64,000 nt of DNA from Bacteroidales bacterium (GTDB taxonomy: Bacteria > Bacteroidota > Bacteroidia > Bacteroidales > Prolixibacteraceae), in NCBI GenBank assembly GCA_047975005.1, contig JBKECW010000040.1:12496-76495 (forward strand). Direction: 5' to 3'. The notes under the pieces were generated by a model that did no database searches, was not told the origin of the DNA, and was given only the letters and a program-made list of their open reading frames with translations. This document shows positions 1-64,000 of the stretch, piece after piece. A program made the position numbers and the translations under genes. The first letter of the stretch is position 1; each line of letters starts with the position of its first letter.

Positions 1-67
1 ATGGAGAGTAATCAAAAAAATACGCTTAAATATTCTATTTGTATGCTAAAAATTGAAGCGGTTTTCT

Positions 68-75
68 TACATTTG
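68..75 (+). promoter_or_regulatory. Candidate Bacteroidota -7 promoter box (TAcaTTTG) for the fumarate reductase operon
   Basis: Exact TAnnTTTG match 41 nt upstream of the ATG at 116. No well-spaced -33 TTTG was seen. Confidence 0.4.
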
Positions 76-115
76 TGCAAGAAATTTTAGTAAACTCATT
101 TAATAGATTCAAAGT

Positions 116-817
116 ATGGGAAACTTTTTTTGTTCCTCAGTAGGGAAAAAGTTTGTTATGGGTATTTCAGGAGCTTTCCTGGCGATATTCATTTTAGTAC
201 ACTTGGTGCTTAATAGTCTTGCCTTATTTGATGATAGTGGCGATTTGTACAACATGGGAGCTCATTTCATGGCTACAAATCCACTAATCAAAGTAATGGA
301 GCCGATTTTGGCACTAGGTTTTGTTGTACATATTGTTTATTCCTTTATTCTGTCTTACCAGAATTGGAAAGCACGTCCGGTAAAGTATGCCATGTCTAAA
401 ATTAAAGGCAGCAGCACTTGGGCATCGCGCAATATGTTAATCTTAGGACTCCTTGTCCTCGTTTTTATCGGTATGCACTTAATGCATTTCTTCGCCAAAA
501 TAAAACTTGGCATTGGTGGTCACCCCGAAACAGTTACTGTTATGCAGGCCGGTGTGCCTGTTGAGATGGAGAATGTATACGCTATGATTAAAGAGCTCTT
601 CTCAGGAACATGCGGACTTGTTTATGGCGGATTGTACGTGCTAGGAGGCATTTTGTTGGGTTTGCACCTGACTCACGGCTTCTGGTCGGCATTCCAGTCT
701 ATGGGACTGAACAATAAAGTATGGAAGAACCGCTGGATGTGTATCAGCAAGATATATGCATGGGTTATAGCTGTAGGTTATTGTATGATTCCTATATATT
801 TCCTAATTAAATTCTAA
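116..817 (+). CDS. sdhC: Succinate dehydrogenase/fumarate reductase cytochrome b subunit
   Basis: 233-aa polytopic hydrophobic ORF with conserved His residues, directly upstream of the flavoprotein and Fe-S subunits. This is the Bacteroides-type three-gene arrangement. Confidence 0.85.
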
Positions 818-854
818 GAAGAAAAGTCTTCTTGACGATAAAAAAATCAGTAAT

Positions 855-2795
855 ATGAACATATTAGATCCAAAAATACCAGAAGGTCCATTGGCAGAAA
901 AATGGACAAAACATAAAGCCGAGATAAAAGTAGTTAGTCCGGCAAACAAACGCAAATTGGAAGTTATTGTTGTTGGTACAGGATTGGCAGGAGCATCTGC
1001 AGCTGCATCATTGGCAGAGCTAGGCTATAAGGTAAAAGCATTTTGCTATCAAGATAGTCCTCGCCGAGCGCACTCTATTGCAGCTCAAGGAGGTATTAAT
1101 GCCGCAAAAAACTACCAAAACGACAACGATTCAGTATACAGACTATTTTACGACACAATAAAAGGGGGAGATTATAGAGCTCGTGAGGCTAATGTATATC
1201 GCCTTGCAGAGGTGTCGCCAAATATTATCGACCAGTGTGTTGCTCAGGGAGTGCCATTTGGTCGTGAATACGGCGGTACACTTGCCAACCGTTCGTTCGG
1301 AGGAGTATTGGTAAGTAGAACCTTCTATGCACGTGGGCAAACCGGTCAGCAGTTGTTGCTGGGAGCATACTCGGCACTAAATCGTCAAATCGACAAAGGA
1401 ACTGTCGAGATGTATAACCGTCACGAGATGCTAGATGTTGTCGTTATTGACGGCAAAGCACGAGGCATCATTGTTAGGGATATGATCAATGGCGAGATAA
1501 AAAGATTCGGAGCACATGCAGTAGTTATCGCATCTGGTGGATACGGCAACGTGTTCTTCCTGTCTACCAATGCAATGGGGTGTAATGCCTCTGCATCATG
1601 GGTAGCATACAAACGAGGTGCAAGCATGTCAAACCCTTGCTATGTACAGATTCACCCAACTTGTATTCCGGTGCATGGCGACCAACAGTCGAAACTGACG
1701 CTCATGTCCGAATCATTGCGTAACGACGGGCGTGTTTGGGTACCCAAGAAAAAAGAAGATGCCGAGAAACTTCAAAAGGGAGAAATAAGAGCCAATGATA
1801 TACCCGATGAAGATAGAGATTTTTATCTAGAGCGTAGATATCCTTCTTATGGAAACCTTGTTCCTCGAGATGTTGCCTCGCGTGCTGCAAAAGAGCGCTG
1901 CGATGCCGGATTTGGTGTCAATAATACAGGATTGGCGGTATTTCTTGATTTCAAATACTCCATCGAGAGACTAGGAAAGAACGTTATTGAAGCTCGCTAT
2001 GGAAACTTATTTCAGATGTACGAGAAAATTACCGATGTAGACCCCTACAAAGAGCCTATGATGATTTATCCTGCGATTCACTATTCGATGGGAGGAACAT
2101 GGGTAGACTACAATCTGATGACAACTGTGAAAGGACTTTACTCTATTGGCGAGGCAAACTTCTCGGATCACGGGGCAAACCGTTTGGGAGCATCTGCATT
2201 GATGCAGGGACTTGCTGATGGTTACTTTGTTCTTCCATACACTATTGGCGACTATTTGGCAGACGAAATAATGACTCCAACGATAGATGTTAATTCGGCA
2301 GAATTTGAGCAAGTCGAAAAAGAAGTTACTGATAGGCTCAATAAGCTATATAATATCAAAGGTTCTAAATCGGTAGATTATTTCCATAAAAAACTTGGGC
2401 ACATTATGTGGGAGTACGTTGGTATGTCTCGTAATGCCGAAGGTCTAAAGAAAGCAATTGAAGAAATCAAGGAGCTGAAAAAAGAATATTGGAGCGATGT
2501 GAGAATACCTGGTGAAATGAGTAACATAAACCCCGAATTAGAGAAAGCTAGCCGTGTAGCAGATTTCTTTGAGTTGGGCGAACTTATGGCGCGCGATGCA
2601 TTAGAGCGCAACGAGTCTTGTGGAGGGCACTTCAGAGAAGAGTCCGTAACGGCAGATGGAGAGGCAAAAAGGGACGATAGCATTGGCTGTTATGCTTCGG
2701 CATGGGAGTATAAAGGCGAGGATGCAGAACCCGAGTTGCACAAAGAACCATTGGCTTTTGAGAATGTTAAACTTACTCAGCGTAGCTACAAGTAA
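855..2795 (+). CDS. sdhA: Succinate dehydrogenase/fumarate reductase flavoprotein subunit
   Basis: N-terminal FAD fold [12 protein letters not shown], covalent-FAD His context [15 protein letters not shown], and a HYSMGG motif. 646 aa. Confidence 0.95.
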
Positions 2796-2834
2796 TTTAA
2801 TGTTAATCATTCATTTACAAAAAAAGGAATCATT

Positions 2835-3596
2835 ATGTCTGAAAAGATATTGAATAATTTAAAAATAAAAGTTTGGCGTCAGAATAACGCCAAAGACAAA
2901 GGACGGTTTGAAACCTATCCGCTTGACAATATATCAACGGGATCCTCATTCCTTGAAATGATGGACATCCTGAATGATAATTTGATTAACGAGGGCAAAG
3001 ACCCCATAGCATTTGATCACGATTGTCGCGAGGGTATTTGCGGAATGTGTAGTCTATATATAGATGGGCGTCCACACGGGCCGGATACAGAAATCACCAC
3101 CTGCCAGCTGCATATGCGTAGGTTTAAGGATGGTGCGACAATCACAATCGAGCCATGGCGTTCGGGAGCTTTTCCTGTAATCAAAGATTTGATAGTTGAT
3201 AGAACAGCGTTTGAAAAAATACAACAAGCAGGCGCGTATGTATCAGTAAATACAGGAGGTGTGCCTGACGGTAATGCTATTCCCGTCGGATACAACGATG
3301 CAGAAGAAGCAATGGATGCAGCTGCATGTGTGGGCTGTGGTGCATGTGTTGCCTCCTGCAAAAATGGCTCGGCAATGCTTTTTGTCTCGGCAAAAGTTTC
3401 GCAGTTTGCAAAACTTCCGCAAGGTAAGGTGGAGGCAAAGCAACGAGTTGACCGCATGGTTTCGAAAATGGACGAGCTGGGTTTTGGCAACTGTACCAAT
3501 ACAGGAGCCTGCGAAATAGAATGCCCTAAAGGTATATCTATTGCAAATATCGCTCGCTTGAATAGAGAATACTTTTGTTCGAAAATATCGCAATAG
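2835..3596 (+). CDS. sdhB: Succinate dehydrogenase/fumarate reductase iron-sulfur subunit
   Basis: Three Cys clusters: CREGICGMC (2Fe-2S), [11 protein letters not shown] (4Fe-4S) and [12 protein letters not shown] (3Fe-4S). Confidence 0.95.
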
Positions 3597-3620
3597 TATA
3601 ATTGTTTAGTACATATAAAA

Positions 3621-3651
3621 ATAGCGACAAGTTTACTTGTCGCTATTTTTG
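3621..3651 (+). terminator. Rho-independent terminator after sdhB
   Basis: Inverted repeat atagcgacaagt / acttgtcgctat followed by a T5 run, 25 nt after the stop codon. Confidence 0.75.
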
Positions 3652-3664
3652 TATGTACACATTA

Positions 3665-3696
3665 TTTGTGAGGTCAATATTAAAGAGCTAACTTTG
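3665..3696 (+). promoter_or_regulatory. Candidate promoter of trpS (-33 TTTG, 20-nt spacer, -7 TAacTTTG)
   Basis: TTTG at 3665-3668 and TAACTTTG at 3689-3696, with consensus spacing for Bacteroides primary-sigma promoters. Confidence 0.55.
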
Positions 3697-3823
3697 CGCA
3701 TTGAATATGTAAAATGAAACTATCCCTGAGACGAGTTCTTACACAAGAGGATGGCTATATTGGCAATATGCACCCGGCTGGCGGCAAGGTGGATGTGCCA
3801 ATAAAAAACAAAATAAAAAACAC

Positions 3824-4837
3824 GTGAAAACACAAAATAAACAGCTTAAAGTAACCAGTGGCATAAGGCCAACCGGAATGTTGCACCTGGGTAACTACTT
3901 TGGTGCAGTAAAAAACTTCTTGCGCTTGCAGAACGAATTTGAATGCTACTTTTTTATTGCAGACGCACACTCACTGACAACTCATCCAACTCCAAAGAAT
4001 CTTCACGACGGAGTGCACCAAGTGTTAGCCGAATATCTGGCATGCGGAGTAGATCCCGAGAAGTGCAGTCTTTATATTCAAAGTGACGTTACCGAAGTAT
4101 ACGAGTTATACACCTACCTCAATATGAACGCCTACTTGGGAGAGTTGGAGCGGACAACATCATTTAAGGATAAAGCCCGTGCCCAGCCCGACAATGTCAA
4201 TGCAGGGCTATTGACATATCCGGTGTTGATGGCAGCAGATATTGTAATACACAAGGCAGACTTGGTGCCGGTAGGGAAAGATCAAGAGCAAAACCTTGAG
4301 ATGGCGCGCAAATTTGCACGCCGTTTTAATCAGATGTATGGTGCAGAGGTGTTCCCAATACCAAGAGCCTATAGGTTTGGAAACGAGGAAATGATAAAAA
4401 TACCCGGCCTCGACGGAAGTGGAAAAATGGGAAAATCTGAAGGCAACGGAATATTCTTGTACGAAGACGAAAAAAGCATAAGAAAAAAAGTAATGCGTGC
4501 CGTTACAGATTCCGGACCAACCGAACCCAACTCGCAAAAGACCGATGCCGTAGAAAACCTCTTTACACTTATGAAAGTGGTATCTACGCCTGATGTTGTA
4601 GCGCATTTTGACAAGCAGTATGCCGACTGTAGCATACGTTATGGAGACATGAAAAAGCAACTCGCCGAAGATATTGTTAACTTTGTAAACCCGATAAGGG
4701 CACGCATTGACGATATAAAAAACAATGACGAGTATCTGGCAAAAGTAGTGAGAAATGGGGCAGAGAAAGCAAGAGAATCAGCATCTGCAACACTCAAAGA
4801 GGTCAGAGGAGTAATCGGTTTTAAGAAATTTTATTGA
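3824..4837 (+). CDS. trpS: Tryptophan--tRNA ligase
   Basis: HIGH-type motif GMLHLGNYFGA and KMSKS-type motif GKMGKS. The size is typical of class Ic TrpS. The start appears to be GTG, because no in-frame ATG precedes the HIGH region. Confidence 0.93.
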   Translation: MKTQNKQLKVTSGIRPTGMLHLGNYFGAVKNFLRLQNEFECYFFIADAHSLTTHPTPKNLHDGVHQVLAEYLACGVDPEKCSLYIQSDVTEVYELYTYLNMNAYLGELERTTSFKDKARAQPDNVNAGLLTYPVLMAADIVIHKADLVPVGKDQEQNLEMARKFARRFNQMYGAEVFPIPRAYRFGNEEMIKIPGLDGSGKMGKSEGNGIFLYEDEKSIRKKVMRAVTDSGPTEPNSQKTDAVENLFTLMKVVSTPDVVAHFDKQYADCSIRYGDMKKQLAEDIVNFVNPIRARIDDIKNNDEYLAKVVRNGAEKARESASATLKEVRGVIGFKKFY

Positions 4838-4984
4838 TGGAGAAATATTTTAAGTAGTGGTTTAGGGCACTTCCAAACCGCTAGTTAATAATACTTGGAA
4901 TCACGGAAGAAAGGCGTAATTTTAATAGTATTGTCAGTAGAATATCCGAGCATCTGACATATTGCAGTATCAAGAATGTAAAAT

Positions 4985-5416
4985 ATGGAAGTAAGAATAA
5001 TAAATCAATCACATCACGCCCTGCCGCACTATGCAACAGCGCAATCAGCGGGTATGGATTTGAGGGCAAATCTGGAGACAGACCTAGAACTGAAGCCCAT
5101 GGAACGTAAGATAATACCGACAGGTTTGTATATAGAATTGCCAGTAGGCTATGAGGCTCAAGTGCGACCACGCAGCGGTTTGTCTATCAAGCATGGTATT
5201 ACAGTACTCAATACTCCCGGTACAATAGATGCAGACTATAGAGGAGAAATAGGAGTTGTCCTGATAAATCTCTCGGCGGAGAAATTTATTGTAAAAGACG
5301 GAGAGCGAATTGCACAGATGGTCATCGCAAAACACGAATCTATAATATGGAATGAGGTCGATGTGTTGAGCGATACAGACAGAGGCTCCGGAGGGTTTGG
5401 ACACACCGGAAAGTAA
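4985..5416 (+). CDS. dut: dUTP diphosphatase
   Basis: dUTPase motifs [16 protein letters not shown] and the C-terminal [10 protein letters not shown]. 143 aa. Confidence 0.95.
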
Positions 5417-5450
5417 ATGCATTATAAATAAAATGCTCTAAAACCTGAAA

Positions 5451-7208
5451 ATGAATATGAAGACACGAATATTAGTGAGCATTCTACTATTTTTAATAGG
5501 AGTGCAACAATCTACGGCACAAAATAGAACAAACTCAGACTCAGTAAACAACGACGCGCTAACTACCGCCGGATTTAAAACTTTGTATATTGATGCATTG
5601 AAATACAAAATGTTGGGCGTTACAGAAAAGGCAATTAGCAACCTAGTCGATTGCATAGAGATTGACCCTACATCTTCGGCGTCATTGCAACAGCTTGGGG
5701 TAATGCATCTTATGGCCAGAGACATAGACAATGCCGAAAAGTATTTTACTCAGGCTGCAAAGTACAATCCCGACAACAAGCAGTATACCCAAGATTTAAT
5801 TAGGTTTTATGGTATGATTAAGCAGCCTATCAAAGCAGCACAAGCCTACGATAATATGCCATTAGGAAGCAAAGACGAGAATGTCAAAAACAAAATTAGT
5901 CAGGCAAACTTATACATGCAGGGCGGAGACTACAAGTCAGCAGAAACAATATTGGACGAATTGTCAAAATCAGAATCCGACAATACAGATTTAGTGCTGC
6001 TAAGAGCAAACTTGTACGCACTGCAAGGAGAGCGTAGCAAGGCAGAAAGGTATATTGAAAAGCAGCTCGACAAAGACCCGAATAATATCAAGTATCTTGA
6101 GGGACTGATGAATATGTATTCGCAAGCAAACAATGAAGATAAATTTATCGAAACTGCCAACAGAATATTAGCAATAGACAGTAATAACCCGGGAGTTTGC
6201 TATTGGTTGGCAGGATATTATGCCGACAAAAAAAAATACAATATGTCTCTCGGATACGCTTTGCTGGTCATAAATAACCCTAATATCCCCAGCGAGTTGA
6301 AACTCAATCTGGTGCAGGCATTTGTGTCAAAACAAGACGATCGTGGCATCAGTGGCGCATCGCGATTTAGCGACGTTCAGCAAGAAGCAATCGTAAACAG
6401 TCTTATAGAATCTAGTCCTCAAGATGCAGGAGGCTACTCATTGCTGGCGACATTGTGCCTAAACAATAGGAAACTGAAAGAGGCAGAGCGTGCCCTACAA
6501 AAATCCTTAGAGTTAGATCCGTCAAATTATTCGGACTGGGGGCGTTTGTTGTTGGTGCAAAATGAGAATGGAGACATGGACGAGCTTGAGAAAACAGCGA
6601 GTAAAGTGAACGAATTGTTCCCCAGCCAGCCTTTGCCTATATTGTTTAAAGGCTTTGCAATGTACGAGAACAAAGACTATCAAGCACTGATAGACATGCT
6701 TGATTCAGAGATGGATTTGTTTGTCGATGCCGAGATGAAATCACAAGCACTAATGCTGAAAGCCGGCAGCTACGAGAAGCTTGGCGATATAGAAAAGAGC
6801 TATGCTCAGTATGAGAGCATCTTAAAATTTAGTCCTGATGATATTCTTGCCCTTAACAACTACGCATACTTAATCTCTGAGAATAACGGCGACTTGCGCA
6901 GAGCTGAGAAAATGAGTGCCAAAACCATTGGGAGGGATGCTAGAAATTCAACATATCTGGACACCTATGCGTGGATACTATTTAGGCAAAAGGAATACTC
7001 CTTGGCAAAATATTATATAGAGTCTTGTATTCAGAATCTAAAGGAGGGCGAAGAGAGCGGAGTGATATACGAGCACTACGGAGATATATTATTTATGAAT
7101 GGAGATACAGACGAAGCGATGCAGCAGTGGAAGAGGGCTAAAGAATTGGGAGGAGATGTATCGAAAGACTTGGATGAGAAAATTTCCTCGGGCAAGATTG
7201 TAGATTAA
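5451..7208 (+). CDS. Secreted tetratricopeptide (TPR) repeat protein
   Basis: Signal peptide ending STA|Q, followed by repeated 34-aa Ala/Tyr/Leu-patterned helical repeats (for example AEKYFTQAAKYNPDN and AERALQKSLELDPSN). Confidence 0.75.
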   Translation: MNMKTRILVSILLFLIGVQQSTAQNRTNSDSVNNDALTTAGFKTLYIDALKYKMLGVTEKAISNLVDCIEIDPTSSASLQQLGVMHLMARDIDNAEKYFTQAAKYNPDNKQYTQDLIRFYGMIKQPIKAAQAYDNMPLGSKDENVKNKISQANLYMQGGDYKSAETILDELSKSESDNTDLVLLRANLYALQGERSKAERYIEKQLDKDPNNIKYLEGLMNMYSQANNEDKFIETANRILAIDSNNPGVCYWLAGYYADKKKYNMSLGYALLVINNPNIPSELKLNLVQAFVSKQDDRGISGASRFSDVQQEAIVNSLIESSPQDAGGYSLLATLCLNNRKLKEAERALQKSLELDPSNYSDWGRLLLVQNENGDMDELEKTASKVNELFPSQPLPILFKGFAMYENKDYQALIDMLDSEMDLFVDAEMKSQALMLKAGSYEKLGDIEKSYAQYESILKFSPDDILALNNYAYLISENNGDLRRAEKMSAKTIGRDARNSTYLDTYAWILFRQKEYSLAKYYIESCIQNLKEGEESGVIYEHYGDILFMNGDTDEAMQQWKRAKELGGDVSKDLDEKISSGKIVD

Positions 7209-7211
7209 ACT

Positions 7212-8144
7212 ATGTATAGAAACATGAAACGTTTTTTTTGTAAATTGTATTCAATAAGGCTTGTGATATTGCTTTTCGCCATTGCTGGCTTGCAGTCCTG
7301 TAACACAAAGAAACATATATCAGCAGCAAATGATGTCGACAAGATAGAGCCCTTAAGTGAGGTTGAAAACATAAACGTAAAGAAAGTCTTTGATGGTCTT
7401 GTTAAAGCAAACTATCCATACAAAAGCATTGTTGCAAACAAGGTTAGCATAAATATTAATAAAGACGGAGACGAAATGTCGTTCCAATCTTCTATACGGA
7501 TATTGCGGGATTCTGCGGCAGAGATATCTGTGCGTAAATTCTCTATTCCTGCGGGAAAAGTTTTTTTTACCACAGACTCCGTATACTATATCAACAACCT
7601 AATGCGCGAGTATATTGCATCAGATTACGAGCTTGTGAGAGCTATAATTGATTTTGACTTTAACTACTGCATCGTACAAGCAATTCTCAGCGACTTGATG
7701 TGCGATCCAAATATAGAAGATGTTGACAAGCTGCACAAAATATTTTCGGCATATAGTATCGATGATAAATATGTCTTGACATCTCTGAAAGACAGAAAGA
7801 TACGAAAAATTGAAGAGAAAGGACAGTTCCAAAAACTCGACGCATATTTGAGAAAGTATGATACCGAAAGCATGATTTATCGAAGATATGAGTTTGATAA
7901 GGAAAGCAGACGCCTGAAAAGTGTCAGTTATAGAGACCTCCTTAATAATAGAAACCTGGCAATTGAATATTCAAACTTTAAAGAGTTCGATAACAGCAAA
8001 GAGTTATTCCCTCGGCAGATAGATATAAACTATGGAGATGATAAGCATAGTATAAACGTCTCTGTAAGAATAAACAAGATAAATCTAGACGTAAACTATT
8101 CTACAGATATAAGAATTCCGTCCAACTACAAAAAAAGATTTTAA
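7212..8144 (+). CDS. Lipoprotein, probably DUF4292-like (LolA-like fold)
   Basis: Lipobox FAIAGLQSC. The position after dut and the TPR gene matches the conserved Bacteroides dut-TPR-DUF4292 neighbourhood as I recall it. The family assignment rests on synteny and size only. Confidence 0.5.
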   Translation: MYRNMKRFFCKLYSIRLVILLFAIAGLQSCNTKKHISAANDVDKIEPLSEVENINVKKVFDGLVKANYPYKSIVANKVSININKDGDEMSFQSSIRILRDSAAEISVRKFSIPAGKVFFTTDSVYYINNLMREYIASDYELVRAIIDFDFNYCIVQAILSDLMCDPNIEDVDKLHKIFSAYSIDDKYVLTSLKDRKIRKIEEKGQFQKLDAYLRKYDTESMIYRRYEFDKESRRLKSVSYRDLLNNRNLAIEYSNFKEFDNSKELFPRQIDINYGDDKHSINVSVRINKINLDVNYSTDIRIPSNYKKRF

Positions 8145-8247
8145 GTACCGAGGACTACATGCTAGACCAATTGCTGTAAAAACAGTCGCATTTGAAAGAA
8201 AATACAGATTGAATACGGCTGATTGGCTTGTTGAATAATAATTTGTA

Positions 8248-8255
8248 TATATTTG
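8248..8255 (+). promoter_or_regulatory. Candidate -7 box TAtaTTTG upstream of ORF 8277
   Basis: Exact TAnnTTTG match 22 nt upstream of the ATG. Confidence 0.35.
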
Positions 8256-8276
8256 TAGTCGATAAAAAAGAATATT

Positions 8277-9212
8277 ATGAATGACAATAAAATAACAAAC
8301 CAAGACCAACAAGTATCTAATAGCTATTTGGACGAACGAAGTTCTAACAATAAAAGGAACAATCTAATTATAATAATACTTCTGGCATTGCTAGGAGTGT
8401 TGGCATATCTGTATTTTAGCCAGCGCACCCAGTTTAAAGGCTTTGAACAAGCAATGACCGTCGAGAGGGACTCGTTAAAGTCAGAGCTCAACACAATGAT
8501 AATAGGTTACGATTCGCTTTCGTCAGAAAACGACACTCTTAGCCATGAAATGTTACAGGAGAGAGACAGAGCAGACAGCCTTATAAAAGTTTTAGATCAA
8601 CAAAAGAGGTTGAGCTACCAAGAAATATCAAAATACAAAAAAGAAGTCGGTACTCTACGCGGTATAATGCGCAATTTTGTGAAACAGATAGACTCGCTCA
8701 ATGCCAAGAACGAATCTCTAATGGCTCAGGTTCAGGGGCTACAAAGCGACTATACCGCAGTGCAATCCGAGAAACAACAAATTGAGCAGTCGCGCAACCA
8801 GTTGCAAAAGGTAGTAGACAAGGCATCGAAGCTATCGGTGCGAGACTTTGGCGCAAGTTTGATAAACAAACGCGGAACGCCGGTAGATAAACGGCGGAGT
8901 GCAGTACAAATAGTCGTTGGTTTTGTAGTGAATGAAAACATCACTGCTAGCCGAGGCTCCAAAACAGCGTATGTGCGCATCGAAAGACCGGACCAAATTG
9001 TGATGGTCAGCTCTGCAAACAATATATTTAAATACGAAAACAGTAATCTGCTTTACTCAATGAAGCGAGACTTCATATATGAAGGAAAGACTTTGCCCGT
9101 CAACCTCTATTGGGATCAAGGTATAGATGACTTGCCCTTGGGATCTTACACCGTAGATCTATTTATAGATGGCAAAAATATAGCAAGCTCAAAATTTAAC
9201 ATCAATAGATAA
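8277..9212 (+). CDS. Membrane-anchored coiled-coil protein of unknown function
   Basis: One TM helix (LIIIILLALLGVLAYLYF), then about 150 aa of heptad-rich sequence (Q/E/K/L), then a beta-rich C-terminal domain of about 130 aa. I see no catalytic motif. Confidence 0.6.
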   Translation: MNDNKITNQDQQVSNSYLDERSSNNKRNNLIIIILLALLGVLAYLYFSQRTQFKGFEQAMTVERDSLKSELNTMIIGYDSLSSENDTLSHEMLQERDRADSLIKVLDQQKRLSYQEISKYKKEVGTLRGIMRNFVKQIDSLNAKNESLMAQVQGLQSDYTAVQSEKQQIEQSRNQLQKVVDKASKLSVRDFGASLINKRGTPVDKRRSAVQIVVGFVVNENITASRGSKTAYVRIERPDQIVMVSSANNIFKYENSNLLYSMKRDFIYEGKTLPVNLYWDQGIDDLPLGSYTVDLFIDGKNIASSKFNINR

Positions 9213-9255
9213 TTATGTTATATAACATCTGTCGTATATAATATATAGTCTTATA

Positions 9256-9924
9256 ATGAGAGTATTGCAATATATAGAAGATGTTGTATTCCCTCCTGTT
9301 TGCGACGGATGTGGAGGCAAACTGCTCGGTGCCGAAAAAATATTATGTGTTAAATGTCTTTCATCGCTACCATACAATATGGCTTTGGAGTTTGACAATA
9401 ACCTAATTAAGCTTTCCCCGGGTGTTCCCTTTATGTCATTGTTTACTTATCAAAAGGGGAATCTGGCTCAGAGGCTAATATATAAACTGAAGTATGACGG
9501 GCGGAAAGACATAGGCGTATTTTTGGGTAGAATTGTAGGAGAGAACTTGAATAAAACGAAGGCTCATATTGATTTTGTATTGCCAATACCTTTAACTAGT
9601 GTTAAATTTATGATAAGAGGCTTTAATCAAAGCGAAATGATAGCGCGCGGAATTTCAGAAGTTATTAAGGCTCCTGTCAATACCAATATCCTTAGAAGAA
9701 GAATGGGGTTGCGTTCTCAAACACGATTGAACAAGTGGAAACGCTGGGAAAATGTAGAGGAAAAGTTCTTTGTGTCGCCAAATAATCCAATACCGAAGCA
9801 GTCATCCGTATTGGTGGTCGATGATGTGTTTACCACAGGAGCTACTATCACCTCGTGCGTGCGACCGGCAATCGATAAGTTCTCTAAAATCTATGCTTGT
9901 GCTTTGGCAAGTGCATCGCGTTAA
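9256..9924 (+). CDS. comF: ComF-family phosphoribosyltransferase-domain protein
   Basis: N-terminal double Cys pairs (CDGCG...CVKC) and a C-terminal PRPP-binding loop VLVVDDVFTTGATI. Confidence 0.85.
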   Translation: MRVLQYIEDVVFPPVCDGCGGKLLGAEKILCVKCLSSLPYNMALEFDNNLIKLSPGVPFMSLFTYQKGNLAQRLIYKLKYDGRKDIGVFLGRIVGENLNKTKAHIDFVLPIPLTSVKFMIRGFNQSEMIARGISEVIKAPVNTNILRRRMGLRSQTRLNKWKRWENVEEKFFVSPNNPIPKQSSVLVVDDVFTTGATITSCVRPAIDKFSKIYACALASASR

Positions 9925-10190
9925 GAAGTGTGTCGAAAGTAACATTTTTTTTAAAGTAGTGATTAAAACTTTGTAATAGGTGTAAAAAATCAATAGGAAG
10001 CCGGCTTCGAGGCGAGGTCTTACGTAGGAGAGTGATTATATCCTCAGCTCGATATTGACAATAGGCTAGTCTGAGGATAAAACATAAATACCTGAAGAAT
10101 TGACCCGATAATAATATACTATTTTAAATAAAGTCTACATATTTGTTCATGATGCTAGTAGTGTCATTTACAAACGATTATCAGAGGTGC

Positions 10191-10220
10191 TTTTTTTTTT
10201 TCTAAAAAAAAAGAAAAAAA
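10191..10220. repeat. Homopolymeric tract cluster T11-CT-A9-G-A7 upstream of the paralogue array
   Basis: Counted directly: T at 10191-10201, A at 10204-10212, A at 10214-10220. The cluster lies 102 nt upstream of the ATG at 10323. Confidence 0.9.
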
Positions 10221-10322
10221 GTGGAAGATTATTTGTTTTTCTTATTGGTATTGTTTTCCTTTGCAGTGGAAACAAATGGGAATCTGAATACTATTTGAAG
10301 ATAGACGAGATAATATAGCGTT

Positions 10323-12275
10323 ATGAAAATTTTTTACGTTAGAATTTGCAGTTTAATATTACTTTTAGTGCTTGTTGGAACAGCAACTGAAGTGTGCGCT
10401 GCCGGGTACTTTAGAGATACGGTGAGTTATGTATGCGGAGCATCAAGGTCTCACGTGTATCTAGACAAAGAAGTTGGGATAGACAATCTTGATGTGAATC
10501 AAGGCTATTGGTTGCTTATTCATAGCGATCAGTATGCTACTGTAAATCCTGACGATCTAAGCTCCATCACTCAGCCTATGGTTATTGATACCGTTAGCAA
10601 TGCTTTCGGGTTGGTGGGAAGGCCGTATGGAGCATACGACCTTATTTTTGTTTCTACCCAAAACCAGCAGTGCGGGATTAACGTTGATGGAATGGCGCAC
10701 TTGCGTTTGAATATCCTTCCTCCTTCCGAACATTTCTATATAGGACAGGTGTGCGTGTCAAACGGTACTATTATTCTCAACAATGTGTTAGAAGAGCTAA
10801 TGCCTTCATTTGAGGAAGGGCGCGACGAAATCGTGTGGACTCATTACAAACTAAACGATGCTAATGACTTGGTAGAAGCTAACGATGGGTTAAATACCTC
10901 CACAGGTGAGCTAAGCCTTGATAAATACCTCGGAACAGAAGTAACGATAAACTTCTCGTTGACCAGACAAATAGATGGACACACAATAAACAATTGCTCT
11001 GATGGCTCTATAACATTAGAGGTCGTAGACAGTGTTGAACCCCAGGGAACGATAAACTCCGTTCCTTTTTGCATTGAGTCCTTGCCTGATACGGTTTCAC
11101 TAAACCAATTATTAGGAATGGGTTTTCCCTCAAGTTCTACAGATGCGTGGTCATCGTCGGACGGAGTTAGCATAGTAGGAAGCAAAGTTCCACTGAAATC
11201 CGCTGTGAAGAAGTATATAACCGATAATTCTGCAAGACCTACACAATTCGAATTTAAGCTGACAAGAACAATAGATGCATCCAAATGCATAACGCAAGGT
11301 GAAGAGACATTGATAATTAAATTTGTGGACTCGGATTTTAGAATGCCCTCCGATATTCCTCTTAGTGATGTTTGTCAGTACGCCGATCCTTATATTAATC
11401 TGTATGAGAAGATGGGGCTTGCGCTACCATCAAATGCAGGAACATGGAAAGTAGAGCCTGCAATAGATCCTGCATTCTTTAGCGACGGACGTCTTGTTAC
11501 TATTGGGCTGCAAGAGGGCGAGTATAAATTTACTTATATAATCGACGAAACTATCGATACCACCTTGGCTTGTGCTATTGGCATTGATACTGTTAGACTG
11601 AATTTTAAGTTTAATGAGGATAACGGTCTAAAAGGTACCTCTATACAAGTCTGCGAAGACAATGCCGACAATATCAATTTATATAGCCTCCTAATGAATA
11701 GGAATTACACTACTCATCTTGATGATGGCTATTGGGCAGAGGTAAACAATAAAGATGTAGTCTTGGAAAAACTTACTTCAGCTCAGGCTAGCAATGTAGA
11801 CCTGTCCGGAAAGCCTAACAATACCTACATGTACCGATTTACTGACACAACAGAGAGTTTTTGCGGAGACAGTGTTGCCTTGGTGTATGTTACAAAAACG
11901 CGGAATGTCGCGGTGAGCTCTAGAACAATATCGATGTGTCATTTGTTTAACACTGCAGATACCTTTAGTTTGACAGCATTTGCCGGATTGGCAGGTGTGT
12001 GTGGAACATGGTCATGGGAGGATGTTGATGGTGCGGGAAGTGTTATAAAGGCTGACGGAACTCCTGCTACAAACGGAAGCGCACAAAATGCTGATGGTTT
12101 GTTTTTTCTAGCTAACGATGAATATTCTACAAATCCTCCTGCGGGAGAAGAGTATAAACAATACAAATTCACATTTAAAGTCGGACCGGACTGTGATGGC
12201 TGCGGTTTGAAAAAAGATCAAGAGATACCTTTTTATGTGAATATTACTAGTAATATGATTGACGGATTACCTTAA
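10323..12275 (+). CDS. Secreted six-module Cys-bracketed repeat protein, paralogue A (no T9SS sorting domain)
   Basis: Signal peptide, 14 Cys in the mature part, and six modules of about 100 aa collinear with ORFs B-E. It ends ...FYVNITSNMIDGLP. Confidence 0.85.
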   Translation: MKIFYVRICSLILLLVLVGTATEVCAAGYFRDTVSYVCGASRSHVYLDKEVGIDNLDVNQGYWLLIHSDQYATVNPDDLSSITQPMVIDTVSNAFGLVGRPYGAYDLIFVSTQNQQCGINVDGMAHLRLNILPPSEHFYIGQVCVSNGTIILNNVLEELMPSFEEGRDEIVWTHYKLNDANDLVEANDGLNTSTGELSLDKYLGTEVTINFSLTRQIDGHTINNCSDGSITLEVVDSVEPQGTINSVPFCIESLPDTVSLNQLLGMGFPSSSTDAWSSSDGVSIVGSKVPLKSAVKKYITDNSARPTQFEFKLTRTIDASKCITQGEETLIIKFVDSDFRMPSDIPLSDVCQYADPYINLYEKMGLALPSNAGTWKVEPAIDPAFFSDGRLVTIGLQEGEYKFTYIIDETIDTTLACAIGIDTVRLNFKFNEDNGLKGTSIQVCEDNADNINLYSLLMNRNYTTHLDDGYWAEVNNKDVVLEKLTSAQASNVDLSGKPNNTYMYRFTDTTESFCGDSVALVYVTKTRNVAVSSRTISMCHLFNTADTFSLTAFAGLAGVCGTWSWEDVDGAGSVIKADGTPATNGSAQNADGLFFLANDEYSTNPPAGEEYKQYKFTFKVGPDCDGCGLKKDQEIPFYVNITSNMIDGLP

Positions 12276-12298
12276 AGAATTAATTATTAACAATATAA

Positions 12299-14164
12299 AT
12301 GAATCGTATAAATTTAATTAGAATCTTTATTATGAGAAAGTTGTTTACTTTTCTTGTTAGTGTTGTAGCAATGCTAACAATATCTATGGGTACTGCAAGC
12401 TCACAATGCAAGGTGTTTAGTGTTGACACCATGTATGTTTGTCCTGCGGATCTTAGTACTCCAATTGACCTAGAGAGCCAAGTAGTTGGAATTAATTTTG
12501 AAGAAGGAAAAGGTATATGGTACGCTATTCCTGTGAATACAGAAATAGGTGCTGCGGATACTTGTAAATTCCCTCTTGCTAATTCGACCGAAGTAGAGGG
12601 TGGAATTTTTATTACTGCAGAAGCTTCTGAAGGACAAACGTACACTTTTCTTTACCGTTCTACAGAGAGTCAAGGTTGTGGTATCGAGCAAGGTGGTGTA
12701 GCTATCGCTACTATAATAACAGTAAGTAAAGGTAATCTTGAATTTGATGTTTGTGAGAATAAGGGACCTCTAGACCTGTTGGGTATTCTGAACGCAGAGG
12801 TACCTCAAAAAATTGGTGAGGGTGACTACACTGAAGATGACATTGTGTTCTACAATTATGTAGCAATAGTTGATGCCGACGGACTTACTTATGAAAAAGG
12901 CGATGTCATCTCCGACCAGCAGTTGGTTATTGACGGAAAAGGCGGTGGCCATCCGGTAAAAGTAGGCTACGAAGTGAAAAGAAGACCCGGAAACGGCGAT
13001 TCTATCTCATGTATGCTTGGAGATTTAGTATTTAATGTATATGATAGCAATGATTCAATTGTTATTAAAGATGACACTACTGCATTCTGTAGTAAGGATG
13101 AATATGCTTCCACAGATTCTATTAGATTGAATGATCTTATTACACCTGTTTTACATGGTACCTGGACAGCCTTAGGATCTGCTCCTGTAGTAAGCTCTAC
13201 CGGAAGAATTTCTAAAGGAGATGCTGCTGCTGCTGCTGCTGCTAATGGTGGTAATGTGAAATATACATATTCATATAAAAAAGGCTGTGATCCAGAGACT
13301 GACGGTACTGCTACTCTTACTATTGAGTTCAAAGAGATATCAATTCCGAATGGTAAGAAAGATACTACTAGTTTCTGTTCTAATGAGAATGGCAGAATAG
13401 ACTTTGATCTTTGGATTGGTGCAGAGCTTCCTAATGGAGACTGGTCATCAACTACTACACCAGATTTTTCAGGCTTGATTAGCGAGGGTAACGTCTTGAA
13501 CACTGCTGTTTTGCCAGCTGGAGAGCATACCTTTAAATGGGTTAAAAACTCAACAGTTGAATCGAACTGTGATTATCCGGATTCACTATTCTTTACTATA
13601 GTAATCAACGAGGCTTATTCTCAAGGAGATATTGTTAGAAAATTCTGTAAAACCTCAGGTCTTGTAGACTACGATTTGAACTCTCTGTTAGAAGCTGATG
13701 CAAGTGGAAAATGGCAAATAAAGGATGGAAGTGCATACGCAGACGTAAGCGATCCTACTAATTTCAACCTAGATTCATTTGCAACAACTGACGGTCCTGT
13801 AGGAGAACTTGTGTATATCATAGGCGACGCTGACGCTGCTTGTGGAGTTGACTCTGTTTCAGTATTCTTATCGTTTGTAGATAATATTATTCTTAACGAC
13901 AGAGAAAAATACTTCTGTATTTACATGGACGATGCTAAAAACATTAACATAACCAATATTCTAGGTAGCGAGCTTGAAGATGGAAAATGGTTGAATCCTA
14001 CAACAGCAGAACCTGGTTCTATTACTGGAACAGAACAGAATCCAATTTTTAATGGCTCTTTGAATGTAGCAGGTGACTATGTATTTACATACACAGGAAA
14101 AGACTGTAACGGTGTAGAGCAGACTGCGACAGTTACAATAAAACTTGGAACTGAATTGCCATAA
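12299..14164 (+). CDS. Secreted six-module Cys-bracketed repeat protein, paralogue B (no T9SS sorting domain)
   Basis: Collinear with A, C, D and E. The signal peptide is more canonical if translation starts at ATG 12332 (MRKLFTFLVSVVAMLTISMGTASS|QC). 14 Cys. Contains an Ala7 run. It ends ...VTIKLGTELP. Confidence 0.85.
   Translation: MNRINLIRIFIMRKLFTFLVSVVAMLTISMGTASSQCKVFSVDTMYVCPADLSTPIDLESQVVGINFEEGKGIWYAIPVNTEIGAADTCKFPLANSTEVEGGIFITAEASEGQTYTFLYRSTESQGCGIEQGGVAIATIITVSKGNLEFDVCENKGPLDLLGILNAEVPQKIGEGDYTEDDIVFYNYVAIVDADGLTYEKGDVISDQQLVIDGKGGGHPVKVGYEVKRRPGNGDSISCMLGDLVFNVYDSNDSIVIKDDTTAFCSKDEYASTDSIRLNDLITPVLHGTWTALGSAPVVSSTGRISKGDAAAAAAANGGNVKYTYSYKKGCDPETDGTATLTIEFKEISIPNGKKDTTSFCSNENGRIDFDLWIGAELPNGDWSSTTTPDFSGLISEGNVLNTAVLPAGEHTFKWVKNSTVESNCDYPDSLFFTIVINEAYSQGDIVRKFCKTSGLVDYDLNSLLEADASGKWQIKDGSAYADVSDPTNFNLDSFATTDGPVGELVYIIGDADAACGVDSVSVFLSFVDNIILNDREKYFCIYMDDAKNINITNILGSELEDGKWLNPTTAEPGSITGTEQNPIFNGSLNVAGDYVFTYTGKDCNGVEQTATVTIKLGTELP
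13223..13243 (+). repeat. Perfect (GCT)7 trinucleotide repeat encoding Ala7 inside paralogue B
   Basis: gctgctgctgctgctgctgct read directly. The translation is GDAAAAAAANGG. Confidence 0.95.
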
Positions 14165-14181
14165 TTGCAATTTTGATATTA

Positions 14182-14218
14182 AATCACTCTAGAGTAATAA
14201 AAACTCTAGAGTGATTTT
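14182..14218 (+). terminator. Hairpin terminator between paralogues B and C
   Basis: Perfect 14-bp inverted repeat aatcactctagagt / actctagagtgatt with a 7-nt loop, ending in TTTT, 18 nt after the stop of B. Confidence 0.6.
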
Positions 14219-14246
14219 AAAAAAAAAAGAATAAAACAGGAAAGCA

Positions 14247-16244
14247 ATGAAAAAGATTATAAGCCTTATATTTACGTGTGCGATACTGGTTTCATTATCG
14301 GCAAATACATTTGCACAATGTGGAAAAAGCTTGTTCAGGGATGTAACCATCTATAGGTGTGAGACAGATTACACACCCATCGACCTCGTTACCGAATCAG
14401 GCTTAGGTCTTTCATTAAATGGTGGATTTTGGGTGCAGATTGTACCCGGTACACTAGATGTTACACCAGGCACAGGAGAGGTAGGATGTATTCCTATCGA
14501 GAAATATGCGACAGTGATAGGAGACATAGCAAACGGAGAAGTAGATCTCGGTAATGTTTATAATCAAGGAGAGTCAAATATAGGTACCTACGAGTTTATA
14601 TACGTAGTAACACATAGCCAAGGTTGTGGTGTAATGGCCGATGACATGGTTAGGGTTAAACTTAGAGTATTGTCAGATCCTCAGAATATAAAATCGGATG
14701 CTTGTCCTGATTTGACTGTTGACCTTTATTCTATAATCCAGCCTTATTATCAAGAGTTGAATATCAACTCATCGACAGTTGTCGACTTTGCTGTAGTAGG
14801 CAATGGTTCAGATGATAATCTGGACGCATCGAAAGGAGAATATTTTACAGGAGGTAGAAACGGACAAACAGTCGAAATTCAGTTTACTGTTATTAGACCC
14901 GAGGTATCGTGCAACATCAATAATTTAATTTTGAAAATTGCTGATAGAGATGGTCTAGATACTTTGGCAAAGACTGATACAGTCAATTTATGTAGGTTTG
15001 CCATAAGCGACCCACTTGATTTGTACACTGTTTCAGGAATAGACTCGGCATTGTACAGTACTTCTGGAAACTGGAAACAAACTAGCGGACCGGTGATGTT
15101 TGGTTCGCATAATACAGTTACACCAAGTGGTGTAATAGACACATCAGGTGCAGCATTTGCTGACACTTATTGGAGCAGTGGCTTGTATATATTTGAATTT
15201 AGTGGATATAATACAAATCCTTGCGACAATATAACAGGTACCGAAACTGCAGAAGTGGTTTTGAGAGTAACTGATAATTTATTGCCTTTTGCAGTCGATA
15301 CGACTCATAGTCTGGAGTGCAACAATTCAACATTAATCGAATTAGATTCTTATTTGCCAGTGAGTTTACCCTCAGGTGCAGGTAGTTGGTTGGACTCTGT
15401 TTACTATTTCGATGGAACTACATTGACAGGTTATAAAGACATTAATGAATCTCTTGGCGCAGATGTAGTAATAGGCAATTTGTTTTATGCTTCGTTGCCA
15501 GTGGTAAGACCCGGCTCATATTATTTTAAATATCGAGTTAGTGGAATAAATGACAAACTTTGTGGCTTAGCCAAAAAAGAGTTTGTTGCAGCAATAGAAC
15601 TAGCGCAGGCATCAAACTTAGTATCTCAGAGTTTAGAGATTTGTTCTCAGAATATTGATAAATCGCTAAACCTATTTAGTCTTTTGAATGAACCCGTAGA
15701 GCAACAAGATAGCGTTTGGTCGTTCAATGACACAAAACTAAGTGCAGAAGAGGCAAGCTCTTTTGTACCATCAGAGCATGGATTTAGAAATAATCAGACT
15801 TATGTTCTGGATTATCTGGACGATGCAGTATCTTGCGGAACATCATCAGCATCGTTGTATGTTACCGTTAAAGAGTCTATCCTAATAGGGGATACAGTAG
15901 AAATGTACTACTGTTATTCTAATGGGGCAGAGATTATAAATATATCTAACTTGGCAGGTTTTGTCGGAGTTAGTGGAAATTGGACTTGGAAAGCTGATCC
16001 TAGTTCCTATACTATAAGTGCTGAAAATGTTGTTAAGGCTGATGGGTCAATTCACTCAGGAGCTTCGACAGGTGGCGCAATTTATTTGAAAGGTAGAAAT
16101 CAGTATCTTTCTAATAATTCGGCAGCAAACGGTCAGATATCTTATATATTCACATTCGAGCCAACAGCTGGTGCAGACAATTGTCTTACCGGTGCAGACA
16201 AGGCAGTTGTGAAGGTTATTATTGGTGATACGATGACACCATAA
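14247..16244 (+). CDS. Secreted six-module Cys-bracketed repeat protein, paralogue C (no T9SS sorting domain)
   Basis: Signal peptide ...ANTFA|QC, 14 Cys, and modules collinear with A, B, D and E. It ends ...VVKVIIGDTMTP. Confidence 0.88.
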   Translation: MKKIISLIFTCAILVSLSANTFAQCGKSLFRDVTIYRCETDYTPIDLVTESGLGLSLNGGFWVQIVPGTLDVTPGTGEVGCIPIEKYATVIGDIANGEVDLGNVYNQGESNIGTYEFIYVVTHSQGCGVMADDMVRVKLRVLSDPQNIKSDACPDLTVDLYSIIQPYYQELNINSSTVVDFAVVGNGSDDNLDASKGEYFTGGRNGQTVEIQFTVIRPEVSCNINNLILKIADRDGLDTLAKTDTVNLCRFAISDPLDLYTVSGIDSALYSTSGNWKQTSGPVMFGSHNTVTPSGVIDTSGAAFADTYWSSGLYIFEFSGYNTNPCDNITGTETAEVVLRVTDNLLPFAVDTTHSLECNNSTLIELDSYLPVSLPSGAGSWLDSVYYFDGTTLTGYKDINESLGADVVIGNLFYASLPVVRPGSYYFKYRVSGINDKLCGLAKKEFVAAIELAQASNLVSQSLEICSQNIDKSLNLFSLLNEPVEQQDSVWSFNDTKLSAEEASSFVPSEHGFRNNQTYVLDYLDDAVSCGTSSASLYVTVKESILIGDTVEMYYCYSNGAEIINISNLAGFVGVSGNWTWKADPSSYTISAENVVKADGSIHSGASTGGAIYLKGRNQYLSNNSAANGQISYIFTFEPTAGADNCLTGADKAVVKVIIGDTMTP

Positions 16245-16286
16245 TCAACACATCGTAGGATTTCACTATATTGGAAAAGTGAATAT

Positions 16287-16294
16287 TAATTTTG
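16287..16294 (+). promoter_or_regulatory. Candidate -7 box TAatTTTG upstream of paralogue D
   Basis: Exact TAnnTTTG match in the 214-bp C-D spacer, 165 nt upstream of the ATG. There is no good -33 element. Confidence 0.3.
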
Positions 16295-16458
16295 AAGAAA
16301 TAAGACTTGAGTGCAGAGACTTCGAGCAAGTGTAATTGCAACTGCAAGTTGAACTATAAACGATAGATATTTAGGGTTTTATAAGAATTATTTTAAGGGC
16401 GATGAAATTGGAAGTTGTATCAGATAGTATGACGAGGGTTTGAATAAATGAACTTATT

Positions 16459-18393
16459 ATGAGAATTAAACAATTAATACTGGGGCTTATATTTGTTGCA
16501 TTGTCAGCAACAACAGCTTTTTCACAGGCTAGTTATGTCGTAGACAAAACTGTCTATGCCTGCGAAGACCAACATGAGCCAATAAATTTAGTGAAAAGTA
16601 CAGGGATGCAGCTTACTCCTAATGCCGGTTATTGGGTGAGAATTGTTCCCGGTTCTCATTTGGATAATAGCATTCCGATGAATGCTACTATTATCGCTGA
16701 AAGAATATCTCCTATCTTCGGCATTGAAGGTCGTGCGTATGGTACTTATGAGTTTATTTATGTCGCTACAGCTGTTCAGATGTGCGGCATAAACAGGGAT
16801 GATTTTATCCGTGTTGTGCTTGAAATAGAGCCTAGTGCAAAAACACTAACTCGCTTTGCCTGTGGAGGTGAGGTTGTAGATCTGAGCGCAATTCTGCAAT
16901 CGCAGAACTTTGATCAGACTAGCATCGATAATGCTGAGTGGGCAGTGCTCAACAGTAACAACGAGCCGCTTGTCCCCGCAGATGATAATCTTGACCTAAG
17001 TAATAAAACATACAATACTGCAGGCAGAGAAGGACAAAGCATTACTTTCTCTTATGTGCTTGATAGAACAGAAGTTGGCTGTAATTCGGGTTTCATGGTT
17101 TTAGAAGTAGGAGACAAGTATATACACCAACTGTTGGCAGATACAGTACAGAAACTTACTTGTATTGGCGATGTTGCAACACCTAGTAATATTAATCTGA
17201 ATGCAATGCTGGGCATATCGCAAGATATATATGGCGGTGCTTGGTCGGTAGTGTCGTCTTCGTCGGCATCCCTGAGTGCTGGCAATATAAGCATTGATGC
17301 ATCAGGTAGTATTTCTGTGGATGCTAGCTCCGGAGAGTCTTTTCCGCAGGTTGGCGAATTTGTATTCAAATATTCTTACAAGGCTGAGTTTTGCTCGGGC
17401 AGTGGCATCGATACATTCTCAATACTAAAACTTACTGTTAAGGACGATCTTAGCACAGACTTTGTCGGCACTGACACTACCTATTGCGAAAATTATGGCA
17501 CCGTAGATTTGTTCTCTTTGCTAAACAATATATCACTACCTTCATCATCAGGAACATGGGATGTCCTTTACAACGGTAACCTAATTCCTAATAGCTTGAA
17601 GCCTTTTGATGTTGAAAATGGAGTATTTTCAACTCTGATGGCAGACGTTGGTGTTTATACATTCAAATATTATGTCTCTCAGTCGGCGCAAGATTTGTGC
17701 GGATTGACTGGACTAAATGCCGAGTTTACAATCAATATCTCCGAAGCAGTAGAAATTGTTGATGCTGCCCGTCAGATGTGTGCCGGCTCGACAGAAAGAA
17801 TCAACCTTTATAATGTCTTTAATGAACATATAAATCCGCAAAACTGGGATGTTTTCTATAATGGAAGTCAGATTTCAAAAGCTGACGCCTTGGCATACAG
17901 CCCATCGGCAAATTCATTGCAAGCCAACCAGTCGCATCTGTTTAACTATAAATATTCCGGATCTGAGAATGTATGTGGTGTAGATTCAGCAAATTTCTAC
18001 TTGACATTGCGCAGCGAAGGACTAGAACTGAACAATCAGAAACGTTATTTCTGTAGCTATATTGGTGCCGACGAAATAAATATCTCTGATATACTCGGTG
18101 TGGTCGGAATAGACGGAAGCTGGGAAGTGCAAAGTGAGGTGTTGAGCAATGTGTTTACCGTAGATAATCAGGGAAATATAATATCGCATAGCAATACTAC
18201 AATTGTAGAGAATACAGGACTATTCTTTAAAGGCAAAGAACAATATGAGGATGACTTAGTAAGCAGTGGTGTTGCCGGAGATAGAACTTATGAATTTACT
18301 TTTACTCCAAGCAATAATAATGCTTGTATCGATAGTGATAAATTACAGCCTGTAACGGTTACGATTATTATAGGCGAAGATATTACTCAGTAA
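16459..18393 (+). CDS. Secreted six-module Cys-bracketed repeat protein, paralogue D (no T9SS sorting domain)
   Basis: Signal peptide ...TTAFS|QA. Exactly 12 Cys, two per module. It ends ...VTVTIIIGEDITQ. Confidence 0.88.
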   Translation: MRIKQLILGLIFVALSATTAFSQASYVVDKTVYACEDQHEPINLVKSTGMQLTPNAGYWVRIVPGSHLDNSIPMNATIIAERISPIFGIEGRAYGTYEFIYVATAVQMCGINRDDFIRVVLEIEPSAKTLTRFACGGEVVDLSAILQSQNFDQTSIDNAEWAVLNSNNEPLVPADDNLDLSNKTYNTAGREGQSITFSYVLDRTEVGCNSGFMVLEVGDKYIHQLLADTVQKLTCIGDVATPSNINLNAMLGISQDIYGGAWSVVSSSSASLSAGNISIDASGSISVDASSGESFPQVGEFVFKYSYKAEFCSGSGIDTFSILKLTVKDDLSTDFVGTDTTYCENYGTVDLFSLLNNISLPSSSGTWDVLYNGNLIPNSLKPFDVENGVFSTLMADVGVYTFKYYVSQSAQDLCGLTGLNAEFTINISEAVEIVDAARQMCAGSTERINLYNVFNEHINPQNWDVFYNGSQISKADALAYSPSANSLQANQSHLFNYKYSGSENVCGVDSANFYLTLRSEGLELNNQKRYFCSYIGADEINISDILGVVGIDGSWEVQSEVLSNVFTVDNQGNIISHSNTTIVENTGLFFKGKEQYEDDLVSSGVAGDRTYEFTFTPSNNNACIDSDKLQPVTVTIIIGEDITQ

Positions 18394-18462
18394 ATGAGAA
18401 AATGTGCTTAGTTCAATGTTTTTGATCTTGAAGAGAACAAATAGGAAGAAAAAAAATAACTT

Positions 18463-21400
18463 ATGAGAGTTTTTTATAGGATATTGAGATTGTGTATACT
18501 GGTGCTTGCGCCAACATTATCATCACTCTGTGCTAGTGCACAAAGCACTGGTGAGAGGTATACATTTGATACGGCTTTTTGTATTAGTGAATCCTTTCCG
18601 ATTAACCTTAATACTGTCACAGAAAAACAACTGCCACCGCAAGCGGGGGAATGGGTTGATGCTAAAGATGGTAGCGAGGTGTCGTTTGTATTCGACCCAC
18701 AGGGAAAAGCCGCAGGAAGATATGAATATCATTTCTTGCCATCCAAAACTGTTTGCGGATTGTATCCTGGCGATACAGTAGCAGTTATAATAGACTTGTT
18801 TCCCGATTCAGGGCTCAAGGATTTTGTTCTCTCTATTTGCGAGGAGTCTAATGTAGACTTGTGGTTAGCAATACATGCTCTTCCTATTGATACTAGCTAT
18901 ATTGAGTTTTACGACAATGATGGTAAACTTCTAACAGTCAATGAAGCATCTTCGGCTAACGTAGGTCGCGATGATGTTACTCAGTTTTACTATAAAGTAA
19001 ATCACCCTAATGCCTGCAATCAGGATTCCGGCTTTGTTTATTTCAACCTTGACGAAGTGCCATTTGACCTTGCAAATACCAACTCCGAGGAGGTTAGATT
19101 CTGTGCGAATAATACGCCGCATATGATTAACCTTAATGATGTAATCGGAGGTATTGCAGAAGAATGGCAATTGAAAGATTTTGCAAGTCAACCTTCTGAT
19201 CTGCAAAATTTGATAAATAGATTGTTGGATGTAAGGACAGGTGAATTTCATATTAAAGAAGCCAGTTTGTCTGGTTATACAGAGTTTAATTTTCAGGCTA
19301 TAAGCTCTTCTTCTTGCGGTGCAGGGGTGTCTAATGTTGTTAAGATTATTATAGACCCTGCTGACAATATAAATTTTGCTAATCTTGGTGGAGACACATT
19401 GAAATTGTGCAGTAGCGATATGTCTCAGGTATATAGTTTGAACAGATATTTGAACGTAGTACTTCCTGATAACAGTATAAAATGGACTACCGAAGACCTT
19501 GCCGCTAAGTCTTTCCTAGACACAACAGGGATTTTAGATGCAAGAAATTTGGTGCCTGGGTTCTATACTTTCACTGCGACGTATGTAGACAACACAGAGG
19601 AATGCGGACTAAGAACAGGACAAAGCACCAATATTTATATGTTGATACAGGATGAGTTGGAGTTTGGAACAACCAACCTACTTGCATCAATGTGCTATAA
19701 TAGTACAGAGAACTTGAATGATATGATGCCAACACAGTTGGGGATGAATATCAGTTTTGAGTTGCAAAATCCTAATGACAACAGTTCAATAATATTGAGT
19801 GAATCAGAGATTGAGGCTTTCTCTCCTGCAAATTACCCATCTGTTATTACAGATGCAACAGATACTACCTATCAAATACTTTACTCATTCACAGATGCTG
19901 TGTGCAAAAATACTGACTACAAGGATACTTTGTACCTAACAGTATTGACAGGTAATGAAAATGTAGAATTGTCGGACAAAGATTTGTACGCATGCTACTC
20001 TAGTGCCGGATTGATAAAACTTCAGCATATACTTGGGTATTATGGCAAAGGTACATGGGCAAGTGCAGAACCTCTTGACTATTTTGATGCAACAAATGGA
20101 GAGTTTTACGGAAAAACTCAATTTATAGCAGATAATGTTATAACCGAGAAGGCTTACAGCTTTACATTTACTCCTGATGCAGCAAGCTCTTGCTTGACAG
20201 TAAACAGTCCTGTAAATGTGATTGTTACCCTTACAAATGACCTTGAAGGCTCGGCACCCGATGAGAACTATGTAGTGACAGACACTATACAAAATGAAGA
20301 CAGACGTCCTATAAATCTTATGGATTATATAGAGCTAAGTTCTCTTGAAGGATATTGGACTCTCGATGACTTAAGCACGCCGACATCTATGGTACTCAAT
20401 CTTGAAGATTTTGAAAGATACCCAGAAGGCGAATACAACTTTGTATATACAGTGCCAGGCAATGGAGAACATTGTGTTAATGATACAATTTATTTCCGCG
20501 TGAATCTAGTTCTGTATGGTCTGCCTCTCAACGTACAAGACTCTTTGATGGCAATCACATGTAGCAGTGAGGATAATGGTGGTATATATGTCAATATAAT
20601 TGAAGGCTCAAAACCATACAACGTAGTGTTGACTCAGTTTGTTGATGGAACAACTAGTACAATATTCAACGGGACATTTGCTGCCGAAACTGACACAACA
20701 TTCACTCCTCTTGAAGGAATGTATGAACTTTGTATTGTCGATTTTGCAAATGATACATTTAGGAATACCTATAATATTGTAAGACCGGAGCCTATTATGG
20801 TTAATAAAATACAGGTACATAATGTGACTAGTGGTCAGAGAAATAATGGTGTGCTCGAGGTGAGAATATCCGGAGGTACAGATCCTTACTATGCTATAGT
20901 TATAGGTAGCTGTGATCCTGTGCTTAATACATGTAACGACTTTATAACAGACTCTGTGATATGGTCTGAAAAGGATGATTCGCACAAATACTTCTTGAGC
21001 TACGACTCTCTACCTGCCGGAGATTACAGAATCTTTGTGATGGATTCATCGAGATACTACTATTACGATAACGACGATTTAGTAACTGCTAACTTGACAA
21101 ATCTTGACGCCGGAGTTTGTTCGATAGACACATTCTTTACAATAGGAAACGACCCATTAATGCTGAATTGTCCTGATACATTATCAGTATATGGAAGTGA
21201 AAACTGTGAGTTTACTATCCCGAATATCAAAGCACTTGTAGGCTTAAGTGGAGGTGCCGAAGATTACGACTTAACGGTTGTTGTTCAAGACCCTGAAACA
21301 GGAGAGTATATTACAGGAGCAATTCTGCCTAGCGATGTAGAGAAGTATTATGAGGTGAATGTGTATGCTAGAGCACCTATTGCCGGTGGAGCTACTGATG

Positions 21401-21756
21401 CCAACGGACAGGTAATACTCGATACATTGGCTCAATGTCAGGTAGTACTTGATGTAACATGTAGAAAAGACCTAATCGTTGGACAGATTATTACTCCAAA
21501 CAACGATGGTAAGAACGATACATGGTTGATACAAGGATTGGAGAATTATCCAAATCACAAAATCAGAGTATATGGTAGATGGGGAGATTTAGTCTTCGAG
21601 ACCAGCTACTATAGAAATGACTGGGCTGCCGACTGTAGAACCGCAAACTGCATGGGTAATGGAAATCTTCCTGTAGGAACTTACTACTGGATAATAGATC
21701 TAGGTATTGAAGGCGACAATGAGGTGCTAAGCGGATTCATGGAAGTAGTCTACTAA
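18463..21756 (+). CDS. T9SS type-B cargo: paralogue E. Six Cys-bracketed modules, one extra module, SprB-type repeats and a gliding-motility-associated C-terminal domain
   Basis: Residues 1-599 are collinear with A-D. Residues 600-1001 contain SprB-like repeats (ITCSSEDNGGIYVNIIEGSKPY and NNGVLEVRISGGTDPYY). The last 96 aa or so match the type-B CTD pattern. Confidence 0.9.
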   Translation: MRVFYRILRLCILVLAPTLSSLCASAQSTGERYTFDTAFCISESFPINLNTVTEKQLPPQAGEWVDAKDGSEVSFVFDPQGKAAGRYEYHFLPSKTVCGLYPGDTVAVIIDLFPDSGLKDFVLSICEESNVDLWLAIHALPIDTSYIEFYDNDGKLLTVNEASSANVGRDDVTQFYYKVNHPNACNQDSGFVYFNLDEVPFDLANTNSEEVRFCANNTPHMINLNDVIGGIAEEWQLKDFASQPSDLQNLINRLLDVRTGEFHIKEASLSGYTEFNFQAISSSSCGAGVSNVVKIIIDPADNINFANLGGDTLKLCSSDMSQVYSLNRYLNVVLPDNSIKWTTEDLAAKSFLDTTGILDARNLVPGFYTFTATYVDNTEECGLRTGQSTNIYMLIQDELEFGTTNLLASMCYNSTENLNDMMPTQLGMNISFELQNPNDNSSIILSESEIEAFSPANYPSVITDATDTTYQILYSFTDAVCKNTDYKDTLYLTVLTGNENVELSDKDLYACYSSAGLIKLQHILGYYGKGTWASAEPLDYFDATNGEFYGKTQFIADNVITEKAYSFTFTPDAASSCLTVNSPVNVIVTLTNDLEGSAPDENYVVTDTIQNEDRRPINLMDYIELSSLEGYWTLDDLSTPTSMVLNLEDFERYPEGEYNFVYTVPGNGEHCVNDTIYFRVNLVLYGLPLNVQDSLMAITCSSEDNGGIYVNIIEGSKPYNVVLTQFVDGTTSTIFNGTFAAETDTTFTPLEGMYELCIVDFANDTFRNTYNIVRPEPIMVNKIQVHNVTSGQRNNGVLEVRISGGTDPYYAIVIGSCDPVLNTCNDFITDSVIWSEKDDSHKYFLSYDSLPAGDYRIFVMDSSRYYYYDNDDLVTANLTNLDAGVCSIDTFFTIGNDPLMLNCPDTLSVYGSENCEFTIPNIKALVGLSGGAEDYDLTVVVQDPETGEYITGAILPSDVEKYYEVNVYARAPIAGGATDANGQVILDTLAQCQVVLDVTCRKDLIVGQIITPNNDGKNDTWLIQGLENYPNHKIRVYGRWGDLVFETSYYRNDWAADCRTANCMGNGNLPVGTYYWIIDLGIEGDNEVLSGFMEVVY
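21466..21756 (+). other. T9SS type-B sorting domain (gliding motility-associated C-terminal domain, TIGR04131-like) of paralogue E
   Basis: KDLIVGQIITPNNDGKNDTWLIQGLENYPNHKIRVYGRWGDLVFE...LPVGTYYWIIDL...GFMEVVY. These are the hallmark ITPNGDGxND, hxhxNRWG and GTYYY-like elements. Confidence 0.85.
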
Positions 21757-21779
21757 CTTGATAGAAAATATAGAAGAAG

Positions 21780-22709
21780 ATGATATATTTAAAGAAATTG
21801 AGGTTTTGTATAATGTTAGGGGCGATGTCGCTCCTAACATACAACGGAGTTTTTGCACAGCAAAAAGTTCAGAACACTATGTATCTGTTTAATCCGCTTT
21901 CTTATAACCCCGCTTATGCAGGAACAAATGAAGAGTTGTCAGCATCGGCAGTATTTAGGAATCAGTGGACAAAGATTGACGGTGCCCCGGTAACAGGGTT
22001 TCTAACTGTTGAGTCTCCTGTTTGGAAGAACCTTTCGGTTGGTGTAAGTGCAGAATACGACCAACTTGGAGCAAGAACAAATGCGGGAGGTGCTCTAGAC
22101 CTTGCCGCAAAGATTAAGATAAACCAACAAGGGCAGTTTCTTTCTATGGGTATAAAATTGGGGATTAACAACGTGAATTTTGACCATACAAAGTTCAATA
22201 GTGTTATTAATGATGGCGACCCTAGTAACCTGTCATGGTCTAGAACCAACTTCAACTTCGATGTCGGCTTGTATTGGTATGGTGAAAGGTTTTATTTTGG
22301 TGCTTCGACCTTGTCTTTGCTAGAGAATCCACTAGTTGAAAATGGAGTTGAGGGACAGTACAAGAGTAAAATGCACTTTTACAACTTCGGAGCATATTAT
22401 TGGGAGTTTTCTAGGAATGTAGCATTTAAACCCTCGTATATGCTCAAATATGTTGAAAATGCACCAATCTCTGTCGATTTAAACGCTAGCTTTTTGTTGT
22501 ATAATTTAGCGTGGATAGGAGGAAATTATAGGTATGACAATACTGTTGGAGCGCATCTTATAATGAATATATCCCCTAACTTGGAATTAGGTTATGCATA
22601 CGAGTTCGCCATTGGCAAGGATAGCCAGAGCTTTGGTGGAACACACGAAGTTATGCTTAGATACAGATATAAGAGAGATATCAAGTTTAGAACGCCACGA
22701 CGTTTCTAA
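21780..22709 (+). CDS. PorP/SprF-family type IX secretion system membrane protein
   Basis: Signal peptide GVFA|QQ, then the family-typical N-terminus (FNPLSYNPAYAGT and FRNQWTKIDGAP). About 300 aa of beta-barrel-like sequence. Starts 23 nt after the type-B cargo gene. Confidence 0.88.
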   Translation: MIYLKKLRFCIMLGAMSLLTYNGVFAQQKVQNTMYLFNPLSYNPAYAGTNEELSASAVFRNQWTKIDGAPVTGFLTVESPVWKNLSVGVSAEYDQLGARTNAGGALDLAAKIKINQQGQFLSMGIKLGINNVNFDHTKFNSVINDGDPSNLSWSRTNFNFDVGLYWYGERFYFGASTLSLLENPLVENGVEGQYKSKMHFYNFGAYYWEFSRNVAFKPSYMLKYVENAPISVDLNASFLLYNLAWIGGNYRYDNTVGAHLIMNISPNLELGYAYEFAIGKDSQSFGGTHEVMLRYRYKRDIKFRTPRRF

Positions 22710-22854
22710 GAGCCTATACAGAGATATAATGGAGAGCGGAGTGTCAAAATATGGCACTATAAGTTTTCTTAAAATGAAAGTAATATAAACAAAGAATATA
22801 TTAGATATTGTCAGGTACCTTGAATATAAAGATGCTACATCTAAAAAAAAAAAT

Positions 22855-25098
22855 ATGAAACTTATTGCAAGAATATCCATCATACTGGTGTTTTCGGTAT
22901 TGACCGCTGGTTGCTTGAGTGCACAGAGTGCTTTGCAAGCCGATAGATATTGGAACGATTTGGCGTATGTTAAGTCTTCAGAGGCCTATGCTAAACTATT
23001 GAAAAAGGATCCTAAAAATCCACTTTATCTAAAACGAGCGGCTAACTCTTTCTATGAAACTGGTGACTTCAAGGTCTCGTCTAGGTTTTTTGCTTCTTTA
23101 GAAAGAGCCGGAGAACTTGAAGGAGACGATGTTTTTACTTACTTCCAAATTCTGTTAATGCTGAATAACGATGTAGAGGCGAAGCGGGTTTTAGACCAAA
23201 ATCTTGCAAATGCGTCAGACTCAGAGTTGTATCCGGTGTTGAATACATGGAAGCAGGATTTTCTTCAAAGGGAGAGCCTAAAAGATGGTGTCTATGATAT
23301 TGATTTCTTGGATGTTCCTATAAATTCAAAGCAGGCTGATTTTGCTCCTACATTTTATGGAGATGGTATTGTGTTTGCATCAAGTAGACCCAATCCGACG
23401 AAAAAAGCAAGTATTTTTGAAGGTGATGGGGCGTCATTCCTAGATTTGTACTTTGCCAAGCTGACTGACAACGGAGAGTTTACGAAAGTACTGCCTTTTG
23501 ATGCAGAAGTAAATACAGAGTACCATGATGGACCTGTTGTATTTTCTAGTGACGGTCAGACAATGTACATCTCTCGCAGTTTCTATAAAGCAGAGAGCAG
23601 CAAAAAAATTAAGGGCGATAAGAATGGTGTAGTAAACACCAAAATACAAGTAGTAAATAAAGATGAGAATGATAAGTGGACAAAAATAACTGAGTTCCCT
23701 TACAATGATCCCAGCAATATGGTAGCCCATGCCGCAATATCCGCAGACGGGCAAACAATGGTGTATGCATCCAATCAACAAGACGGCTATGGCCGAAGTG
23801 ATTTGTATGTTTGTACCGGAGACGAATACGGCTGGTCTGAGCCTGTAAACCTGGGAAGCTACATTAATACCGCTGGCGAAGAGCTGTTCCCTTCTATCAA
23901 TAGTGACGGAGATTTGTTCTTCTCATCAAATGGTCTTCTTGGACTAGGAGGTTTGGACGTTTTTATGGTACAAGGTTTTTTGAGTGGAGCGAGAGATGTT
24001 GTCAATATTGGAGCTCCGGTCAATTCGGCATATGATGATTTTGGTATGGTATATGACTTCAATAAAAAGATAGGCTTTTTTAGCTCGAATAGAGAAGGAG
24101 GACTAGGAAGTGATGATATATATCAATTTCGCTTTAAAGCTACAGCATTTAAAGTGTTGGCATACAATTGTGAATCTACGGCAGCCAATCCTGAACTTAT
24201 TTCGGGAGCGACCGTTAAGGTTGACGACTTGTCGGATGTATTTATTCTAGAAACGGCAACAGACAGCAAAGGGATTGGCGAGGTGAAATTAGCTACACAA
24301 GATATAAAAATTACACTCCAAGCAGATGGATATCTTGACACTTCTGTTGTTGTGCCCATGTCAGACTTTGAGAAGTATGTTGACAATCCGTTGAAGATTG
24401 CTATCTGTAAAGAGCCTGTATTACCACCACCTACTGATTTGGAGATTGCATATAGTAATTTGGATATACCATCAAATTTGAATATTAATTTTGATCTTGA
24501 TAGTTGGGATATTACAGACGAAGCTGCTTATAAGCTAGATCAGGTTTTTGATATAATGATGAATCCTAAGTACATAAAGACAAAGGCATCATTGGCGGCT
24601 CATACAGACTCTCGCGGACAAGACGAATACAACGAGTGGTTATCGTGGAAACGTGCATGGTCTACAATAAAATACCTTATGATAAAAGGTTTAAGTTTTG
24701 ACCGCCTATATGGAATCGGGTATGGGGAGAGACGCCTTATGAACCAATGCGCAAATGGTGTTAGATGTTCTGAGTCAAACCATAGGGAGAATCGTCGGGT
24801 TGAAATAACAAATATGAGTGAAGAAAACCCGGAAATAGCAATGCTTACATTGAGTATGAATCCATTTGATAAGCCTCAGACTTATTATACCGTAGAAGTT
24901 CTTGTCTATAGTAGGCTTGTCGGTTCGAAGTCTAAAGACAAGGATACGGCGGGATATGCTCATTATATCAAAAAAGGAAGTAAATATCATCATATGATAG
25001 GGTATTTTAAAACTCGTGAGGATGCTGCTAAGTTTATGGAGCAGATAGGGTTTAAATCCCCAAAAATACGCTTTGTACAAAACGGGACGATTCAGTAA
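22855..25098 (+). CDS. OmpA-family protein with TPR, PD40 (TolB-like) repeats, an OmpA C-terminal domain and a SPOR-like tail
   Basis: PD40-like repeats (DFAPTFYGDGIVFASSR, GPVVFSSDGQTMYISR, AAISADGQTMVYASN, FPSINSDGDLFFSSN). The OmpA_C core runs from NFDLDSWDI through HTDSRG to NRRVEI. The last 72 aa or so are SPOR-like (YTVEVLV...HHMIGYFKTREDAAKFMEQIGF...IRFV). Confidence 0.85.
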   Translation: MKLIARISIILVFSVLTAGCLSAQSALQADRYWNDLAYVKSSEAYAKLLKKDPKNPLYLKRAANSFYETGDFKVSSRFFASLERAGELEGDDVFTYFQILLMLNNDVEAKRVLDQNLANASDSELYPVLNTWKQDFLQRESLKDGVYDIDFLDVPINSKQADFAPTFYGDGIVFASSRPNPTKKASIFEGDGASFLDLYFAKLTDNGEFTKVLPFDAEVNTEYHDGPVVFSSDGQTMYISRSFYKAESSKKIKGDKNGVVNTKIQVVNKDENDKWTKITEFPYNDPSNMVAHAAISADGQTMVYASNQQDGYGRSDLYVCTGDEYGWSEPVNLGSYINTAGEELFPSINSDGDLFFSSNGLLGLGGLDVFMVQGFLSGARDVVNIGAPVNSAYDDFGMVYDFNKKIGFFSSNREGGLGSDDIYQFRFKATAFKVLAYNCESTAANPELISGATVKVDDLSDVFILETATDSKGIGEVKLATQDIKITLQADGYLDTSVVVPMSDFEKYVDNPLKIAICKEPVLPPPTDLEIAYSNLDIPSNLNINFDLDSWDITDEAAYKLDQVFDIMMNPKYIKTKASLAAHTDSRGQDEYNEWLSWKRAWSTIKYLMIKGLSFDRLYGIGYGERRLMNQCANGVRCSESNHRENRRVEITNMSEENPEIAMLTLSMNPFDKPQTYYTVEVLVYSRLVGSKSKDKDTAGYAHYIKKGSKYHHMIGYFKTREDAAKFMEQIGFKSPKIRFVQNGTIQ

Positions 25099-25121
25099 GT
25101 AAATAAATAAATTTCTATTAG

Positions 25122-25155
25122 AAGTGAGGCATTATTTATGCCTCACTTTTTTTTT
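25122..25155 (+). terminator. Rho-independent terminator closing the T9SS cargo/PorP/OmpA block
   Basis: 11-bp stem aagtgaggcat / atgcctcactt, a 5-nt loop, then a T-run. Confidence 0.8.
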
Positions 25156-25183
25156 GAAATTTATTATTTTTGAACTACCTTTG
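25153..25183 (+). promoter_or_regulatory. Candidate promoter of the phosphohexomutase gene (-33 TTTG, 19-nt spacer, -7 TAccTTTG)
   Basis: TTTG at 25153-25156 and TACCTTTG at 25176-25183. The ATG is at 25204. Confidence 0.55.
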
Positions 25184-25203
25184 ATTAGATAAAAGATAAT
25201 AAA

Positions 25204-26943
25204 ATGAATGAGTTATTAGCAAAGGTATTAAAAAAGGCTGAAAGATGGCAGTCTGATGTGTACGACAATGAGACGCGAGAAAAAGTGCGCGAGCTTATAA
25301 ATTCAGAAGATAAATCAGCCCTGATAGATGCTTTTTATAAGGATTTGGCATTTGGAACAGGAGGCTTGAGAGGCATAATGGGCGTAGGGTCTAATAGGAT
25401 GAATATTTATACCGTTGGGGCAGCAACGCAAGGATTATGCAATTACCTGAAAAAGTCGTTTAATAGCGGTATAAAGGTGGGAATTGCCTATGACTGTCGT
25501 AATAATAGTGCTCTCTTTGCACGAAAATGTGCAGAAATATTTAGTGCGAATGGTATCGAATCTTTTTTATTTGACTCGCTACGTCCCACCCCGGAACTTT
25601 CTTTCTTGATCAGAGAATATGGCTGCCAAAGTGGTATTGTTATTACAGCTTCACACAATCCCAAGGAGTATAATGGATATAAAGTCTATTGGCAAGATGG
25701 TGCACAAGTGGTTGCTCCTCACGATAAGAATATTATCGAAGAGGTAGGTAAGGTGAGTCCCGAAAATATCAATTTTAACTTTGACGAAGCTCTTATAAAG
25801 ACAGTAGGCGAAGATGTGGACGCAAAGTTTATAGCAAGCTCGAAACGGGTCTCAATAAATCCGGATATTATAGCCAAGCACAAAGACCTGAAGATAGTAT
25901 ATACACCAATACATGGAACGGGTGTGACTATGGTGCCAAGAGCACTGAAAGCCTACGGATTTGAGAATATTTATAGTGTTGATGCGCAAAATGTTGTTAG
26001 TGGAGACTTTCCAACTGTCGAATCTCCAAATCCCGAAGAGGTCTCGGCGATGCAGATGGCTATTGATAGAGGACGAGAGGTTGATGCCGATGTCGTTATG
26101 GCATCCGACCCCGATGCAGACCGGATAGGAGTAGCATGCAAAAACGATAAGGGCGATTTTGTAATTCTCAATGGTAATCAGACGGTACTATTATTTCTTT
26201 ACTATATAATGCAACAGTATAGAGAACGAGGTTTGTTGAAAGGCAATGAGTTTGTTGTTAAGACTATCGTTACTACGGAACTTGTAGTCGAGCTGGCGAA
26301 GAAGTTTGGTGTACAATTGTTTGATGTATACACCGGCTTTAAATATATAGCCAAGGTTATACTGAAGAACGAAGGAAGACTTAAGTATATTGGAGGAGGC
26401 GAGGAGAGCTTTGGCTTTATGCCATCAGACTTTGTAAGAGACAAAGATGCCGTAACAGCTTGTGCATTGATGGCAGAGATTACGGCATGGGCAAAATCGC
26501 AAGGTAAGAGTCTTTTTGATGTCCTTAGAAATATCTATGTTGAAAATTCATTCTCGTATGAGCACATGAAATATATTGTTCGCAAAGGACAGCAAGGCGA
26601 AGAGGAGATAAAGGAGATTATGAATAAACTGCGCAATAACCCACCTTCGGAAATATGTGGCGATAAGGTTAGCGTCTTTAAAGACTTCCAAAAACTCGAA
26701 GGACGTAATTGCCTGTCCGGTGAAACATACAAACTGGACGATTTTGATGAGATATCTAATGTATTACAATTTTATACAACAGGCAATACAAAAATAACCG
26801 TAAGACCCTCAGGGACAGAGCCAAAAATAAAATTCTATTTTGAAGTCGCTGGAGCACCCTTATCTAATATCGACGAATATAACAAAAGGGTAGAGCAAGC
26901 AGAAATAAAGATAGATGCAATTATGAAAGAGCTGGGATTGTAA
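25204..26943 (+). CDS. pgm: Phosphoglucomutase/phosphomannomutase-family phospho-sugar mutase
   Basis: Active-site phosphoserine loop TASHNPKEYNGYKVY, a metal loop (DPDADR) and a sugar-binding loop GGGEESFG. 579 aa. Confidence 0.9.
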   Translation: MNELLAKVLKKAERWQSDVYDNETREKVRELINSEDKSALIDAFYKDLAFGTGGLRGIMGVGSNRMNIYTVGAATQGLCNYLKKSFNSGIKVGIAYDCRNNSALFARKCAEIFSANGIESFLFDSLRPTPELSFLIREYGCQSGIVITASHNPKEYNGYKVYWQDGAQVVAPHDKNIIEEVGKVSPENINFNFDEALIKTVGEDVDAKFIASSKRVSINPDIIAKHKDLKIVYTPIHGTGVTMVPRALKAYGFENIYSVDAQNVVSGDFPTVESPNPEEVSAMQMAIDRGREVDADVVMASDPDADRIGVACKNDKGDFVILNGNQTVLLFLYYIMQQYRERGLLKGNEFVVKTIVTTELVVELAKKFGVQLFDVYTGFKYIAKVILKNEGRLKYIGGGEESFGFMPSDFVRDKDAVTACALMAEITAWAKSQGKSLFDVLRNIYVENSFSYEHMKYIVRKGQQGEEEIKEIMNKLRNNPPSEICGDKVSVFKDFQKLEGRNCLSGETYKLDDFDEISNVLQFYTTGNTKITVRPSGTEPKIKFYFEVAGAPLSNIDEYNKRVEQAEIKIDAIMKELGL

Positions 26944-26971
26944 GCCTTACGATGCTTACAAAAAATAAAAA

Positions 26972-26996
26972 AGGACGATAAACATCGTCCTTTTTT
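26972..26996. terminator. Bidirectional terminator between pgm (+) and tRNA-Trp (-)
   Basis: Stem aggacgat / atcgtcct flanked by an A-run upstream and a T-run downstream, so a U-tract follows the hairpin on both strands. Confidence 0.7.
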
Positions 26997-27006
26997 ATTT
27001 TTGTTG

Positions 27007-27079
27007 CACGGGAGGAGCGACTCGAACGCCCGACACCTGGTTTTGGAGACCAGTGCTCTACCAACTGAGCTACACCCGT
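27007..27079 (-). tRNA. trnW: tRNA-Trp (anticodon CCA)
   Basis: The reverse complement folds by hand into a cloverleaf. D arm is GCTC/GAGC, anticodon arm is CTGGT-CTCCAAA-ACCAG, and the T arm is GGGCG-TTCGAGT-CGCTC. The acceptor stem is 7 bp with one U6-U67 mismatch. The discriminator is G, and CCA is not encoded. Confidence 0.9.
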
Positions 27080-27155
27080 AATTGAGGATGCAAAGTTAAT
27101 AAAAACATTTTATATACTGCATCTGAAGTGTAAAAAAAAATAGCAATATATATGA

Positions 27156-27902
27156 TTAATCTGTTGTTTCCCATATATTGTATGATCTTATAGCTTGTAG
27201 CTCAAGCATTTTAGAGCCATTCATAATTGTGCAGCCTTGTTTTTGTCCGTACCTAAGAAACTTTGTTCTTGCAGGGTTGTATACCAAGTCGTACAATAGA
27301 TGTTTGTCGTCAAGGTGATTGTAAGGAATGGGAGGACAAGTGTCAAGATCTGGAAAAGTTCCTAGTGGTGTACAGTTGATAATGATATTATTCCTGCTTA
27401 TAATGTCTCTGTTTAGATCGTTGTATGTAATTATATTCTTCCCGGCAAAACGAGAAACAAAAGTACAGGCTATTGCTAAAGAATCTAAGCCTTTTGCTAT
27501 TGCCATTGATGCGCCACCTGTGCCCAATACTAATGCTCTTTTGTGATGTGGCTTTAGCATCGGTTTTATGCTTTCTGTAAATCCGAATATGTCGCTGTTG
27601 TACCCATTGAGTTTTGTGCTGTGTCCATTTCGTATTACTTTAACGACATTTACGGCTCCTATCCTTCTGGCATTGTCGTCTATTCTGTCTAGAAATGGAA
27701 TTATATTTACTTTGTGAGGGATAGTTACATTCAGACCCACGAGGTTTTTATTCTCGTTGATTATTGATGTCAACTCCGATACATCTTCAATTTCATAGTT
27801 GACATACTTGGCATCCAGGTCTTTGCTAGCAAAGAAGTCGTTGAAGAATGTTTTTGAGAATGAGTGTGATAAGGGATATCCAATTAGTCCATATAATTTC
27901 AT
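27156..27902 (-). CDS. aroE: Shikimate dehydrogenase
   Basis: N-terminus LIGYPLSHSFSK (substrate site), NADP loop LGTGGASMAI, 248 aa. Confidence 0.85.
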   Translation of the reverse strand: MKLYGLIGYPLSHSFSKTFFNDFFASKDLDAKYVNYEIEDVSELTSIINENKNLVGLNVTIPHKVNIIPFLDRIDDNARRIGAVNVVKVIRNGHSTKLNGYNSDIFGFTESIKPMLKPHHKRALVLGTGGASMAIAKGLDSLAIACTFVSRFAGKNIITYNDLNRDIISRNNIIINCTPLGTFPDLDTCPPIPYNHLDDKHLLYDLVYNPARTKFLRYGQKQGCTIMNGSKMLELQAIRSYNIWETTD

Positions 27903-27969
27903 GTGTTTACGCTTTATTTTTTATGCCAAACCTACCTTGCCGTCAGGGAGGTGTATTTTGCCAATATAA

Positions 27970-28992
27970 TCATTCTCGTGATAGAAAATCTTTGTCAGGG
28001 CTCATTTCATTGTTCTTTGACAACTTATTGCCAATAAATTCAATGCTAAATAAAAGAATAAATCCGATTAATGCAAATAAAATCACCGATAAAAGATAAC
28101 TATTTCCGTTTATAGAGGCAAATTCATTGGGCATAATATTATCTTGAATATATGGAATTTCGACACCATGCGAGTTTAACCTGAATTCTTTTGTTATTTT
28201 CCATGGCCAAATTTTGAATAATGATCCCAATAGGAATCCTGTCAAAAGAGCAATTGTCGAGTTGTGGTGTTTTTTGAATAGCCAGCTTATGAGCTTAGCA
28301 AAGCTCAGTATACCAATAACACACCCCAAACCAAAGATTAGCAGAGGAATGAGGTTAGCAAAAATAATTTGGCTGTCCATTGCTTTTAGTCCCTCCATCA
28401 ATGCGGATATTTTGCCAAAAACAATGGAGTAGGCACCTAACAACAGCAAAATAAAAGACCCCGATATTCCGGGAAGTATCATTGCACATATAGCTATTAT
28501 GCCAGAGACAAATATAAACCAAAGGCTGTCGGGTCCATTGGCAGGAGACATTATAGATATGGCAACGGTTATAATTGTGCCAATAGCAAAAAAAACAACG
28601 CTTTTTGCATCCCAGCGTTTAAGTTGCTTGGCCATATAGAGCACAGATGCAACAATAAGTCCGAAGAAAAAAGCCCAAAGTAGAACCTTTGCTTTAGTTT
28701 CTTCGGGGTTGTTTATTATCAAGCCAATACTGTTTGCAAGGGTAAGTATACTAAAAAGGATGCCAATTAGCAACGGAGCTATGAAATTTCCGTTAATGGC
28801 ATGCCAAAACCGCTTTAGCTTTAGGCTCAGAAGCAACTTAATATTTTTAAGGTTAATAGAATTGATAGTCTCTATAAGTTCTTCATATATGCCGGAAATA
28901 AAAGCAATAGTGCCACCTGATACGCCAGGAACAACGTCTGCTGCACCCATCATTATTCCTTTGATAAATGTAATAATCGTCTTTATAAACAT
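27970..28992 (-). CDS. DUF368-family polytopic membrane protein (family linked to undecaprenyl-phosphate recycling)
   Basis: Two copies of the DUF368 signature (VVPGVSGGTIAFISGIY and ILPGISGSFILLLLG) and about 8 or more TM segments. Confidence 0.75.
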   Translation of the reverse strand: MFIKTIITFIKGIMMGAADVVPGVSGGTIAFISGIYEELIETINSINLKNIKLLLSLKLKRFWHAINGNFIAPLLIGILFSILTLANSIGLIINNPEETKAKVLLWAFFFGLIVASVLYMAKQLKRWDAKSVVFFAIGTIITVAISIMSPANGPDSLWFIFVSGIIAICAMILPGISGSFILLLLGAYSIVFGKISALMEGLKAMDSQIIFANLIPLLIFGLGCVIGILSFAKLISWLFKKHHNSTIALLTGFLLGSLFKIWPWKITKEFRLNSHGVEIPYIQDNIMPNEFASINGNSYLLSVILFALIGFILLFSIEFIGNKLSKNNEMSPDKDFLSRE

Positions 28993-29164
28993 AAGATTGA
29001 AAAGTATTGTTTTATGACAAAAGTAAATATAAAATGTGTATTATTAGGTGCTATTGACAGCTCTGTGATAAATAATAAGTCTAAAGTATATGAGAGTAAT
29101 AAAAATATTGATAACTTTATGCTCTGATTTTTGTTGAAGACATGTAGAATATAAACAATACGGT

Positions 29165-29860
29165 ATGGTACATTCACTTCTTGAATATATGAATGGACGT
29201 TTGGCGAAAAACAAACAAGAAATAGAGAAGGAACAGCTTGTTGCAGGTCCGGTAATAACAATCTCTAGACAAACCGGATGCGGAGGAATGAAGATAGCAA
29301 AGTTGCTGTGTGATAGAATAAACGAGCACTCAAGCACCAAGTGGAGGGTTTTGAGCAAAGAGGTGTTTCAGGAGAGCGCAAGACATCTCTCGATGAATAA
29401 CGACGAACTGTATTCAAAGTTGTTTGCAGAAACAAGTGATGATATATTGAAGGAGATGTTACTGGCATTTGGCGATCCACACGCTGTAACACCATCTGTA
29501 GTTCGTAAAACGGTGTTTGACGTAGTCAGGACATTCTCCAACACCGGGCATTGCATAATAGTTGGACGAGCGGCAAATGTTGTAGATTCTGATATTGTAA
29601 ATGCGCTGCATGTCAGGCTGGAGGGGAATTATGCATGGCGATTGAACAATGTGCAAAAGTCCCATGACTATGATGTTAAGCAGGCATCTGTTTTTATCAA
29701 GAAGACCGACGGCGACCGAGAGTATTTCAGAGAGTCGATGCATAGCATTGTTAAGCATAAAACACCATTCAACATGATGGTGGATGTGTCAGCATTCTCG
29801 GTTGTACGTACTGTGGAGTTACTGTACAAGGCAGCAACGATAAAAGGAGTAGTAATTTAG
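29165..29860 (+). CDS. Cytidylate-kinase-like family protein (P-loop NTPase)
   Basis: N-terminal ITISRQTGCGG loop, typical of the Cytidylate_kin2-type family. 231 aa. Confidence 0.7.
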   Translation: MVHSLLEYMNGRLAKNKQEIEKEQLVAGPVITISRQTGCGGMKIAKLLCDRINEHSSTKWRVLSKEVFQESARHLSMNNDELYSKLFAETSDDILKEMLLAFGDPHAVTPSVVRKTVFDVVRTFSNTGHCIIVGRAANVVDSDIVNALHVRLEGNYAWRLNNVQKSHDYDVKQASVFIKKTDGDREYFRESMHSIVKHKTPFNMMVDVSAFSVVRTVELLYKAATIKGVVI

Positions 29861-32358
29861 TGATTGTAAAAGGATTTTATCAAGTGAATAGTAATAGACA
29901 ACAAAATAGAGCTGGAGCATCAAAGGGCGCGCGCCGACCCAACCGCGATGTGAATGAAAGCGGTAAAATTGAGAAGGTGAAAATTAGTGTGGGGATATTG
30001 TTTTTGATATTGGCCATTCTTCTTTTAATATCCTTTGTATCTTATTCTTTTAATGGTGCTCGCGATCAGAGCAATCTAGATATTCCGCTAACCGAGCAAG
30101 TCAAAGGATTGGATACTGCTCCGGACAACGAAGGAGGACATATCGGCAATTACTTTAGCGACATGTTTATCAATAGAGGTTTTGGGCTAGGTGCATTCTT
30201 CATTATTGCAGTGTTGTTTTTTATAGGAACAAAATTAGCAGTCGGCAAGCCAAAGAAAATTCTTGGAAGAATTATATTTCTCGTGTTGGCAATGTTTTGG
30301 TTGTCAGTGTTTCTAGGCTTGTTTGTTCCTGATAACAATTCAGATTTATTATTTCTTTCGGGAAGATATGGATATGGAATGAGTAGGATACTTATCTCTA
30401 TGTGTGGCAATGTTGTATCTTTCTTGCTCGTTTTGTTTGCTCTGTTTGTAATTTTAATATTTGCATTTAAAAATGTATTGCCATATATAAGTCGGGTTTT
30501 AAAGTCTAGTAGCCGGGTGGTTACTGATAAAGTGGCTGAAAAAAGAGTTCAAAAAGACAGGGTGGCAGGGCAGTCAGGCTATGTAGCACCAGTGCATAAG
30601 GAAACAGAAGGCCTGAATAATAATGCTGATAACATAGTTGCTAGCGATGTTGCACAAACAAGTACGGTTAGCATTGACAATAATAAGGTCAATACAGAAA
30701 AACCAAACGGTTCCCTATCGGATATTCCTATCGATATACAAAGTCCGACAGCCGCAACAGAGTCGGAAACTACCGAAGACGAGCAACCCGAAGCCTCTGG
30801 AGTCGATTTTGAGGTAGCAGCTTCAGTCAGCGAGGAGCAGGTAAGAAAAATACCGTCAGATGACTATGACCCTAGATTAGACTTATCTAATTTTAAGTTC
30901 CCGTCTTTGGATTTCCTTGTTGAGCACCAATCTGGAGAAGCGAAGGTGACAGAAGAGGAGTTGTTGGCAAACAAAAATAAAATTGTAGAGACACTAAGAC
31001 ACTACAAGATAGAAATAGTAGAGATAAAGGCAACGATTGGTCCTACAATAACCTTGTACGAGATAGTACCTGCGCCCGGAGTGAGAATCTCGAAGATAAA
31101 AGGCTTGGAAGATGACATTGCATTGAGTTTGGCGGCATTGGGCATCCGTATCATAGCGCCTATACCCGGGCGAGGCACGATAGGTATTGAAGTTCCCAAC
31201 CAAAACCCTGAGGTAGTGTCTATGCGTTCAATCATTGCGTCGAAGAAATATCAAACAATGAAAGCAGAGTTGCCACTAGCATTGGGTAAAACAATCTCTA
31301 ACGAGACCTTCTGTGCAGACTTAGCAAAAATGCCTCATGCTCTAGTTGCGGGAGCTACGGGCCAAGGTAAGTCCGTAGGAATGAATGCTATTATCACATC
31401 GCTGTTATACAAGAAGCATCCTGCAGAGTTGAAGTTTGTTATGATTGACCCCAAAAAGGTAGAACTGAGTTTGTATTCAAAGATTGAGAAGCATTATTTG
31501 GCAAAGCTGCCCAACGAGGAGGAACCTATTATAACAGACGTTCAAAAGGTTAAGAATACTCTTAATTCTTTGAATATCGAGATGGATACTCGCTATGATT
31601 TACTGAAAAAGGCAGGAAGCAGGAATATTAAGGAATATAACGCTAAGTTTATTTCACGCAGGCTGAACCCCGAAAATGGGCATCGGTATTTGCCTTATAT
31701 TGTGGTGCTAATAGATGAGTTTGCAGATTTGATAATGACTGCCGGCAAAGAGATAGAACTACCCATAGCGAGGATAGCCCAGCTTGCACGAGCAGTAGGA
31801 ATACATATGATTGTAGCCACACAGCGTCCATCGGCAAATATCATAACAGGAATAATTAAAGCAAACTTCCCAACTCGTATAGCCTTTAAGGTGGCATCAA
31901 TGATTGATTCTCGCACCATCTTGGATGCACCGGGAGCCAATCAGTTAATAGGGAAAGGCGACATGCTCGTTAGCCAAGGAAATCAGATGGTGCGAGTGCA
32001 GTGTGCCTTTGTTGATACTCCTGAGGTAGAGCAAATTGTAGACTTTATTGAAGAGCAACAGAGTTATCCCTCGGCATTTATGCTGCCAGAATATACGAGC
32101 GACGAGGATGGGGGGGCGTCTTTGAGTGATTTGGGTGAGCGAGATTCCTTGTTTGAGGATGTGGCCCGAATAGTAGTAAGTGGACAAATGGGGTCTACAT
32201 CAATGATTCAACGCAAGTTCTCTATCGGTTACAATAGGGCAGGACGTATAATGGATCAGCTAGAGGCTGCCGGTATTGTTGGACCTGCGGAGGGCAGTAA
32301 GCCTCGCCAGGTGCTAATCAGCGATGAGATAACATTAGAACAGATATTGAGTGAATAA
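29860..32358 (+). CDS. ftsK: DNA translocase FtsK
   Basis: N-terminal TM helices, an acidic linker, Walker A GATGQGKS, Walker B VVLIDEFADL, and the C-terminal gamma winged-helix domain (MIQRKFSIGYNRAGRIMDQLE). The start must be non-ATG, either GTG 29860 or GTG 29884. Confidence 0.92.
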   Translation: MIVKGFYQVNSNRQQNRAGASKGARRPNRDVNESGKIEKVKISVGILFLILAILLLISFVSYSFNGARDQSNLDIPLTEQVKGLDTAPDNEGGHIGNYFSDMFINRGFGLGAFFIIAVLFFIGTKLAVGKPKKILGRIIFLVLAMFWLSVFLGLFVPDNNSDLLFLSGRYGYGMSRILISMCGNVVSFLLVLFALFVILIFAFKNVLPYISRVLKSSSRVVTDKVAEKRVQKDRVAGQSGYVAPVHKETEGLNNNADNIVASDVAQTSTVSIDNNKVNTEKPNGSLSDIPIDIQSPTAATESETTEDEQPEASGVDFEVAASVSEEQVRKIPSDDYDPRLDLSNFKFPSLDFLVEHQSGEAKVTEEELLANKNKIVETLRHYKIEIVEIKATIGPTITLYEIVPAPGVRISKIKGLEDDIALSLAALGIRIIAPIPGRGTIGIEVPNQNPEVVSMRSIIASKKYQTMKAELPLALGKTISNETFCADLAKMPHALVAGATGQGKSVGMNAIITSLLYKKHPAELKFVMIDPKKVELSLYSKIEKHYLAKLPNEEEPIITDVQKVKNTLNSLNIEMDTRYDLLKKAGSRNIKEYNAKFISRRLNPENGHRYLPYIVVLIDEFADLIMTAGKEIELPIARIAQLARAVGIHMIVATQRPSANIITGIIKANFPTRIAFKVASMIDSRTILDAPGANQLIGKGDMLVSQGNQMVRVQCAFVDTPEVEQIVDFIEEQQSYPSAFMLPEYTSDEDGGASLSDLGERDSLFEDVARIVVSGQMGSTSMIQRKFSIGYNRAGRIMDQLEAAGIVGPAEGSKPRQVLISDEITLEQILSE

Positions 32359-32407
32359 TCAAAAAAAAATATTATATTTGAACTTATTTAATTATTAAAA
32401 TAATTAT

Positions 32408-33037
32408 ATGAAGAGAATAACAATGCTTTCTATTGTAGCACTATTGGTTACAGTAGCTTATTCGCAAACAAATGCGGAAAAATTATTGTCTGACGTATCA
32501 GCAAAAATAAAGTCATACTCGAGCATGAGTGTAGATTTTAGGTTTACTATGATAAATACAGATGCGGGCATCAACGAAACAAGCACCGGAGATATAGCAC
32601 TGAAAGGCAATAAATTCAAAATGCATACCAATGAGTTTGGAATGACAGTTTGGAATGACGGTAAAAATCAATGGTCTATGATTGACGGCACAGGTGAGGT
32701 GAATCTTGAAAGCGCATCGGATGTTGACGGAGGAATAAGCCCATCTAAGATTTTTAGAATACACGAAGAGGGAATGAAGAGTTCGCTGGTATCAGAGACA
32801 AGCTCCAAGGCTATTGTGAAATTGGTGCCACTAGAAGCCGGAGGAGATGTTAAGAGTGTCGAGCTTAATATAAGCAAGACAAACAAAAGCGTTGAGAAAG
32901 CCACGATTTTTGGTAGTGACGGAGGTAGGTATATAATTGAGATAAGCAACTTAAAAACCAATTTAAGTATGCCAGACTCGGAGTTTGTATTTAGCGAGAC
33001 AAAAAATCCAAGTGTTAATATAATAGATTTGAGATAG
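32408..33037 (+). CDS. lolA: LolA-like outer-membrane lipoprotein carrier family protein
   Basis: Signal peptide AYS|QT, about 190 aa of beta-rich mature protein, and the conserved position directly after ftsK in Bacteroidota. No diagnostic motif, so the call is by context. Confidence 0.6.
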   Translation: MKRITMLSIVALLVTVAYSQTNAEKLLSDVSAKIKSYSSMSVDFRFTMINTDAGINETSTGDIALKGNKFKMHTNEFGMTVWNDGKNQWSMIDGTGEVNLESASDVDGGISPSKIFRIHEEGMKSSLVSETSSKAIVKLVPLEAGGDVKSVELNISKTNKSVEKATIFGSDGGRYIIEISNLKTNLSMPDSEFVFSETKNPSVNIIDLR

Positions 33038-33039
33038 GT

Positions 33040-33732
33040 ATGTATTATCCAGAAATGATAATTGCAGGCGTTGTTTTTGCCATTATTAGCTCAATTGTGC
33101 AAGGCAGGCTGACGAGTAAGTTTAGCCAATATTCCAAAGTCCCCTTGTCGAATAGAATGACAGGAGCCGATGTTGCAAATAAAATGTTGAACGACAATGG
33201 TATAAGTGATGTTAGAGTAATCTCTACTCCGGGACAGCTGACCGATCATTACGATCCTCGAAAAAAGACAGTAAACCTTAGCGAGAGTGTTTATGGGACA
33301 TGCAGTGTAGCCGCTGCAGCAGTTGCAGCACACGAGTGTGGACATGCAGTACAGCATGCACAGAGCTATAGATGGGTGATGATGCGATCTAATATGGTAC
33401 CTTTGGTCAACATTAGTTCAAAAATGTTTAATATCCTCATAATAGCAGGAGTCTTTGTCTTAAGCATGTTTAATAATCCGATGGTCTTGTGGTTAGGAGT
33501 ATTAGCCTACGGGGCAACGACCCTATTCTCGGTTATAACATTGCCGGTAGAATATGATGCTAGCAATAGGGCATTGAAGTGGTTGGAACAATCTAGAATC
33601 CTATCTTCGCAGGAGCATACAATGGGAGCAGATGCTCTAAAGTGGGCAGCTAGGACATATTTGGTAGCAGCTCTGTCATCAATAGTAACACTTTTGTTGC
33701 TGGTGATGCGAATATTGGGAAGAAGGCGGTAG
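33040..33732 (+). CDS. Membrane zinc metallopeptidase (YugP/Zn_peptidase_2 family)
   Basis: HEXXH site AAHECGHAVQH, an N-terminal TM helix and C-terminal TM helices. 230 aa. Confidence 0.8.
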   Translation: MYYPEMIIAGVVFAIISSIVQGRLTSKFSQYSKVPLSNRMTGADVANKMLNDNGISDVRVISTPGQLTDHYDPRKKTVNLSESVYGTCSVAAAAVAAHECGHAVQHAQSYRWVMMRSNMVPLVNISSKMFNILIIAGVFVLSMFNNPMVLWLGVLAYGATTLFSVITLPVEYDASNRALKWLEQSRILSSQEHTMGADALKWAARTYLVAALSSIVTLLLLVMRILGRRR

Positions 33733-33735
33733 GGG

Positions 33736-34851
33736 ATGGATTATCATCACTTAGAAAATGACCCTCAATATAAAGGCTTGAAAGTAAATGCCGGAGTGGA
33801 GAGTCGGGAGTCTGTGAATGACGATGCTGTGCAACGTTTTTTGTCGAAAGGTCGGTCATTAAAATCTGCGGAATATTATATTAATGGAATAAACGATGGA
33901 AATGTAACCATTCTCAGCCAGGCAGTTACATTAGTAGAAAGTAATAATAAGGAACATCGTGATATAGCCCAGAAGATAATAGAGGCATGTTTGCAACATT
34001 CGGGCAATTCTGTTCGTATAGGCATTACTGGAGTTCCGGGAGCAGGAAAGAGTACATTTATAGAGGCTTTTGGAATGTACCTCACGTCAATAGGCAAAAA
34101 AGTTGCAGTGTTGGCAATCGACCCTTCCAGTCAGCAGACTAAAGGCAGTATATTGGGCGACAAGACAAGGATGGAGCAATTGTCGGTTAATCCCGATGCT
34201 TACATTCGTCCCAGTCCGTCAGCAGGGTCGTTGGGAGGAGTAGCACGTAAGACGCGAGAAACAATTTTTCTGTGCGAAGCCGCAGGTTATGATGTCATAA
34301 TTATAGAGACTGTAGGGGTTGGTCAGAGTGAGACCGCCGTTCACTCTATGACAGATTTCTTCTTATTGCTAATGATTTCAGGTGCCGGCGACGAGTTGCA
34401 GGGAATAAAACGAGGAATAATGGAGATGTCAGACGGTATGCTCATAAATAAAGCTGATGGCGATAATGTAATGAAAGCAAATCAAGCAAAAGTGCAGTAT
34501 GCTAATGCCTTGCATCTTTTTCCGATGGGCAAATCTCAGTGGTCGCCAATGGTCGAGACTTGTTCTGCCCTAAAAGGTCTGAATATTGACAAAGCCTATG
34601 AAATGGTGGAAAGCTATGTAGAGCAGACCCATAAGAATGGGTACTTTGAAGAAAGACGAAGAGAGCAGACCTTATATTGGATGTACGAAACCATCGAACA
34701 GCAGTTGCGCGAACGATTTTTTAATAATGAGTCTGTAAAAGGTGTGATTGATGACTATAAGCAGAAGGTGTTGAATAATGAAATTTCATCGTTTGTTGCT
34801 GCTAATCAGTTGATAGATAGACAAAATACAGAGGCGAACTTAAAAGAATAA
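33736..34851 (+). CDS. meaB: Methylmalonyl-CoA mutase-associated GTPase MeaB/ArgK
   Basis: G1 GVPGAGKST, G3 ETVGVGQSE and G4 NKAD motifs, with the characteristic length. Confidence 0.88.
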   Translation: MDYHHLENDPQYKGLKVNAGVESRESVNDDAVQRFLSKGRSLKSAEYYINGINDGNVTILSQAVTLVESNNKEHRDIAQKIIEACLQHSGNSVRIGITGVPGAGKSTFIEAFGMYLTSIGKKVAVLAIDPSSQQTKGSILGDKTRMEQLSVNPDAYIRPSPSAGSLGGVARKTRETIFLCEAAGYDVIIIETVGVGQSETAVHSMTDFFLLLMISGAGDELQGIKRGIMEMSDGMLINKADGDNVMKANQAKVQYANALHLFPMGKSQWSPMVETCSALKGLNIDKAYEMVESYVEQTHKNGYFEERRREQTLYWMYETIEQQLRERFFNNESVKGVIDDYKQKVLNNEISSFVAANQLIDRQNTEANLKE

Positions 34852-34855
34852 TATA

Positions 34856-35893
34856 ATGAAGATTACAAGAGAGGATTTTGGAACAACGAAAGACGGTGAG
34901 AAGGTCGAACTGTTTACTTTGCACAATGGCAAGTTGAGTGTGAAAATCACAAACTATGGAGGAATAATTACTGCTGTGAATATGCAGGATAAGAATGGAG
35001 TGTTTGATAATGTTGTTCTAGGGTTTGACAAGTATGAAGACTATGTGTCTGATGAATATATTAGTTCTGGCCCATACTTTGGAGCCATTATCGGTAGATG
35101 CGCTAATCGTATCGCTAAAGGGAAGTTCTCTTTAAATGGGGAAAGCTATTCTCTAGCTGTTAACAATGGCGAGAATCATTTACACGGCGGACTTGTTGGT
35201 TTCGACAAGAAGGTATGGCAGGTCGAAACGGCAGAGACAGATAGTGAATTGGTGCTGAGGCTGAGCCTGATGAGCAAGGATATGGAAGAGGGTTATCCCG
35301 GCAATTTGAAGGTTAGGGTTACATACATATTAAACCTATCTGACGAATTGATAATAAGATATGAGGCGACAACAGATAAGGATACCATAGTAAACCTTAC
35401 CAATCATTCGTATTTTAACCTGACGGGAGGGAAGGAAAATATTTTCAATCACACCTTGCAGATGAATGCAAGCCAGATGACAGAAGGGGTAGATCTGATA
35501 CCTACAGGAAGAGTAGTGCCTGTCGAGGACACACCTTTCGACTTTACTGAGGAAAAGGAGATAGGACGCGATATTCCCGGTAATCTAGAAGTTGGTTATG
35601 ACAACAATTATGTGGTTGATAATTATAGCGGCTCAATAAAGCAAGTAGCAACGCTAAAAGAGAAAAACAGTGGAAGGGTAGTGGAGGTGTCTACAAATAC
35701 GCCCGGAACACAGATATATACAGGTTATTATATTCCTGAGATTGGTGGGAAGTTTGGGAGTTATTCAGGTGTTGCAATAGAAACACAGTATTACCCCGAC
35801 TCTATTAATCGCCCGGAGTTTCCATCGGTAGTTTTGAAGGAAGGCGATAAGTTTGATAAAACAACAGTCTTTAAGTTTAGTGTTGATTCATAA
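34856..35893 (+). CDS. galM: Aldose 1-epimerase (galactose mutarotase)
   Basis: ENHLHGG, NLTNHSYFNL and a C-terminal IETQ motif, typical of the aldose epimerase family. 345 aa. Confidence 0.88.
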   Translation: MKITREDFGTTKDGEKVELFTLHNGKLSVKITNYGGIITAVNMQDKNGVFDNVVLGFDKYEDYVSDEYISSGPYFGAIIGRCANRIAKGKFSLNGESYSLAVNNGENHLHGGLVGFDKKVWQVETAETDSELVLRLSLMSKDMEEGYPGNLKVRVTYILNLSDELIIRYEATTDKDTIVNLTNHSYFNLTGGKENIFNHTLQMNASQMTEGVDLIPTGRVVPVEDTPFDFTEEKEIGRDIPGNLEVGYDNNYVVDNYSGSIKQVATLKEKNSGRVVEVSTNTPGTQIYTGYYIPEIGGKFGSYSGVAIETQYYPDSINRPEFPSVVLKEGDKFDKTTVFKFSVDS

Positions 35894-35916
35894 GTTATTT
35901 TAAACGAAAAAGAAAG

Positions 35917-36420
35917 ATGAAAAAAAATATAAATATTGGAACAATTATAGCACTAATGTTTGCTGTGCTTTGTTCGTGTGGAGGCAACTCAAAAGGGAAG
36001 CAGCAAGTAGAGGTGTCAAGTAATACTACAATTGATGTTGAGTATAAAGTCTTGGAGAATTATTTTCCAAGAAATGATATCTACGAGGGTACTGTCATGA
36101 CAGTTGTTGCAAGTAAAGAGGATTTTGACAAGTATTTGGGAATGGCTAAAACAATGACAAACAATATTGTAACACCGGACTTCTCTAAAGATGTGGTGCT
36201 AATTGTATGTTTGCCAGCAACGAATAAACTTACAAAGCTTTCGGTGGTAGATGTAAAAAAAACAAATGGAGCTGTTGTTGTTAATGTATCTCAAGAAGTT
36301 GAAGATGAGGAGCGTTCATACACTATGCGACCATCTCAGGTATTGATGTTTCCTGCTGAAGACTTAAAATCTGTCGAGTTTAAAATAAATGGTGGCGAGA
36401 GTCGCAAGATTGAAATGTAA
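35917..36420 (+). CDS. Small lipoprotein of unknown function
   Basis: Lipobox FAVLCSCGG. 167 aa with no recognisable motif. Confidence 0.6.
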   Translation: MKKNINIGTIIALMFAVLCSCGGNSKGKQQVEVSSNTTIDVEYKVLENYFPRNDIYEGTVMTVVASKEDFDKYLGMAKTMTNNIVTPDFSKDVVLIVCLPATNKLTKLSVVDVKKTNGAVVVNVSQEVEDEERSYTMRPSQVLMFPAEDLKSVEFKINGGESRKIEM

Positions 36421-36439
36421 TAAAAGCACTTGTGCAAAC

Positions 36440-36479
36440 AAACAAAGGCTCATATCCATGTAGATATGAGCCTTTGTTT
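36440..36479. terminator. Bidirectional terminator between convergent genes
   Basis: Perfect 17-bp stem aaacaaaggctcatatc / gatatgagcctttgttt with a 6-nt loop. A-rich 5' of the stem and T-rich 3' of it. Confidence 0.8.
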
Positions 36480-36486
36480 ATGTTGA

Positions 36487-37338
36487 TTATTTATCACCTA
36501 AATCTACAGTTGTCAATACAGGCAGGTGGTCTGATGGATATCCTCGTGTTGTGGAGTTTGTGAGTATTCCGACTCTTGAAGGTCTTAAGAACTTCGACAT
36601 GAATATATAATCAATTCTCTCGGCTTTTAGCTTTTCCTCAAATTTATCGGGGTCAAATCCCACAAAAGTACCACGAGGTCCGAATGGAGCTGTTTTGCTA
36701 ATAGTCATTGCATCGTAGTAGTAGCGCGACAGGAATTGTATGGGGCGAGAGATAGGAGTGATGTTAAAGTCTCCGGTAATAATAGTGGCTTCGCCTTTTG
36801 GATTTATTTCGCTGATTTTGTTTATAAGTAGATTTATGGATTTTTCTTGAGCTTTTTTGCCAATATGGTCAAGGTGTAAATTGAAAAAATATAAAGTCTT
36901 GTCGTAATATTTTACTCTGAGTTTGACCCATGTGCATATCCTGTTGCAAGCCGCATCCCAGCCTCGTGCCGGTTTGTCGGGAGTCTGGTTAAACCAGAAA
37001 TGTCCGCTTTCTTCTAGTTCAAAGAAGTCTCTATTGTAAAAAATAGGCACAAATTCTCCTTTGGTTATACCGTCGTCTCGACCTACGCCTACCCAGTCGT
37101 ATTCAGGCAACTCGTTGTCAATGTATTGCAGCTGATCGAGCAGTACTTCCTGCAGTCCAAATATCATAGGTTGATAGAAATTTAGTGTGTTCACGATCTC
37201 GCTTTTTCTGTTGTTCCATGCATTTACACCGTCATTTGGTTCGTTGTACCTAATGTTGTAGCTCATGATATTGAAATCTTGAGCCTGTATGTAACTGATA
37301 GATGTGTAGGCTATTATAAAGAATAATATTTTCTTCAT
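36487..37338 (-). CDS. Secreted endonuclease/exonuclease/phosphatase (EEP) family protein
   Basis: Signal peptide IQA|QD, FNIMSYNIRY near the N-terminus, GLQEV, and a C-terminal SDHLPV motif. Confidence 0.85.
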   Translation of the reverse strand: MKKILFFIIAYTSISYIQAQDFNIMSYNIRYNEPNDGVNAWNNRKSEIVNTLNFYQPMIFGLQEVLLDQLQYIDNELPEYDWVGVGRDDGITKGEFVPIFYNRDFFELEESGHFWFNQTPDKPARGWDAACNRICTWVKLRVKYYDKTLYFFNLHLDHIGKKAQEKSINLLINKISEINPKGEATIITGDFNITPISRPIQFLSRYYYDAMTISKTAPFGPRGTFVGFDPDKFEEKLKAERIDYIFMSKFLRPSRVGILTNSTTRGYPSDHLPVLTTVDLGDK

Positions 37339-37581
37339 TACTTGTAAAAATAAATTTATACCAGAGCTGCTTAACTTAAATAAATCCGTTGACTCTAAGG
37401 ATTTACCTGCATGCTAGAATTGTTACAAAGTTACTTATTTTTAGACGTATATACGAATTTATTTCTTTTTTATTGCCAGAAGAGGCCTGAGGCAAGATGA
37501 ATGTGCAAAGTTTTGCAGTTTCTTGGCTCAGACCGTAAGCCTTGAACAGATATAGGCTGTTGTTTTGTTGTAGGCTGCTGT

Positions 37582-38178
37582 CTATTGGCGCTTTATGGCG
37601 CTTTTGGGGAGGCGGATAGAGTTAGCGAGTGGCATCATACAGTTGATAAGTATAATCTCGTCTATAAAGTCTATTATACTTGTGGGAATAGGGGCTTCTA
37701 TTACAACGCCGGTGTCCACTAAGTGTTGTCTTTGCACTCCTCTTAGCAGTGGCTCGATGGGAGTTATCAGTTCGTCCCCAATTCTTACCACAACATTAGA
37801 TATTGAAGTGTCTGTAATAAACCCTTCTTTTATAATTAGTGGCAACTGCTGTTCTTCCAAACCCTCTGATATTTTTTCGAAGACCTTCCTATTGGCGTTT
37901 TTGTATTTGTAGTTTATTCCATCTGCATTCACTGTTACAAGTTCATTTACAGTGCGTTCTTGGGGAGGAGTTAGCTTTATGTCCTCAATTTTGTCAGAAT
38001 ATATTATTCGACATTTCATTTCTTCATTGGTTTTCACATCTGGAAGAATGTCTGTTAGCTTAATGTTGTTTACATTGTAAAAGACATCCTGAGTTCGTTC
38101 TAATCTTTTTTGATGGTAGTTGATTAGTTGGGCTTCGCCATTTGCGAATCGGATAGTTTCTATAAACTTGTGTTTCAT
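37582..38178 (-). CDS. Aminotransferase class IV family protein (aminodeoxychorismate lyase-like)
   Basis: 198 aa with fold-type IV-like C-terminal elements (GFITDTSISNVV and LLRGVQRQ). Assigned by resemblance only. Confidence 0.55.
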   Translation of the reverse strand: MKHKFIETIRFANGEAQLINYHQKRLERTQDVFYNVNNIKLTDILPDVKTNEEMKCRIIYSDKIEDIKLTPPQERTVNELVTVNADGINYKYKNANRKVFEKISEGLEEQQLPLIIKEGFITDTSISNVVVRIGDELITPIEPLLRGVQRQHLVDTGVVIEAPIPTSIIDFIDEIILINCMMPLANSIRLPKSAIKRQ

Positions 38179-38586
38179 TGTTTTACACCCTTTTTATTAA
38201 GTTTTGAATAAGTAAATTTGTTGTTTGTTTCTAAGTGTTTCGGCTCTGAGGTGCTTGTAGTCAGGTCGTTATTGCGTGCGACTTGCTAGCGCATTTTTGT
38301 TTTTTTGTAAAGTTATAAAATTATATTTGTAAAATACCGAAATCTGCTACGAATCATTCAAGAGTGAGTCCTGATTTACCCGTGCTATTTGTCGTGCAAT
38401 GGTATTATAACTCTAGTTAGAGTAATTGTGCTTAATCAAGTATTTGTAAATATACACTGATTTTTCTAATCTGTTTTGTACTTACATAGTTATTATATAT
38501 GGCAAGGTAACATTCTTTGTTACAGTGTTCCTGCTTTATGTCTTAAGGGTTTGTATACCTATTGTCCATTATATATCTCCCTTGTG

Positions 38587-38623
38587 AATAAAAGGACAAG
38601 AACAACTAAGCAAACTTCTTGCC
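38587..38623 (-). terminator. Probable terminator of mfd
   Basis: On the minus strand: GGCAAGAA-loop-TTCTTGTCC (one bulge) followed by TTTTATT, about 45 nt after the mfd stop. Confidence 0.55.
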
Positions 38624-38667
38624 GTAAACATCGATTATACGTAAGATTAACACGTTCTCGTACAATA

Positions 38668-41600
38668 TCATTTGCTTTCTAGCTTTTTCAATATCTCAAG
38701 GACCTGCTCTATGGTGCTTATGTTTGAGAATGAGATGCTTAGTCTGCCGGTATTCTCTTTTACCTTGCAGTTCTTGTTGCTTTGTACGTACGACATTACT
38801 TTAGAGAATGTCTCAGATGTATAAAATTGATTGTTGTGGTCAGAGACAAAGAATATTACAAGTTTGTTGGACTTTAATACCAATTTCTCGATTGCTATTT
38901 TTATTGCTAGCCATCTTACCTTTACTACTTCTGTTAGGTTTAGTACTTGAATAGGCAGTTTACCAAATCGGTCTATCAATTCTGATTTAAATTCATCTAG
39001 GCTTACAGTGCCTTCGATGTTGTCCAGTCGTTTGTAGAGCCACATGCGCTCTGCCGTATTCGAGATGTATTCGTGTGGTATTCTGAGTTCCAGATCTGTA
39101 TCAATAATACAGTCCGATACATAGGCAATATCTTCTTGTTCCGATGGGTCGTCGTACAAGCCGCTAAATTCGTTGGATTTCAACTCAGTTACGGCCTCGT
39201 TGAGTATGCGCTGATAGGTCTCGTATCCTATGTCGGCAATAAATCCACTTTGCTCTCCGCCTAGAAGGTTTCCTGCTCCTCTTATATCGAGGTCTTGCAT
39301 GGCAATGTTTATACCGCTTCCAAGTTCTGAAAATTCCTCAATAGCTTTTAGTCGTCGTTGTGCATCCGATGGTAGAGTTGATAGAGGAGGAGCAAGCAGG
39401 TAGCAGAAAGCACGTCGGTTTTCACGTCCTACACGTCCACGCAGTTGATGTAGTTCGCTAAGTCCAAAATTCTGAGCATTATTTATTATTATAGTGTTGG
39501 CATTAGGGATGTCTAGTCCAGCCTCGATAATGGTTGTTGCAATCAGTACATCGTATTCGCCTTCCACGAATTCCATCATTACATTTTCCAGTTTATTGCC
39601 CTCCATTTGTCCATGCCCTACTACTGTTCGGGCAGTTGGACAAAGTTCCTTTACCGTTTTTTCGACATCCAGAATATTGCCGACACGGTTATTTATAAAG
39701 AATACTTGCCCATCTCTATTAAGTTCGTGCTCAATAGCCTCTTTGATAATGTCGGGATTGAAAGTGTGCACTTCGGTAATGATTGGAACCCTATTGGGAG
39801 GAGGAGTGTTTATAAGCGATAAGTCCCTTGCTCCCATAAGCGAGAATTGTAGAGTTCGAGGAATTGGTGTTGCCGTTAGTGTAAGCACATCAACATCAAC
39901 CTTCAGTTGTTTTAGTTTTTCTTTTACTGATACTCCAAATTTTTGTTCTTCGTCAATAATTAGCAGTCCTAAATCGTTGAATTTTACGGCGTTGCTTATT
40001 ATTTTGTGGGTGCCTATAAGAATGTCTATTTTGCCCATTTCTAAATCCTTAAGTACTTCTTTCACCTCTTTTACCGATCTTAGGCGGCTGATATACTCAA
40101 TTCTTACAGGAAATTCCTTTAGGCGTTTGTGAAAGGTTTTGAAGTGTTGTAGAGCAAGTATAGTTGTCGGAACCAATATGGCAACTTGTTTGCCATCGCA
40201 AGCGGCTTTGAATGCTGCTCTTATGGCTACCTCCGTTTTTCCAAATCCTACGTCTCCGCAGATTAATCTGTCCATGGGAGTACTAGACTCCATGTCTTTT
40301 TTTACGTCCTGTGTCGATTTGTGTTGGTCTGGGGTATCTTCATAAATAAAAGATGCTTCTAATTCACGCTGTAAATAAGAGTCGGGAGAATAAGTAAATC
40401 CTTTTTTATCCTTACGCTGAGCGTATAGCGCAATAAGCTCTTTGGCAATATCTTTTACTTTTTTCTTGGTCTTATCCTTCATCTTTTGCCAAGCTCCTGT
40501 CCCCAGCTTGTGCAATTTGGTTTCGGTTCCTTCCTTTCCTCTGTACTTAGATATTCTGTGCAGTGAGTGTATATTTACCAGCAGATCATCATTGTCTTTA
40601 TATCGAAGTCTAATACTTTCCTGCTGCCTTCCATTTATCTCCGTGTTTACAAGTCCCATAAACTGCCCGACACCATGGTCTATATGTACAACGAAGTCGC
40701 CTTTGTGCAACATGCTCAAATCCTTCATTGATATTGCCTGATGCTTGTCTCGGTTGGACTTTGTCTTGTATCGGTGATATCGTCCAAATATTTGATGGTC
40801 TGTGTAGTAGCATATAGCCAGATCTTTGTCGATAAATCCTTGATGGACGATTTTATCTGAAGACTCGAACCTCACTTCCATGTCGATGTCACTGTAAATA
40901 TCTCGAAGTCTTTGTATCTGATTTGGGTTGCTAGAGCAGACATAGACAGTATATCCTTTTTGTTGATGGTTTTTTATGTCTAGTCCAAGCATCTCGAAAT
41001 TTTTGTTGAACAAAGGCTGTGCCTCAGTATTAAACTCTATAGTTTTGAGTTCAACGGACTTTAAAGGTATGGTACGAGTGAAGCTAATTATCCTATGTTC
41101 AGCCATTGCTTCTAGGAAGTGTTTGCTGCCTATTAGAGTTTCTTTTTGCGTTGCTTCGACTACGCTATTATATGTGTCGTCTAAATAGTCCTTTATTATA
41201 TTCGCATCGCTGACAGCCAATATTGTGTCTTTTGAAATAAAATCGAAAATTGAAATTAGTTCCTTACTCTCAGCTTGTAAATTAGGAACTATCGACACAT
41301 TTTCTTTTCTTTCGATAGATATTTGCGATTCTATGTCGAAAGTTCTTATGGATTCCACTTCGTCGTCAAAGAAATCTATCCTGTAAGGAGTGTCTTGGGA
41401 ATATGAGAAGATGTCAATAATACTACCGCGTAGGGCAAACTGTCCGGGTTCGTAAACGAAATCTACGCGCTCAAACATATATTCAATTAGGAAATCGTTT
41501 ACAAAATCGCTAGACAGTTTATCTCCAACCTTAATGTTTAGTTTGCTGTCACTGATTGTTTTTGCTTTGACTACTTTTTCGACAAGTGCTTCCGGATATG

Positions 41601-41961
41601 TTATAATGACTTTAGGCTGCTTGTCATCATTAATCTTTTCGAGGGTCTCAAATCGATACACGATATTTTCGCGGTCCGTTTGCCCGTATTTGGCCGAACG
41701 TTTGTAGGATGACGGGAGTAGTATGGCATTGTCGTTACCAAGTATAGATAGCATATCGGAATGGAAATAGTGTGCATCGTCCTTGTTGTTTGCAACAAAT
41801 AGTATTTGCACCTTCTTTTTTGTGTTTATTGATCCTATAGCAAGTGCCTTTGCCGAGCCTGCCAAGCCCGAAAAGAAGACGCGTTTATTGTTGTTATCAA
41901 GCTTGTACTTGCTTACGATGGGATGCGTTAAGAGCATTTCTTTTATTCTGTTATCTTCCAA
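38668..41961 (-). CDS. mfd: Transcription-repair coupling factor
   Basis: 1097 aa. Has a UvrB-homology N-terminus, an RNAP-interaction (CarD-like) region, SF2 helicase Walker A GDVGFGKTEVA, a DEEQ box (IIDEEQKFGV) and a TRCF C-terminal domain. Confidence 0.95.
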   Translation of the reverse strand: MEDNRIKEMLLTHPIVSKYKLDNNNKRVFFSGLAGSAKALAIGSINTKKKVQILFVANNKDDAHYFHSDMLSILGNDNAILLPSSYKRSAKYGQTDRENIVYRFETLEKINDDKQPKVIITYPEALVEKVVKAKTISDSKLNIKVGDKLSSDFVNDFLIEYMFERVDFVYEPGQFALRGSIIDIFSYSQDTPYRIDFFDDEVESIRTFDIESQISIERKENVSIVPNLQAESKELISIFDFISKDTILAVSDANIIKDYLDDTYNSVVEATQKETLIGSKHFLEAMAEHRIISFTRTIPLKSVELKTIEFNTEAQPLFNKNFEMLGLDIKNHQQKGYTVYVCSSNPNQIQRLRDIYSDIDMEVRFESSDKIVHQGFIDKDLAICYYTDHQIFGRYHRYKTKSNRDKHQAISMKDLSMLHKGDFVVHIDHGVGQFMGLVNTEINGRQQESIRLRYKDNDDLLVNIHSLHRISKYRGKEGTETKLHKLGTGAWQKMKDKTKKKVKDIAKELIALYAQRKDKKGFTYSPDSYLQRELEASFIYEDTPDQHKSTQDVKKDMESSTPMDRLICGDVGFGKTEVAIRAAFKAACDGKQVAILVPTTILALQHFKTFHKRLKEFPVRIEYISRLRSVKEVKEVLKDLEMGKIDILIGTHKIISNAVKFNDLGLLIIDEEQKFGVSVKEKLKQLKVDVDVLTLTATPIPRTLQFSLMGARDLSLINTPPPNRVPIITEVHTFNPDIIKEAIEHELNRDGQVFFINNRVGNILDVEKTVKELCPTARTVVGHGQMEGNKLENVMMEFVEGEYDVLIATTIIEAGLDIPNANTIIINNAQNFGLSELHQLRGRVGRENRRAFCYLLAPPLSTLPSDAQRRLKAIEEFSELGSGINIAMQDLDIRGAGNLLGGEQSGFIADIGYETYQRILNEAVTELKSNEFSGLYDDPSEQEDIAYVSDCIIDTDLELRIPHEYISNTAERMWLYKRLDNIEGTVSLDEFKSELIDRFGKLPIQVLNLTEVVKVRWLAIKIAIEKLVLKSNKLVIFFVSDHNNQFYTSETFSKVMSYVQSNKNCKVKENTGRLSISFSNISTIEQVLEILKKLESK

Positions 41962-42115
41962 AACCTCTTTTTTTGTTGCAAAAATAGCAATAAAACAGAT
42001 AATGACAGGATTTAGTAATCCCTCATTATTTTCCGAGATTTCGGAAATATTGTTTTTATGTTAGGACTTTTGTTTTACTTTGCTAAACTAGCAAGGCTTA
42101 TTATCTTTGTGGGTA

Positions 42116-42460
42116 ATGGCATCTCTTTTAAAAAATACACTCTTTGTTTATGTTCTATCGGTCTTGCTGGTAGTCATTAATTTATTTGTAGGATATGCTA
42201 CTGTTGCAAGTGCCGACTTTCGTGCCGTTGGAGCAGATGTTGAACCGGGGAATATGACAATAACGAAATCTATATTGCCTCTTACCAATAGTGGCAATGG
42301 AATTATAGAAGAAGAGAATCATGATATTTATTCTCCTATGCCGAAGAATTGTGCAGAGTTTGATCTGTATATGTTAGAGCGGGCGGGTTTAGTAATGTTA
42401 TACGAGGAGAAAGATTATGAGCATTACCCAGATGTTATTATTCCTCCTCCCGAAGTATAG
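42116..42460 (+). CDS. Small membrane-anchored protein of unknown function
   Basis: The ORF is open from 42107 (TTG), but ATG 42116 gives MASLLKNTLFVYVLSVLLVVINLFVG with one TM helix. No motifs found. Confidence 0.45.
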   Translation: MASLLKNTLFVYVLSVLLVVINLFVGYATVASADFRAVGADVEPGNMTITKSILPLTNSGNGIIEEENHDIYSPMPKNCAEFDLYMLERAGLVMLYEEKDYEHYPDVIIPPPEV

Positions 42461-42544
42461 CTATTACTGCTTGTGTTATCTCGCTTTATGAGTTTAGAGA
42501 TAACTATATGTAACTGAGTTTTTTATTAGTAGTTTTGAAATCAC

Positions 42545-44137
42545 ATGTTTAAATATTTGAAGAAAGACTTGCCTGCAAGTCTTGTAGTATTTTTAGTAGC
42601 ATTGCCATTGTGTTTGGGTATTGCACAGGCCAGTGGTGCGCCCCTGTTTGCAGGTGTTGTCGCTGGCATCATAGGAGGGATAATAGTCGGTAGTATCAGT
42701 GGTTCGCCTTTAGGGGTCAGCGGTCCGGCAGCAGGATTGACAATAATTATAGCTGATTCGATAACCGACTTGGGGACTTTCGAGATCTTCCTTGCTGCAG
42801 TTATTATTGCCGGCTTACTGCAAATTATATTTGGAATAATAAAGGCAGGAATAATCGGCTATTATTTTCCATCGTCGGTAATTAAAGGAATGCTTGCGGG
42901 CATCGGAATAAGTATATTTTTAAAGCAATTTCCTCACGCACTTGGTTATGATGCTAGTTATAGAGGGATGACAGACTTCCTTAATAAAGAGGGAGGCAAT
43001 ACTATCTCCGCACTTGTTGATATGTTTAAGCATATCTCTCCGGGAGTATTGCTAGTGTCAGGTGTATCTGTTTGTATACTATTGCTTTGGGATAGTTTCC
43101 TGGCGAAGAAAGCAACGCTTTTCAAAATTGTACCAGGCTCGTTGATTGCAGTCGTTTTTGGAATATTATTCTACGTTAATACTCCAGAGGGGACTTATTT
43201 TAGCATCCCTGACAATCTTCTGGTAAATGTGCCTGCCCCAGATAGCTTACAGTCTTTCTTCGGAGAGTTTAGCTCCCCTGATATGTCTGGGTTTCTTCGC
43301 TATGATGTTTGGTTAATTGGCTTTACAATTGCCGTTGTTGCTAGTCTCGAAACATTATTGTCGGTTGAAGCCATCGATAAGATTGACCCTCATAAACGAA
43401 TTACTCCCACTAATAGAGAATTAGTGGCTCAGGGAGTTGGAAATGTCGTAGCAGGACTTGTTGGCGGACTGCCTATTACTCAGGTTATTGTTAGGAGTTC
43501 GGCAAACGTGCAGTCGGGAGGCCGAACTAAGATGGCAACAATTTTGCACGGGATATTGTTGTTATTATCGGTCATACTTATCCCGAGATTTTTGAATCTT
43601 ATACCACTGGGAGTTCTTGCAGCGATATTGTTGCTGGTTGGCTACAAGCTGGCAAAACCCTCATTGTTTAAGAGTATGTATAACTTGGGTTACGAGCAGT
43701 TTGTGCCATTTGTCGCAACTGTATTTGGAGTTGTATTTACAGACTTGCTAAAAGGTATCTGTTTAGGATTAGGATTGGGCATAATGTTTATCCTGATAAA
43801 GAATTACAGAAACTCACATTTTTTGCACAAGAAAGAGAGTGATGACGGACGTCATAAGGTGATTATGACTCTTGCAGAAGAGTTGTCTTTTCTGAATAAA
43901 GGGGCTATATTGAAAGAGTTGGAAGCTATCGAGGAAGGAACCCTATTGGAGCTAGATCTTAGAAAGACAATACGGATGAATTATGATATCTTGGAAATTC
44001 TAGATGACTTTGTGTTTAAGGCAAAAGAGCGTAATATAGACATCAGGGTAATATCTGACAGCCATGGAGTATTAGACAACCCTGAAAGTTTTGTGGCATT
44101 GTTTTTAGATAAAAGCCGCAATAATTTTAGAAAATGA
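42545..44137 (+). CDS. SulP-family anion (sulfate/bicarbonate) transporter with C-terminal STAS domain
   Basis: Polytopic N-terminal domain with SulP-like GxxGG-rich helices (GVSGPAAG, VVAGLVGGLPITQV) and a soluble STAS-like tail of about 100 aa. Confidence 0.85.
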   Translation: MFKYLKKDLPASLVVFLVALPLCLGIAQASGAPLFAGVVAGIIGGIIVGSISGSPLGVSGPAAGLTIIIADSITDLGTFEIFLAAVIIAGLLQIIFGIIKAGIIGYYFPSSVIKGMLAGIGISIFLKQFPHALGYDASYRGMTDFLNKEGGNTISALVDMFKHISPGVLLVSGVSVCILLLWDSFLAKKATLFKIVPGSLIAVVFGILFYVNTPEGTYFSIPDNLLVNVPAPDSLQSFFGEFSSPDMSGFLRYDVWLIGFTIAVVASLETLLSVEAIDKIDPHKRITPTNRELVAQGVGNVVAGLVGGLPITQVIVRSSANVQSGGRTKMATILHGILLLLSVILIPRFLNLIPLGVLAAILLLVGYKLAKPSLFKSMYNLGYEQFVPFVATVFGVVFTDLLKGICLGLGLGIMFILIKNYRNSHFLHKKESDDGRHKVIMTLAEELSFLNKGAILKELEAIEEGTLLELDLRKTIRMNYDILEILDDFVFKAKERNIDIRVISDSHGVLDNPESFVALFLDKSRNNFRK

Positions 44138-44144
44138 GATTGAT

Positions 44145-44786
44145 ATGGATATAAATAAAGTTTTTGAAAATAATGAACAATGGATAAGAGAAAAGTTAGA
44201 GTTAGATCCTCATTATTTTGACAAGTTGTCGGAAGGGCAAAATCCAGAGTTCCTGTATTTTGGATGCTCTGACAGTCGTGTGACGGCGGAAGGATTGATG
44301 GGTTTAGAGCCGGGCGATGTATTTGTACATAGAAATATTGCTAATATGGTAGTTTCAACTGATATGAACTGCATGTCGGTATTGGAATACGGAGTTAATC
44401 ATCTTAAAGTCAATCATGTGATAGTGTGTGGGCATTATGCTTGTGGAGGAGTAGAGGCAGCAATGAAGAGCGGGGATTTAGGTATTCTTAATCCGTGGTT
44501 ACGAGAGATTAGGGATGTTTATCGCTTGCATGCCGACGAGTTGGATGGGATTGAGAGAGAGGACGACCGGTACGATAGATTGATAGAGCTAAATGTGCAA
44601 GAGCAGTGTATCAATCTTATAAAGACAGCTATAGTGCAAAAGGCATCAGCCGAGCGAGGACTTAAAGTTCACGGGTGGGTGTTCGATGTGCATACGGGCA
44701 GGCTTATAGATTTGAAGATAGATTTTGATGCAATCCTTAAAGGTATCGAAGAAATCTATAAGATTAATACTAGAATTAATTCTTAG
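44145..44786 (+). CDS. can: Beta-class carbonic anhydrase
   Basis: Zinc ligand motifs CSDSR and HxxCGG (VCGHYACGG). 213 aa. Starts 7 nt after the SulP gene. Confidence 0.92.
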   Translation: MDINKVFENNEQWIREKLELDPHYFDKLSEGQNPEFLYFGCSDSRVTAEGLMGLEPGDVFVHRNIANMVVSTDMNCMSVLEYGVNHLKVNHVIVCGHYACGGVEAAMKSGDLGILNPWLREIRDVYRLHADELDGIEREDDRYDRLIELNVQEQCINLIKTAIVQKASAERGLKVHGWVFDVHTGRLIDLKIDFDAILKGIEEIYKINTRINS

Positions 44787-44824
44787 ACAAAAAAACAGCT
44801 TCCCTTTAGGGAGGCTGTTTTCTT

Positions 44825-46081
44825 TTACGATACTATTTCCATTAGATAAGCACACAGCATTGCACCATAAGTGCCCAGTGCGTAGCCAAATACAGCGAGC
44901 AGTACACCAACAGTTGTTAATGACGGATGAAACTCGGCAGCTACAACGGGCGCAGAAGCTACGCCACCCACATTTGCCTGACTGCCCACAGCAAGAAAGA
45001 AATAAGGTGCCTTTATAATCTTTGCAACAACTACCATTATCAGTACGTGTATTATCATCCATATTGCACCTATTGCCAACAGTCCCGGATTGTCAAACAT
45101 TTTAAAGATGTTCATTTTCATACCTATGGTTGCAACAAGGAAGTAAATAAACAGGGATCCTATTTTGCTTGCACCTGCACCCTCGTAGTTTTTGAATCTC
45201 GTAAAGGATAAAATAATTCCGATGGCGGTAGCAATGCTTATAGTCCAGAAGAACGGTGTTTTAAGAGATGACAATGCGCCTGCACTATTTTCGGCACTAC
45301 TTGGGAATGCGCCTGATATGGTGTTGGCAAGGAAATGAGATATACTAACCCCAACAAAAGCGATTGACAATATTATTACTATGTCGGATGTTGACGGAGT
45401 GCGAGATATCTTTGCATTAAATTTTGAAGCTTTGTCCACTAGTTTGTCGATGGCACTATTGTCGGCCTTCAGCCACTTATCTATGGCTTTTCGGTGTCCC
45501 ACGCCAAACAGGACGGCACTCATCCAGATATTTGCAATTACTATATCTACCAATACCATCCCTCCGTAACTAGATTGGTCGTATTGAAAAATTTCAAGCA
45601 TGGCAGTTTGATTTGCACCTCCGCCAATCCAACTTCCTGCAAGCGTTGACAGTCCGCGCCAGATAGCAAGGTTACCCTCGCCTGCCACTGTCTCCGGCGA
45701 GAATTGAGCTACAATCATAATGGCTAGTGGACCTCCAATTATTATCCCAAATGTTCCGACAAAGAACATTATTAGAGCTTTAGAGCCGAGGCTGAATATT
45801 GCTTTAAGGTCGATGCTGAGAGTCATAAGTATCAGTGCGGCAGGCAGGAGGTAATATTTTGCCACATGATAAAGATTAGATGTATCTTCGGAGATAATAT
45901 TTAGAGAAACGCAAATCGATGGCAGGAGGTAGCACATTAATATGGAGGGGATAAATGTGTAGAACTTCTTCCAGAATTTGCTATTGAGATTTGCAGTATA
46001 GAACACAAATCCAAGGCATAGCATCAGCACCCCGATGGCTATGGTGTCGTCTGTGATATATGGTGTCATTTTTCCGCCCAT
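44825..46081 (-). CDS. Polytopic membrane protein, probably DUF819 family
   Basis: 418 aa with about 11 or more TM helices. The family call comes from overall resemblance and size only. Confidence 0.5.
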   Translation of the reverse strand: MGGKMTPYITDDTIAIGVLMLCLGFVFYTANLNSKFWKKFYTFIPSILMCYLLPSICVSLNIISEDTSNLYHVAKYYLLPAALILMTLSIDLKAIFSLGSKALIMFFVGTFGIIIGGPLAIMIVAQFSPETVAGEGNLAIWRGLSTLAGSWIGGGANQTAMLEIFQYDQSSYGGMVLVDIVIANIWMSAVLFGVGHRKAIDKWLKADNSAIDKLVDKASKFNAKISRTPSTSDIVIILSIAFVGVSISHFLANTISGAFPSSAENSAGALSSLKTPFFWTISIATAIGIILSFTRFKNYEGAGASKIGSLFIYFLVATIGMKMNIFKMFDNPGLLAIGAIWMIIHVLIMVVVAKIIKAPYFFLAVGSQANVGGVASAPVVAAEFHPSLTTVGVLLAVFGYALGTYGAMLCAYLMEIVS

Positions 46082-46082
46082 C

Positions 46083-47117
46083 TCACATTAGTATCCCGTC
46101 TATACTTTCAATTTGTTCGGGCAGGTCTTTCTCTCCTAGCATTTCACGCAGGTCTATTTCTATATTTCTGCATATTGAGAGCATTGGAATGTCGTGTGGC
46201 ATTCCCTGAAAGGGATTTTCCGATTGGTCGCCAATAAACTCCATCATGATGTACACCCAGCTGATAATTGCCGTTATAGGTACTGAAAGCCAAGTCATCC
46301 AATGTTCAATTTTCATCATTTCTGGAATCATGCTGAAAGGTATCAGGGCGATGAATATTGTTACGAAATACTCGCTCAGGTTTGCATATTGTCGAGGCAG
46401 AGGGAATTTTTTGATGCGTTCGCATTTGCCCTGATGCTGATACAGTTGGTGCAGTAGCTCTTTTAGGGCTGTGTATCCGAAATTGTCGAGAATATTATCT
46501 TCGCGAAGCTTTCTAAGGTCCTTAGATTGGAGGTCTATTATATGAGTTGCCGGGTTTTGCTTGTTCATTACGAATTTGTAATCCTTGTCTGACATTAGAG
46601 AACCTACTTCGGTAACAGAAAACTTATTGAGGGCAGAACCCAAGCCGTGTCGCTTTATAATTTTTTTGTGTTTGAGCCCTTTTTTCCCTTTCTGTCCGGC
46701 GCTCTCCCATGGGGCAGGCACGAGCAACTGTTTGCGCAGTTGGTATGTCCATGCTATATGTTTGTATATCAGTCTTTTCTTTATTTCGTGTAATTCGGTG
46801 TCTGATAGAGGCGAGTCTCTGAAAATATTAGTAACATATCCGTCAACATGGATTGCCCAAGTTCTACTAGAGTTCACTATTCCTCCCCATATTTTTCGGG
46901 CTTCCCACATTCGATCATAGGACTGATTGTTTTTGAAGCCTACGTAAAAAGCGACAGCTGTTCCGATTACGGATACCGGCAGCCAAGGGATGGCAAGAGT
47001 TATCTGTCCGGTATGATAGAGGTAGGTAATCAGCGTTACAAATAGTAATTGAATTATGAGAGTCCGCGACGACCATTTATTCAGGTATCTTACTCTAGAG
47101 CTTCGTGTTGCAATCAT
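46083..47117 (-). CDS. Bestrophin-family (YneE/UPF0187-like) anion channel protein
   Basis: The segment VSVIGTAVAFYVGFKNNQSYDRMWEARKIWGGIVNSSR closely parallels the conserved YneE/bestrophin N-terminal region. Confidence 0.7.
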   Translation of the reverse strand: MIATRSSRVRYLNKWSSRTLIIQLLFVTLITYLYHTGQITLAIPWLPVSVIGTAVAFYVGFKNNQSYDRMWEARKIWGGIVNSSRTWAIHVDGYVTNIFRDSPLSDTELHEIKKRLIYKHIAWTYQLRKQLLVPAPWESAGQKGKKGLKHKKIIKRHGLGSALNKFSVTEVGSLMSDKDYKFVMNKQNPATHIIDLQSKDLRKLREDNILDNFGYTALKELLHQLYQHQGKCERIKKFPLPRQYANLSEYFVTIFIALIPFSMIPEMMKIEHWMTWLSVPITAIISWVYIMMEFIGDQSENPFQGMPHDIPMLSICRNIEIDLREMLGEKDLPEQIESIDGILM

Positions 47118-47638
47118 TTTATATGCTTCTGTACTCGCAAATATAGCTCATATTACTTTTTATTCCAAAAATGAATGTTTGCGGTGCAGTTAAATATTCA
47201 GCCAAAAGAGTTGTTAGAAAAAACTGTGCATACCATTGTTTTTCAGGTAGCGACGACACACCTCCAGAGACGCATGGCAATTCTATCTATCCCCTATGGG
47301 GAATGTTTACATCTTTTCGCCTACATTTTTTCTATTAAGCGATAAGCCAAAACAGCCACTTACTCCCTCTTCGTGTACTCCTCCTTCGCAGGAGGAGAGT
47401 TTTTAAATACCGACTGTTTCAATACCTTTGGAAATATGATATCGGAGGTAATTGAAGATGGCAAGCTAGAACTTACGGCAGCATACTTGGGAGATTTTAA
47501 TCTTCCTGCCGTGTCGGGCGAAGCAATGTACGACAACTCTGTAAACGCTATTGTTAAAGACGGCAGAGTAGTGATGACAGAATAGTGATAAACAGCCGAA
47601 TATTATTACCTTTGCGAGGTATTAGATATTAAGTAGCT

Positions 47639-48229
47639 ATGTTTAAAGATTTTAGTTTTCGCGAGGTATTGGCAGCATTTATGATATTGTTTGCCGTTAT
47701 AGACATTTTGGGTTCTGTGCCTATTGTTGTAGGGATAAAGCGTAGAGTAGGTAAGATTCAGGCATTTAGAGTGAGTGCTATTTCTTTTGCCTTGCTGTTA
47801 TTGTTTCTATTTGTTGGCGAGGCATTTTTGAAATTCTATGGTATTGATGTATCGTCGTTTGCTATTGCGGGAGCCTTGATCTTATTTGTTTTGGCACTAG
47901 AGATGATAATGGGCTGGGAGCTTTTTAAGTATGAGCTTCCCTCGGCGGCAGGGCTCGTTCCCTTGGCATTTCCTTTGATAGCAGGAGCAGCATCGTTCAC
48001 TACTTTGTTGGCAATGCGTGCCGAGTATCATATGGTCAACATTGTTGTTGCTTTATTTCTTAATATGGTAGTAGTATTTATTGTGTTGAGGTCAACATCT
48101 AAAATTGAACGTGTAGTTGGTGAGGCAGGTTTGTTTGTTTTAAAGAAATTTTTTGGAGTAATAGTTTTGGCAATATCTGTAAAGTTATTTCTTAATAATT
48201 TGTTTGTCGCTCTGGCAAATCATCAATAA
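47639..48229 (+). CDS. marC: MarC-family (UPF0056) integral membrane protein
   Basis: 196 aa with 6 TM helices. The N-terminal FMILFAVIDILGSVPIVV matches the MarC family signature. Confidence 0.8.
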   Translation: MFKDFSFREVLAAFMILFAVIDILGSVPIVVGIKRRVGKIQAFRVSAISFALLLLFLFVGEAFLKFYGIDVSSFAIAGALILFVLALEMIMGWELFKYELPSAAGLVPLAFPLIAGAASFTTLLAMRAEYHMVNIVVALFLNMVVVFIVLRSTSKIERVVGEAGLFVLKKFFGVIVLAISVKLFLNNLFVALANHQ

Positions 48230-48530
48230 TTATCTAATTGATTGGTAATGTGAGCTTTATTATCTAGGCGCAGAGTCGTTTTTATAAAAGGGCTAGTGTT
48301 TTCTTTAGTCTGAAAGTAAATTTTTTATTAAGTTTGCGAGTGTTTGTTGGGACTTGAACTAAGCGCAGTGTTTTGTTATATATGTGTGCTAGTTTATTGT
48401 TCTGCTTGCAATTATATAGATGTTTGGGGTATAGTCCTCAGACATTAGCATATTGTTGTGTTTATGAACCTAAAAGAGGTATTGTTTTGTCACTTAGATA
48501 TATAATGCCGATATTTTAAAAGACTTAAAG

Positions 48531-49019
48531 ATGAAAATAAGAGTGTTGTTTGTTTGCCTTGGCAACATTTGCCGTTCGCCGGCAGCAGAGGGTTTGATGA
48601 GGCACTTTGTAAAAGGTGCAAATCTCGAGGATATTATATTTTGCGACTCCGCAGGAACTGCAGCATATCATAGTGGCGAGCGTGCTGATATTAGAATGCG
48701 TAGACAAGCATCAGATAGAGGTTATAATCTGAATAGTATATCTAGAAAGATAAAAAGCCCCGATGATTTCTATAAATTTGACTATATTATCGGCATGGAC
48801 AACGAGAATATCTCCGATATAGAGAATGTCTGTCCAGACATAAATAGCATGAGTAAAATATATAAAATGGTTGACTTTTGTGAAGAGGGCAAATATACAA
48901 AAGTCCCTGATCCATATTACGGAGGTGTAGAGGGTTTCGAGTTTGTTATAGATGTTCTCGAAGATGCTTGCAAGGGACTGCTCAAGCATCTTCGAGAGAA
49001 GTACAAATTGGAGCCGTAA
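48531..49019 (+). CDS. Low-molecular-weight protein-tyrosine phosphatase
   Basis: CX5R(S/T) P-loop VCLGNICRSP at the N-terminus and a DPYYG general-acid loop. Confidence 0.92.
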   Translation: MKIRVLFVCLGNICRSPAAEGLMRHFVKGANLEDIIFCDSAGTAAYHSGERADIRMRRQASDRGYNLNSISRKIKSPDDFYKFDYIIGMDNENISDIENVCPDINSMSKIYKMVDFCEEGKYTKVPDPYYGGVEGFEFVIDVLEDACKGLLKHLREKYKLEP

Positions 49020-49028
49020 TTTGTGTGT

Positions 49029-49601
49029 TTACAGCAAAGTCTTTAGTTTTTGGTACAAAAGAAGAGAAATCCAAGCATCTGTGGCAGCATAGTTTGTTTG
49101 TCCTTCTGTGTACTTATCGCTATTCCAGTCTGTGAGCCTTTGTGCCTTTGAAACTCTTAGCCCGAGCTGGTTTGCCGCTAGCTTTCGTAAGCTGAGATAC
49201 TCTAATCCGGCTTCTTGTGCCATGTGTTGTATGTCCTTAAATCCGCGAGGTTCGAAAGAGTTAATCTTCTTTAGTCCTTTGATGTCATCTCTTACTGCTG
49301 CTCCCGATTTTAGGATATTGGGATTTGCCAATATTGCTTTCAATTCATCGGGTAGACCTAACTGTCGTAGTTTAAAAAGGAATACCTTGTCTTTTGTACC
49401 TAGCTGTAATAGCGCCATCTGATTTTTTATCCCTTTTTGGAACGATGGTTTCGATTCGGTATCAAAGCCGAGAATTGTCTGTTGATTTAGGTATTCGATT
49501 GATTGAATGTAATGTTCGTCCTCCTCTGTAATTGTATAAATGTCTCCTTCAAAGCGAGCTGCAGGAAGTTTCTGTATATCCTCTTTTGTTAATTCGTCCA
49601 T
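49029..49601 (-). CDS. 3'-5' exonuclease domain protein (DEDDy, RNase D/WRN-exo-like)
   Basis: ExoI LGFDTES, ExoII-like residues, and ExoIII YAATDAW. Confidence 0.8.
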   Translation of the reverse strand: MDELTKEDIQKLPAARFEGDIYTITEEDEHYIQSIEYLNQQTILGFDTESKPSFQKGIKNQMALLQLGTKDKVFLFKLRQLGLPDELKAILANPNILKSGAAVRDDIKGLKKINSFEPRGFKDIQHMAQEAGLEYLSLRKLAANQLGLRVSKAQRLTDWNSDKYTEGQTNYAATDAWISLLLYQKLKTLL

Positions 49602-49604
49602 AAT

Positions 49605-50207
49605 TTACTTTCTAAACTGTTGCATAAAATCATCCCATTCTTCACTTTCGTTGGCTGTATTGTCTAAAATATCAAATACTGAACCGTCATGGCTCGTTAG
49701 GCTGTATGTTATTTGATGGATTGGACGTAATACGCTGACCAACTTTCTCCCCCAGTAATTTTTAAATGCATCAACGCAGCGATTTATAGATAACTCCATT
49801 ACTAAATCGTTGCCTTCTCGATATTCATGAACAAAGTCTTTTATGTCCTGATAAATATCCAAAAGATGTTCTGAAACACTTGCAAAATACGGTTCAACAC
49901 CGTCTTGGTATTCAAGGTCGATGTCAGTAAACCGATCGTGCTCACCGAGTACTCGCTCCAGACTTGCTTGTAGATTGTGGTATTCAGACTCGGTGAGGTA
50001 ATGCCCTATATTCTCGTCTTCTGCATTACTTCTTTTCAACAAGCTACCCTTTATGTATAGCAAGGGAAGCAGGCGTTGCACTCGTTCTATAAGTAAGCTG
50101 TTGTCGACTGTCTCTGCTGATTCTATGCACTTGCAGTATTCGGCTGCAACAGTAACAAACTCAAGGATGTCGGTGCTGTATATAAAATCTTCTATATTAT
50201 TGCTCAT
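49605..50207 (-). CDS. Acidic cytoplasmic protein, probably DUF5063 family
   Basis: 200 aa, with a 3-nt gap to the downstream exonuclease gene. I recall this pairing as conserved in Bacteroidales. No motif-level proof. Confidence 0.45.
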   Translation of the reverse strand: MSNNIEDFIYSTDILEFVTVAAEYCKCIESAETVDNSLLIERVQRLLPLLYIKGSLLKRSNAEDENIGHYLTESEYHNLQASLERVLGEHDRFTDIDLEYQDGVEPYFASVSEHLLDIYQDIKDFVHEYREGNDLVMELSINRCVDAFKNYWGRKLVSVLRPIHQITYSLTSHDGSVFDILDNTANESEEWDDFMQQFRK

Positions 50208-50231
50208 ATTTTATTTAAAACCGATGTCTTG

Positions 50232-51647
50232 TTATTTGCTTTCTGCGTCTGCAAAGAACTTGGCACGGTGTTGTTCAACATAGTTCATCATTGTTTTGAT
50301 AACTTCTGGATGCTGCTCTGCAACATTGGTAGTTTCGTAAGGATCATTTTCCATGTCGAATAACGACAGGTCTATGTGTGCTTGCTTATATTTACCAGGC
50401 ATTCCGTCTTTGCCTTTTATCTCAGTCATGGTGCGGTAGTCGTGGGGTAGATGCAACTTCCATTTGCCGTCGCCACTCAATACCGCTTCAAAATATTGAT
50501 TGTTGGTGAAAGCATAGTATTCGTGTGGATTCTTTGCTCCTGCTTCATCTGCTATCAGTGGCCATACATTTTTGCCGTCAATCTCTGTCTTGGGAAGAGG
50601 AATATCTGCAACGTTGCAAAGTGTTGGTAGTAAGTCGATTGTCATAAGTGCGCTTGACGATTCTCGTCCGCCTTTTAGTTTTGCCGGATATTTTATAATG
50701 GTGGCAGAACGTGTGCCTCCATCGAAAGTGGTGCCTTTGGCTTCACGGAACGGCGTTGTGCCGGCATGGTTGCCGTAGGCTGTCCAAGGACCATTGTCAG
50801 AAGAGAAAATAACAATGGTGTTTTCATCAAGACCATTGTCTTTCAGAGTTTTTTCTATTTCACCAACCGACCAGTCAAGCTCTAGCAATACGTCGCCGTA
50901 TAAGCCCAAACCTGACTTGCCCTCAAACTCCGAGCTGCAAAAGATTGGAACATGGGGCATGGAGTGGGGAACATACAAAAAGAAAGGCTCGTCTTTATGT
51001 CTTTTAATGAAGTCTACGGCGTGTTCGGTGTACCACTTAGTAAGCATTTTTTGATCGTCGTAGTCTACATCCTCAATCGTAACTTTGCCGTTTTCCCAAA
51101 ATTGCAAAGGGTATTTTCCCCAATATTCGGGGCTTTCGGGATGATGTTTCCACATATCATTGGAGTACATAAGTCCGCAACTCTCGCTAAAACCTCGTTT
51201 TGGAGGACGTGTGTCTTCTTGGTCGCCACAATGCCATTTTCCAAAGATTGCAGTTTTATATCCTGCCGCCTGAAACACTTCGCCCATAGTCGGAAATTTT
51301 GGGTCGAGACCTCGCTCCTTCGGTCCATGCGCTCCAAATACTTTTGTGCGCCCAGGATAGCAGCCCGACATCAGTGCAGAACGCGACGATGAGCATACCG
51401 CTTGCGGTACGTAGAAATCTCTGAACATAACTCCCTCTTTGGCTAATGCTGTAACATTGGGAGTTTGTAATTGTTCTGAGCCAAAGGGGGCAAAATCCGA
51501 ATATCCCGAATCATCCAGAAATATTATTACAACATTGGGTTTCTTTGGGTCTTCGGTTTTTGTTTGTTCTTTCTTCGGCTTTGAGCTACATCCGGCTAGT
51601 AGCACTAAAGTCAAAGTTGTGAGTAAGGTGTTTTTGATTAATCTCAT
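50232..51647 (-). CDS. Sulfatase-family lipoprotein (arylsulfatase-like) with an atypical CSSSR maturation motif
   Basis: Lipobox LLAGCSS, metal-binding FLDDSGYSD, the formylglycine-motif position CSSSRSALMSG, and downstream GKWH and SDNG motifs. Confidence 0.88.
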   Translation of the reverse strand: MRLIKNTLLTTLTLVLLAGCSSKPKKEQTKTEDPKKPNVVIIFLDDSGYSDFAPFGSEQLQTPNVTALAKEGVMFRDFYVPQAVCSSSRSALMSGCYPGRTKVFGAHGPKERGLDPKFPTMGEVFQAAGYKTAIFGKWHCGDQEDTRPPKRGFSESCGLMYSNDMWKHHPESPEYWGKYPLQFWENGKVTIEDVDYDDQKMLTKWYTEHAVDFIKRHKDEPFFLYVPHSMPHVPIFCSSEFEGKSGLGLYGDVLLELDWSVGEIEKTLKDNGLDENTIVIFSSDNGPWTAYGNHAGTTPFREAKGTTFDGGTRSATIIKYPAKLKGGRESSSALMTIDLLPTLCNVADIPLPKTEIDGKNVWPLIADEAGAKNPHEYYAFTNNQYFEAVLSGDGKWKLHLPHDYRTMTEIKGKDGMPGKYKQAHIDLSLFDMENDPYETTNVAEQHPEVIKTMMNYVEQHRAKFFADAESK

Positions 51648-51773
51648 CGGTTTGTTTTTTATACAATAGGTGGCTTCTATTTTTTTTTACCCCCAAATGT
51701 ACAGATTTATGTTGATAATAACAAAATTACTATCTTTACCGTTTTAAATGTTTCAAAAATATATTGTGAAATT

Positions 51774-54230
51774 ATGAAATTGGGTAGATTTATTACAGTT
51801 CTGTTAATAAGCGCATTGATTGGTGCTACTTTTAGTTGTTCGGAAGGGAGCAAACAAGTTTACCAAACCAAAAACCTGGAAATGGCTTTCGATGCAAAGG
51901 GGAAACTTGTGGAGTTAAAAGATAAAATCAATAATAGCAACCTGCTGTTGACAGACATTGAGTCTTACCTGCTTTCGCTGAAAATAGACTCTGCAATATA
52001 TAGCCCCGAAAAGGCAGAATATTCGGAGGACGGACAAAAAATTAAGCTATACTTCAAAAACAATGTGCAGGTTGATGTTCAAACTCTGACGAACGATACG
52101 CATTTGAATTTTGAAATTACTTCGGTGTCAAATGAGGATGGTATTGATGCCGTTATTTGGGGACCATACAATAACACTCTAGATAAAAGCATAGGCGAGG
52201 TAGTAGGCATCGCTCAGGGCGAAACTTTTACTTTCGGCTTGATGGCTTTAAATATTAAAACTCTTGGTGGTTACCCCTGGAATGATGATGATCATCTGCC
52301 GCAAATGGATATTTTTAGTCAGTCGGATGTGGATAATATGGTAAAAGAAAAAGATACTCCAAACGTTCTTTATTCAGTAGAGGCTGCAAAACCAGTACAC
52401 GGAGGAAGCTCCCTGCAAGCCTTTACTCGCAATCGGAGTAAGGATAGAGTAATAAAAAATTGGCATCATGATAAATATCTTGCTCCTGCATATCAGGATG
52501 GCGGGCTAGTGGGTTCTAAAGTAGCCCTTTACGGTTGTCTTAACGATAATGCCCTAAACACCATAGGAGAAATAGAACTTGCAGAAGGTCTTCCGCATCC
52601 TACTATCAACGGACAGTGGGTGAAAACATCGCCAATTATCAACTCTTCATATTTGATTATGGATTTTACGGAGGAGAATATTGACGAGTGTCTGCGTTAC
52701 ACAAAACTGTCAGGACTGAATTACCTTTATCATGGGCATCCCTTTAAGACTTGGGGGCATTTCCCTCTTATTAAAGAGCTGTTTCCTAATGGATATGACG
52801 GAATGAAGGCTTGTGTGGAGAAAGCCGAAAAGGAAGGGGTACATATTGGTACTCATACTCTTAGTAATTTTATTCATACCAACGATGCTTATGTTACTCC
52901 CGTTCCCGACAAACGACTAGCAAAGGTTGGATATTCAAAACTGACGAAAGCGATTGGAGCTAGCGATAAAGAAATTGAAATTGAATCGCCAGATTTTTTT
53001 GTTCTGTCAGGAAGAAATAATCTGCATAGTGCTGTAATAGGAGATGAGATTGTAAGATACGGAACCATCAGTGAAACAGCTCCTTGGAAATTATTGGATT
53101 GTCAGCGTGGAGCTTATGGAACAACGGCAAGTGCACACAATCAGAATGATACTATCGGAAAGCTGACAGACCACGGCTATAAAGTGTTTCTTGGCGATGC
53201 TGACCTAGATAAAGAAATTGCCGAGAAGATTGCCGACTTTATGAACTACACAGGAGTTCGTATGCTCGATTTCGACGGACTTGAAGGAGCATCGTCGACT
53301 GCTATGGGAAATTACGGCGAAGCATTGATGGTTGAGCAATGGTACAATCGTTTGGACGATAACTTGAAGAGTCATTTCCTTATGGGAGCAAGTCGCCCGG
53401 GGCATTATATCTGGCACATATACTCCCGTATGAACTGGGGCGAGCCTTGGTATGCAGGCTTCCGCGAGAGTCAAACAGAATATCGATTGTTTAATCAGAA
53501 GTTCTATAAGCGCAACTTGATGCCCGGTATGCTGGGATGGTTTAACCTTACTCCAAACCTGCCCATCGAGGATGTTGAATGGCTTATGGCACGCTCTGCC
53601 GGATACGATGCTGGTTTTGCCTTTGTCGCAGGATTGAGAAGCCTGAAAGCAAATGGGAACTCAGAGCAAATATTACAAATATTAAACACTTGGGAAACCG
53701 CCAGATTGGCAGGGAAGTTTACAGAAAAACAAAAAGAATTGATGAGAGATATCTCAACAGAGTTTAGGTTGACAGAAAATGATGATAAGTCGCTGACTCT
53801 TACACGTATATATGCGCATAAATTTAAGCACGAAAACAAAGTGCGCCAGCCCGGAGAACCATTATATTCTACATTTACATTTGAAAATAACAATGATAAG
53901 CAATCCTTGGGCATGATAATTACAGCTCATAACGCAGATATATCAGGGATAAAAATTGAAATCAATAATTACAAAAATATTAATTTCCCTATTACATTGA
54001 AAAAGGGGCAACACATAAGAATATCTGAAAGTAAACAAGCTGTAGTGTACGATCAAAGTTGGAATCGCCTACAAACTATTGATATTCCCGAGTCAGCAAA
54101 TATAATTAATAAAGGAGCACAGTCCATAACATTCGATTGTAGTTTTAGCAATGCCGCCGATGGTGCTAGTGCAAACGTGGAGTTTGTTGTTATGGGCGAA
54201 AAAGAGAAAGTGGGTGTAACAATGGAGTGA
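51774..54230 (+). CDS. Large lipoprotein of unknown function (possible carbohydrate-active enzyme)
   Basis: Lipobox GATFSCSEG. 818 aa. The central region has alternating beta/alpha character and acidic motifs (MLDFDGLEG, NWGEPW). Transcribed divergently from the sulfatase. The functional suggestion is weak. Confidence 0.6.
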   Translation: MKLGRFITVLLISALIGATFSCSEGSKQVYQTKNLEMAFDAKGKLVELKDKINNSNLLLTDIESYLLSLKIDSAIYSPEKAEYSEDGQKIKLYFKNNVQVDVQTLTNDTHLNFEITSVSNEDGIDAVIWGPYNNTLDKSIGEVVGIAQGETFTFGLMALNIKTLGGYPWNDDDHLPQMDIFSQSDVDNMVKEKDTPNVLYSVEAAKPVHGGSSLQAFTRNRSKDRVIKNWHHDKYLAPAYQDGGLVGSKVALYGCLNDNALNTIGEIELAEGLPHPTINGQWVKTSPIINSSYLIMDFTEENIDECLRYTKLSGLNYLYHGHPFKTWGHFPLIKELFPNGYDGMKACVEKAEKEGVHIGTHTLSNFIHTNDAYVTPVPDKRLAKVGYSKLTKAIGASDKEIEIESPDFFVLSGRNNLHSAVIGDEIVRYGTISETAPWKLLDCQRGAYGTTASAHNQNDTIGKLTDHGYKVFLGDADLDKEIAEKIADFMNYTGVRMLDFDGLEGASSTAMGNYGEALMVEQWYNRLDDNLKSHFLMGASRPGHYIWHIYSRMNWGEPWYAGFRESQTEYRLFNQKFYKRNLMPGMLGWFNLTPNLPIEDVEWLMARSAGYDAGFAFVAGLRSLKANGNSEQILQILNTWETARLAGKFTEKQKELMRDISTEFRLTENDDKSLTLTRIYAHKFKHENKVRQPGEPLYSTFTFENNNDKQSLGMIITAHNADISGIKIEINNYKNINFPITLKKGQHIRISESKQAVVYDQSWNRLQTIDIPESANIINKGAQSITFDCSFSNAADGASANVEFVVMGEKEKVGVTME

Positions 54231-54257
54231 ATATGAGAGCTAAATATTGTCTCATAT
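54231..54257 (+). terminator. Hairpin directly after the 818-aa ORF
   Basis: 8-bp stem atatgaga / tctcatat followed by T-rich sequence. Confidence 0.45.
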
Positions 54258-54306
54258 TATTCATTTTATTGTAGCTTATGTTCAAGGGAAACCTTCGTAT
54301 AGTGTT

Positions 54307-54331
54307 AAGTGCCTGCTTTATGCAGGCACTT
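54307..54331 (+). terminator. Second, stronger hairpin downstream of the 818-aa ORF
   Basis: 10-bp stem aagtgcctgc / gcaggcactt with a 5-nt loop. Confidence 0.5.
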
Positions 54332-54611
54332 TCTGTATAGTGTCGTGTGATAGATAGTCCGTTATGAGTCTAAAATAAAATGCGATTTGTACTTTTTTTT
54401 GTACAAGGTGTAACGAGACTAATCAAGAATGTATAAACAGATAGAGTGTTTCGGATTGAATAAATCCCTCGTTGCAAGTAGTCGTTTTGGTTGTGCTAAG
54501 GTCTGAGGATAATATGTTTTCGAAAAAAAAAGGCATGTTTTTTGTTTCGTGAACATTTGACTTTTGAACAGAAGCGGGTTTATGTATGAAGAATACTGTA
54601 AAATATAAATA

Positions 54612-55493
54612 ATGCCTATTGTTTGGCAGTTATCGGTTCTTGGGCTGACAAATTGGCGAACACTCGTGACAGGAGTGGTGCTGAAACGTGTGCCATACCT
54701 TTATGATAAGAAAGTAAATTGGCAGAAGAATTTCTCAAATGTATGCCGTTCTTACTTCACAAGAGCCTATGCTAATCGAGAGCTTGTCGTTCTTGTGGGA
54801 GAAAACCAAATAAGAGTTCGTACAGATAGTAGAGGCGGTTTTAGACTTGTATTGGATGAGCCGTATAGTGCAGAAATAAACATTGCTCTCTCCAATAACA
54901 ATGTACCATTGCAAGTGATTCATAATTGTTCTATGAGCTTTCCCATGTCGGATAGTTCTGTTGGATTAATATCAGATATTGATGATACCGTTATAGTATC
55001 GCATACCGCAACTCTTCTTAAGCGTCTTTGGTCTGTGATATTTACAACTCCACATCAAAGGGGTGTTGTAGAATTTACAAAGAAGGTCTTTGAGGAGGCG
55101 CAAGAACGAGGCGCCTATTTTTTTTATATTTCAAGAAGTGAAGCCAACCTATTAGGAGCTATATTGGAAATAATAAGGTGCAATGCATTGCCTGATGGTA
55201 TGATGTTGCTTACTCCTTATTTGAGTTTCCTTAGGCTTTTTAATCCCCAAAAGGGGATAAGCTCCAAACTGAGCAACATAATATTTATAATTGAAAATAC
55301 GGATATTGACAGTTTCGTATTGTTTGGGGATGATAGTCAGAGAGATGTACTAATATATACAGATGTAGTGCGTATGTATCCAGATAAGATACGAGAAGTA
55401 TATATCAGAAAGACAAGATCATTCATCTCTGCTAGGCGCAAGCGAATGATGAGCGATTTGATGTCTTTGGGAGTGCCAGTAATATACTTTTAG
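54612..55493 (+). CDS. App1-like (DUF2183) phosphatidate-phosphatase-family protein
   Basis: DxDxT catalytic motif ISDIDDTV and a downstream GDDSQRD motif, characteristic of the APP1 catalytic domain. Confidence 0.7.
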   Translation: MPIVWQLSVLGLTNWRTLVTGVVLKRVPYLYDKKVNWQKNFSNVCRSYFTRAYANRELVVLVGENQIRVRTDSRGGFRLVLDEPYSAEINIALSNNNVPLQVIHNCSMSFPMSDSSVGLISDIDDTVIVSHTATLLKRLWSVIFTTPHQRGVVEFTKKVFEEAQERGAYFFYISRSEANLLGAILEIIRCNALPDGMMLLTPYLSFLRLFNPQKGISSKLSNIIFIIENTDIDSFVLFGDDSQRDVLIYTDVVRMYPDKIREVYIRKTRSFISARRKRMMSDLMSLGVPVIYF

Positions 55494-55577
55494 AACGAAT
55501 GACGATGAGTCAGAAATAGAATATGCATATTATTTTGGAATAGAATTTATAAATCAGAATGAGATAAATACATAGAG

Positions 55578-56510
55578 ATGAACAATAATCCTATAAGACT
55601 TTTATTTGTGGTAAATCCTATATCAGGAGGCATCGACAAAGAGCCATTTCTTAATAAAGCAGGAACACTTTGTTATAAGTATGGCATAGATTACCTAGTG
55701 TTTAGAACCTCGGGGAGTAATGATCAATCTGCTTTGTGTAAAGTGCTTGAGGAGTACAAACCTGATAAAGTTGCTTCGATTGGAGGGGATGGTACGGCAT
55801 TGTTCACAGCCTTGGCGCTACTTGATTTTAATATCCCGATGGGGATTATTCCTATGGGTTCTGCCAATGGAATGGCTGCAGAGCTTAGCGTAAATATGAA
55901 TCCTATGAGTGCGCTGAAGGACATTGTCATGTCTGGGGTTATAGGATGTTTAGACCTCTTGGTCGTAAACGATAAATATTATTCAATACATATAGGAGAT
56001 GTGGGCGTCAACGCTCAGATTGTTCATGCGTACGACAAGGATGACAACCGAGGGTTGATAACATACGCAAAATATTTAATAGAAGAACTTTCAAAGATGG
56101 AGCCATTTGATATTCGCGTGGAGGCAAACGGGGAGACAATAAACGAGACGGGAGTTATGGTGGCAATCTGTAACTCTCGGAAATATGGAACTGGAGTGCC
56201 TTTGAATGTCTGCGGAAACCCGATGGATGGGAAATTCGAACTTGTGATAGTGAAGAAGATAGATACAACCGTTTTGATATCGGCAGGCTTGTCTCGATTT
56301 AACGAGAGTTTTAGAGATAATGTAAACGAGCAGGTGATTAGTACCAATAAAGCGAGAATAGAATTTTCAGAAGAGAGGCTTCTGCAACTTGACGGGGAAG
56401 TTATAGGTAATTTTAAAGAGCTAGATGTAAATGTGTTAGAAGGTGCAATAAAGCTAATAACAAACAATGATAATCCGTATGTCAGAGGCAAAAAACACCT
56501 TGATAGGTGA
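55578..56510 (+). CDS. Diacylglycerol/lipid kinase family protein (YegS/DagK-like)
   Basis: DAGK catalytic-domain fingerprint: VVNPISGG at the N-terminus and SIGGDGT. 310 aa. Confidence 0.85.
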   Translation: MNNNPIRLLFVVNPISGGIDKEPFLNKAGTLCYKYGIDYLVFRTSGSNDQSALCKVLEEYKPDKVASIGGDGTALFTALALLDFNIPMGIIPMGSANGMAAELSVNMNPMSALKDIVMSGVIGCLDLLVVNDKYYSIHIGDVGVNAQIVHAYDKDDNRGLITYAKYLIEELSKMEPFDIRVEANGETINETGVMVAICNSRKYGTGVPLNVCGNPMDGKFELVIVKKIDTTVLISAGLSRFNESFRDNVNEQVISTNKARIEFSEERLLQLDGEVIGNFKELDVNVLEGAIKLITNNDNPYVRGKKHLDR

Positions 56511-56538
56511 ACTGAGCGATAGTCTGTTTCAAAAAAAA

Positions 56539-56569
56539 AGAGGGGTGCTCTTTAGGAGCAGACCCCTCT
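56539..56569. terminator. Bidirectional terminator between convergent lipid kinase and OMP genes
   Basis: Stem agaggggt / acccctct flanked by A9 upstream and T7 downstream. Confidence 0.75.
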
Positions 56570-56588
56570 TTTTTTGAGATTATTAAGA

Positions 56589-57971
56589 TTAAAACGCTTC
56601 ATTTACACTTAGGTAGAAGCCTTTCGAACCGTATTTTCCAATAGCATAATCTAAGGTCAGATTAGTTCGTGCTCTTTTGTCTAGCATTATACGCAATCCT
56701 GCACCAGCTGAGGGCTCCACGTATTCAAACAGATTGATGTTGTTGGTGCGGCTCGATGCCGTTGTGATATTCGCATAAAAAACCGCCCCTAAAACTTCCT
56801 TGTTTTTCTGTAATGGCAATCTGTACTCTACTTCAGCATAGTATAAATCCTCACCGCGGAAGCGTCCTTGTGCAAAACCTCTGCCCGAACGTCCAAATTG
56901 ATCCCAGCCGACAGCAGGTAAATCAAGGTATGGGACATCGCCTGAAGTTACAAAATTACCGTAAGTCCACAGTGCTATCATGTGGCGAGGGCGCTTCTTG
57001 CTGAGATTGAAGTAATCGCGATATTCAACCCAAAGCGTGGATGAGTTTTTAGAGCTGCCTAAGAATTTGGGGTTAACTCTGAAATTGATATAAGCATAAC
57101 GCCCTGAATATGGATTTATAGGGTTGTCTCGACTGTCGTATATACCATTAATAGATATTCCCGATGTAATTGTTTTGTCAATGTCAAAGCCCTTGGATCT
57201 CGCATACGAGTATCTAGACGTAATTGTAATCGTGTCGCCTTCAAGATCGAGAGCTTGGTCGTTAATTTTGGAGTGGTAATCTAGGTGATAGCCAATACCT
57301 GCAAAAAAACGAGTGTCGCTAATGCGCTTGAGGGCTGTTTGGTGAAGACGCAAGTAATTAAACTCCATGAACTGACCGCCCGACAAACCATCTATAAAAC
57401 TGGCATCATTAAATTCAGGCATGTTGAGAACAGGGGAGCCTTCAAAATCTTTATAGGCTAATTTTGAAGAATTAGGTCCTGTGCCTAAACCAAAGGTTGG
57501 TTGCGAGGTTACAAAATACCTCCAGTCCCCGAGAAAATTCCAACTGTCATTGTTTGAAAAGGCTGTACCTTTGGCTGTAAACAAAAACTGTTTTTTTGTT
57601 GTGTATAAAACTGTCGATACCAACGATGAGCGACTAGTAGTAGCTTCGTCGCCAAACAGCCAACTTAACGACGGTGCAACACCATACATAAACCCGTTGG
57701 CGGGACTAGATGCCAGCACAGGCAGTGGTATAAATGATAGCTGCTTGAATAATTTATCGGAATCGTCCACCTTTGCTTTGGGTTCCTTCTTCTTGGCAAG
57801 AACTACTGTTTCTGTTTCTTCTGTTTCCCGCAACTCATTGTTGCTCGTTGCCTGCGGGCTAGGTGTGATAGTCTCCGTATATTCAGTTGTTTTTGAATAC
57901 TCGGAGCTCTGAGCAAATGCACCTCCAGCAATGAATGTGCCGAGTAGTGTAGCTAAGAAATACTTTTTCAT
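56589..57971 (-). CDS. Outer-membrane beta-barrel protein (Omp85/bacterial surface antigen-like)
   Basis: Signal peptide AFA|QS, a Thr/Glu-rich linker, alternating-hydrophobic beta strands, and a C-terminal aromatic residue (…LSVNEAF). Confidence 0.7.
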   Translation of the reverse strand: MKKYFLATLLGTFIAGGAFAQSSEYSKTTEYTETITPSPQATSNNELRETEETETVVLAKKKEPKAKVDDSDKLFKQLSFIPLPVLASSPANGFMYGVAPSLSWLFGDEATTSRSSLVSTVLYTTKKQFLFTAKGTAFSNNDSWNFLGDWRYFVTSQPTFGLGTGPNSSKLAYKDFEGSPVLNMPEFNDASFIDGLSGGQFMEFNYLRLHQTALKRISDTRFFAGIGYHLDYHSKINDQALDLEGDTITITSRYSYARSKGFDIDKTITSGISINGIYDSRDNPINPYSGRYAYINFRVNPKFLGSSKNSSTLWVEYRDYFNLSKKRPRHMIALWTYGNFVTSGDVPYLDLPAVGWDQFGRSGRGFAQGRFRGEDLYYAEVEYRLPLQKNKEVLGAVFYANITTASSRTNNINLFEYVEPSAGAGLRIMLDKRARTNLTLDYAIGKYGSKGFYLSVNEAF

Positions 57972-58305
57972 GTGATGTAAAAATTTGTTGTGTTGATACT
58001 TTTATTATTTAAAAAATGATTTCAGGGTATGTTTTTTATTTATACTAATATCTTCATGCGTAACAACAATGAAAACAAATATGTATATGTAATTGTTTAT
58101 ATGAGAATGTTTGAGTGGTGTAATGTGTTTGCGAATAAGGTTTTATATTGAATATTTGTTTTCTTGTTAGTCTCGTGAGAAGGCTTTTTACATTGAAAAG
58201 TCTGTGAAATTTAGTAATATTGTCAAACGGCATTTGTGAATGTGCAGAAAGACTAGCGAACACGGTGGCGTTTTTAATTGTTAATAAGAGCATAATTAAC
58301 AGTAT

Positions 58306-58845
58306 ATGGTAGAGGCAAAAAGAGTGGGAGAGATTTTTAAGTTTTGTCCAAAATGTGGAGCAAAAGGATTTGCAGCACTGGCAGAACGAGAGTTTTTGTG
58401 CAAATCTTGCAAGTTCAATTTCTTTATGAATGCTTCGGGAGCCGCGACTGCGGTGATATTCAACGAAGCAGGAGAGCTATTGTTGTGCAGGCGTGCCAGA
58501 GAGCCCTTTAAGGGTACTTACGAGTTGCCGGGAGGATTTTTGGAGTTTGGCGAGACTGCCGAAGAAGCCGTAAAAAGAGAAGTGTACGAAGAATTGAATA
58601 TTGAACTTTGCGGACTGCAGTATCTTGGCACATTTGTCAATAAGTATCCTTTTTGCGGGCTTGAGGTCGATACCATCGAGCTTGTATTTAGATGTGACGT
58701 TAAGGATTTTTCGAGTATGAAGGTTGCAGATGATGTAGATGACTTTAAATTTGTACCTTTGCGTCAGATTAATATGAGCGAGATTTCGTCACCAGCGATG
58801 AGAGATATTATTTCAAGGCTTGTGGAATGTAATACCCCAGCTTAG
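58306..58845 (+). CDS. NUDIX hydrolase with N-terminal zinc ribbon
   Basis: CPKCG...CKSC zinc ribbon and Nudix box GGFLEFGETAEEAVKREVYEELNI. Confidence 0.9.
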   Translation: MVEAKRVGEIFKFCPKCGAKGFAALAEREFLCKSCKFNFFMNASGAATAVIFNEAGELLLCRRAREPFKGTYELPGGFLEFGETAEEAVKREVYEELNIELCGLQYLGTFVNKYPFCGLEVDTIELVFRCDVKDFSSMKVADDVDDFKFVPLRQINMSEISSPAMRDIISRLVECNTPA

Positions 58846-58963
58846 AGAGTTTAATCGTAATAAATAAAAAGAATGTATAGATTGATGCATTCATAGAATT
58901 GTTATAAATTATAAATTAGCTGTAAGTCGGTAGACTTGTAGCAGAAAATAAAAGATAGAAGAT

Positions 58964-60745
58964 ATGTCTAAACAAGAAATAGTAAGCCGAATAGATGCCC
59001 TTCGTAAAGTGATGAGAGGTAGTCATATAGATGCTTATGTGATATCGGGAACTGATCCGCATCTAAGTGAATATATGCCTTCCAGATGGGAGACAAGAAA
59101 GTTTATTACAGGCTTTACGGGTAGTGCCGGGAATGTTATTATAACAATGGAACGCGCCATTTTATGGACTGATTCTAGGTATTTCATCCAGGCAGAGGAA
59201 GAATTAGAAGGCACGGGCGTTGAGTTGTATAAGCTTGGCGTAGACGGCGTGCCGACGGTTTGCCAGTTTCTGTATTCAACATATACGAAGGATGATAAAG
59301 TCGGTTATGATGGATTTACATTCTCACCAGCTTTTCTGAAATCAGTGAAAAAAGGCTGCTCTAGAAAAGGCATAAATATGGTAGAATGCGGAGATCTGCT
59401 TAGCGAGATTTGGAAAGATAGACCTGTTATTCCCGGCAAGACAATATTTAAACATGACGAAAGGTTTGCAACAATATCAAGAGCAGAGAAACTCTTGCAA
59501 GTTGAACAAAAACTCGCTGAAAGTGGGGCAAGTGCACAGATAATGGTGGCACTAGACGAAATCGCATGGCTACTTAACTTACGAGGGACAGACGTTCAGT
59601 GTAACCCAGTATTTGTAGGTTATTTTCTTTTCAGTAGCAAGAATAAAGTTCTTTTTGTTGCCGATGGAGCTATTTCCGATGAGATAAGAGCAGAACTTGA
59701 ACAAGACGGTGTTGAGGTGGACTCATACTACAATATAGAGGCTCGCCTTACAGACGTTAGCGGAGAAACCTTCCTTATAGATAGTGCAAGAATAAATATA
59801 ACTCTTAAAGAGTTGATTTTATTCAAAAATAAAACCGTAAAAGGCGATTCTCCTGCAACTTATCTCAAAGCCATAAAACATCCGTCGGAGTTAGAGCATA
59901 TAAGAAATGCAATGAAAAAGGATGCTGTAGCTATGCTGAACTTTATATATTGGTTGCGAGGGAATGCAGGAAAAGGAATTACAGAACTCGACGCTGCCAA
60001 TATGATAATGGAAACAAGATCTTCGCAGAGTGAATATTATGGACCTAGTTTCTTCCCAATTATTGGGTTCAATCCTAACGGAGCAGTTGTACATTACAGA
60101 GTAAATGAAGAATCAGCACTTAAAATAGAAAAAGAAGGCTTCTTGTTGTGTGATTCAGGAGGTCAATATCAAGATGGAACGACTGATATAACTCGTACCT
60201 TTGCGATGGGAGAGCTAACACATCAGCAGAAAGTTGACTATACAATGGTTCTAAAAGGAATGATAAATCTCACATTGGCAAAATTCCCAAAGGGAACTCT
60301 TGGGATTCAGTTGGACTCGTATGCTCGTCGTGCCTTGTGGAGGCACAATTTAGATTATGGACACGGAACTGGGCACGGAGTCGGATACTTTATGAATGTT
60401 CATGAGGGACCTGCAAATATTCGCAAAGACTATAACTCCGTCGGAGTAGAAGAGGGAATGATTTTCTCAAATGAGCCCGGAATATATAGAGACCACGAAT
60501 ATGGGATTAGGATAGAGAATATTTTTGCCGCCGTTCTGGACACTAAAAATGAATATGGCGATTTCTTGAAATGGGAAACCTTGACACTTTGTCCCATCGA
60601 CACTGCTCCAGTGCTAAAAGAACTATTGCTAGAGCAGGAGGTCGAGTGGCTGAACGCTTACCACAAAAATATAAATGAAAAAATATCGCCAATTGTTGAT
60701 GGTGAAATTAAGCAGCTCTTGGATGAATTGACCATCCCTATTTAA
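58964..60745 (+). CDS. pepP: Xaa-Pro aminopeptidase (M24B family, three-domain form)
   Basis: Pita-bread metal ligands in CDSGGQYQDGTTDITR, HGTGHGVG, SNEPGIY and IRIEN. 593 aa. Confidence 0.9.
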   Translation: MSKQEIVSRIDALRKVMRGSHIDAYVISGTDPHLSEYMPSRWETRKFITGFTGSAGNVIITMERAILWTDSRYFIQAEEELEGTGVELYKLGVDGVPTVCQFLYSTYTKDDKVGYDGFTFSPAFLKSVKKGCSRKGINMVECGDLLSEIWKDRPVIPGKTIFKHDERFATISRAEKLLQVEQKLAESGASAQIMVALDEIAWLLNLRGTDVQCNPVFVGYFLFSSKNKVLFVADGAISDEIRAELEQDGVEVDSYYNIEARLTDVSGETFLIDSARINITLKELILFKNKTVKGDSPATYLKAIKHPSELEHIRNAMKKDAVAMLNFIYWLRGNAGKGITELDAANMIMETRSSQSEYYGPSFFPIIGFNPNGAVVHYRVNEESALKIEKEGFLLCDSGGQYQDGTTDITRTFAMGELTHQQKVDYTMVLKGMINLTLAKFPKGTLGIQLDSYARRALWRHNLDYGHGTGHGVGYFMNVHEGPANIRKDYNSVGVEEGMIFSNEPGIYRDHEYGIRIENIFAAVLDTKNEYGDFLKWETLTLCPIDTAPVLKELLLEQEVEWLNAYHKNINEKISPIVDGEIKQLLDELTIPI

Positions 60746-60760
60746 ACTCTATCCTGTTGT

Positions 60761-62566
60761 ATGGAATTGGGAATTGCCATAGTAACCATCATTGTCGGAA
60801 TGTTTCTCTTGAACAGAGAAATATTCCGACCTGGAGTAGTGCTGTTTGGTATACTCGTCATCTTGATTGTTGCGGGAGTCGTAAGTCTTGAAGAGGCTTA
60901 TGTCGGTTTCTCCAATAAAGTTACAATAATAATACTACTGCTCTTCCTTGTGGGAGAAGGTATAAGTCATTCGGGTATGTTTTTGCTATTATCAAAAATA
61001 ACCCTGTTCGACAGAAAAATACCATTGCCGCGGATGATTTTTAGAGTGATGCTTCCCATTGCTGCACTCGCAACCTTGGTTAATAGCGTTACGGTAGTCG
61101 CGATTTTTTTGCCATTTATAAAAAGAATGGCAGAGAAGTTTAATATTTCATCGCAGAAGTTTCTAATACCTCTATCGTATGCTGCAATTTTGGGAGGTGC
61201 AACAACTATGCTAGGATCTACTTCAAATCTTGTTGTTAATGGTTTGCTTATAGGGCAAAATATGGACACTCTGAACTTGTTTGAGCCGATGAAACTATGT
61301 GCAATCCTTGCAGTGGTGGGGGTTTTGTATGTCTCGATAGTCGGCAATAAGTGGCTGCCAGGCGAATTTATTGATAAAAAAAAGCTGGATCAGTCAACCT
61401 TTAGAGATTACTATATTGAAGTTATTTTGCCTAGAGGTAGTGGGCTGATAGGCGAATTTATAGAAAAACGTTCGCACCCCTTGCTGAGAGATTTTAGAGT
61501 TGTGCAAATCAGCAGAGATGGAAAAAAAATAAAAACATCAAACTCTCCTTTTGAATTGTTGGAAGGAGATGTATTGGCACTTTCGGGCAACTCCCAGTGT
61601 GTTACCTCCGCTATATCAATGCCTGACGTTCAGATTTTTGGATGGGAGGAGATATCCGAATTAGGAAAAATAGAAGACCTTATTCAAGTTGAGGTTGTGC
61701 TGTCGCCGCGTTTCCAAGGTATAGGAAAAACAGTTGCAGAGTACAATTTTGCAGAGAAGTTCCGCTCAAAAATTCTTGCTATTCATCGAAATGGTAAACG
61801 ATTCTCTAGCTTCGAGCTTGACAATATAGAAATGAGAGGAGGTGATAATATTATAATGTTGTCGAATAAAAATATATCCAAGAACTGGGCAGAGTCAAAG
61901 AATTTTTATCTCGCCTCAGAGTCAGAAGAAATAGAGACTCAAAAAATAAACTATAGAAATGTAGTAGCAGCATCCGTTATTTTGCTGATAATGGTTGTAG
62001 GCACTCTTGTTTATCAAAATAACGAAAGATTCTCAGGCATAGATATAATGTTGTATTTTGTCTTGTTCGCTTTTGTGGCAATGGTTGCATCTGGCTTTAT
62101 TTCTCGTTTCCAATTCACGAAGTTTGTCAGGTGGGACGTGCTGATAGCTATTGCTAGTGCGTTTGGTATAAGTGCCGGTGTCGAAGCGTCAGGCATTGCT
62201 TCTACTGTGGCCGATAGTCTTACGGGCATGAGCAAGCCCATTGGGCCATACGGAATGCTGATTATAATATATGTTGTAACATCTGTACTTACTGAACTTA
62301 TAACAAACAATGTTGCAGTGGCATTGATATTTCCTGTTGCCATCAGTGTTGCCACAAATCTAGGCGTAGACCCTAAAGCGTACATAATGGCAATCTGCGT
62401 GGCGGCATCTTTAAGTTTTGTTACGCCTCTTGGGTCGCAAGCTAACTTAATAACCCAGAATGTAGGGAATTACCGTTTTGACGATTTCTTGAGGCTTGGA
62501 CTGCCTTTGCAAATCCTGTTGGGAACTATTGCTGTAATTCTGATACCTTTGTTTTGGTCGTTCTGA
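60761..62566 (+). CDS. SLC13/DASS-family permease with two central TrkA-C domains (likely anion/sulfate uptake)
   Basis: Polytopic N- and C-terminal halves separated by a soluble region of about 200 aa resembling two RCK_C/TrkA-C domains. Located directly upstream of cysDN. Confidence 0.8.
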   Translation: MELGIAIVTIIVGMFLLNREIFRPGVVLFGILVILIVAGVVSLEEAYVGFSNKVTIIILLLFLVGEGISHSGMFLLLSKITLFDRKIPLPRMIFRVMLPIAALATLVNSVTVVAIFLPFIKRMAEKFNISSQKFLIPLSYAAILGGATTMLGSTSNLVVNGLLIGQNMDTLNLFEPMKLCAILAVVGVLYVSIVGNKWLPGEFIDKKKLDQSTFRDYYIEVILPRGSGLIGEFIEKRSHPLLRDFRVVQISRDGKKIKTSNSPFELLEGDVLALSGNSQCVTSAISMPDVQIFGWEEISELGKIEDLIQVEVVLSPRFQGIGKTVAEYNFAEKFRSKILAIHRNGKRFSSFELDNIEMRGGDNIIMLSNKNISKNWAESKNFYLASESEEIETQKINYRNVVAASVILLIMVVGTLVYQNNERFSGIDIMLYFVLFAFVAMVASGFISRFQFTKFVRWDVLIAIASAFGISAGVEASGIASTVADSLTGMSKPIGPYGMLIIIYVVTSVLTELITNNVAVALIFPVAISVATNLGVDPKAYIMAICVAASLSFVTPLGSQANLITQNVGNYRFDDFLRLGLPLQILLGTIAVILIPLFWSF

Positions 62567-62627
62567 ATAGTTTATGATAGACTTGCCTATGTGGTGGATA
62601 AGAGCTATATTTGCGTGCTTATTATGA

Positions 62628-63539
62628 ATGTTTATGGACGATTATTCTTTGAACCACTTGGATGAGCTTGAATCCGAGGCGGTATATGTACTGCGCGAAG
62701 TAGCAGCTCAATTTGAAAACCCAGCATTGATGTTCTCGGGAGGTAAGGACTCTATTGTGATGGTGCATCTGGCTAAAAAGGCATTTGCTCCTGCTAAAAT
62801 ACCTTTTACATTACTACATGTCGATACAGGACATAATTTTGAGGAAACTCTTAAGTTCCGGGATGATATCGTAGACGAGCTAGGAGCTCGGTTAGTTGTA
62901 GGATCTGTTCAAGAATCAATAGATACAGGAAGAGTGACAGAGGAGTCTGGTATTTATGCTAGCAGAAACTCGCTTCAGACCATTACACTACTCGATGCCA
63001 TAGAAAAAAATAAATTTGATGTAGCTCTTGGAGGAGGACGTCGAGACGAGGAGAAAGCAAGAGCTAAAGAGCGTTTCTTCTCTCATCGAGACGACTTTGG
63101 ACAGTGGGATCCCAAAAGACAAAGGCCTGAGCTATGGAATATATTTAATGGTAAGAAAAATATGGGCGAACATTTCAGAGTGTTCCCAATCTCCAATTGG
63201 ACTGAAATGGATGTTTGGCAATATATATACCGCGAAAAAATAGGATTGCCAAGTCTCTATTTTACTCACAAACGCAAAGCTTTTGTGAGAGACGGAATGT
63301 GGTTGGCATGGGCTGATTTTATGCAACTGAAAGATAACGAAACCGTCGTAGAAGGAGACTTTAGATGCCGTACTATCGGAGATATTACGTGTACAGGACT
63401 GACAGAGTCTAAAGCCTCTTCAGTGTTGGATATTATCGACGAAATTGCTGTTACACGTGTTACCGAAAGAGGTGGACGTGCCGATGACAAACGCTCTGAA
63501 TCAGCAATGGAAGACAGAAAAAAACAAGGTTATTTTTAA
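62628..63539 (+). CDS. cysD: Sulfate adenylyltransferase subunit 2
   Basis: PP-loop SGGKDS and strong overall CysD-like sequence (…WNIFNG…[17 protein letters not shown]…). Confidence 0.95.
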
Positions 63540-63561
63540 TTTGATAAGCAATATCCCCAAA

Positions 63562-64000
63562 ATGCAAGATAAATTTGACAATCAAGGATACTTGAATATG
63601 GAGTTGTTGCGGTTTACCACCGCAGGAAGTGTGGACGATGGCAAATCGACCCTTATCGGGCGTTTGCTTTACGACAGTAAATCGATCTTTGAAGACCAGC
63701 TAGAGGCAGTTGAAAGAGACAGTAAAAGAAGAGGGCAGGATAGCATGAATCTCGCACTGCTAACTGATGGGCTGAAAGCTGAAAGGGAACAAGGAATTAC
63801 CATCGATGTAGCATATAGGTATTTTGCAACACCAAAACGCAAATTCATAATCGCTGATACACCAGGACACATTCAGTATACCCGTAATATGGTGACAGGG
63901 GCTTCTACTGCAAACGTAGCCCTTATATTGGTAGATGCTAGAAATGGAGTGGTGGAGCAAACATATAGACACTCTTATATTGCATCTCTTCTCCAAATTC
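63562..64000 (+). CDS. cysN: Sulfate adenylyltransferase subunit 1 (GTPase), 5' part; runs off the window
   Basis: My own translation from ATG 63562 gives [36 protein letters not shown]...[17 protein letters not shown] (G1 and G3 motifs). The frame stays open to the window end. It is absent from the ORF track because there is no stop. Confidence 0.9.

Follow-up and report, generated by a model that had tools for sequence, protein, structure and literature searches.

All known T9SS substrates, as far as the cited parts of two published accounts go, require a sorting domain (CTD) (PMC12618676, PMC10202324). Where a type B cargo, its cognate SprF-like carrier and a PorE homologue are encoded together, the products have been proposed to form a static complex attached to the cell wall (PMC9143113, PMC12618676). 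A sprC-sprD-sprB-sprF operon has been described in F. johnsoniae (Rhodes et al. 2011, cited in PMC12635249), and the portion of the latter source that deals with SprC has it moving with the same machinery. The gene for the grappling-hook protein GhpA is followed by ghpB/C, the genes for homologues of PorP and PorE (bioRxiv 10.1101/2024.01.29.577165).

Here, we describe a locus in a 64-kb window (the whole stretch of DNA that was analysed) in which a type B cargo gene, E, is preceded by four tandem paralogues of its N-terminal part, A-D, and followed by a carrier gene and a PorE-like gene. The repeated module and the static type B triad are known already; a conserved family of CTD-less six-module partner proteins is undescribed in the literature searched. 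In our view the region probably supplies the structural, variable portion of a cassette for surface anchoring by the type B T9SS route, with A-D as partner subunits.

The five-gene array

Gene A (10323..12275, + strand; 650 aa) encodes a signal peptide and six Cys-bracketed, putatively PKD-like Ig modules without a T9SS CTD; six module-HMM matches span aa 35-647. It is followed on the same strand by three further six-module paralogues without a CTD: gene B (12299..14164; 621 aa), which is the most divergent, gene C (14247..16244; 665 aa) and gene D (16459..18393; 644 aa), which has exactly 12 Cys, two per module, and is modelled as six β-sandwich domains. Gene E (18463-21756, + strand; 1097 aa) begins with a part (18463..20259) that comprises a signal peptide and six modules collinear with those of A-D. 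An earlier note on this DNA had listed five same-strand ORFs; all are present on the + strand at the lengths it gave, and every peptide string that it quoted from D, and from module 1 of C and D, is found in the translations.

The paralogy of the five genes is clear. They are collinear, as the note had it: over their full length, A-D align with one another and with the N-terminal ~600 aa of E at 21-30 % identity, with BLASTP E-values ranging from 1e-9 to 1e-68. The closest pair is C and D (30 % identity over 682 columns, E 1e-68), followed by A and D (6e-31), A and C (7e-29), D residues 1-642 and E residues 8-594 (3e-18), B and C (1e-17), and A and B (1e-9). Duplication of the whole six-module gene, as opposed to single repeats, is supported. 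The suggestion of an old, maintained array also agrees with its phylogenetic spread, since two further MAG species of Bacteroidales have the five-gene array, with proteins 55-70 % identical to those of the window (the gene B orthologue in L001 at 55.5 %, the gene D orthologues P0002 and P0003 at 70 % and 64 %, respectively).

The array genes are under purifying selection, with pN between orthologues (0.19-0.31) far below a pS of ~0.75 that is itself saturated. Orthologue identity is nevertheless lower in A-E (55-70 %) than in PorP (83 %), OmpA (78 %) or PGM (81 %), and the non-synonymous divergence of A-D is 2-4 times faster than that of these three. Tandem diverged copies beside a single complete, CTD-bearing copy could in principle be decaying duplicates of E whose CTD has been lost, or silent cassettes from which E is antigenically varied by recombination. 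We disfavour this reading and find it scarcely credible: all copies have kept unbroken frames in three species at a pN well under pS and encode signal peptides of their own, the sequence after A-D holds no remnant of a CTD, and CTD-less six-module proteins appear to be an old conserved family (see below). Furthermore, homologous recombination is implausible because the array copies share no DNA repeat longer than 29 nt and their proteins are just 21-30 % identical.

By eye, the N-termini are Sec signal peptides, with a positive N-terminus, a hydrophobic core and leaders of the signal-peptidase-I type. An A-x-A/S motif followed by Gln is present at the cleavage site in B, C, D and E, and in all distant relatives. 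Cleavage before Gln is typical of Bacteroidota signal peptides.

The module and its family

A-D and the N-terminal part of E each contain six modules of ~100 aa, which are mutually homologous and have two invariant Cys. Most comparisons between module types by hhalign give E-values of 1e-4 to 6e-9; the two weakest, m1/m2 and m2/m6, fall short of significance when taken singly. In a 30-module alignment the two Cys are the only invariant columns, and the Cys bracket and the G-x-W and G-x-Y-x-F-x-Y motifs of the earlier note recur in the consensus C-x(5-8)-INL...G-x-W...G-x-Y-x-F-x-Y...C. Modules in the window are 84 to 117 aa long, and the inserts that separate their GxW and GxY strands vary. 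The module HMM recovers the previously counted 31 modules as six each in A-D and six plus a degenerate seventh in E, and finds none outside the array within the window. Each module probably contains one disulfide, linking the opening Cys to the Cys before the last strand.

Structure prediction gives these modules an Ig-like fold. The AF2 model of D (pLDDT 79.6) consists of six β-rich domains resembling Ig-like β-sandwiches, and that of a single module (module 4) reaches a pLDDT of 81.9, with 6-7 strands per module. Foldseek searches with the D model return tandem Ig/cadherin arrays, the best being the T9SS grappling-hook protein GhpA (E 7e-16), and the single-module model matches Ig domains weakly (E 4e-3, TM ~0.47). 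The models thereby lend backing to the earlier guess, made from sequence, of an Ig-like or β-sandwich module.

Assignment to a family is less direct. On the array modules of the window proteins, Pfam and NCBIfam models all stay below threshold, and none of the PKD-family Pfam models PF22352, PF00801 and PF18911 matches the whole window proteins at E<=1; one of the 30 modules taken singly matches PF22352 (K319L-like_PKD), under threshold at E 0.025. HYR, Big_x, cadherin-like and SprB repeat HMMs also have no match at threshold on the window proteins, the sub-threshold matches being those of gene B to HYR_4C (E 0.012) and Big_9 (E 0.03, or 5e-4 for a single module), both below gathering scores. 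To this extent the modules are indeed unassignable, as the note had concluded. However, the search that it had proposed with an HMM of the modules themselves leads elsewhere: a profile built only from window-lineage modules reaches 2,828 protein clusters at 50 % identity, 1,088 of them at E<=1e-10, and leads through intermediate sequences to K319L-like_PKD. The module is a common one, and the idea of an unassignable new repeat is not supported.

The best matches of this profile are mostly giant Bacteroidota T9SS cargo proteins with 20-35 full-length copies of the two-Cys module. Exactly two Cys are found in 855 of the 892 full-length modules of the top-match proteins, and an E-like CHU_C domain in 76 of these 153 proteins. 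The giants are named 'PKD domain-containing' or 'gliding motility-associated C-terminal domain-containing' in the databases and, as whole proteins, pass the Pfam K319L-like_PKD model (E down to 3e-40). P0004, P0012 and P0104, for example, are matched by the window-only profile at E 4e-177, 4e-103 and 1e-42, and all pass PF22352 (136.6, 66.9 and 58 bits, respectively); residues about 292-372 of P0104 are a full-length match to both models. Window and external modules align with each other by hhalign (probability 98.6 %, E 5e-16), and PF22352 matches 22 of the 109 single modules scanned (79 external and 30 from the window) at E<=0.01. Against solved structures, a widened profile in which external modules dominate finds GhpA (6.7e-11), the KIAA0319L PKD domain (2.4e-10) and KIAA1837 (5e-3). 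The window-only profile finds nothing significant there (best match the KIAA1837 PKD domain, E 0.87), and its direct hhalign comparison with KIAA0319L PKD fragments is weak (probability 16 %). The evidence thus points to the PKD-like group, which the note had not recognised by eye; the module can be placed there in part, through intermediate sequences only.

The sorting domain of gene E and the downstream genes

While the array itself is borne out, the earlier description stopped at 20259 and therefore did not take in the type B CTD with which E ends, nor the PorP/SprF gene and the PorE-like gene behind it, all of which give the array its functional context. Beyond this point, E continues with the degenerate seventh module (20302..20505; aa 614-681; HMM positions 8-89, i-E 1.4e-4), which is without the opening Cys, and with a further ~320 aa (20506..21477) that have no confident family match, except for a weak Y_Y_Y match at aa 834-872, and are 68 % conserved in orthologues. 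The ORF then encodes a type B T9SS sorting domain (CHU_C / TIGR04131; 21478..21741, + strand; aa 1006-1093), which scores 82.2 bits with PF13585 (cut-off 27; E 3e-23) and 46.3 bits with TIGR04131 (cut-off 35). By tblastn it is the only such domain in the window. A-D have no CHU_C, Por_Secre_tail or TIGR0413x match at E<=1 in Pfam and NCBIfam, and a tblastn search with the CTD of E across the window finds no copies or remnants after A-D.

A gene for a PorP/SprF-family outer-membrane carrier (21780..22709, + strand; 309 aa) starts 23 bp after E (PF11751, 218.9 bits, E 1e-64; TIGR03519, 213.4 bits, cut-off 90.55). Its sole Cys lies in the signal peptide, and the mature protein therefore has no C-terminal Cys-X-Cys tail of the kind by which SprF is coupled to the gliding track (PMC12635249), in agreement with a static anchor. 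The next gene (22855..25098, + strand) encodes PD40 β-propeller repeats (Pfam E 1e-14), a weakly matched CarboxypepD_reg domain (2e-3) and a peptidoglycan-binding OmpA_C domain (OmpA, 4e-10). The protein has the domain architecture of PorE but falls below the NCBIfam equivalog cut-offs (T9SS_PorE, 270 bits against 600; CHU_0125_OmpA, 328 against 620), and is referred to here as PorE-like.

All seven genes lie on one strand with gaps of 23-214 bp, and the unit is closed by a single strong terminator-like hairpin after the OmpA gene (25120..25160, + strand; a 13-bp stem and a T run). This layout suggests an operon; there may be more than one transcript, given a promoter-like motif between C and D (TAnnTTTG, 16287-16294) and a hairpin between B and C.

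Conservation of the cassette

The order of one to four six-module genes, a CHU_C protein gene, a PorP/SprF gene and a PD40-OmpA gene is found in L001 and L003, which represent the window lineage with three species, and again in L008, L009, L010, L011 and L013, with Carboxylicivirga among the sources. In L016 the order is kept through two PorP/SprF genes up to the contig end, in L014 the PorP/SprF and OmpA genes are on the opposite strand and convergent with the CHU_C gene, and L007 (Mangrovibacterium-related) ends after the second six-module gene. All of these loci come from MAGs or assemblies. CTD-less six-module genes stand, in one to four copies, directly upstream of the CHU_C triad in the window lineage and in seven further distinct loci. 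In all distant loci whose flank is long enough, the gene right after them encodes the CHU_C protein, and that gene is succeeded by PorP/SprF wherever the sequence extends.

The distant six-module proteins are collinear with A-D (hhalign E 3e-60, 564 columns), and the two copies in distant loci, g1 and g2, form separate clades in a fixed gene order. From these comparisons, CTD-less six-module proteins appear to be an old conserved family. The short CHU_C proteins of the distant loci each have one module of the m1 type, which is also that of module 1 in E (E 2.6e-14, probability 98 %), and are not six-module paralogues; therefore, the adjacency is not explained by recent duplication.

This synteny bears on whether A-D are coupled to the triad at all. 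Every gene comes with a start codon and a signal peptide of its own, the C-D spacer has its promoter-like TAnnTTTG motif, and the paralogues are just 21-30 % identical, as would suit independent adhesins or secreted proteins that became neighbours by tandem duplication and leave the cell through an unrecognised signal or in outer-membrane vesicles. With six-module genes directly before CHU_C in every distant locus with enough flank, a PorP/SprF gene next where the sequence extends, and the g1/g2 order fixed despite an ancient g1-g2 split, we regard such independence as distinctly improbable. Judging by gene order, A-D are most likely conserved partners of the triad.

A proposed surface structure

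In the mechanism that we favour, A-E would be exported to the periplasm by Sec, and each protein would form a rod in which six PKD-like Ig β-sandwich modules follow one another. Since E carries a type B sorting domain, the T9SS translocon would hand it on to the carrier of the PorP/SprF family whose gene starts 23 bp downstream. The PorE-like PD40-OmpA protein probably links this carrier to peptidoglycan, which would create a static, wall-anchored appendage or adhesin. This surface structure would most likely include A-D as additional subunits, bound to E or to the carrier; the equal number and order of modules in the five paralogues and their common gene context may hint at a GhpA-like multi-strand bundle.

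The surface location of A-D is a tentative part of this scheme. A Sec signal is present, but neither the Pfam and NCBIfam models nor tblastn find a CTD in them, and a CTD is needed by all known T9SS substrates in the parts of the literature cited (PMC12618676, PMC10202324). In the literature searched, no protein without a CTD is on record as having passed through the T9SS translocon. A-D could instead stay in the periplasm as rods or spacers, for example on the periplasmic face of the PorP/PorE-like complex or on peptidoglycan, as their conserved synteny with a peptidoglycan-binding PorE-like protein would also allow. We consider this possible but doubtful: the same module occurs overwhelmingly in secreted T9SS cargo giants, E is a predicted T9SS substrate with the same six-module rod, and the non-synonymous divergence of A-D, 2-4 times that of PorP, OmpA or PGM, is what exposed proteins typically show. 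The O-glycosylation motif of Bacteroidota, D[ST][AILVMT], observed 41 times against about 17 expected, is a further hint of an extracytoplasmic location. We thus favour A-D as putative surface partners of E.

Comparison with known systems

The GhpA-GhpB-GhpC grappling hook of Aureispira (PDB 9flp and related entries) is built on a T9SS substrate with tandem disulfide Ig-like repeats. Genes for PorP/PorE homologues follow, as a carrier gene and a PorE-like gene do in the window, and these homologues have been proposed as anchors (bioRxiv 10.1101/2024.01.29.577165). Among the sequence matches of the widened module profile GhpA comes first (E 6.7e-11, with the module matched over its full length at 5203-5280), and the window-only profile does not reach it. 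It is a single 5,898-aa protein that forms a homo-heptamer with 52 stem repeats, whereas the window encodes five separate ~600-aa rods, known here from their genes, with a sorting domain in one of the five.

At the level of the module, PF22352 and the giants of Marivirga, Rhodoflexus, Chitinophagales and Crocinitomicaceae resemble the window in their ~85-aa two-Cys module, and the giants' modules and those of the window have the consensus C...[IV][ND]L...GxW...GxYxFxY...C...VTV in common. The window modules are longer than K319L-like_PKD, with variable GxW-GxY inserts, and none passes the Pfam threshold. In the alignments, the eukaryotic KIAA0319L PKD domains are without the Cys bracket that the window modules have. 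In addition, the giants combine 20-35 modules and a CTD in one chain, whereas the window has separate six-module proteins.

The window carrier differs from SprF in having no Cys in its mature part and a PorE-like gene next to it. SprF is not known to have a PorE-like partner, nor are SprC and SprD known as paralogues of the cargo in the sprC-sprD-sprB-sprF operon. Like A-D, SprC and SprD are CTD-less envelope proteins co-encoded with a type B cargo, in that case a giant one, and SprF, as presented in the cited portion of the source (PMC12635249).

Close parallels to E and the two genes that follow it (E/21780-22709/22855-25098) are the co-encoded triads Fjoh_3952-3951-3950 of F. johnsoniae and PG1035-PorP-PorE of P. 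gingivalis (PMC12618676, PMC9143113). For static type B triads, the relevant parts of these sources describe no conserved CTD-less upstream paralogues or partners (PMC12618676, PMC9143113). The window cassette, in contrast, belongs to a type in which one to four CTD-less six-module genes are conserved upstream.

Five collinear six-module paralogues

Five consecutive genes on the forward strand, A (10323-12275, 650 aa), B (12299-14164, 621 aa), C (14247-16244, 665 aa), D (16459-18393, 644 aa) and E (18463-21756, 1097 aa), together span positions 10323-21756, with intergenic gaps of 23, 82, 214 and 69 bp. An earlier note had described them from the sequence alone as paralogues sharing six Cys-bracketed modules in the same order; the observation was borne out in every particular, and its interpretation (modules unassignable, array old and maintained) is supported in part. 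The five ORFs are present, as is every peptide string quoted from their translations, and they align end to end and collinearly in BLASTP, with E-values of 1e-9 to 1e-68 in the tested pairs: C/D (30 % identity, 1e-68), A/D (6e-31), A/C (7e-29), D 1-642 against E 8-594 (3e-18), B/C (1e-17) and A/B (1e-9). A seven-sequence alignment that includes two orthologues contains 29 invariant columns, 11 of them Cys.

Modules were delimited by cutting the proteins at each opening Cys, and have the consensus C-x(5-8)-I-N-L ... G-x-W ... G-x-Y-x-F-x-Y ... C. The two Cys are the sole invariant columns in alignments of 30 or 42 modules, in which the Trp of G-x-W is conserved to at least 90 %. D has exactly 12 Cys, spaced 65-91 residues apart within modules and 26-31 from the second Cys to the next opening Cys. 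The six module types (m1-m6) are mutually homologous, most hhalign pairs giving E-values of 1e-4 to 6e-9; the weakest pairs, m1/m2 and m2/m6, are not significant alone. Searched with a module HMM, A-D show six modules apiece and E six plus a degenerate seventh (aa 614-681); the rest of the window has none.

Identity and fold of the module

That the module cannot be assigned to a named family holds at the level of existing models, since neither Pfam nor NCBIfam gives anything at threshold, whether whole proteins or the 30 modules of the window are scanned singly; one module matches K319L-like_PKD (Pfam, E 0.025). It does not hold once intermediates are considered, through which the module joins the K319L-like PKD domains. 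Exhaustive HMMER searching of 1.84 billion cluster representatives, with a profile from window-lineage modules alone, matched 2,828 proteins at E<=1e-3, 1,088 at <=1e-10 and 191 at <=1e-30. The top matches are mostly 2,000-6,000 aa long, with 20-35 matched stretches covering nearly the whole profile, and exactly two Cys are found in 855 of 892 full-length modules (median 85 aa) from the best 150 of the 2,828 matches. Among 153 proteins examined from the best matches, 76 carry a CHU_C domain like that of E, the type B form of the T9SS C-terminal sorting domain (CTD). Their source names include 'gliding motility-associated C-terminal domain-containing protein' (Marivirga, Chitinophagales, Crocinitomicaceae) and 'PKD domain-containing protein' (Rhodoflexus, Cytophagales). 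Word-indexed protein searches were nearly blind to the family (three matches each for D and a seven-sequence profile, five for a 15-sequence profile), and exhaustive HMMER alone was effective.

K319L-like_PKD (PF22352) recurs on these proteins (P0004, 3e-40; P0012, 2e-18; P0104, 9e-16), and residues about 292-372 of P0104 are covered full-length by both this model and the module profile. PF22352 is matched at E<=0.01 by 22 of 109 single modules (79 external and 30 from the window), and profile-profile comparison joins window to external modules with a probability of 98.6 % (E 5e-16, 83 columns). A widened profile of these 30 and 79 modules matches the solved structures of GhpA (6.7e-11), the PKD domains of KIAA0319L, the AAV receptor (2.4e-10), Anabaena All3314 (8e-10) and the KIAA1837 PKD domain (5e-3). 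In All3314 (PDB 7b5h_AA), the matches comprise three tandem stretches with the opening Cys and I/V-x-L; as this protein is cyanobacterial, the two-Cys module is not strictly confined to Bacteroidota. With the window-only profile, a PDB sequence search gave nothing significant (best, the KIAA1837 PKD domain, E 0.87), and KIAA0319L and KIAA1837 PKD fragments aligned weakly in hhalign (probability 16 %; reversed control, 0.2 %), the alignment to KIAA0319L being confined to the G-x-Y-x-F strand. Judged from sequence, the direct link of the window modules to PKD is weak, and their membership of the K319L-like group appears to run through intermediates; they are best described as diverged versions, with inserts, of a two-Cys repeat that is very common in Bacteroidota. 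They constitute neither a novel fold nor a novel class of repeat, though current models miss them. The module is thus of a known kind, an under-annotated PKD-like Ig repeat of T9SS cargo, ordinary in Bacteroidota, where this poorly annotated, Cys-stapled unit makes up much of the giant T9SS adhesins. The module profile labels several thousand repeat regions now called 'hypothetical' or partly annotated.

A suspicion that the modules were Ig-like or β-sandwich domains agrees with the models. The AlphaFold2 model of D (seven aligned sequences; mean pLDDT 79.6, pTM 0.61) has six β-rich domains with a short helix after each I-N-L motif, and module 4 of D alone (42-module alignment; pLDDT 81.9) has about six strands. 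Compared with the PDB by Foldseek, the full D model matches tandem Ig and cadherin arrays, best of all the neck of GhpA, a T9SS-secreted grappling hook of Aureispira (E 7e-16), with the low TM-scores expected of flexible multi-domain chains. The single-module model gives weak generic Ig matches (Robo1 Ig5, E 4e-3, TM ~0.47), which do not tell Ig subfamilies apart, so that structure search alone gives no subfamily. The predicted fold is an Ig-like β-sandwich. The two invariant Cys, one where strand A ends and the other in the loop ahead of the final strand, would form an intramodule disulfide; GhpA has links between modules.

Sorting domain, carrier and anchor genes

The earlier description had the genes right and overlooked a sorting domain at the end of E and the two genes that follow. 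E carries a type B T9SS sorting domain at aa 1006-1093 (PF13585, 82 bits; TIGR04131, 46 bits against a cut-off of 35). It is the sole carrier, as there is no CTD elsewhere in the window and no CTD remnant after A-D. Directly after E, on the same strand, lies a PorP/SprF-family gene (21780-22709, 219 bits), followed by a PorE-like gene (22855-25098, forward strand) with PD40 repeats, a weak carboxypeptidase-regulatory-like match and an OmpA_C domain; its product has the PorE architecture, but scores under the NCBIfam PorE cut-off. A forward-strand hairpin with a 13-bp stem and a T run (25120-25160) is found 3′ of the PorE-like gene. On either side lie housekeeping genes of the chromosome (SDH/FRD flavoprotein, TPR protein, DUF4292, PGM, FtsK, Mfd).

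A triad of this make-up is of an already known kind. Two papers describe type B cargo, carrier and PorE operons such as PG1035-PorP-PorE and Fjoh_3952-3951-3950, and put their number in F. johnsoniae at five (PMC9143113, PMC12618676). In SprF, a Cys-X-Cys tail at the C-terminus makes the connection to the gliding track (PMC12635249). The PorP/SprF-like protein of the window has its only Cys in the signal peptide and so lacks such a tail, which fits a carrier of the static type.

A conserved cassette in related genomes

The order A-B-C-D-E-PorP-OmpA-PGM is kept in two other Bacteroidales MAG species (loci L001 and L003). A genome-contig profile search returned these two orthologous MAGs and one weak match, at 6177-6464 of Bacteroidetes bacterium OLB9 contig LNBW01000027.1 (L006; 32 % identity to query residues 89-201, E 2e-5), which lies outside the family and is probably another module-bearing protein; metagenome-contig profile searches gave nothing. 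Just upstream of the cassette, L001 has a Peptidase_M23 gene (524-1762) between the DUF4292 and DUF8429-like genes, and the window opposite it a 133-bp gap (8144-8277), a difference in gene content.

CTD-less six-module proteins of ~570-620 aa were also found by exhaustive HMMER in Carboxylicivirga, where sp. RSCT41 (locus of WP_430817710.1) is a cultivable carrier, in a Mangrovibacterium MAG and in further assemblies; they align collinearly to A-D (hhalign E 3.4e-60, 564 columns; BLASTP of D against one of them, P0108, 5e-33). Nine distant loci were read, two of which are duplicates (L012 of L011, L015 of L014), leaving seven distinct. CTD-less members stand in conserved synteny with triads like that of E. 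In L008, L010, L011 and L013 the order is DUF1573/HYDIN-like Ig gene, first and second six-module genes, a short CHU_C gene (386-428 aa), PorP/SprF and PD40-OmpA, with a small additional gene between the last two in L011. L009 has the order of L008, but a single six-module gene and a CHU_C protein of 541 aa. In L014 the OmpA and PorP/SprF genes are encoded on the other strand and converge on the CHU_C gene. L016 has two PorP/SprF genes, and its contig stops short of any OmpA gene; that of L007 stops behind the second six-module gene. Gene-1 and gene-2 proteins fall into two distinct clades, which makes their duplication older than these lineages, and the order has been retained.

A DUF1573 or HYDIN-VesB-CFA65-like Ig protein (about 250-360 aa) is encoded directly upstream of the six-module genes in distant loci (L008 8898-9962; L009 8921-9982; L010 8895-9989; L011 6022-7107; L013 6965-8029; L016 4651-5712; L007 100-843). 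In L014 a giant HYR/Big_2 repeat protein of 2,377 aa (257-7390) takes this place, and L011 also has a giant just upstream (3-5876, 1,957 aa). The window lineage has another, unrelated gene there (9256-9924, 222 aa), without a Pfam match and ComF/phosphoribosyltransferase-like by eye.

Each short CHU_C protein contains one module, of the m1 type and closest to the first module of E (E-value 2.6e-14); against the seventh module of E the probability is 15 %. A simple tail-to-head fusion of a six-module gene with a short CHU_C gene is not supported as the origin of E, as the module resembles the first and not the seventh. E is best regarded as the CHU_C protein of this lineage, bearing a complete six-module rod; more likely than a fusion is that it gained modules 2-6, or that the short forms lost them.

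Selection, export signals and transcription

Identity between the window and L001 is 65.5 % for A, 55.5 % for B, 66.8 % for C, 70.2 % for D and 63.3 % for E, against 82.9 % for PorP, 78.0 % for OmpA and 80.7 % for PGM. Synonymous sites are saturated (pS ~0.75), and pN is 0.19-0.31 for A-E against 0.09-0.12 for PorP, OmpA and PGM. The rods are therefore under purifying selection, yet evolve 2-4 times faster than the anchor, as exposed proteins often do. That A-D are decaying copies or antigenic-variation cassettes would suit their tandem arrangement and divergence, and is effectively excluded. Pseudogenised duplicates would not be expected to have ORFs intact in three species and pN far under pS. 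Paralogues share no DNA repeat >29 nt, so that gene conversion or cassette switching in recent times is excluded; every copy also has a signal peptide of its own.

Signal peptides of B-E and of all distant relatives end in A/S-x-A/S followed by Gln, the 'Q-rule' pattern of Bacteroidota signal peptidase I. Neither D nor A's orthologue in L001 has a Cys near the cleavage site, and anchoring of A-D as lipoproteins was rejected on this ground. Across A-E, the general O-glycosylation motif of Bacteroidota, D[ST][AILVMT], is present 41 times, where shuffled sequences give about 17. The excess is two- to three-fold in A, B and C (8 sites each) and in E (14 sites), for which about 3-5 would be expected, and is absent from D (3 against 2.5).

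Two spacers carry possible regulatory elements. In the 82-bp B-C spacer, an inverted repeat (14171-14227; 25-nt arms, 84 % complementary, 7-nt loop, then an A/T run) may act inside the array as an attenuator or terminator, or as a site of RNA processing. In the 214-bp C-D spacer, the stretch 16275-16295 contains a Bacteroidota -7-like motif, TAATTTTG, at 16287-16294, so D-E-PorP-OmpA may have a promoter of their own. The 398 bp that precede A have no exact TAnnTTTG on the forward strand; this motif is over-represented across the window (111 against 67.7 ± 7.2), and a sigma-70 promoter scan was uninformative (51 sites, 49.5 expected).

A possible hetero-oligomeric stalk

What the loci contain is a six-module, PKD-like Ig rod family, one member of which has a type B CTD and adjacent PorP/SprF and PorE-like genes. 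Its compact cassette combines type B cargo, carrier and PorE-like anchor with one to four CTD-less six-module rods. Such a CTD-less partner family, here with four free copies and one CTD-bearing copy, was absent from the literature searched.

In the likeliest reading, E would be exported by Sec, pass through the T9SS to its carrier and be held at the surface, the carrier being tied to peptidoglycan by the PorE-like protein. A-D would likewise leave by Sec, then join the E complex as extra subunits. The weak step is the crossing of the outer membrane by A-D, and the literature searched gave no precedent or relevant report of T9SS hitchhiking or CTD-less substrates. In the main rival reading A-D stay in the periplasm as parts of the anchor, against which the exposed-type divergence of the rods would speak; a weaker one takes them to be functionally independent of the triad. 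We put forward, as a long shot, that the CTD-less proteins (A-D here, the gene-1 and gene-2 proteins elsewhere) and the CTD protein lie in register, side by side, in a hetero-oligomeric surface stalk that shares E's sorting domain; A-D would cross the T9SS translocon, or assemble on the PorP/SprF carrier, by means of that single domain.

Were the stalk real, it would be the first case in which proteins that lack a C-terminal signal are exported by the T9SS, and would explain the identical number and order of modules in all paralogues. CTD-less partners at the surface would be an exception to the view that each T9SS substrate needs its own CTD. With subunits of ~600 aa, as opposed to 6,000-aa giants, the cassette would be a small, tractable model of T9SS appendage assembly and anchoring. 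The closest known system is GhpA of Aureispira, whose gene, like E, is followed by PorP and PorE homologues, ghpB/C (bioRxiv 10.1101/2024.01.29.577165). The proposed stalk would resemble the GhpA grappling hook in its parallel strands, and differ from it in its hetero-oligomeric make-up.

Follow-up and report, generated by a model that had tools for sequence, protein, structure and literature searches.

The window analysed here is a stretch of 64,000 nucleotides from a Bacteroidales bacterium (GCA_047975005.1), and it contains seven open reading frames of interest, all on the + strand, whose coordinates proved to be exactly those given in the first-pass annotation: five paralogues (A to E), a PorP/SprF gene that starts 23 nt after E, and an OmpA/PD40 gene (Table 1). 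The true start of B is probably its second Met, at 12332, since an orthologue of B, 53% identical, aligns with it from residue 12. In the gap between C and D lies what we take to be a Bacteroidota -7 box (consensus TAnnTTTG); it could mark an internal promoter and is a weak lead only. No core T9SS genes were found within the 64-kb window.

Table 1. Coordinates of the genes, protein regions and regulatory candidates at the locus, counted from the first nucleotide of the window.
Feature	Position	Strand	Description
Paralogue A	10323..12275	+	650 aa, Sec signal, six Cys-bracketed Ig-like domains, no CTD
Paralogue B	12299..14164	+	621 aa as listed; no CTD; most diverged copy
Paralogue C	14247..16244	+	665 aa, no CTD
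Candidate Bacteroidota -7 box	16287..16294	+	In the 214-nt C-D gap
Paralogue D	16459..18393	+	644 aa, no CTD; six tandem beta-sandwich domains in the model
Paralogue E, whole gene	18463..21756	+	1097 aa
E residues 1-594	18463..20244	+	Signal peptide and complete six-domain family region (alignment with D, family HMM)
E residues 595-1005	20245..21477	+	Extra beta-rich stalk, among the paralogues only in the CTD-bearing one
E residues 1006-1097 and stop codon	21478..21756	+	Type-B T9SS CTD (PF13585 CHU_C, TIGR04131)
PorP/SprF-family outer-membrane carrier	21780..22709	+	PF11751 1e-64, TIGR03519 213 bits
PorE-like PD40/OmpA peptidoglycan-binding protein	22855..25098	+	747 aa; PD40 1e-14, OmpA 4e-10
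Intrinsic-terminator-like hairpin	25120..25150	+	13-bp stem followed by a T-run; strong terminator, ends the gene cluster

A to E are five diverged paralogues, with 21-30% protein identity in BLASTP and a similarity far above chance. C and D are 30% identical (E-value 1e-68), A and D 24% (6e-31), and B and C 24% (1e-17), while the full length of D (residues 1-642) aligns with residues 8-594 of E (24.5%, 3e-18); direct matches to E are weak for A (1e-3) and B (0.2), which are tied to it through D and the family profile. Each of the five genes is intact and has a start codon of its own, and each product shows, by eye, a hydrophobic N-terminus followed by a small-residue/Gln site of the signal-peptidase-I type. 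One-to-one orthologues of all five, 53-70% identical, occur in a MAG whose PGM is 81% identical (at locus L001, 65% for A and 66% for C), identity in the same MAG being 78-87% for PorP, OmpA and PGM. The copies are maintained, as indicated by these orthologues and by the separation of position-1 from position-2 genes into old clades of their own. A tandem array directly upstream of an anchored copy could suggest a store of silent or alternative cassettes through which recombination would vary E antigenically, or decaying duplicates without a function of their own. Homologous recombination among A-E is not feasible, however, because DNA repeats common to the five genes do not exceed 29 nt and their proteins are so far apart; taken together with the intactness of the genes, their one-to-one orthologues and the retention of CTD-less members in distant lineages, these data largely refute the cassette and decay readings, to which we give next to no weight.

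A-D belong to a family of about 600 residues (about 560-680 aa), whose members combine a Sec signal with six Ig/cadherin-like domains. Two Cys bracket every domain, and all 12 are invariant across 38 aligned members. The family HMM covers A-D over their full length with E-values of about 1e-114 or below (A 2e-114; B 2.5e-114), and the number of Cys in A-D is even. No family model in Pfam or NCBIfam matches A-D and no sequence relative of the CTD-less family was found in the PDB; judged from sequence, the family and its domain are new and unannotated. As the first-pass annotation had proposed, A-D have a Sec signal and lack a sorting domain: neither a type-A nor a type-B CTD (PF18962/TIGR04183, PF13585/TIGR04131) was matched in Pfam or NCBIfam even at an E-value up to 0.1, and a CTD-like tail was present in 0 of about 60 full-length family members (540-710 aa). 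A lipobox-like motif is missing in 86 of 88 members, A-D likewise having none, and an [AGS]Q site of the signal-peptidase-I type is present in 70 of the 88. With neither lipobox nor type-A or type-B CTD, A-D show no sign of another route to the surface. The AF2 model of D is a six-domain rod (pLDDT 82.9, pTM 0.71) which, in Foldseek, resembles protocadherin and cadherin ectodomains and the base rods of T9SS-secreted GhpA; neither its N- nor its C-terminus shows a disordered extension pointing to donor-strand polymerisation. When orthologues are compared, domain 1 ranks first or close to first in conservation, its extra conservation being modest. Family repeats occur in 59 proteins of 720 aa or more; 44 of these terminate in a T9SS CTD (confirmed with Pfam on five) and most of the others are truncated, which points to a domain of the exported type.

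Paralogue E is the sole carrier of a type-B CTD among the five, in agreement with the earlier annotation. This domain is matched by Pfam CHU_C at residues 1006-1093 (3e-23, 82.2 bits against a cutoff of 27) and by TIGR04131 (46.3 bits against 35), and E also has, by inspection, a Sec signal peptide (MRVFYRILRLCILVLAPTLSSLCASA|QS). On this sequence evidence, E is a cargo with a type-B CTD and a predicted T9SS substrate. Family HMM positions 1-587 match its residues 1-594. The stalk that follows contains a weak seventh family-like domain at residues 614-677 (independent E-value 1e-3 with the family HMM) and, by eye only, SprB-repeat-like and HYR-like motifs; its only Pfam match is a weak Y_Y_Y, its homologues are few and it has no sequence relative in the PDB.

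The succession of a PorP/SprF gene and an OmpA-family gene behind E, also put forward earlier, was borne out by the profiles. The PorP/SprF protein scores 218.9 bits with PF11751 (cutoff 22.3) and 213.4 bits with TIGR03519 (cutoff 90.55). Its mature form, which ends in …YKRDIKFRTPRRF, contains no cysteine and therefore lacks the CxC motif of the SprF C-tail. In the OmpA/PD40 protein the PD40 and OmpA domains are clear in Pfam and CarboxypepD_reg is weak (0.002); no TPR was matched at an E-value up to 0.1, though the alignment with the PorE model begins at residue 8. It matches the PorE model NF052230 (270 bits, cutoff 600) and CHU_0125_OmpA (328 bits, cutoff 620) over their full length, below both cutoffs, and since it falls under the NCBIfam PorE cutoff we consider it a PorE-like paralogue rather than PorE itself. 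Its signal region reads LTAG|C in the window copy, and the L001 orthologue has no Cys at that place.

The arrangement is not peculiar to this locus and is a conserved module. CTD-less genes directly upstream of a CTD-bearing family member occur in the window and in two orthologous MAGs. Moreover, in all ten distant loci with readable downstream DNA (L004, L007, L008, L009, L010, L011, L055, L092, L093 and L094), one or two CTD-less genes, usually two, directly precede the gene of a type-B-CTD protein on the same strand, L008 being counted although the contig end cuts its CTD-bearing gene. The CHU_C protein of each distant locus starts with the family domain. The description of A-D as full-length copies of the N-terminal region of the cargo holds in this lineage and fails elsewhere, where CTD-bearing members have just one or two N-terminal domains in common with the family. 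The smallest partner, in L055, consists of 219 aa (signal peptide, one family domain and CTD), so minimal a build that it leaves little role beyond linking family domains to the T9SS. Of the co-occurrence suggested in the first-pass annotation, the pairing with a CTD-bearing copy was found throughout, and that with PorP/SprF was not: PorP/SprF adjoins the module in 3/10 distant loci and the PorE-like gene in 2/10, so that they are not obligatory neighbours. The triad of cargo, PorP and PorE-like protein was identified at no fewer than 65 of the 80 PorP loci scanned in Bacteroidota; apart from this lineage, a single Mangrovibacterium MAG is the only one of these to have CTD-less family members. 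The triad is ordinary, and it is the CTD-less paralogues that stand out; such paralogues next to a type-B cargo appear to be undescribed, as anticipated, and nothing relevant to them was found in the literature.

This recurrence bears on whether A-D might use the T9SS or another route independently of E, by way of an unrecognised signal in their conserved last domain. This domain is recognisably conserved at its C-terminal end in 38 members (…TYxFTFTP…C…VTVTIxI…D), and some T9SS substrates of Flavobacterium johnsoniae, such as ChiA, have C-terminal signals that are neither type A nor type B. Yet the same domain is internal in E (residues ~500-594) and in giant cargo proteins, where the HMM match reaches position 586-587 in mid-chain, and it thus behaves as a structural repeat and not as a terminal tag. 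Domain 6 is, besides, not the best-conserved domain of the family, and a cryptic signal would leave unexplained why a CTD-bearing member lies downstream in every distant locus. We therefore consider such a signal distinctly unlikely.

The explanation that we tentatively favour, with less than even confidence, is that the genes specify a T9SS surface adhesin of several subunits, statically anchored and made up of paralogous Ig/cadherin-like rods, in which E would be the T9SS-targeted anchor. Since the same pairing recurs in distant bacteria, E probably carries or anchors A-D, and we infer that co-export takes place in trans. From a mechanistic point of view, A-D would be exported by Sec, would form their disulfides in the periplasm and would bind E through homotypic contacts between family domains, most likely at the well-conserved N-terminal domain that is common to all CTD-bearing partners. 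The CTD of E would then be the sole T9SS signal of a complex passed to the PorP-like carrier, and for the CTD-less subunits this would mean either piggy-back delivery to the surface in trans or association with E at the carrier. The assembly should be fixed in place and not mobile, because the PorP-like carrier has no CxC tail for the gliding track and has a PorE-like neighbour. This anchoring part may hold for some lineages only, as most distant modules are without PorP/PorE-like genes. Among the fates considered in the first-pass annotation, namely periplasmic location, piggy-back export or hetero-oligomer formation, and competition for the partner, the evidence leans toward a hetero-oligomer.

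According to the accepted rule, every T9SS substrate carries its own CTD. This rule predicts a periplasmic location for proteins which, like A-D, have a Sec signal and neither CTD nor lipobox, and their even number of Cys fits oxidative folding in that compartment. A-D might accordingly be periplasmic partners of E or of a PorP/PorE-like complex, serving, for example, as a holdase, an assembly factor or a spacer, or as a competitor that controls the amount of E exported. Tight linkage to E agrees with such a role as well as with the surface model; linkage and common domain together would also be compatible with a partner or regulator of E in the periplasm. However, six-domain rods of cadherin/Ig-like type and about 600 aa, in two to four diverged copies, would be odd for a chaperone or regulator, and the family domain is otherwise found in proteins ending in a T9SS CTD, i.e. 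exported ones. Orthologues of A-D moreover diverge as fast as those of E and faster than PorP, OmpA and PGM, as is typical of exposed proteins. On balance, we regard a purely periplasmic role as unlikely.

The surface adhesin, as we favour it, raises a broader proposition: that the T9SS exports or displays CTD-less proteins by periplasmic assembly with a paralogue that gives its CTD in trans, the split-adhesin module being a natural system of this kind. No precedent for in-trans or piggy-back T9SS export was found in the literature, and we regard this proposition as a serious possibility that is on the doubtful side. The module is conserved, with one CTD among several paralogous adhesin-like subunits, against the rule of one CTD per substrate, and its CTD-bearing subunit can shrink to a single common domain plus CTD. 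We know of no clearer genomic hint of a CTD acting in trans. Were this true, CTD-based predictions of T9SS secretomes would undercount surface proteins, the translocon and PorP-like carriers would handle hetero-oligomers, and a way to display untagged proteins would be suggested. Mangrovibacterium and Prevotellaceae relatives offer a compact three-gene test system.

Triads of a type-B cargo with PorP-like and PorE-like proteins are known, as previously noted (Gorasia 2022, PMC9143113; Paillat 2025, PMC12618676). PorP-PorE complexes have been proposed to fix non-mobile type-B cargo (PMC9143113), and Fjoh_3952 forms static foci (PMC12618676). The PorE-PorP-PG1035 system of Porphyromonas gingivalis and the Fjoh_3952/Fjoh_3951 triads resemble our locus in having a type-B-CTD protein, an adjoining PorP/SprF barrel and a PorE-like PD40/OmpA protein, static peptidoglycan anchoring via PorP-PorE being expected there as here. 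No CTD-less cargo paralogues comparable to A-D are reported in these systems, and the OmpA protein of the locus is below the NCBIfam PorE cutoff. In F. johnsoniae, the sprC-sprD-sprB-sprF operon, for which PMC12635249 cites Rhodes 2011, reportedly places accessory envelope proteins, which cooperate with the cargo, upstream of a type-B adhesin and its PorP-like carrier, a layout similar to that of the locus. Neither SprC nor SprD is known to be a paralogue of SprB, in contrast to A-D with respect to E. The sprB operon is also without a PorE-like neighbour, which the locus has. SprF, moreover, couples to the GldK track through the Cys-Xaa-Cys motif of its periplasmic C-tail, which is disulfide-bonded to GldK and needed for this coupling (PMC12635249), while the PorP-like protein of the locus has no such motif.

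Of similar composition are giant single-chain T9SS adhesins (for example in L038, L041, L051, L060, L076 and L087), in which the same Cys-bracketed domain of ~100 aa and a type-B CTD are followed by PorP and PorE-like genes. They hold repeats and CTD in one chain of 1,300-2,900 aa, whereas the locus has separate six-domain polypeptides, one of them with a CTD, and from its sequence it resembles such an adhesin divided over several chains. Mfa5 is listed as a T9SS cargo (PMC5445135). As at the locus, one subunit of the Mfa1 fimbriae of P. gingivalis thus has a T9SS CTD and its cluster mates have none. Mfa1-4 are lipoprotein precursors with a separate export route and strand-exchange assembly, and the Mfa subunits are not known to be paralogues of Mfa5; A-D, by comparison, have neither lipobox nor terminal extension for strand exchange. 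Finally, in Tat 'hitchhiker' co-export, e.g. of PaoABC (PMC4273604), signal-less folded partners are exported bound to a signal-bearing subunit. The analogy with the locus is mechanistic only, since translocon, membrane and signal all differ from those of the T9SS.

An ORF listing returned, with exact coordinates and all on the plus strand, the same seven genes that the first-pass annotation had grouped into one cluster (see table): four paralogues without a T9SS C-terminal domain (CTD), A to D, a fifth, E, a PorP/SprF-like gene and an OmpA/PD40 gene. Their intergenic gaps are, in order, 23, 82, 214, 69, 23 and 145 nt, and a terminator-like hairpin with a 13-bp stem lies 3' of the OmpA/PD40 gene; a sigma-70 promoter scan was uninformative (51 sites observed versus 49.5 expected). 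Long A-rich tracts such as TTTCTAAAAAAAAAGAAAAAAAGTGGAA immediately precede A, C and the OmpA gene and are probably leaders of the A-rich kind that is typical of translation initiation in Bacteroidota. A palindromic hairpin in the B-C gap (25-nt arms, 84% complementary) could attenuate transcription after B. Translation of B probably starts at the ATG at 12332 rather than at the listed 12299, which places 11 residues (MNRINLIRIFI) before a typical signal peptide (MRKLFTF…): the orthologue in L001 (= L012), the corresponding locus of a related MAG, aligns only from residue 12. Directly 5' of A, a coiled-coil membrane protein (its orthologue annotated DUF8429/DUF8428) and a ComF-like phosphoribosyltransferase keep their synteny in L001; both are missing from the distant loci considered below and show no sign of module membership. 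The remainder of the window carries ordinary chromosomal housekeeping genes, among them those for succinate dehydrogenase, TrpRS/TyrRS, FtsK, Mfd and LolA, and neither mobile-element genes nor core T9SS genes were found there. One large ORF in the window has zero Pfam or NCBIfam matches, and an Omp85-superfamily outer-membrane protein, adjoining an APP1-like phosphatase and a DAG kinase (lipid metabolism), is unrelated to the A-E cluster.

Coordinates of the features in the window and in related loci, with identity to the L001 orthologue
Locus	Feature	Position	Strand	Length (aa)	Identity
Window	Coiled-coil membrane protein	8277-9212			82%
Window	ComF-like phosphoribosyltransferase	9256-9924			56%
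Window	A-rich tract 5' of A	10199-10226
Window	Paralogue A	10323-12275	+	650	65%
Window	Paralogue B	12299-14164	+	621	53%
Window	B-C gap hairpin	14168-14227
Window	A-rich tract 5' of C	14215-14242
Window	Paralogue C	14247-16244	+	665	66%
Window	Paralogue D	16459-18393	+	644	70%
Window	Paralogue E	18463-21756	+	1097	63%
Window	PorP/SprF-like	21780-22709	+	309	82%
Window	A-rich tract 5' of OmpA gene	22842-22861
Window	OmpA/PD40 (PorE-like)	22855-25098	+	747	78%
Window	Lipobox-like region of PorE-like protein	22855-22920
Window	Terminator-like hairpin	25120-25150
Window	ORF without family matches	51774-54230		818
Window	Omp85-superfamily protein	56589-57971	-	459
Window	Flanking PGM				81%
L001	Signal region of PorE-like orthologue	16490-16560
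L004	DUF1573/ASH protein	753-1499
L006	DUF1573/ASH protein	100-843
L008	DUF1573/ASH protein	1031-1777
L009	DUF1573/ASH protein	5561-6634
L092	DUF1573/ASH protein	8921-9982
L087	Family-repeat-rich ORF	14248-20919
L052	Family-repeat-rich ORF	18511-20859

Judged from their alignments, A to E are genuine but old paralogues: C and D share 30% identity (E=1e-68), A and D 24% (6e-31), and the whole length of D aligns to residues 8-594 of E (3e-18). The claim that only E has a sorting domain held, E matching the type-B CTD models PF13585 (CHU_C, 3e-23) and TIGR04131 (over cutoff), while at E<=0.1 A-D matched neither CTD models nor any Pfam or NCBIfam family. The five-fold duplication is older than these species, since L001 carries the entire array in unchanged gene order. 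Each copy is intact in both genomes, and A-E all diverge faster than the neighbour genes. Recombination cassettes and phase variation were ruled out, as no long direct or inverted repeats occur among the genes; indeed, no nucleotide repeat >29 nt connects A-E, which excludes cassette recombination. Cysteine counts of the mature proteins are all even, and domain 1 is slightly better conserved between orthologues (79% in A, 76% in D and 65% in B) than the proteins overall (65%, 70% and 53%, respectively).

A word-indexed homologue search, with D or a 38-sequence alignment as query, retrieved only D itself and two orthologues, from two related MAGs (70% and 64% identity). An exhaustive profile search of 1.84 billion representative proteins was needed to reveal the family, with 238 relatives (63 at E<1e-30) in two classes. 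The short class comprises about 60 full-length proteins, 540-710 aa long, each with an N-terminal signal peptide and a single match that spans the entire profile; none has a CTD. The giant class, of up to 5,197 aa, contains 5-22 copies of the same ~100-aa unit. Among the 59 repeat proteins of at least 720 aa, 36 have a type-B-like and 8 a type-A-like CTD, and most of the other 15, in which no CTD was detected, are visibly truncated. A Pfam check of five large repeat proteins confirmed CHU_C or the type-A Por_Secre_tail in all five, and found no model for the repeat itself. Two metagenome scans with subfamily alignments gave no confirmed loci.

In an alignment of 38 short-class members, 12 invariant cysteines bracket six domains, and the AF2 model of D (pLDDT 82.9, pTM 0.71) consists of six beta-sandwich domains. 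Foldseek matched this model to protocadherin and cadherin ectodomains, contactin, the Sap S-layer protein and the base of the T9SS-secreted grappling-hook protein GhpA, with low TM-scores, as expected of multi-domain rods; a PDB sequence search with the family profile gave nothing significant. A lipoprotein route for A-D was rejected because 86 of 88 family members have no lipobox; a small-residue/Gln signal-peptidase-I site is present in 70 of the 88. Signal, cysteine, fold and lipobox evidence thus identifies A-D as Sec-exported, disulfide-stabilised, adhesin-type rods. Donor-strand polymerisation seems unlikely, the modelled D having no disordered terminal extension. A-D are built from a domain otherwise found in T9SS cargo, yet have no known way across the outer membrane.

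Gene neighbourhoods were retrieved for ten distant members of the short class, drawn from three subfamilies, and for L055, which came from a PorP scan (see below). In every locus with DNA available downstream, the next gene after one or two CTD-less members encodes a same-strand CHU_C protein of 219-603 aa (L004, L007, L009, L010, L011, L055, L092, L093, L094, and L008, in which the contig end truncates the third gene but the start of the CTD is already visible); L006, where the sequence ends before the third gene, was left out. The family domain begins every such partner, and the smallest (219 aa, L055, Mangrovibacterium MAG) is a signal peptide, one family domain and a CTD. The proposed co-occurrence of CTD-less copies with a CTD-bearing copy and PorP/SprF stood for the CTD-bearing family partner (10/10 distant loci) and not for an adjacent PorP/SprF (3/10); a PorE-like gene adjoins the module in 2/10. 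In a neighbour-joining tree, position-1 and position-2 genes form separate clades, and A-D group with the N-terminal part of E, which argues for a lineage-specific expansion. Descent of E from a CTD-less copy fused to a short CHU_C partner was not confirmed: its first domain matches the partners' N-termini, but residues 595-1000 have no detectable similarity to their middle regions. A PDB sequence search with the C-terminal half of E gave nothing significant. Directly 5' of the CTD-less genes, five distant loci encode a secreted Ig-like protein of the DUF1573/ASH type (247-357 aa), which has a signal-peptidase-I-type signal, no lipobox and no CTD; missing from the window lineage, it may be a further module subunit. 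GCA_040777565.1, which may be a host or metagenome assembly given its >400,000 contigs, holds two separate module copies (L009, L092), one with two CTD-less genes and PorP, the other with one CTD-less gene, PorP and a PorE-like gene.

The PorP/SprF-like gene 3' of E is a clear family member, and the OmpA/PD40 protein, with PD40 and OmpA domains, gives full-length alignments to the PorE and CHU_0125 models that score under their cutoffs. It has a lipobox-like LTAG-C, and its L001 orthologue has no signal-region cysteine, so that either lipoprotein status is not conserved or the cysteine is incidental. A genome scan with a PorP alignment gave 80 loci across Bacteroidota: of the 79 that could be assessed, at least 71 have a type-B-CTD ORF ending within 700 nt upstream of PorP and 72 have a PorE-like OmpA gene starting within 700 nt downstream of it; both neighbours are present in at least 65 loci. 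The cargo-PorP-PorE-like triad, which the first-pass annotation had called a known pattern, is the ordinary arrangement, in line with published work (PMC9143113, PMC12618676). PorE, PorP and PG1035 form a complex, 6 of 10 porP-like genes in F. johnsoniae adjoin porE-like genes, and fixation via PorP-PorE was proposed for non-mobile type-B cargo (PMC9143113). Cognate carriers are required, Fjoh_3952 gives static foci, and orphan carriers serve three F. johnsoniae cargoes (PMC12618676); by analogy, an orphan carrier could serve those modules that have no PorP next to them. Among the 80 PorP loci, only 3 contain CTD-less family members (those of the two MAGs orthologous to the window, plus L055), and the arrangement is thus specific to the family rather than a general feature of PorP loci. 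In several of the 80, the cargo is a single giant protein of the family repeat. Large family-repeat-rich ORFs lie a few kb 3' of PorP/PorE-like pairs in L087 (Gelidibacter) and L052 (Bacteroidetes MAG), with no CTD detected in the portion available; truncation at the locus end may be the simple reason.

A-D have no known sorting signal or lipid anchor, are predicted to adopt an extracellular-type fold and are invariably partnered with a CTD-bearing family member. From these features we tentatively infer a hetero-oligomeric adhesin, in which the CTD-bearing paralogue would be the targeting and anchoring subunit; the CTD-less rods would bind it via family-domain contacts and be either captured at the carrier or exported together with it. 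Such an assembly is hinted at by the minimal architecture of the anchor and by the slightly better conservation of domain 1; no report of in-trans T9SS export was found in the literature. The main rival, in which the Sec-exported, CTD-less A-D are instead periplasmic partners, appears less likely. An unrecognised signal in their last domain is less likely still, this reading being weakened because both E and giant cargo have the same domain at internal positions, and because it leaves the linkage to a CTD-bearing member unexplained. The hetero-oligomeric adhesin may be static: the CxC motif of the SprF C-tail is needed for a disulfide link to GldK and for movement along the gliding track (PMC12635249), and the mature PorP-like protein has no cysteine, which, with the PorE-like neighbour, points by analogy to a fixed rather than gliding structure. 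The initial interpretation of a surface system combining CTD-less and CTD-bearing paralogues is partly supported, and comparative genomics generalises it beyond this genome.

E and the genes for the PorP-like and PorE-like proteins each add a new member to a known kind. By the sequence criteria applied, A-D qualify neither as T9SS cargo nor as surface lipoproteins, and define an unannotated family; the locus as a whole is a type-B cargo module of the T9SS that includes paralogous subunits lacking a CTD. It resembles a split version of the giant adhesins in which the family repeat forms a single chain. Accessory proteins are likewise encoded upstream of cargo and carrier in the sprCDBF operon, as A-D are here, and E among A-D recalls Mfa1 fimbriae, where one T9SS-dependent subunit is found among non-T9SS ones. 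Tat hitchhiking offers a mechanistic analogy only, for A-D that would be carried by E.
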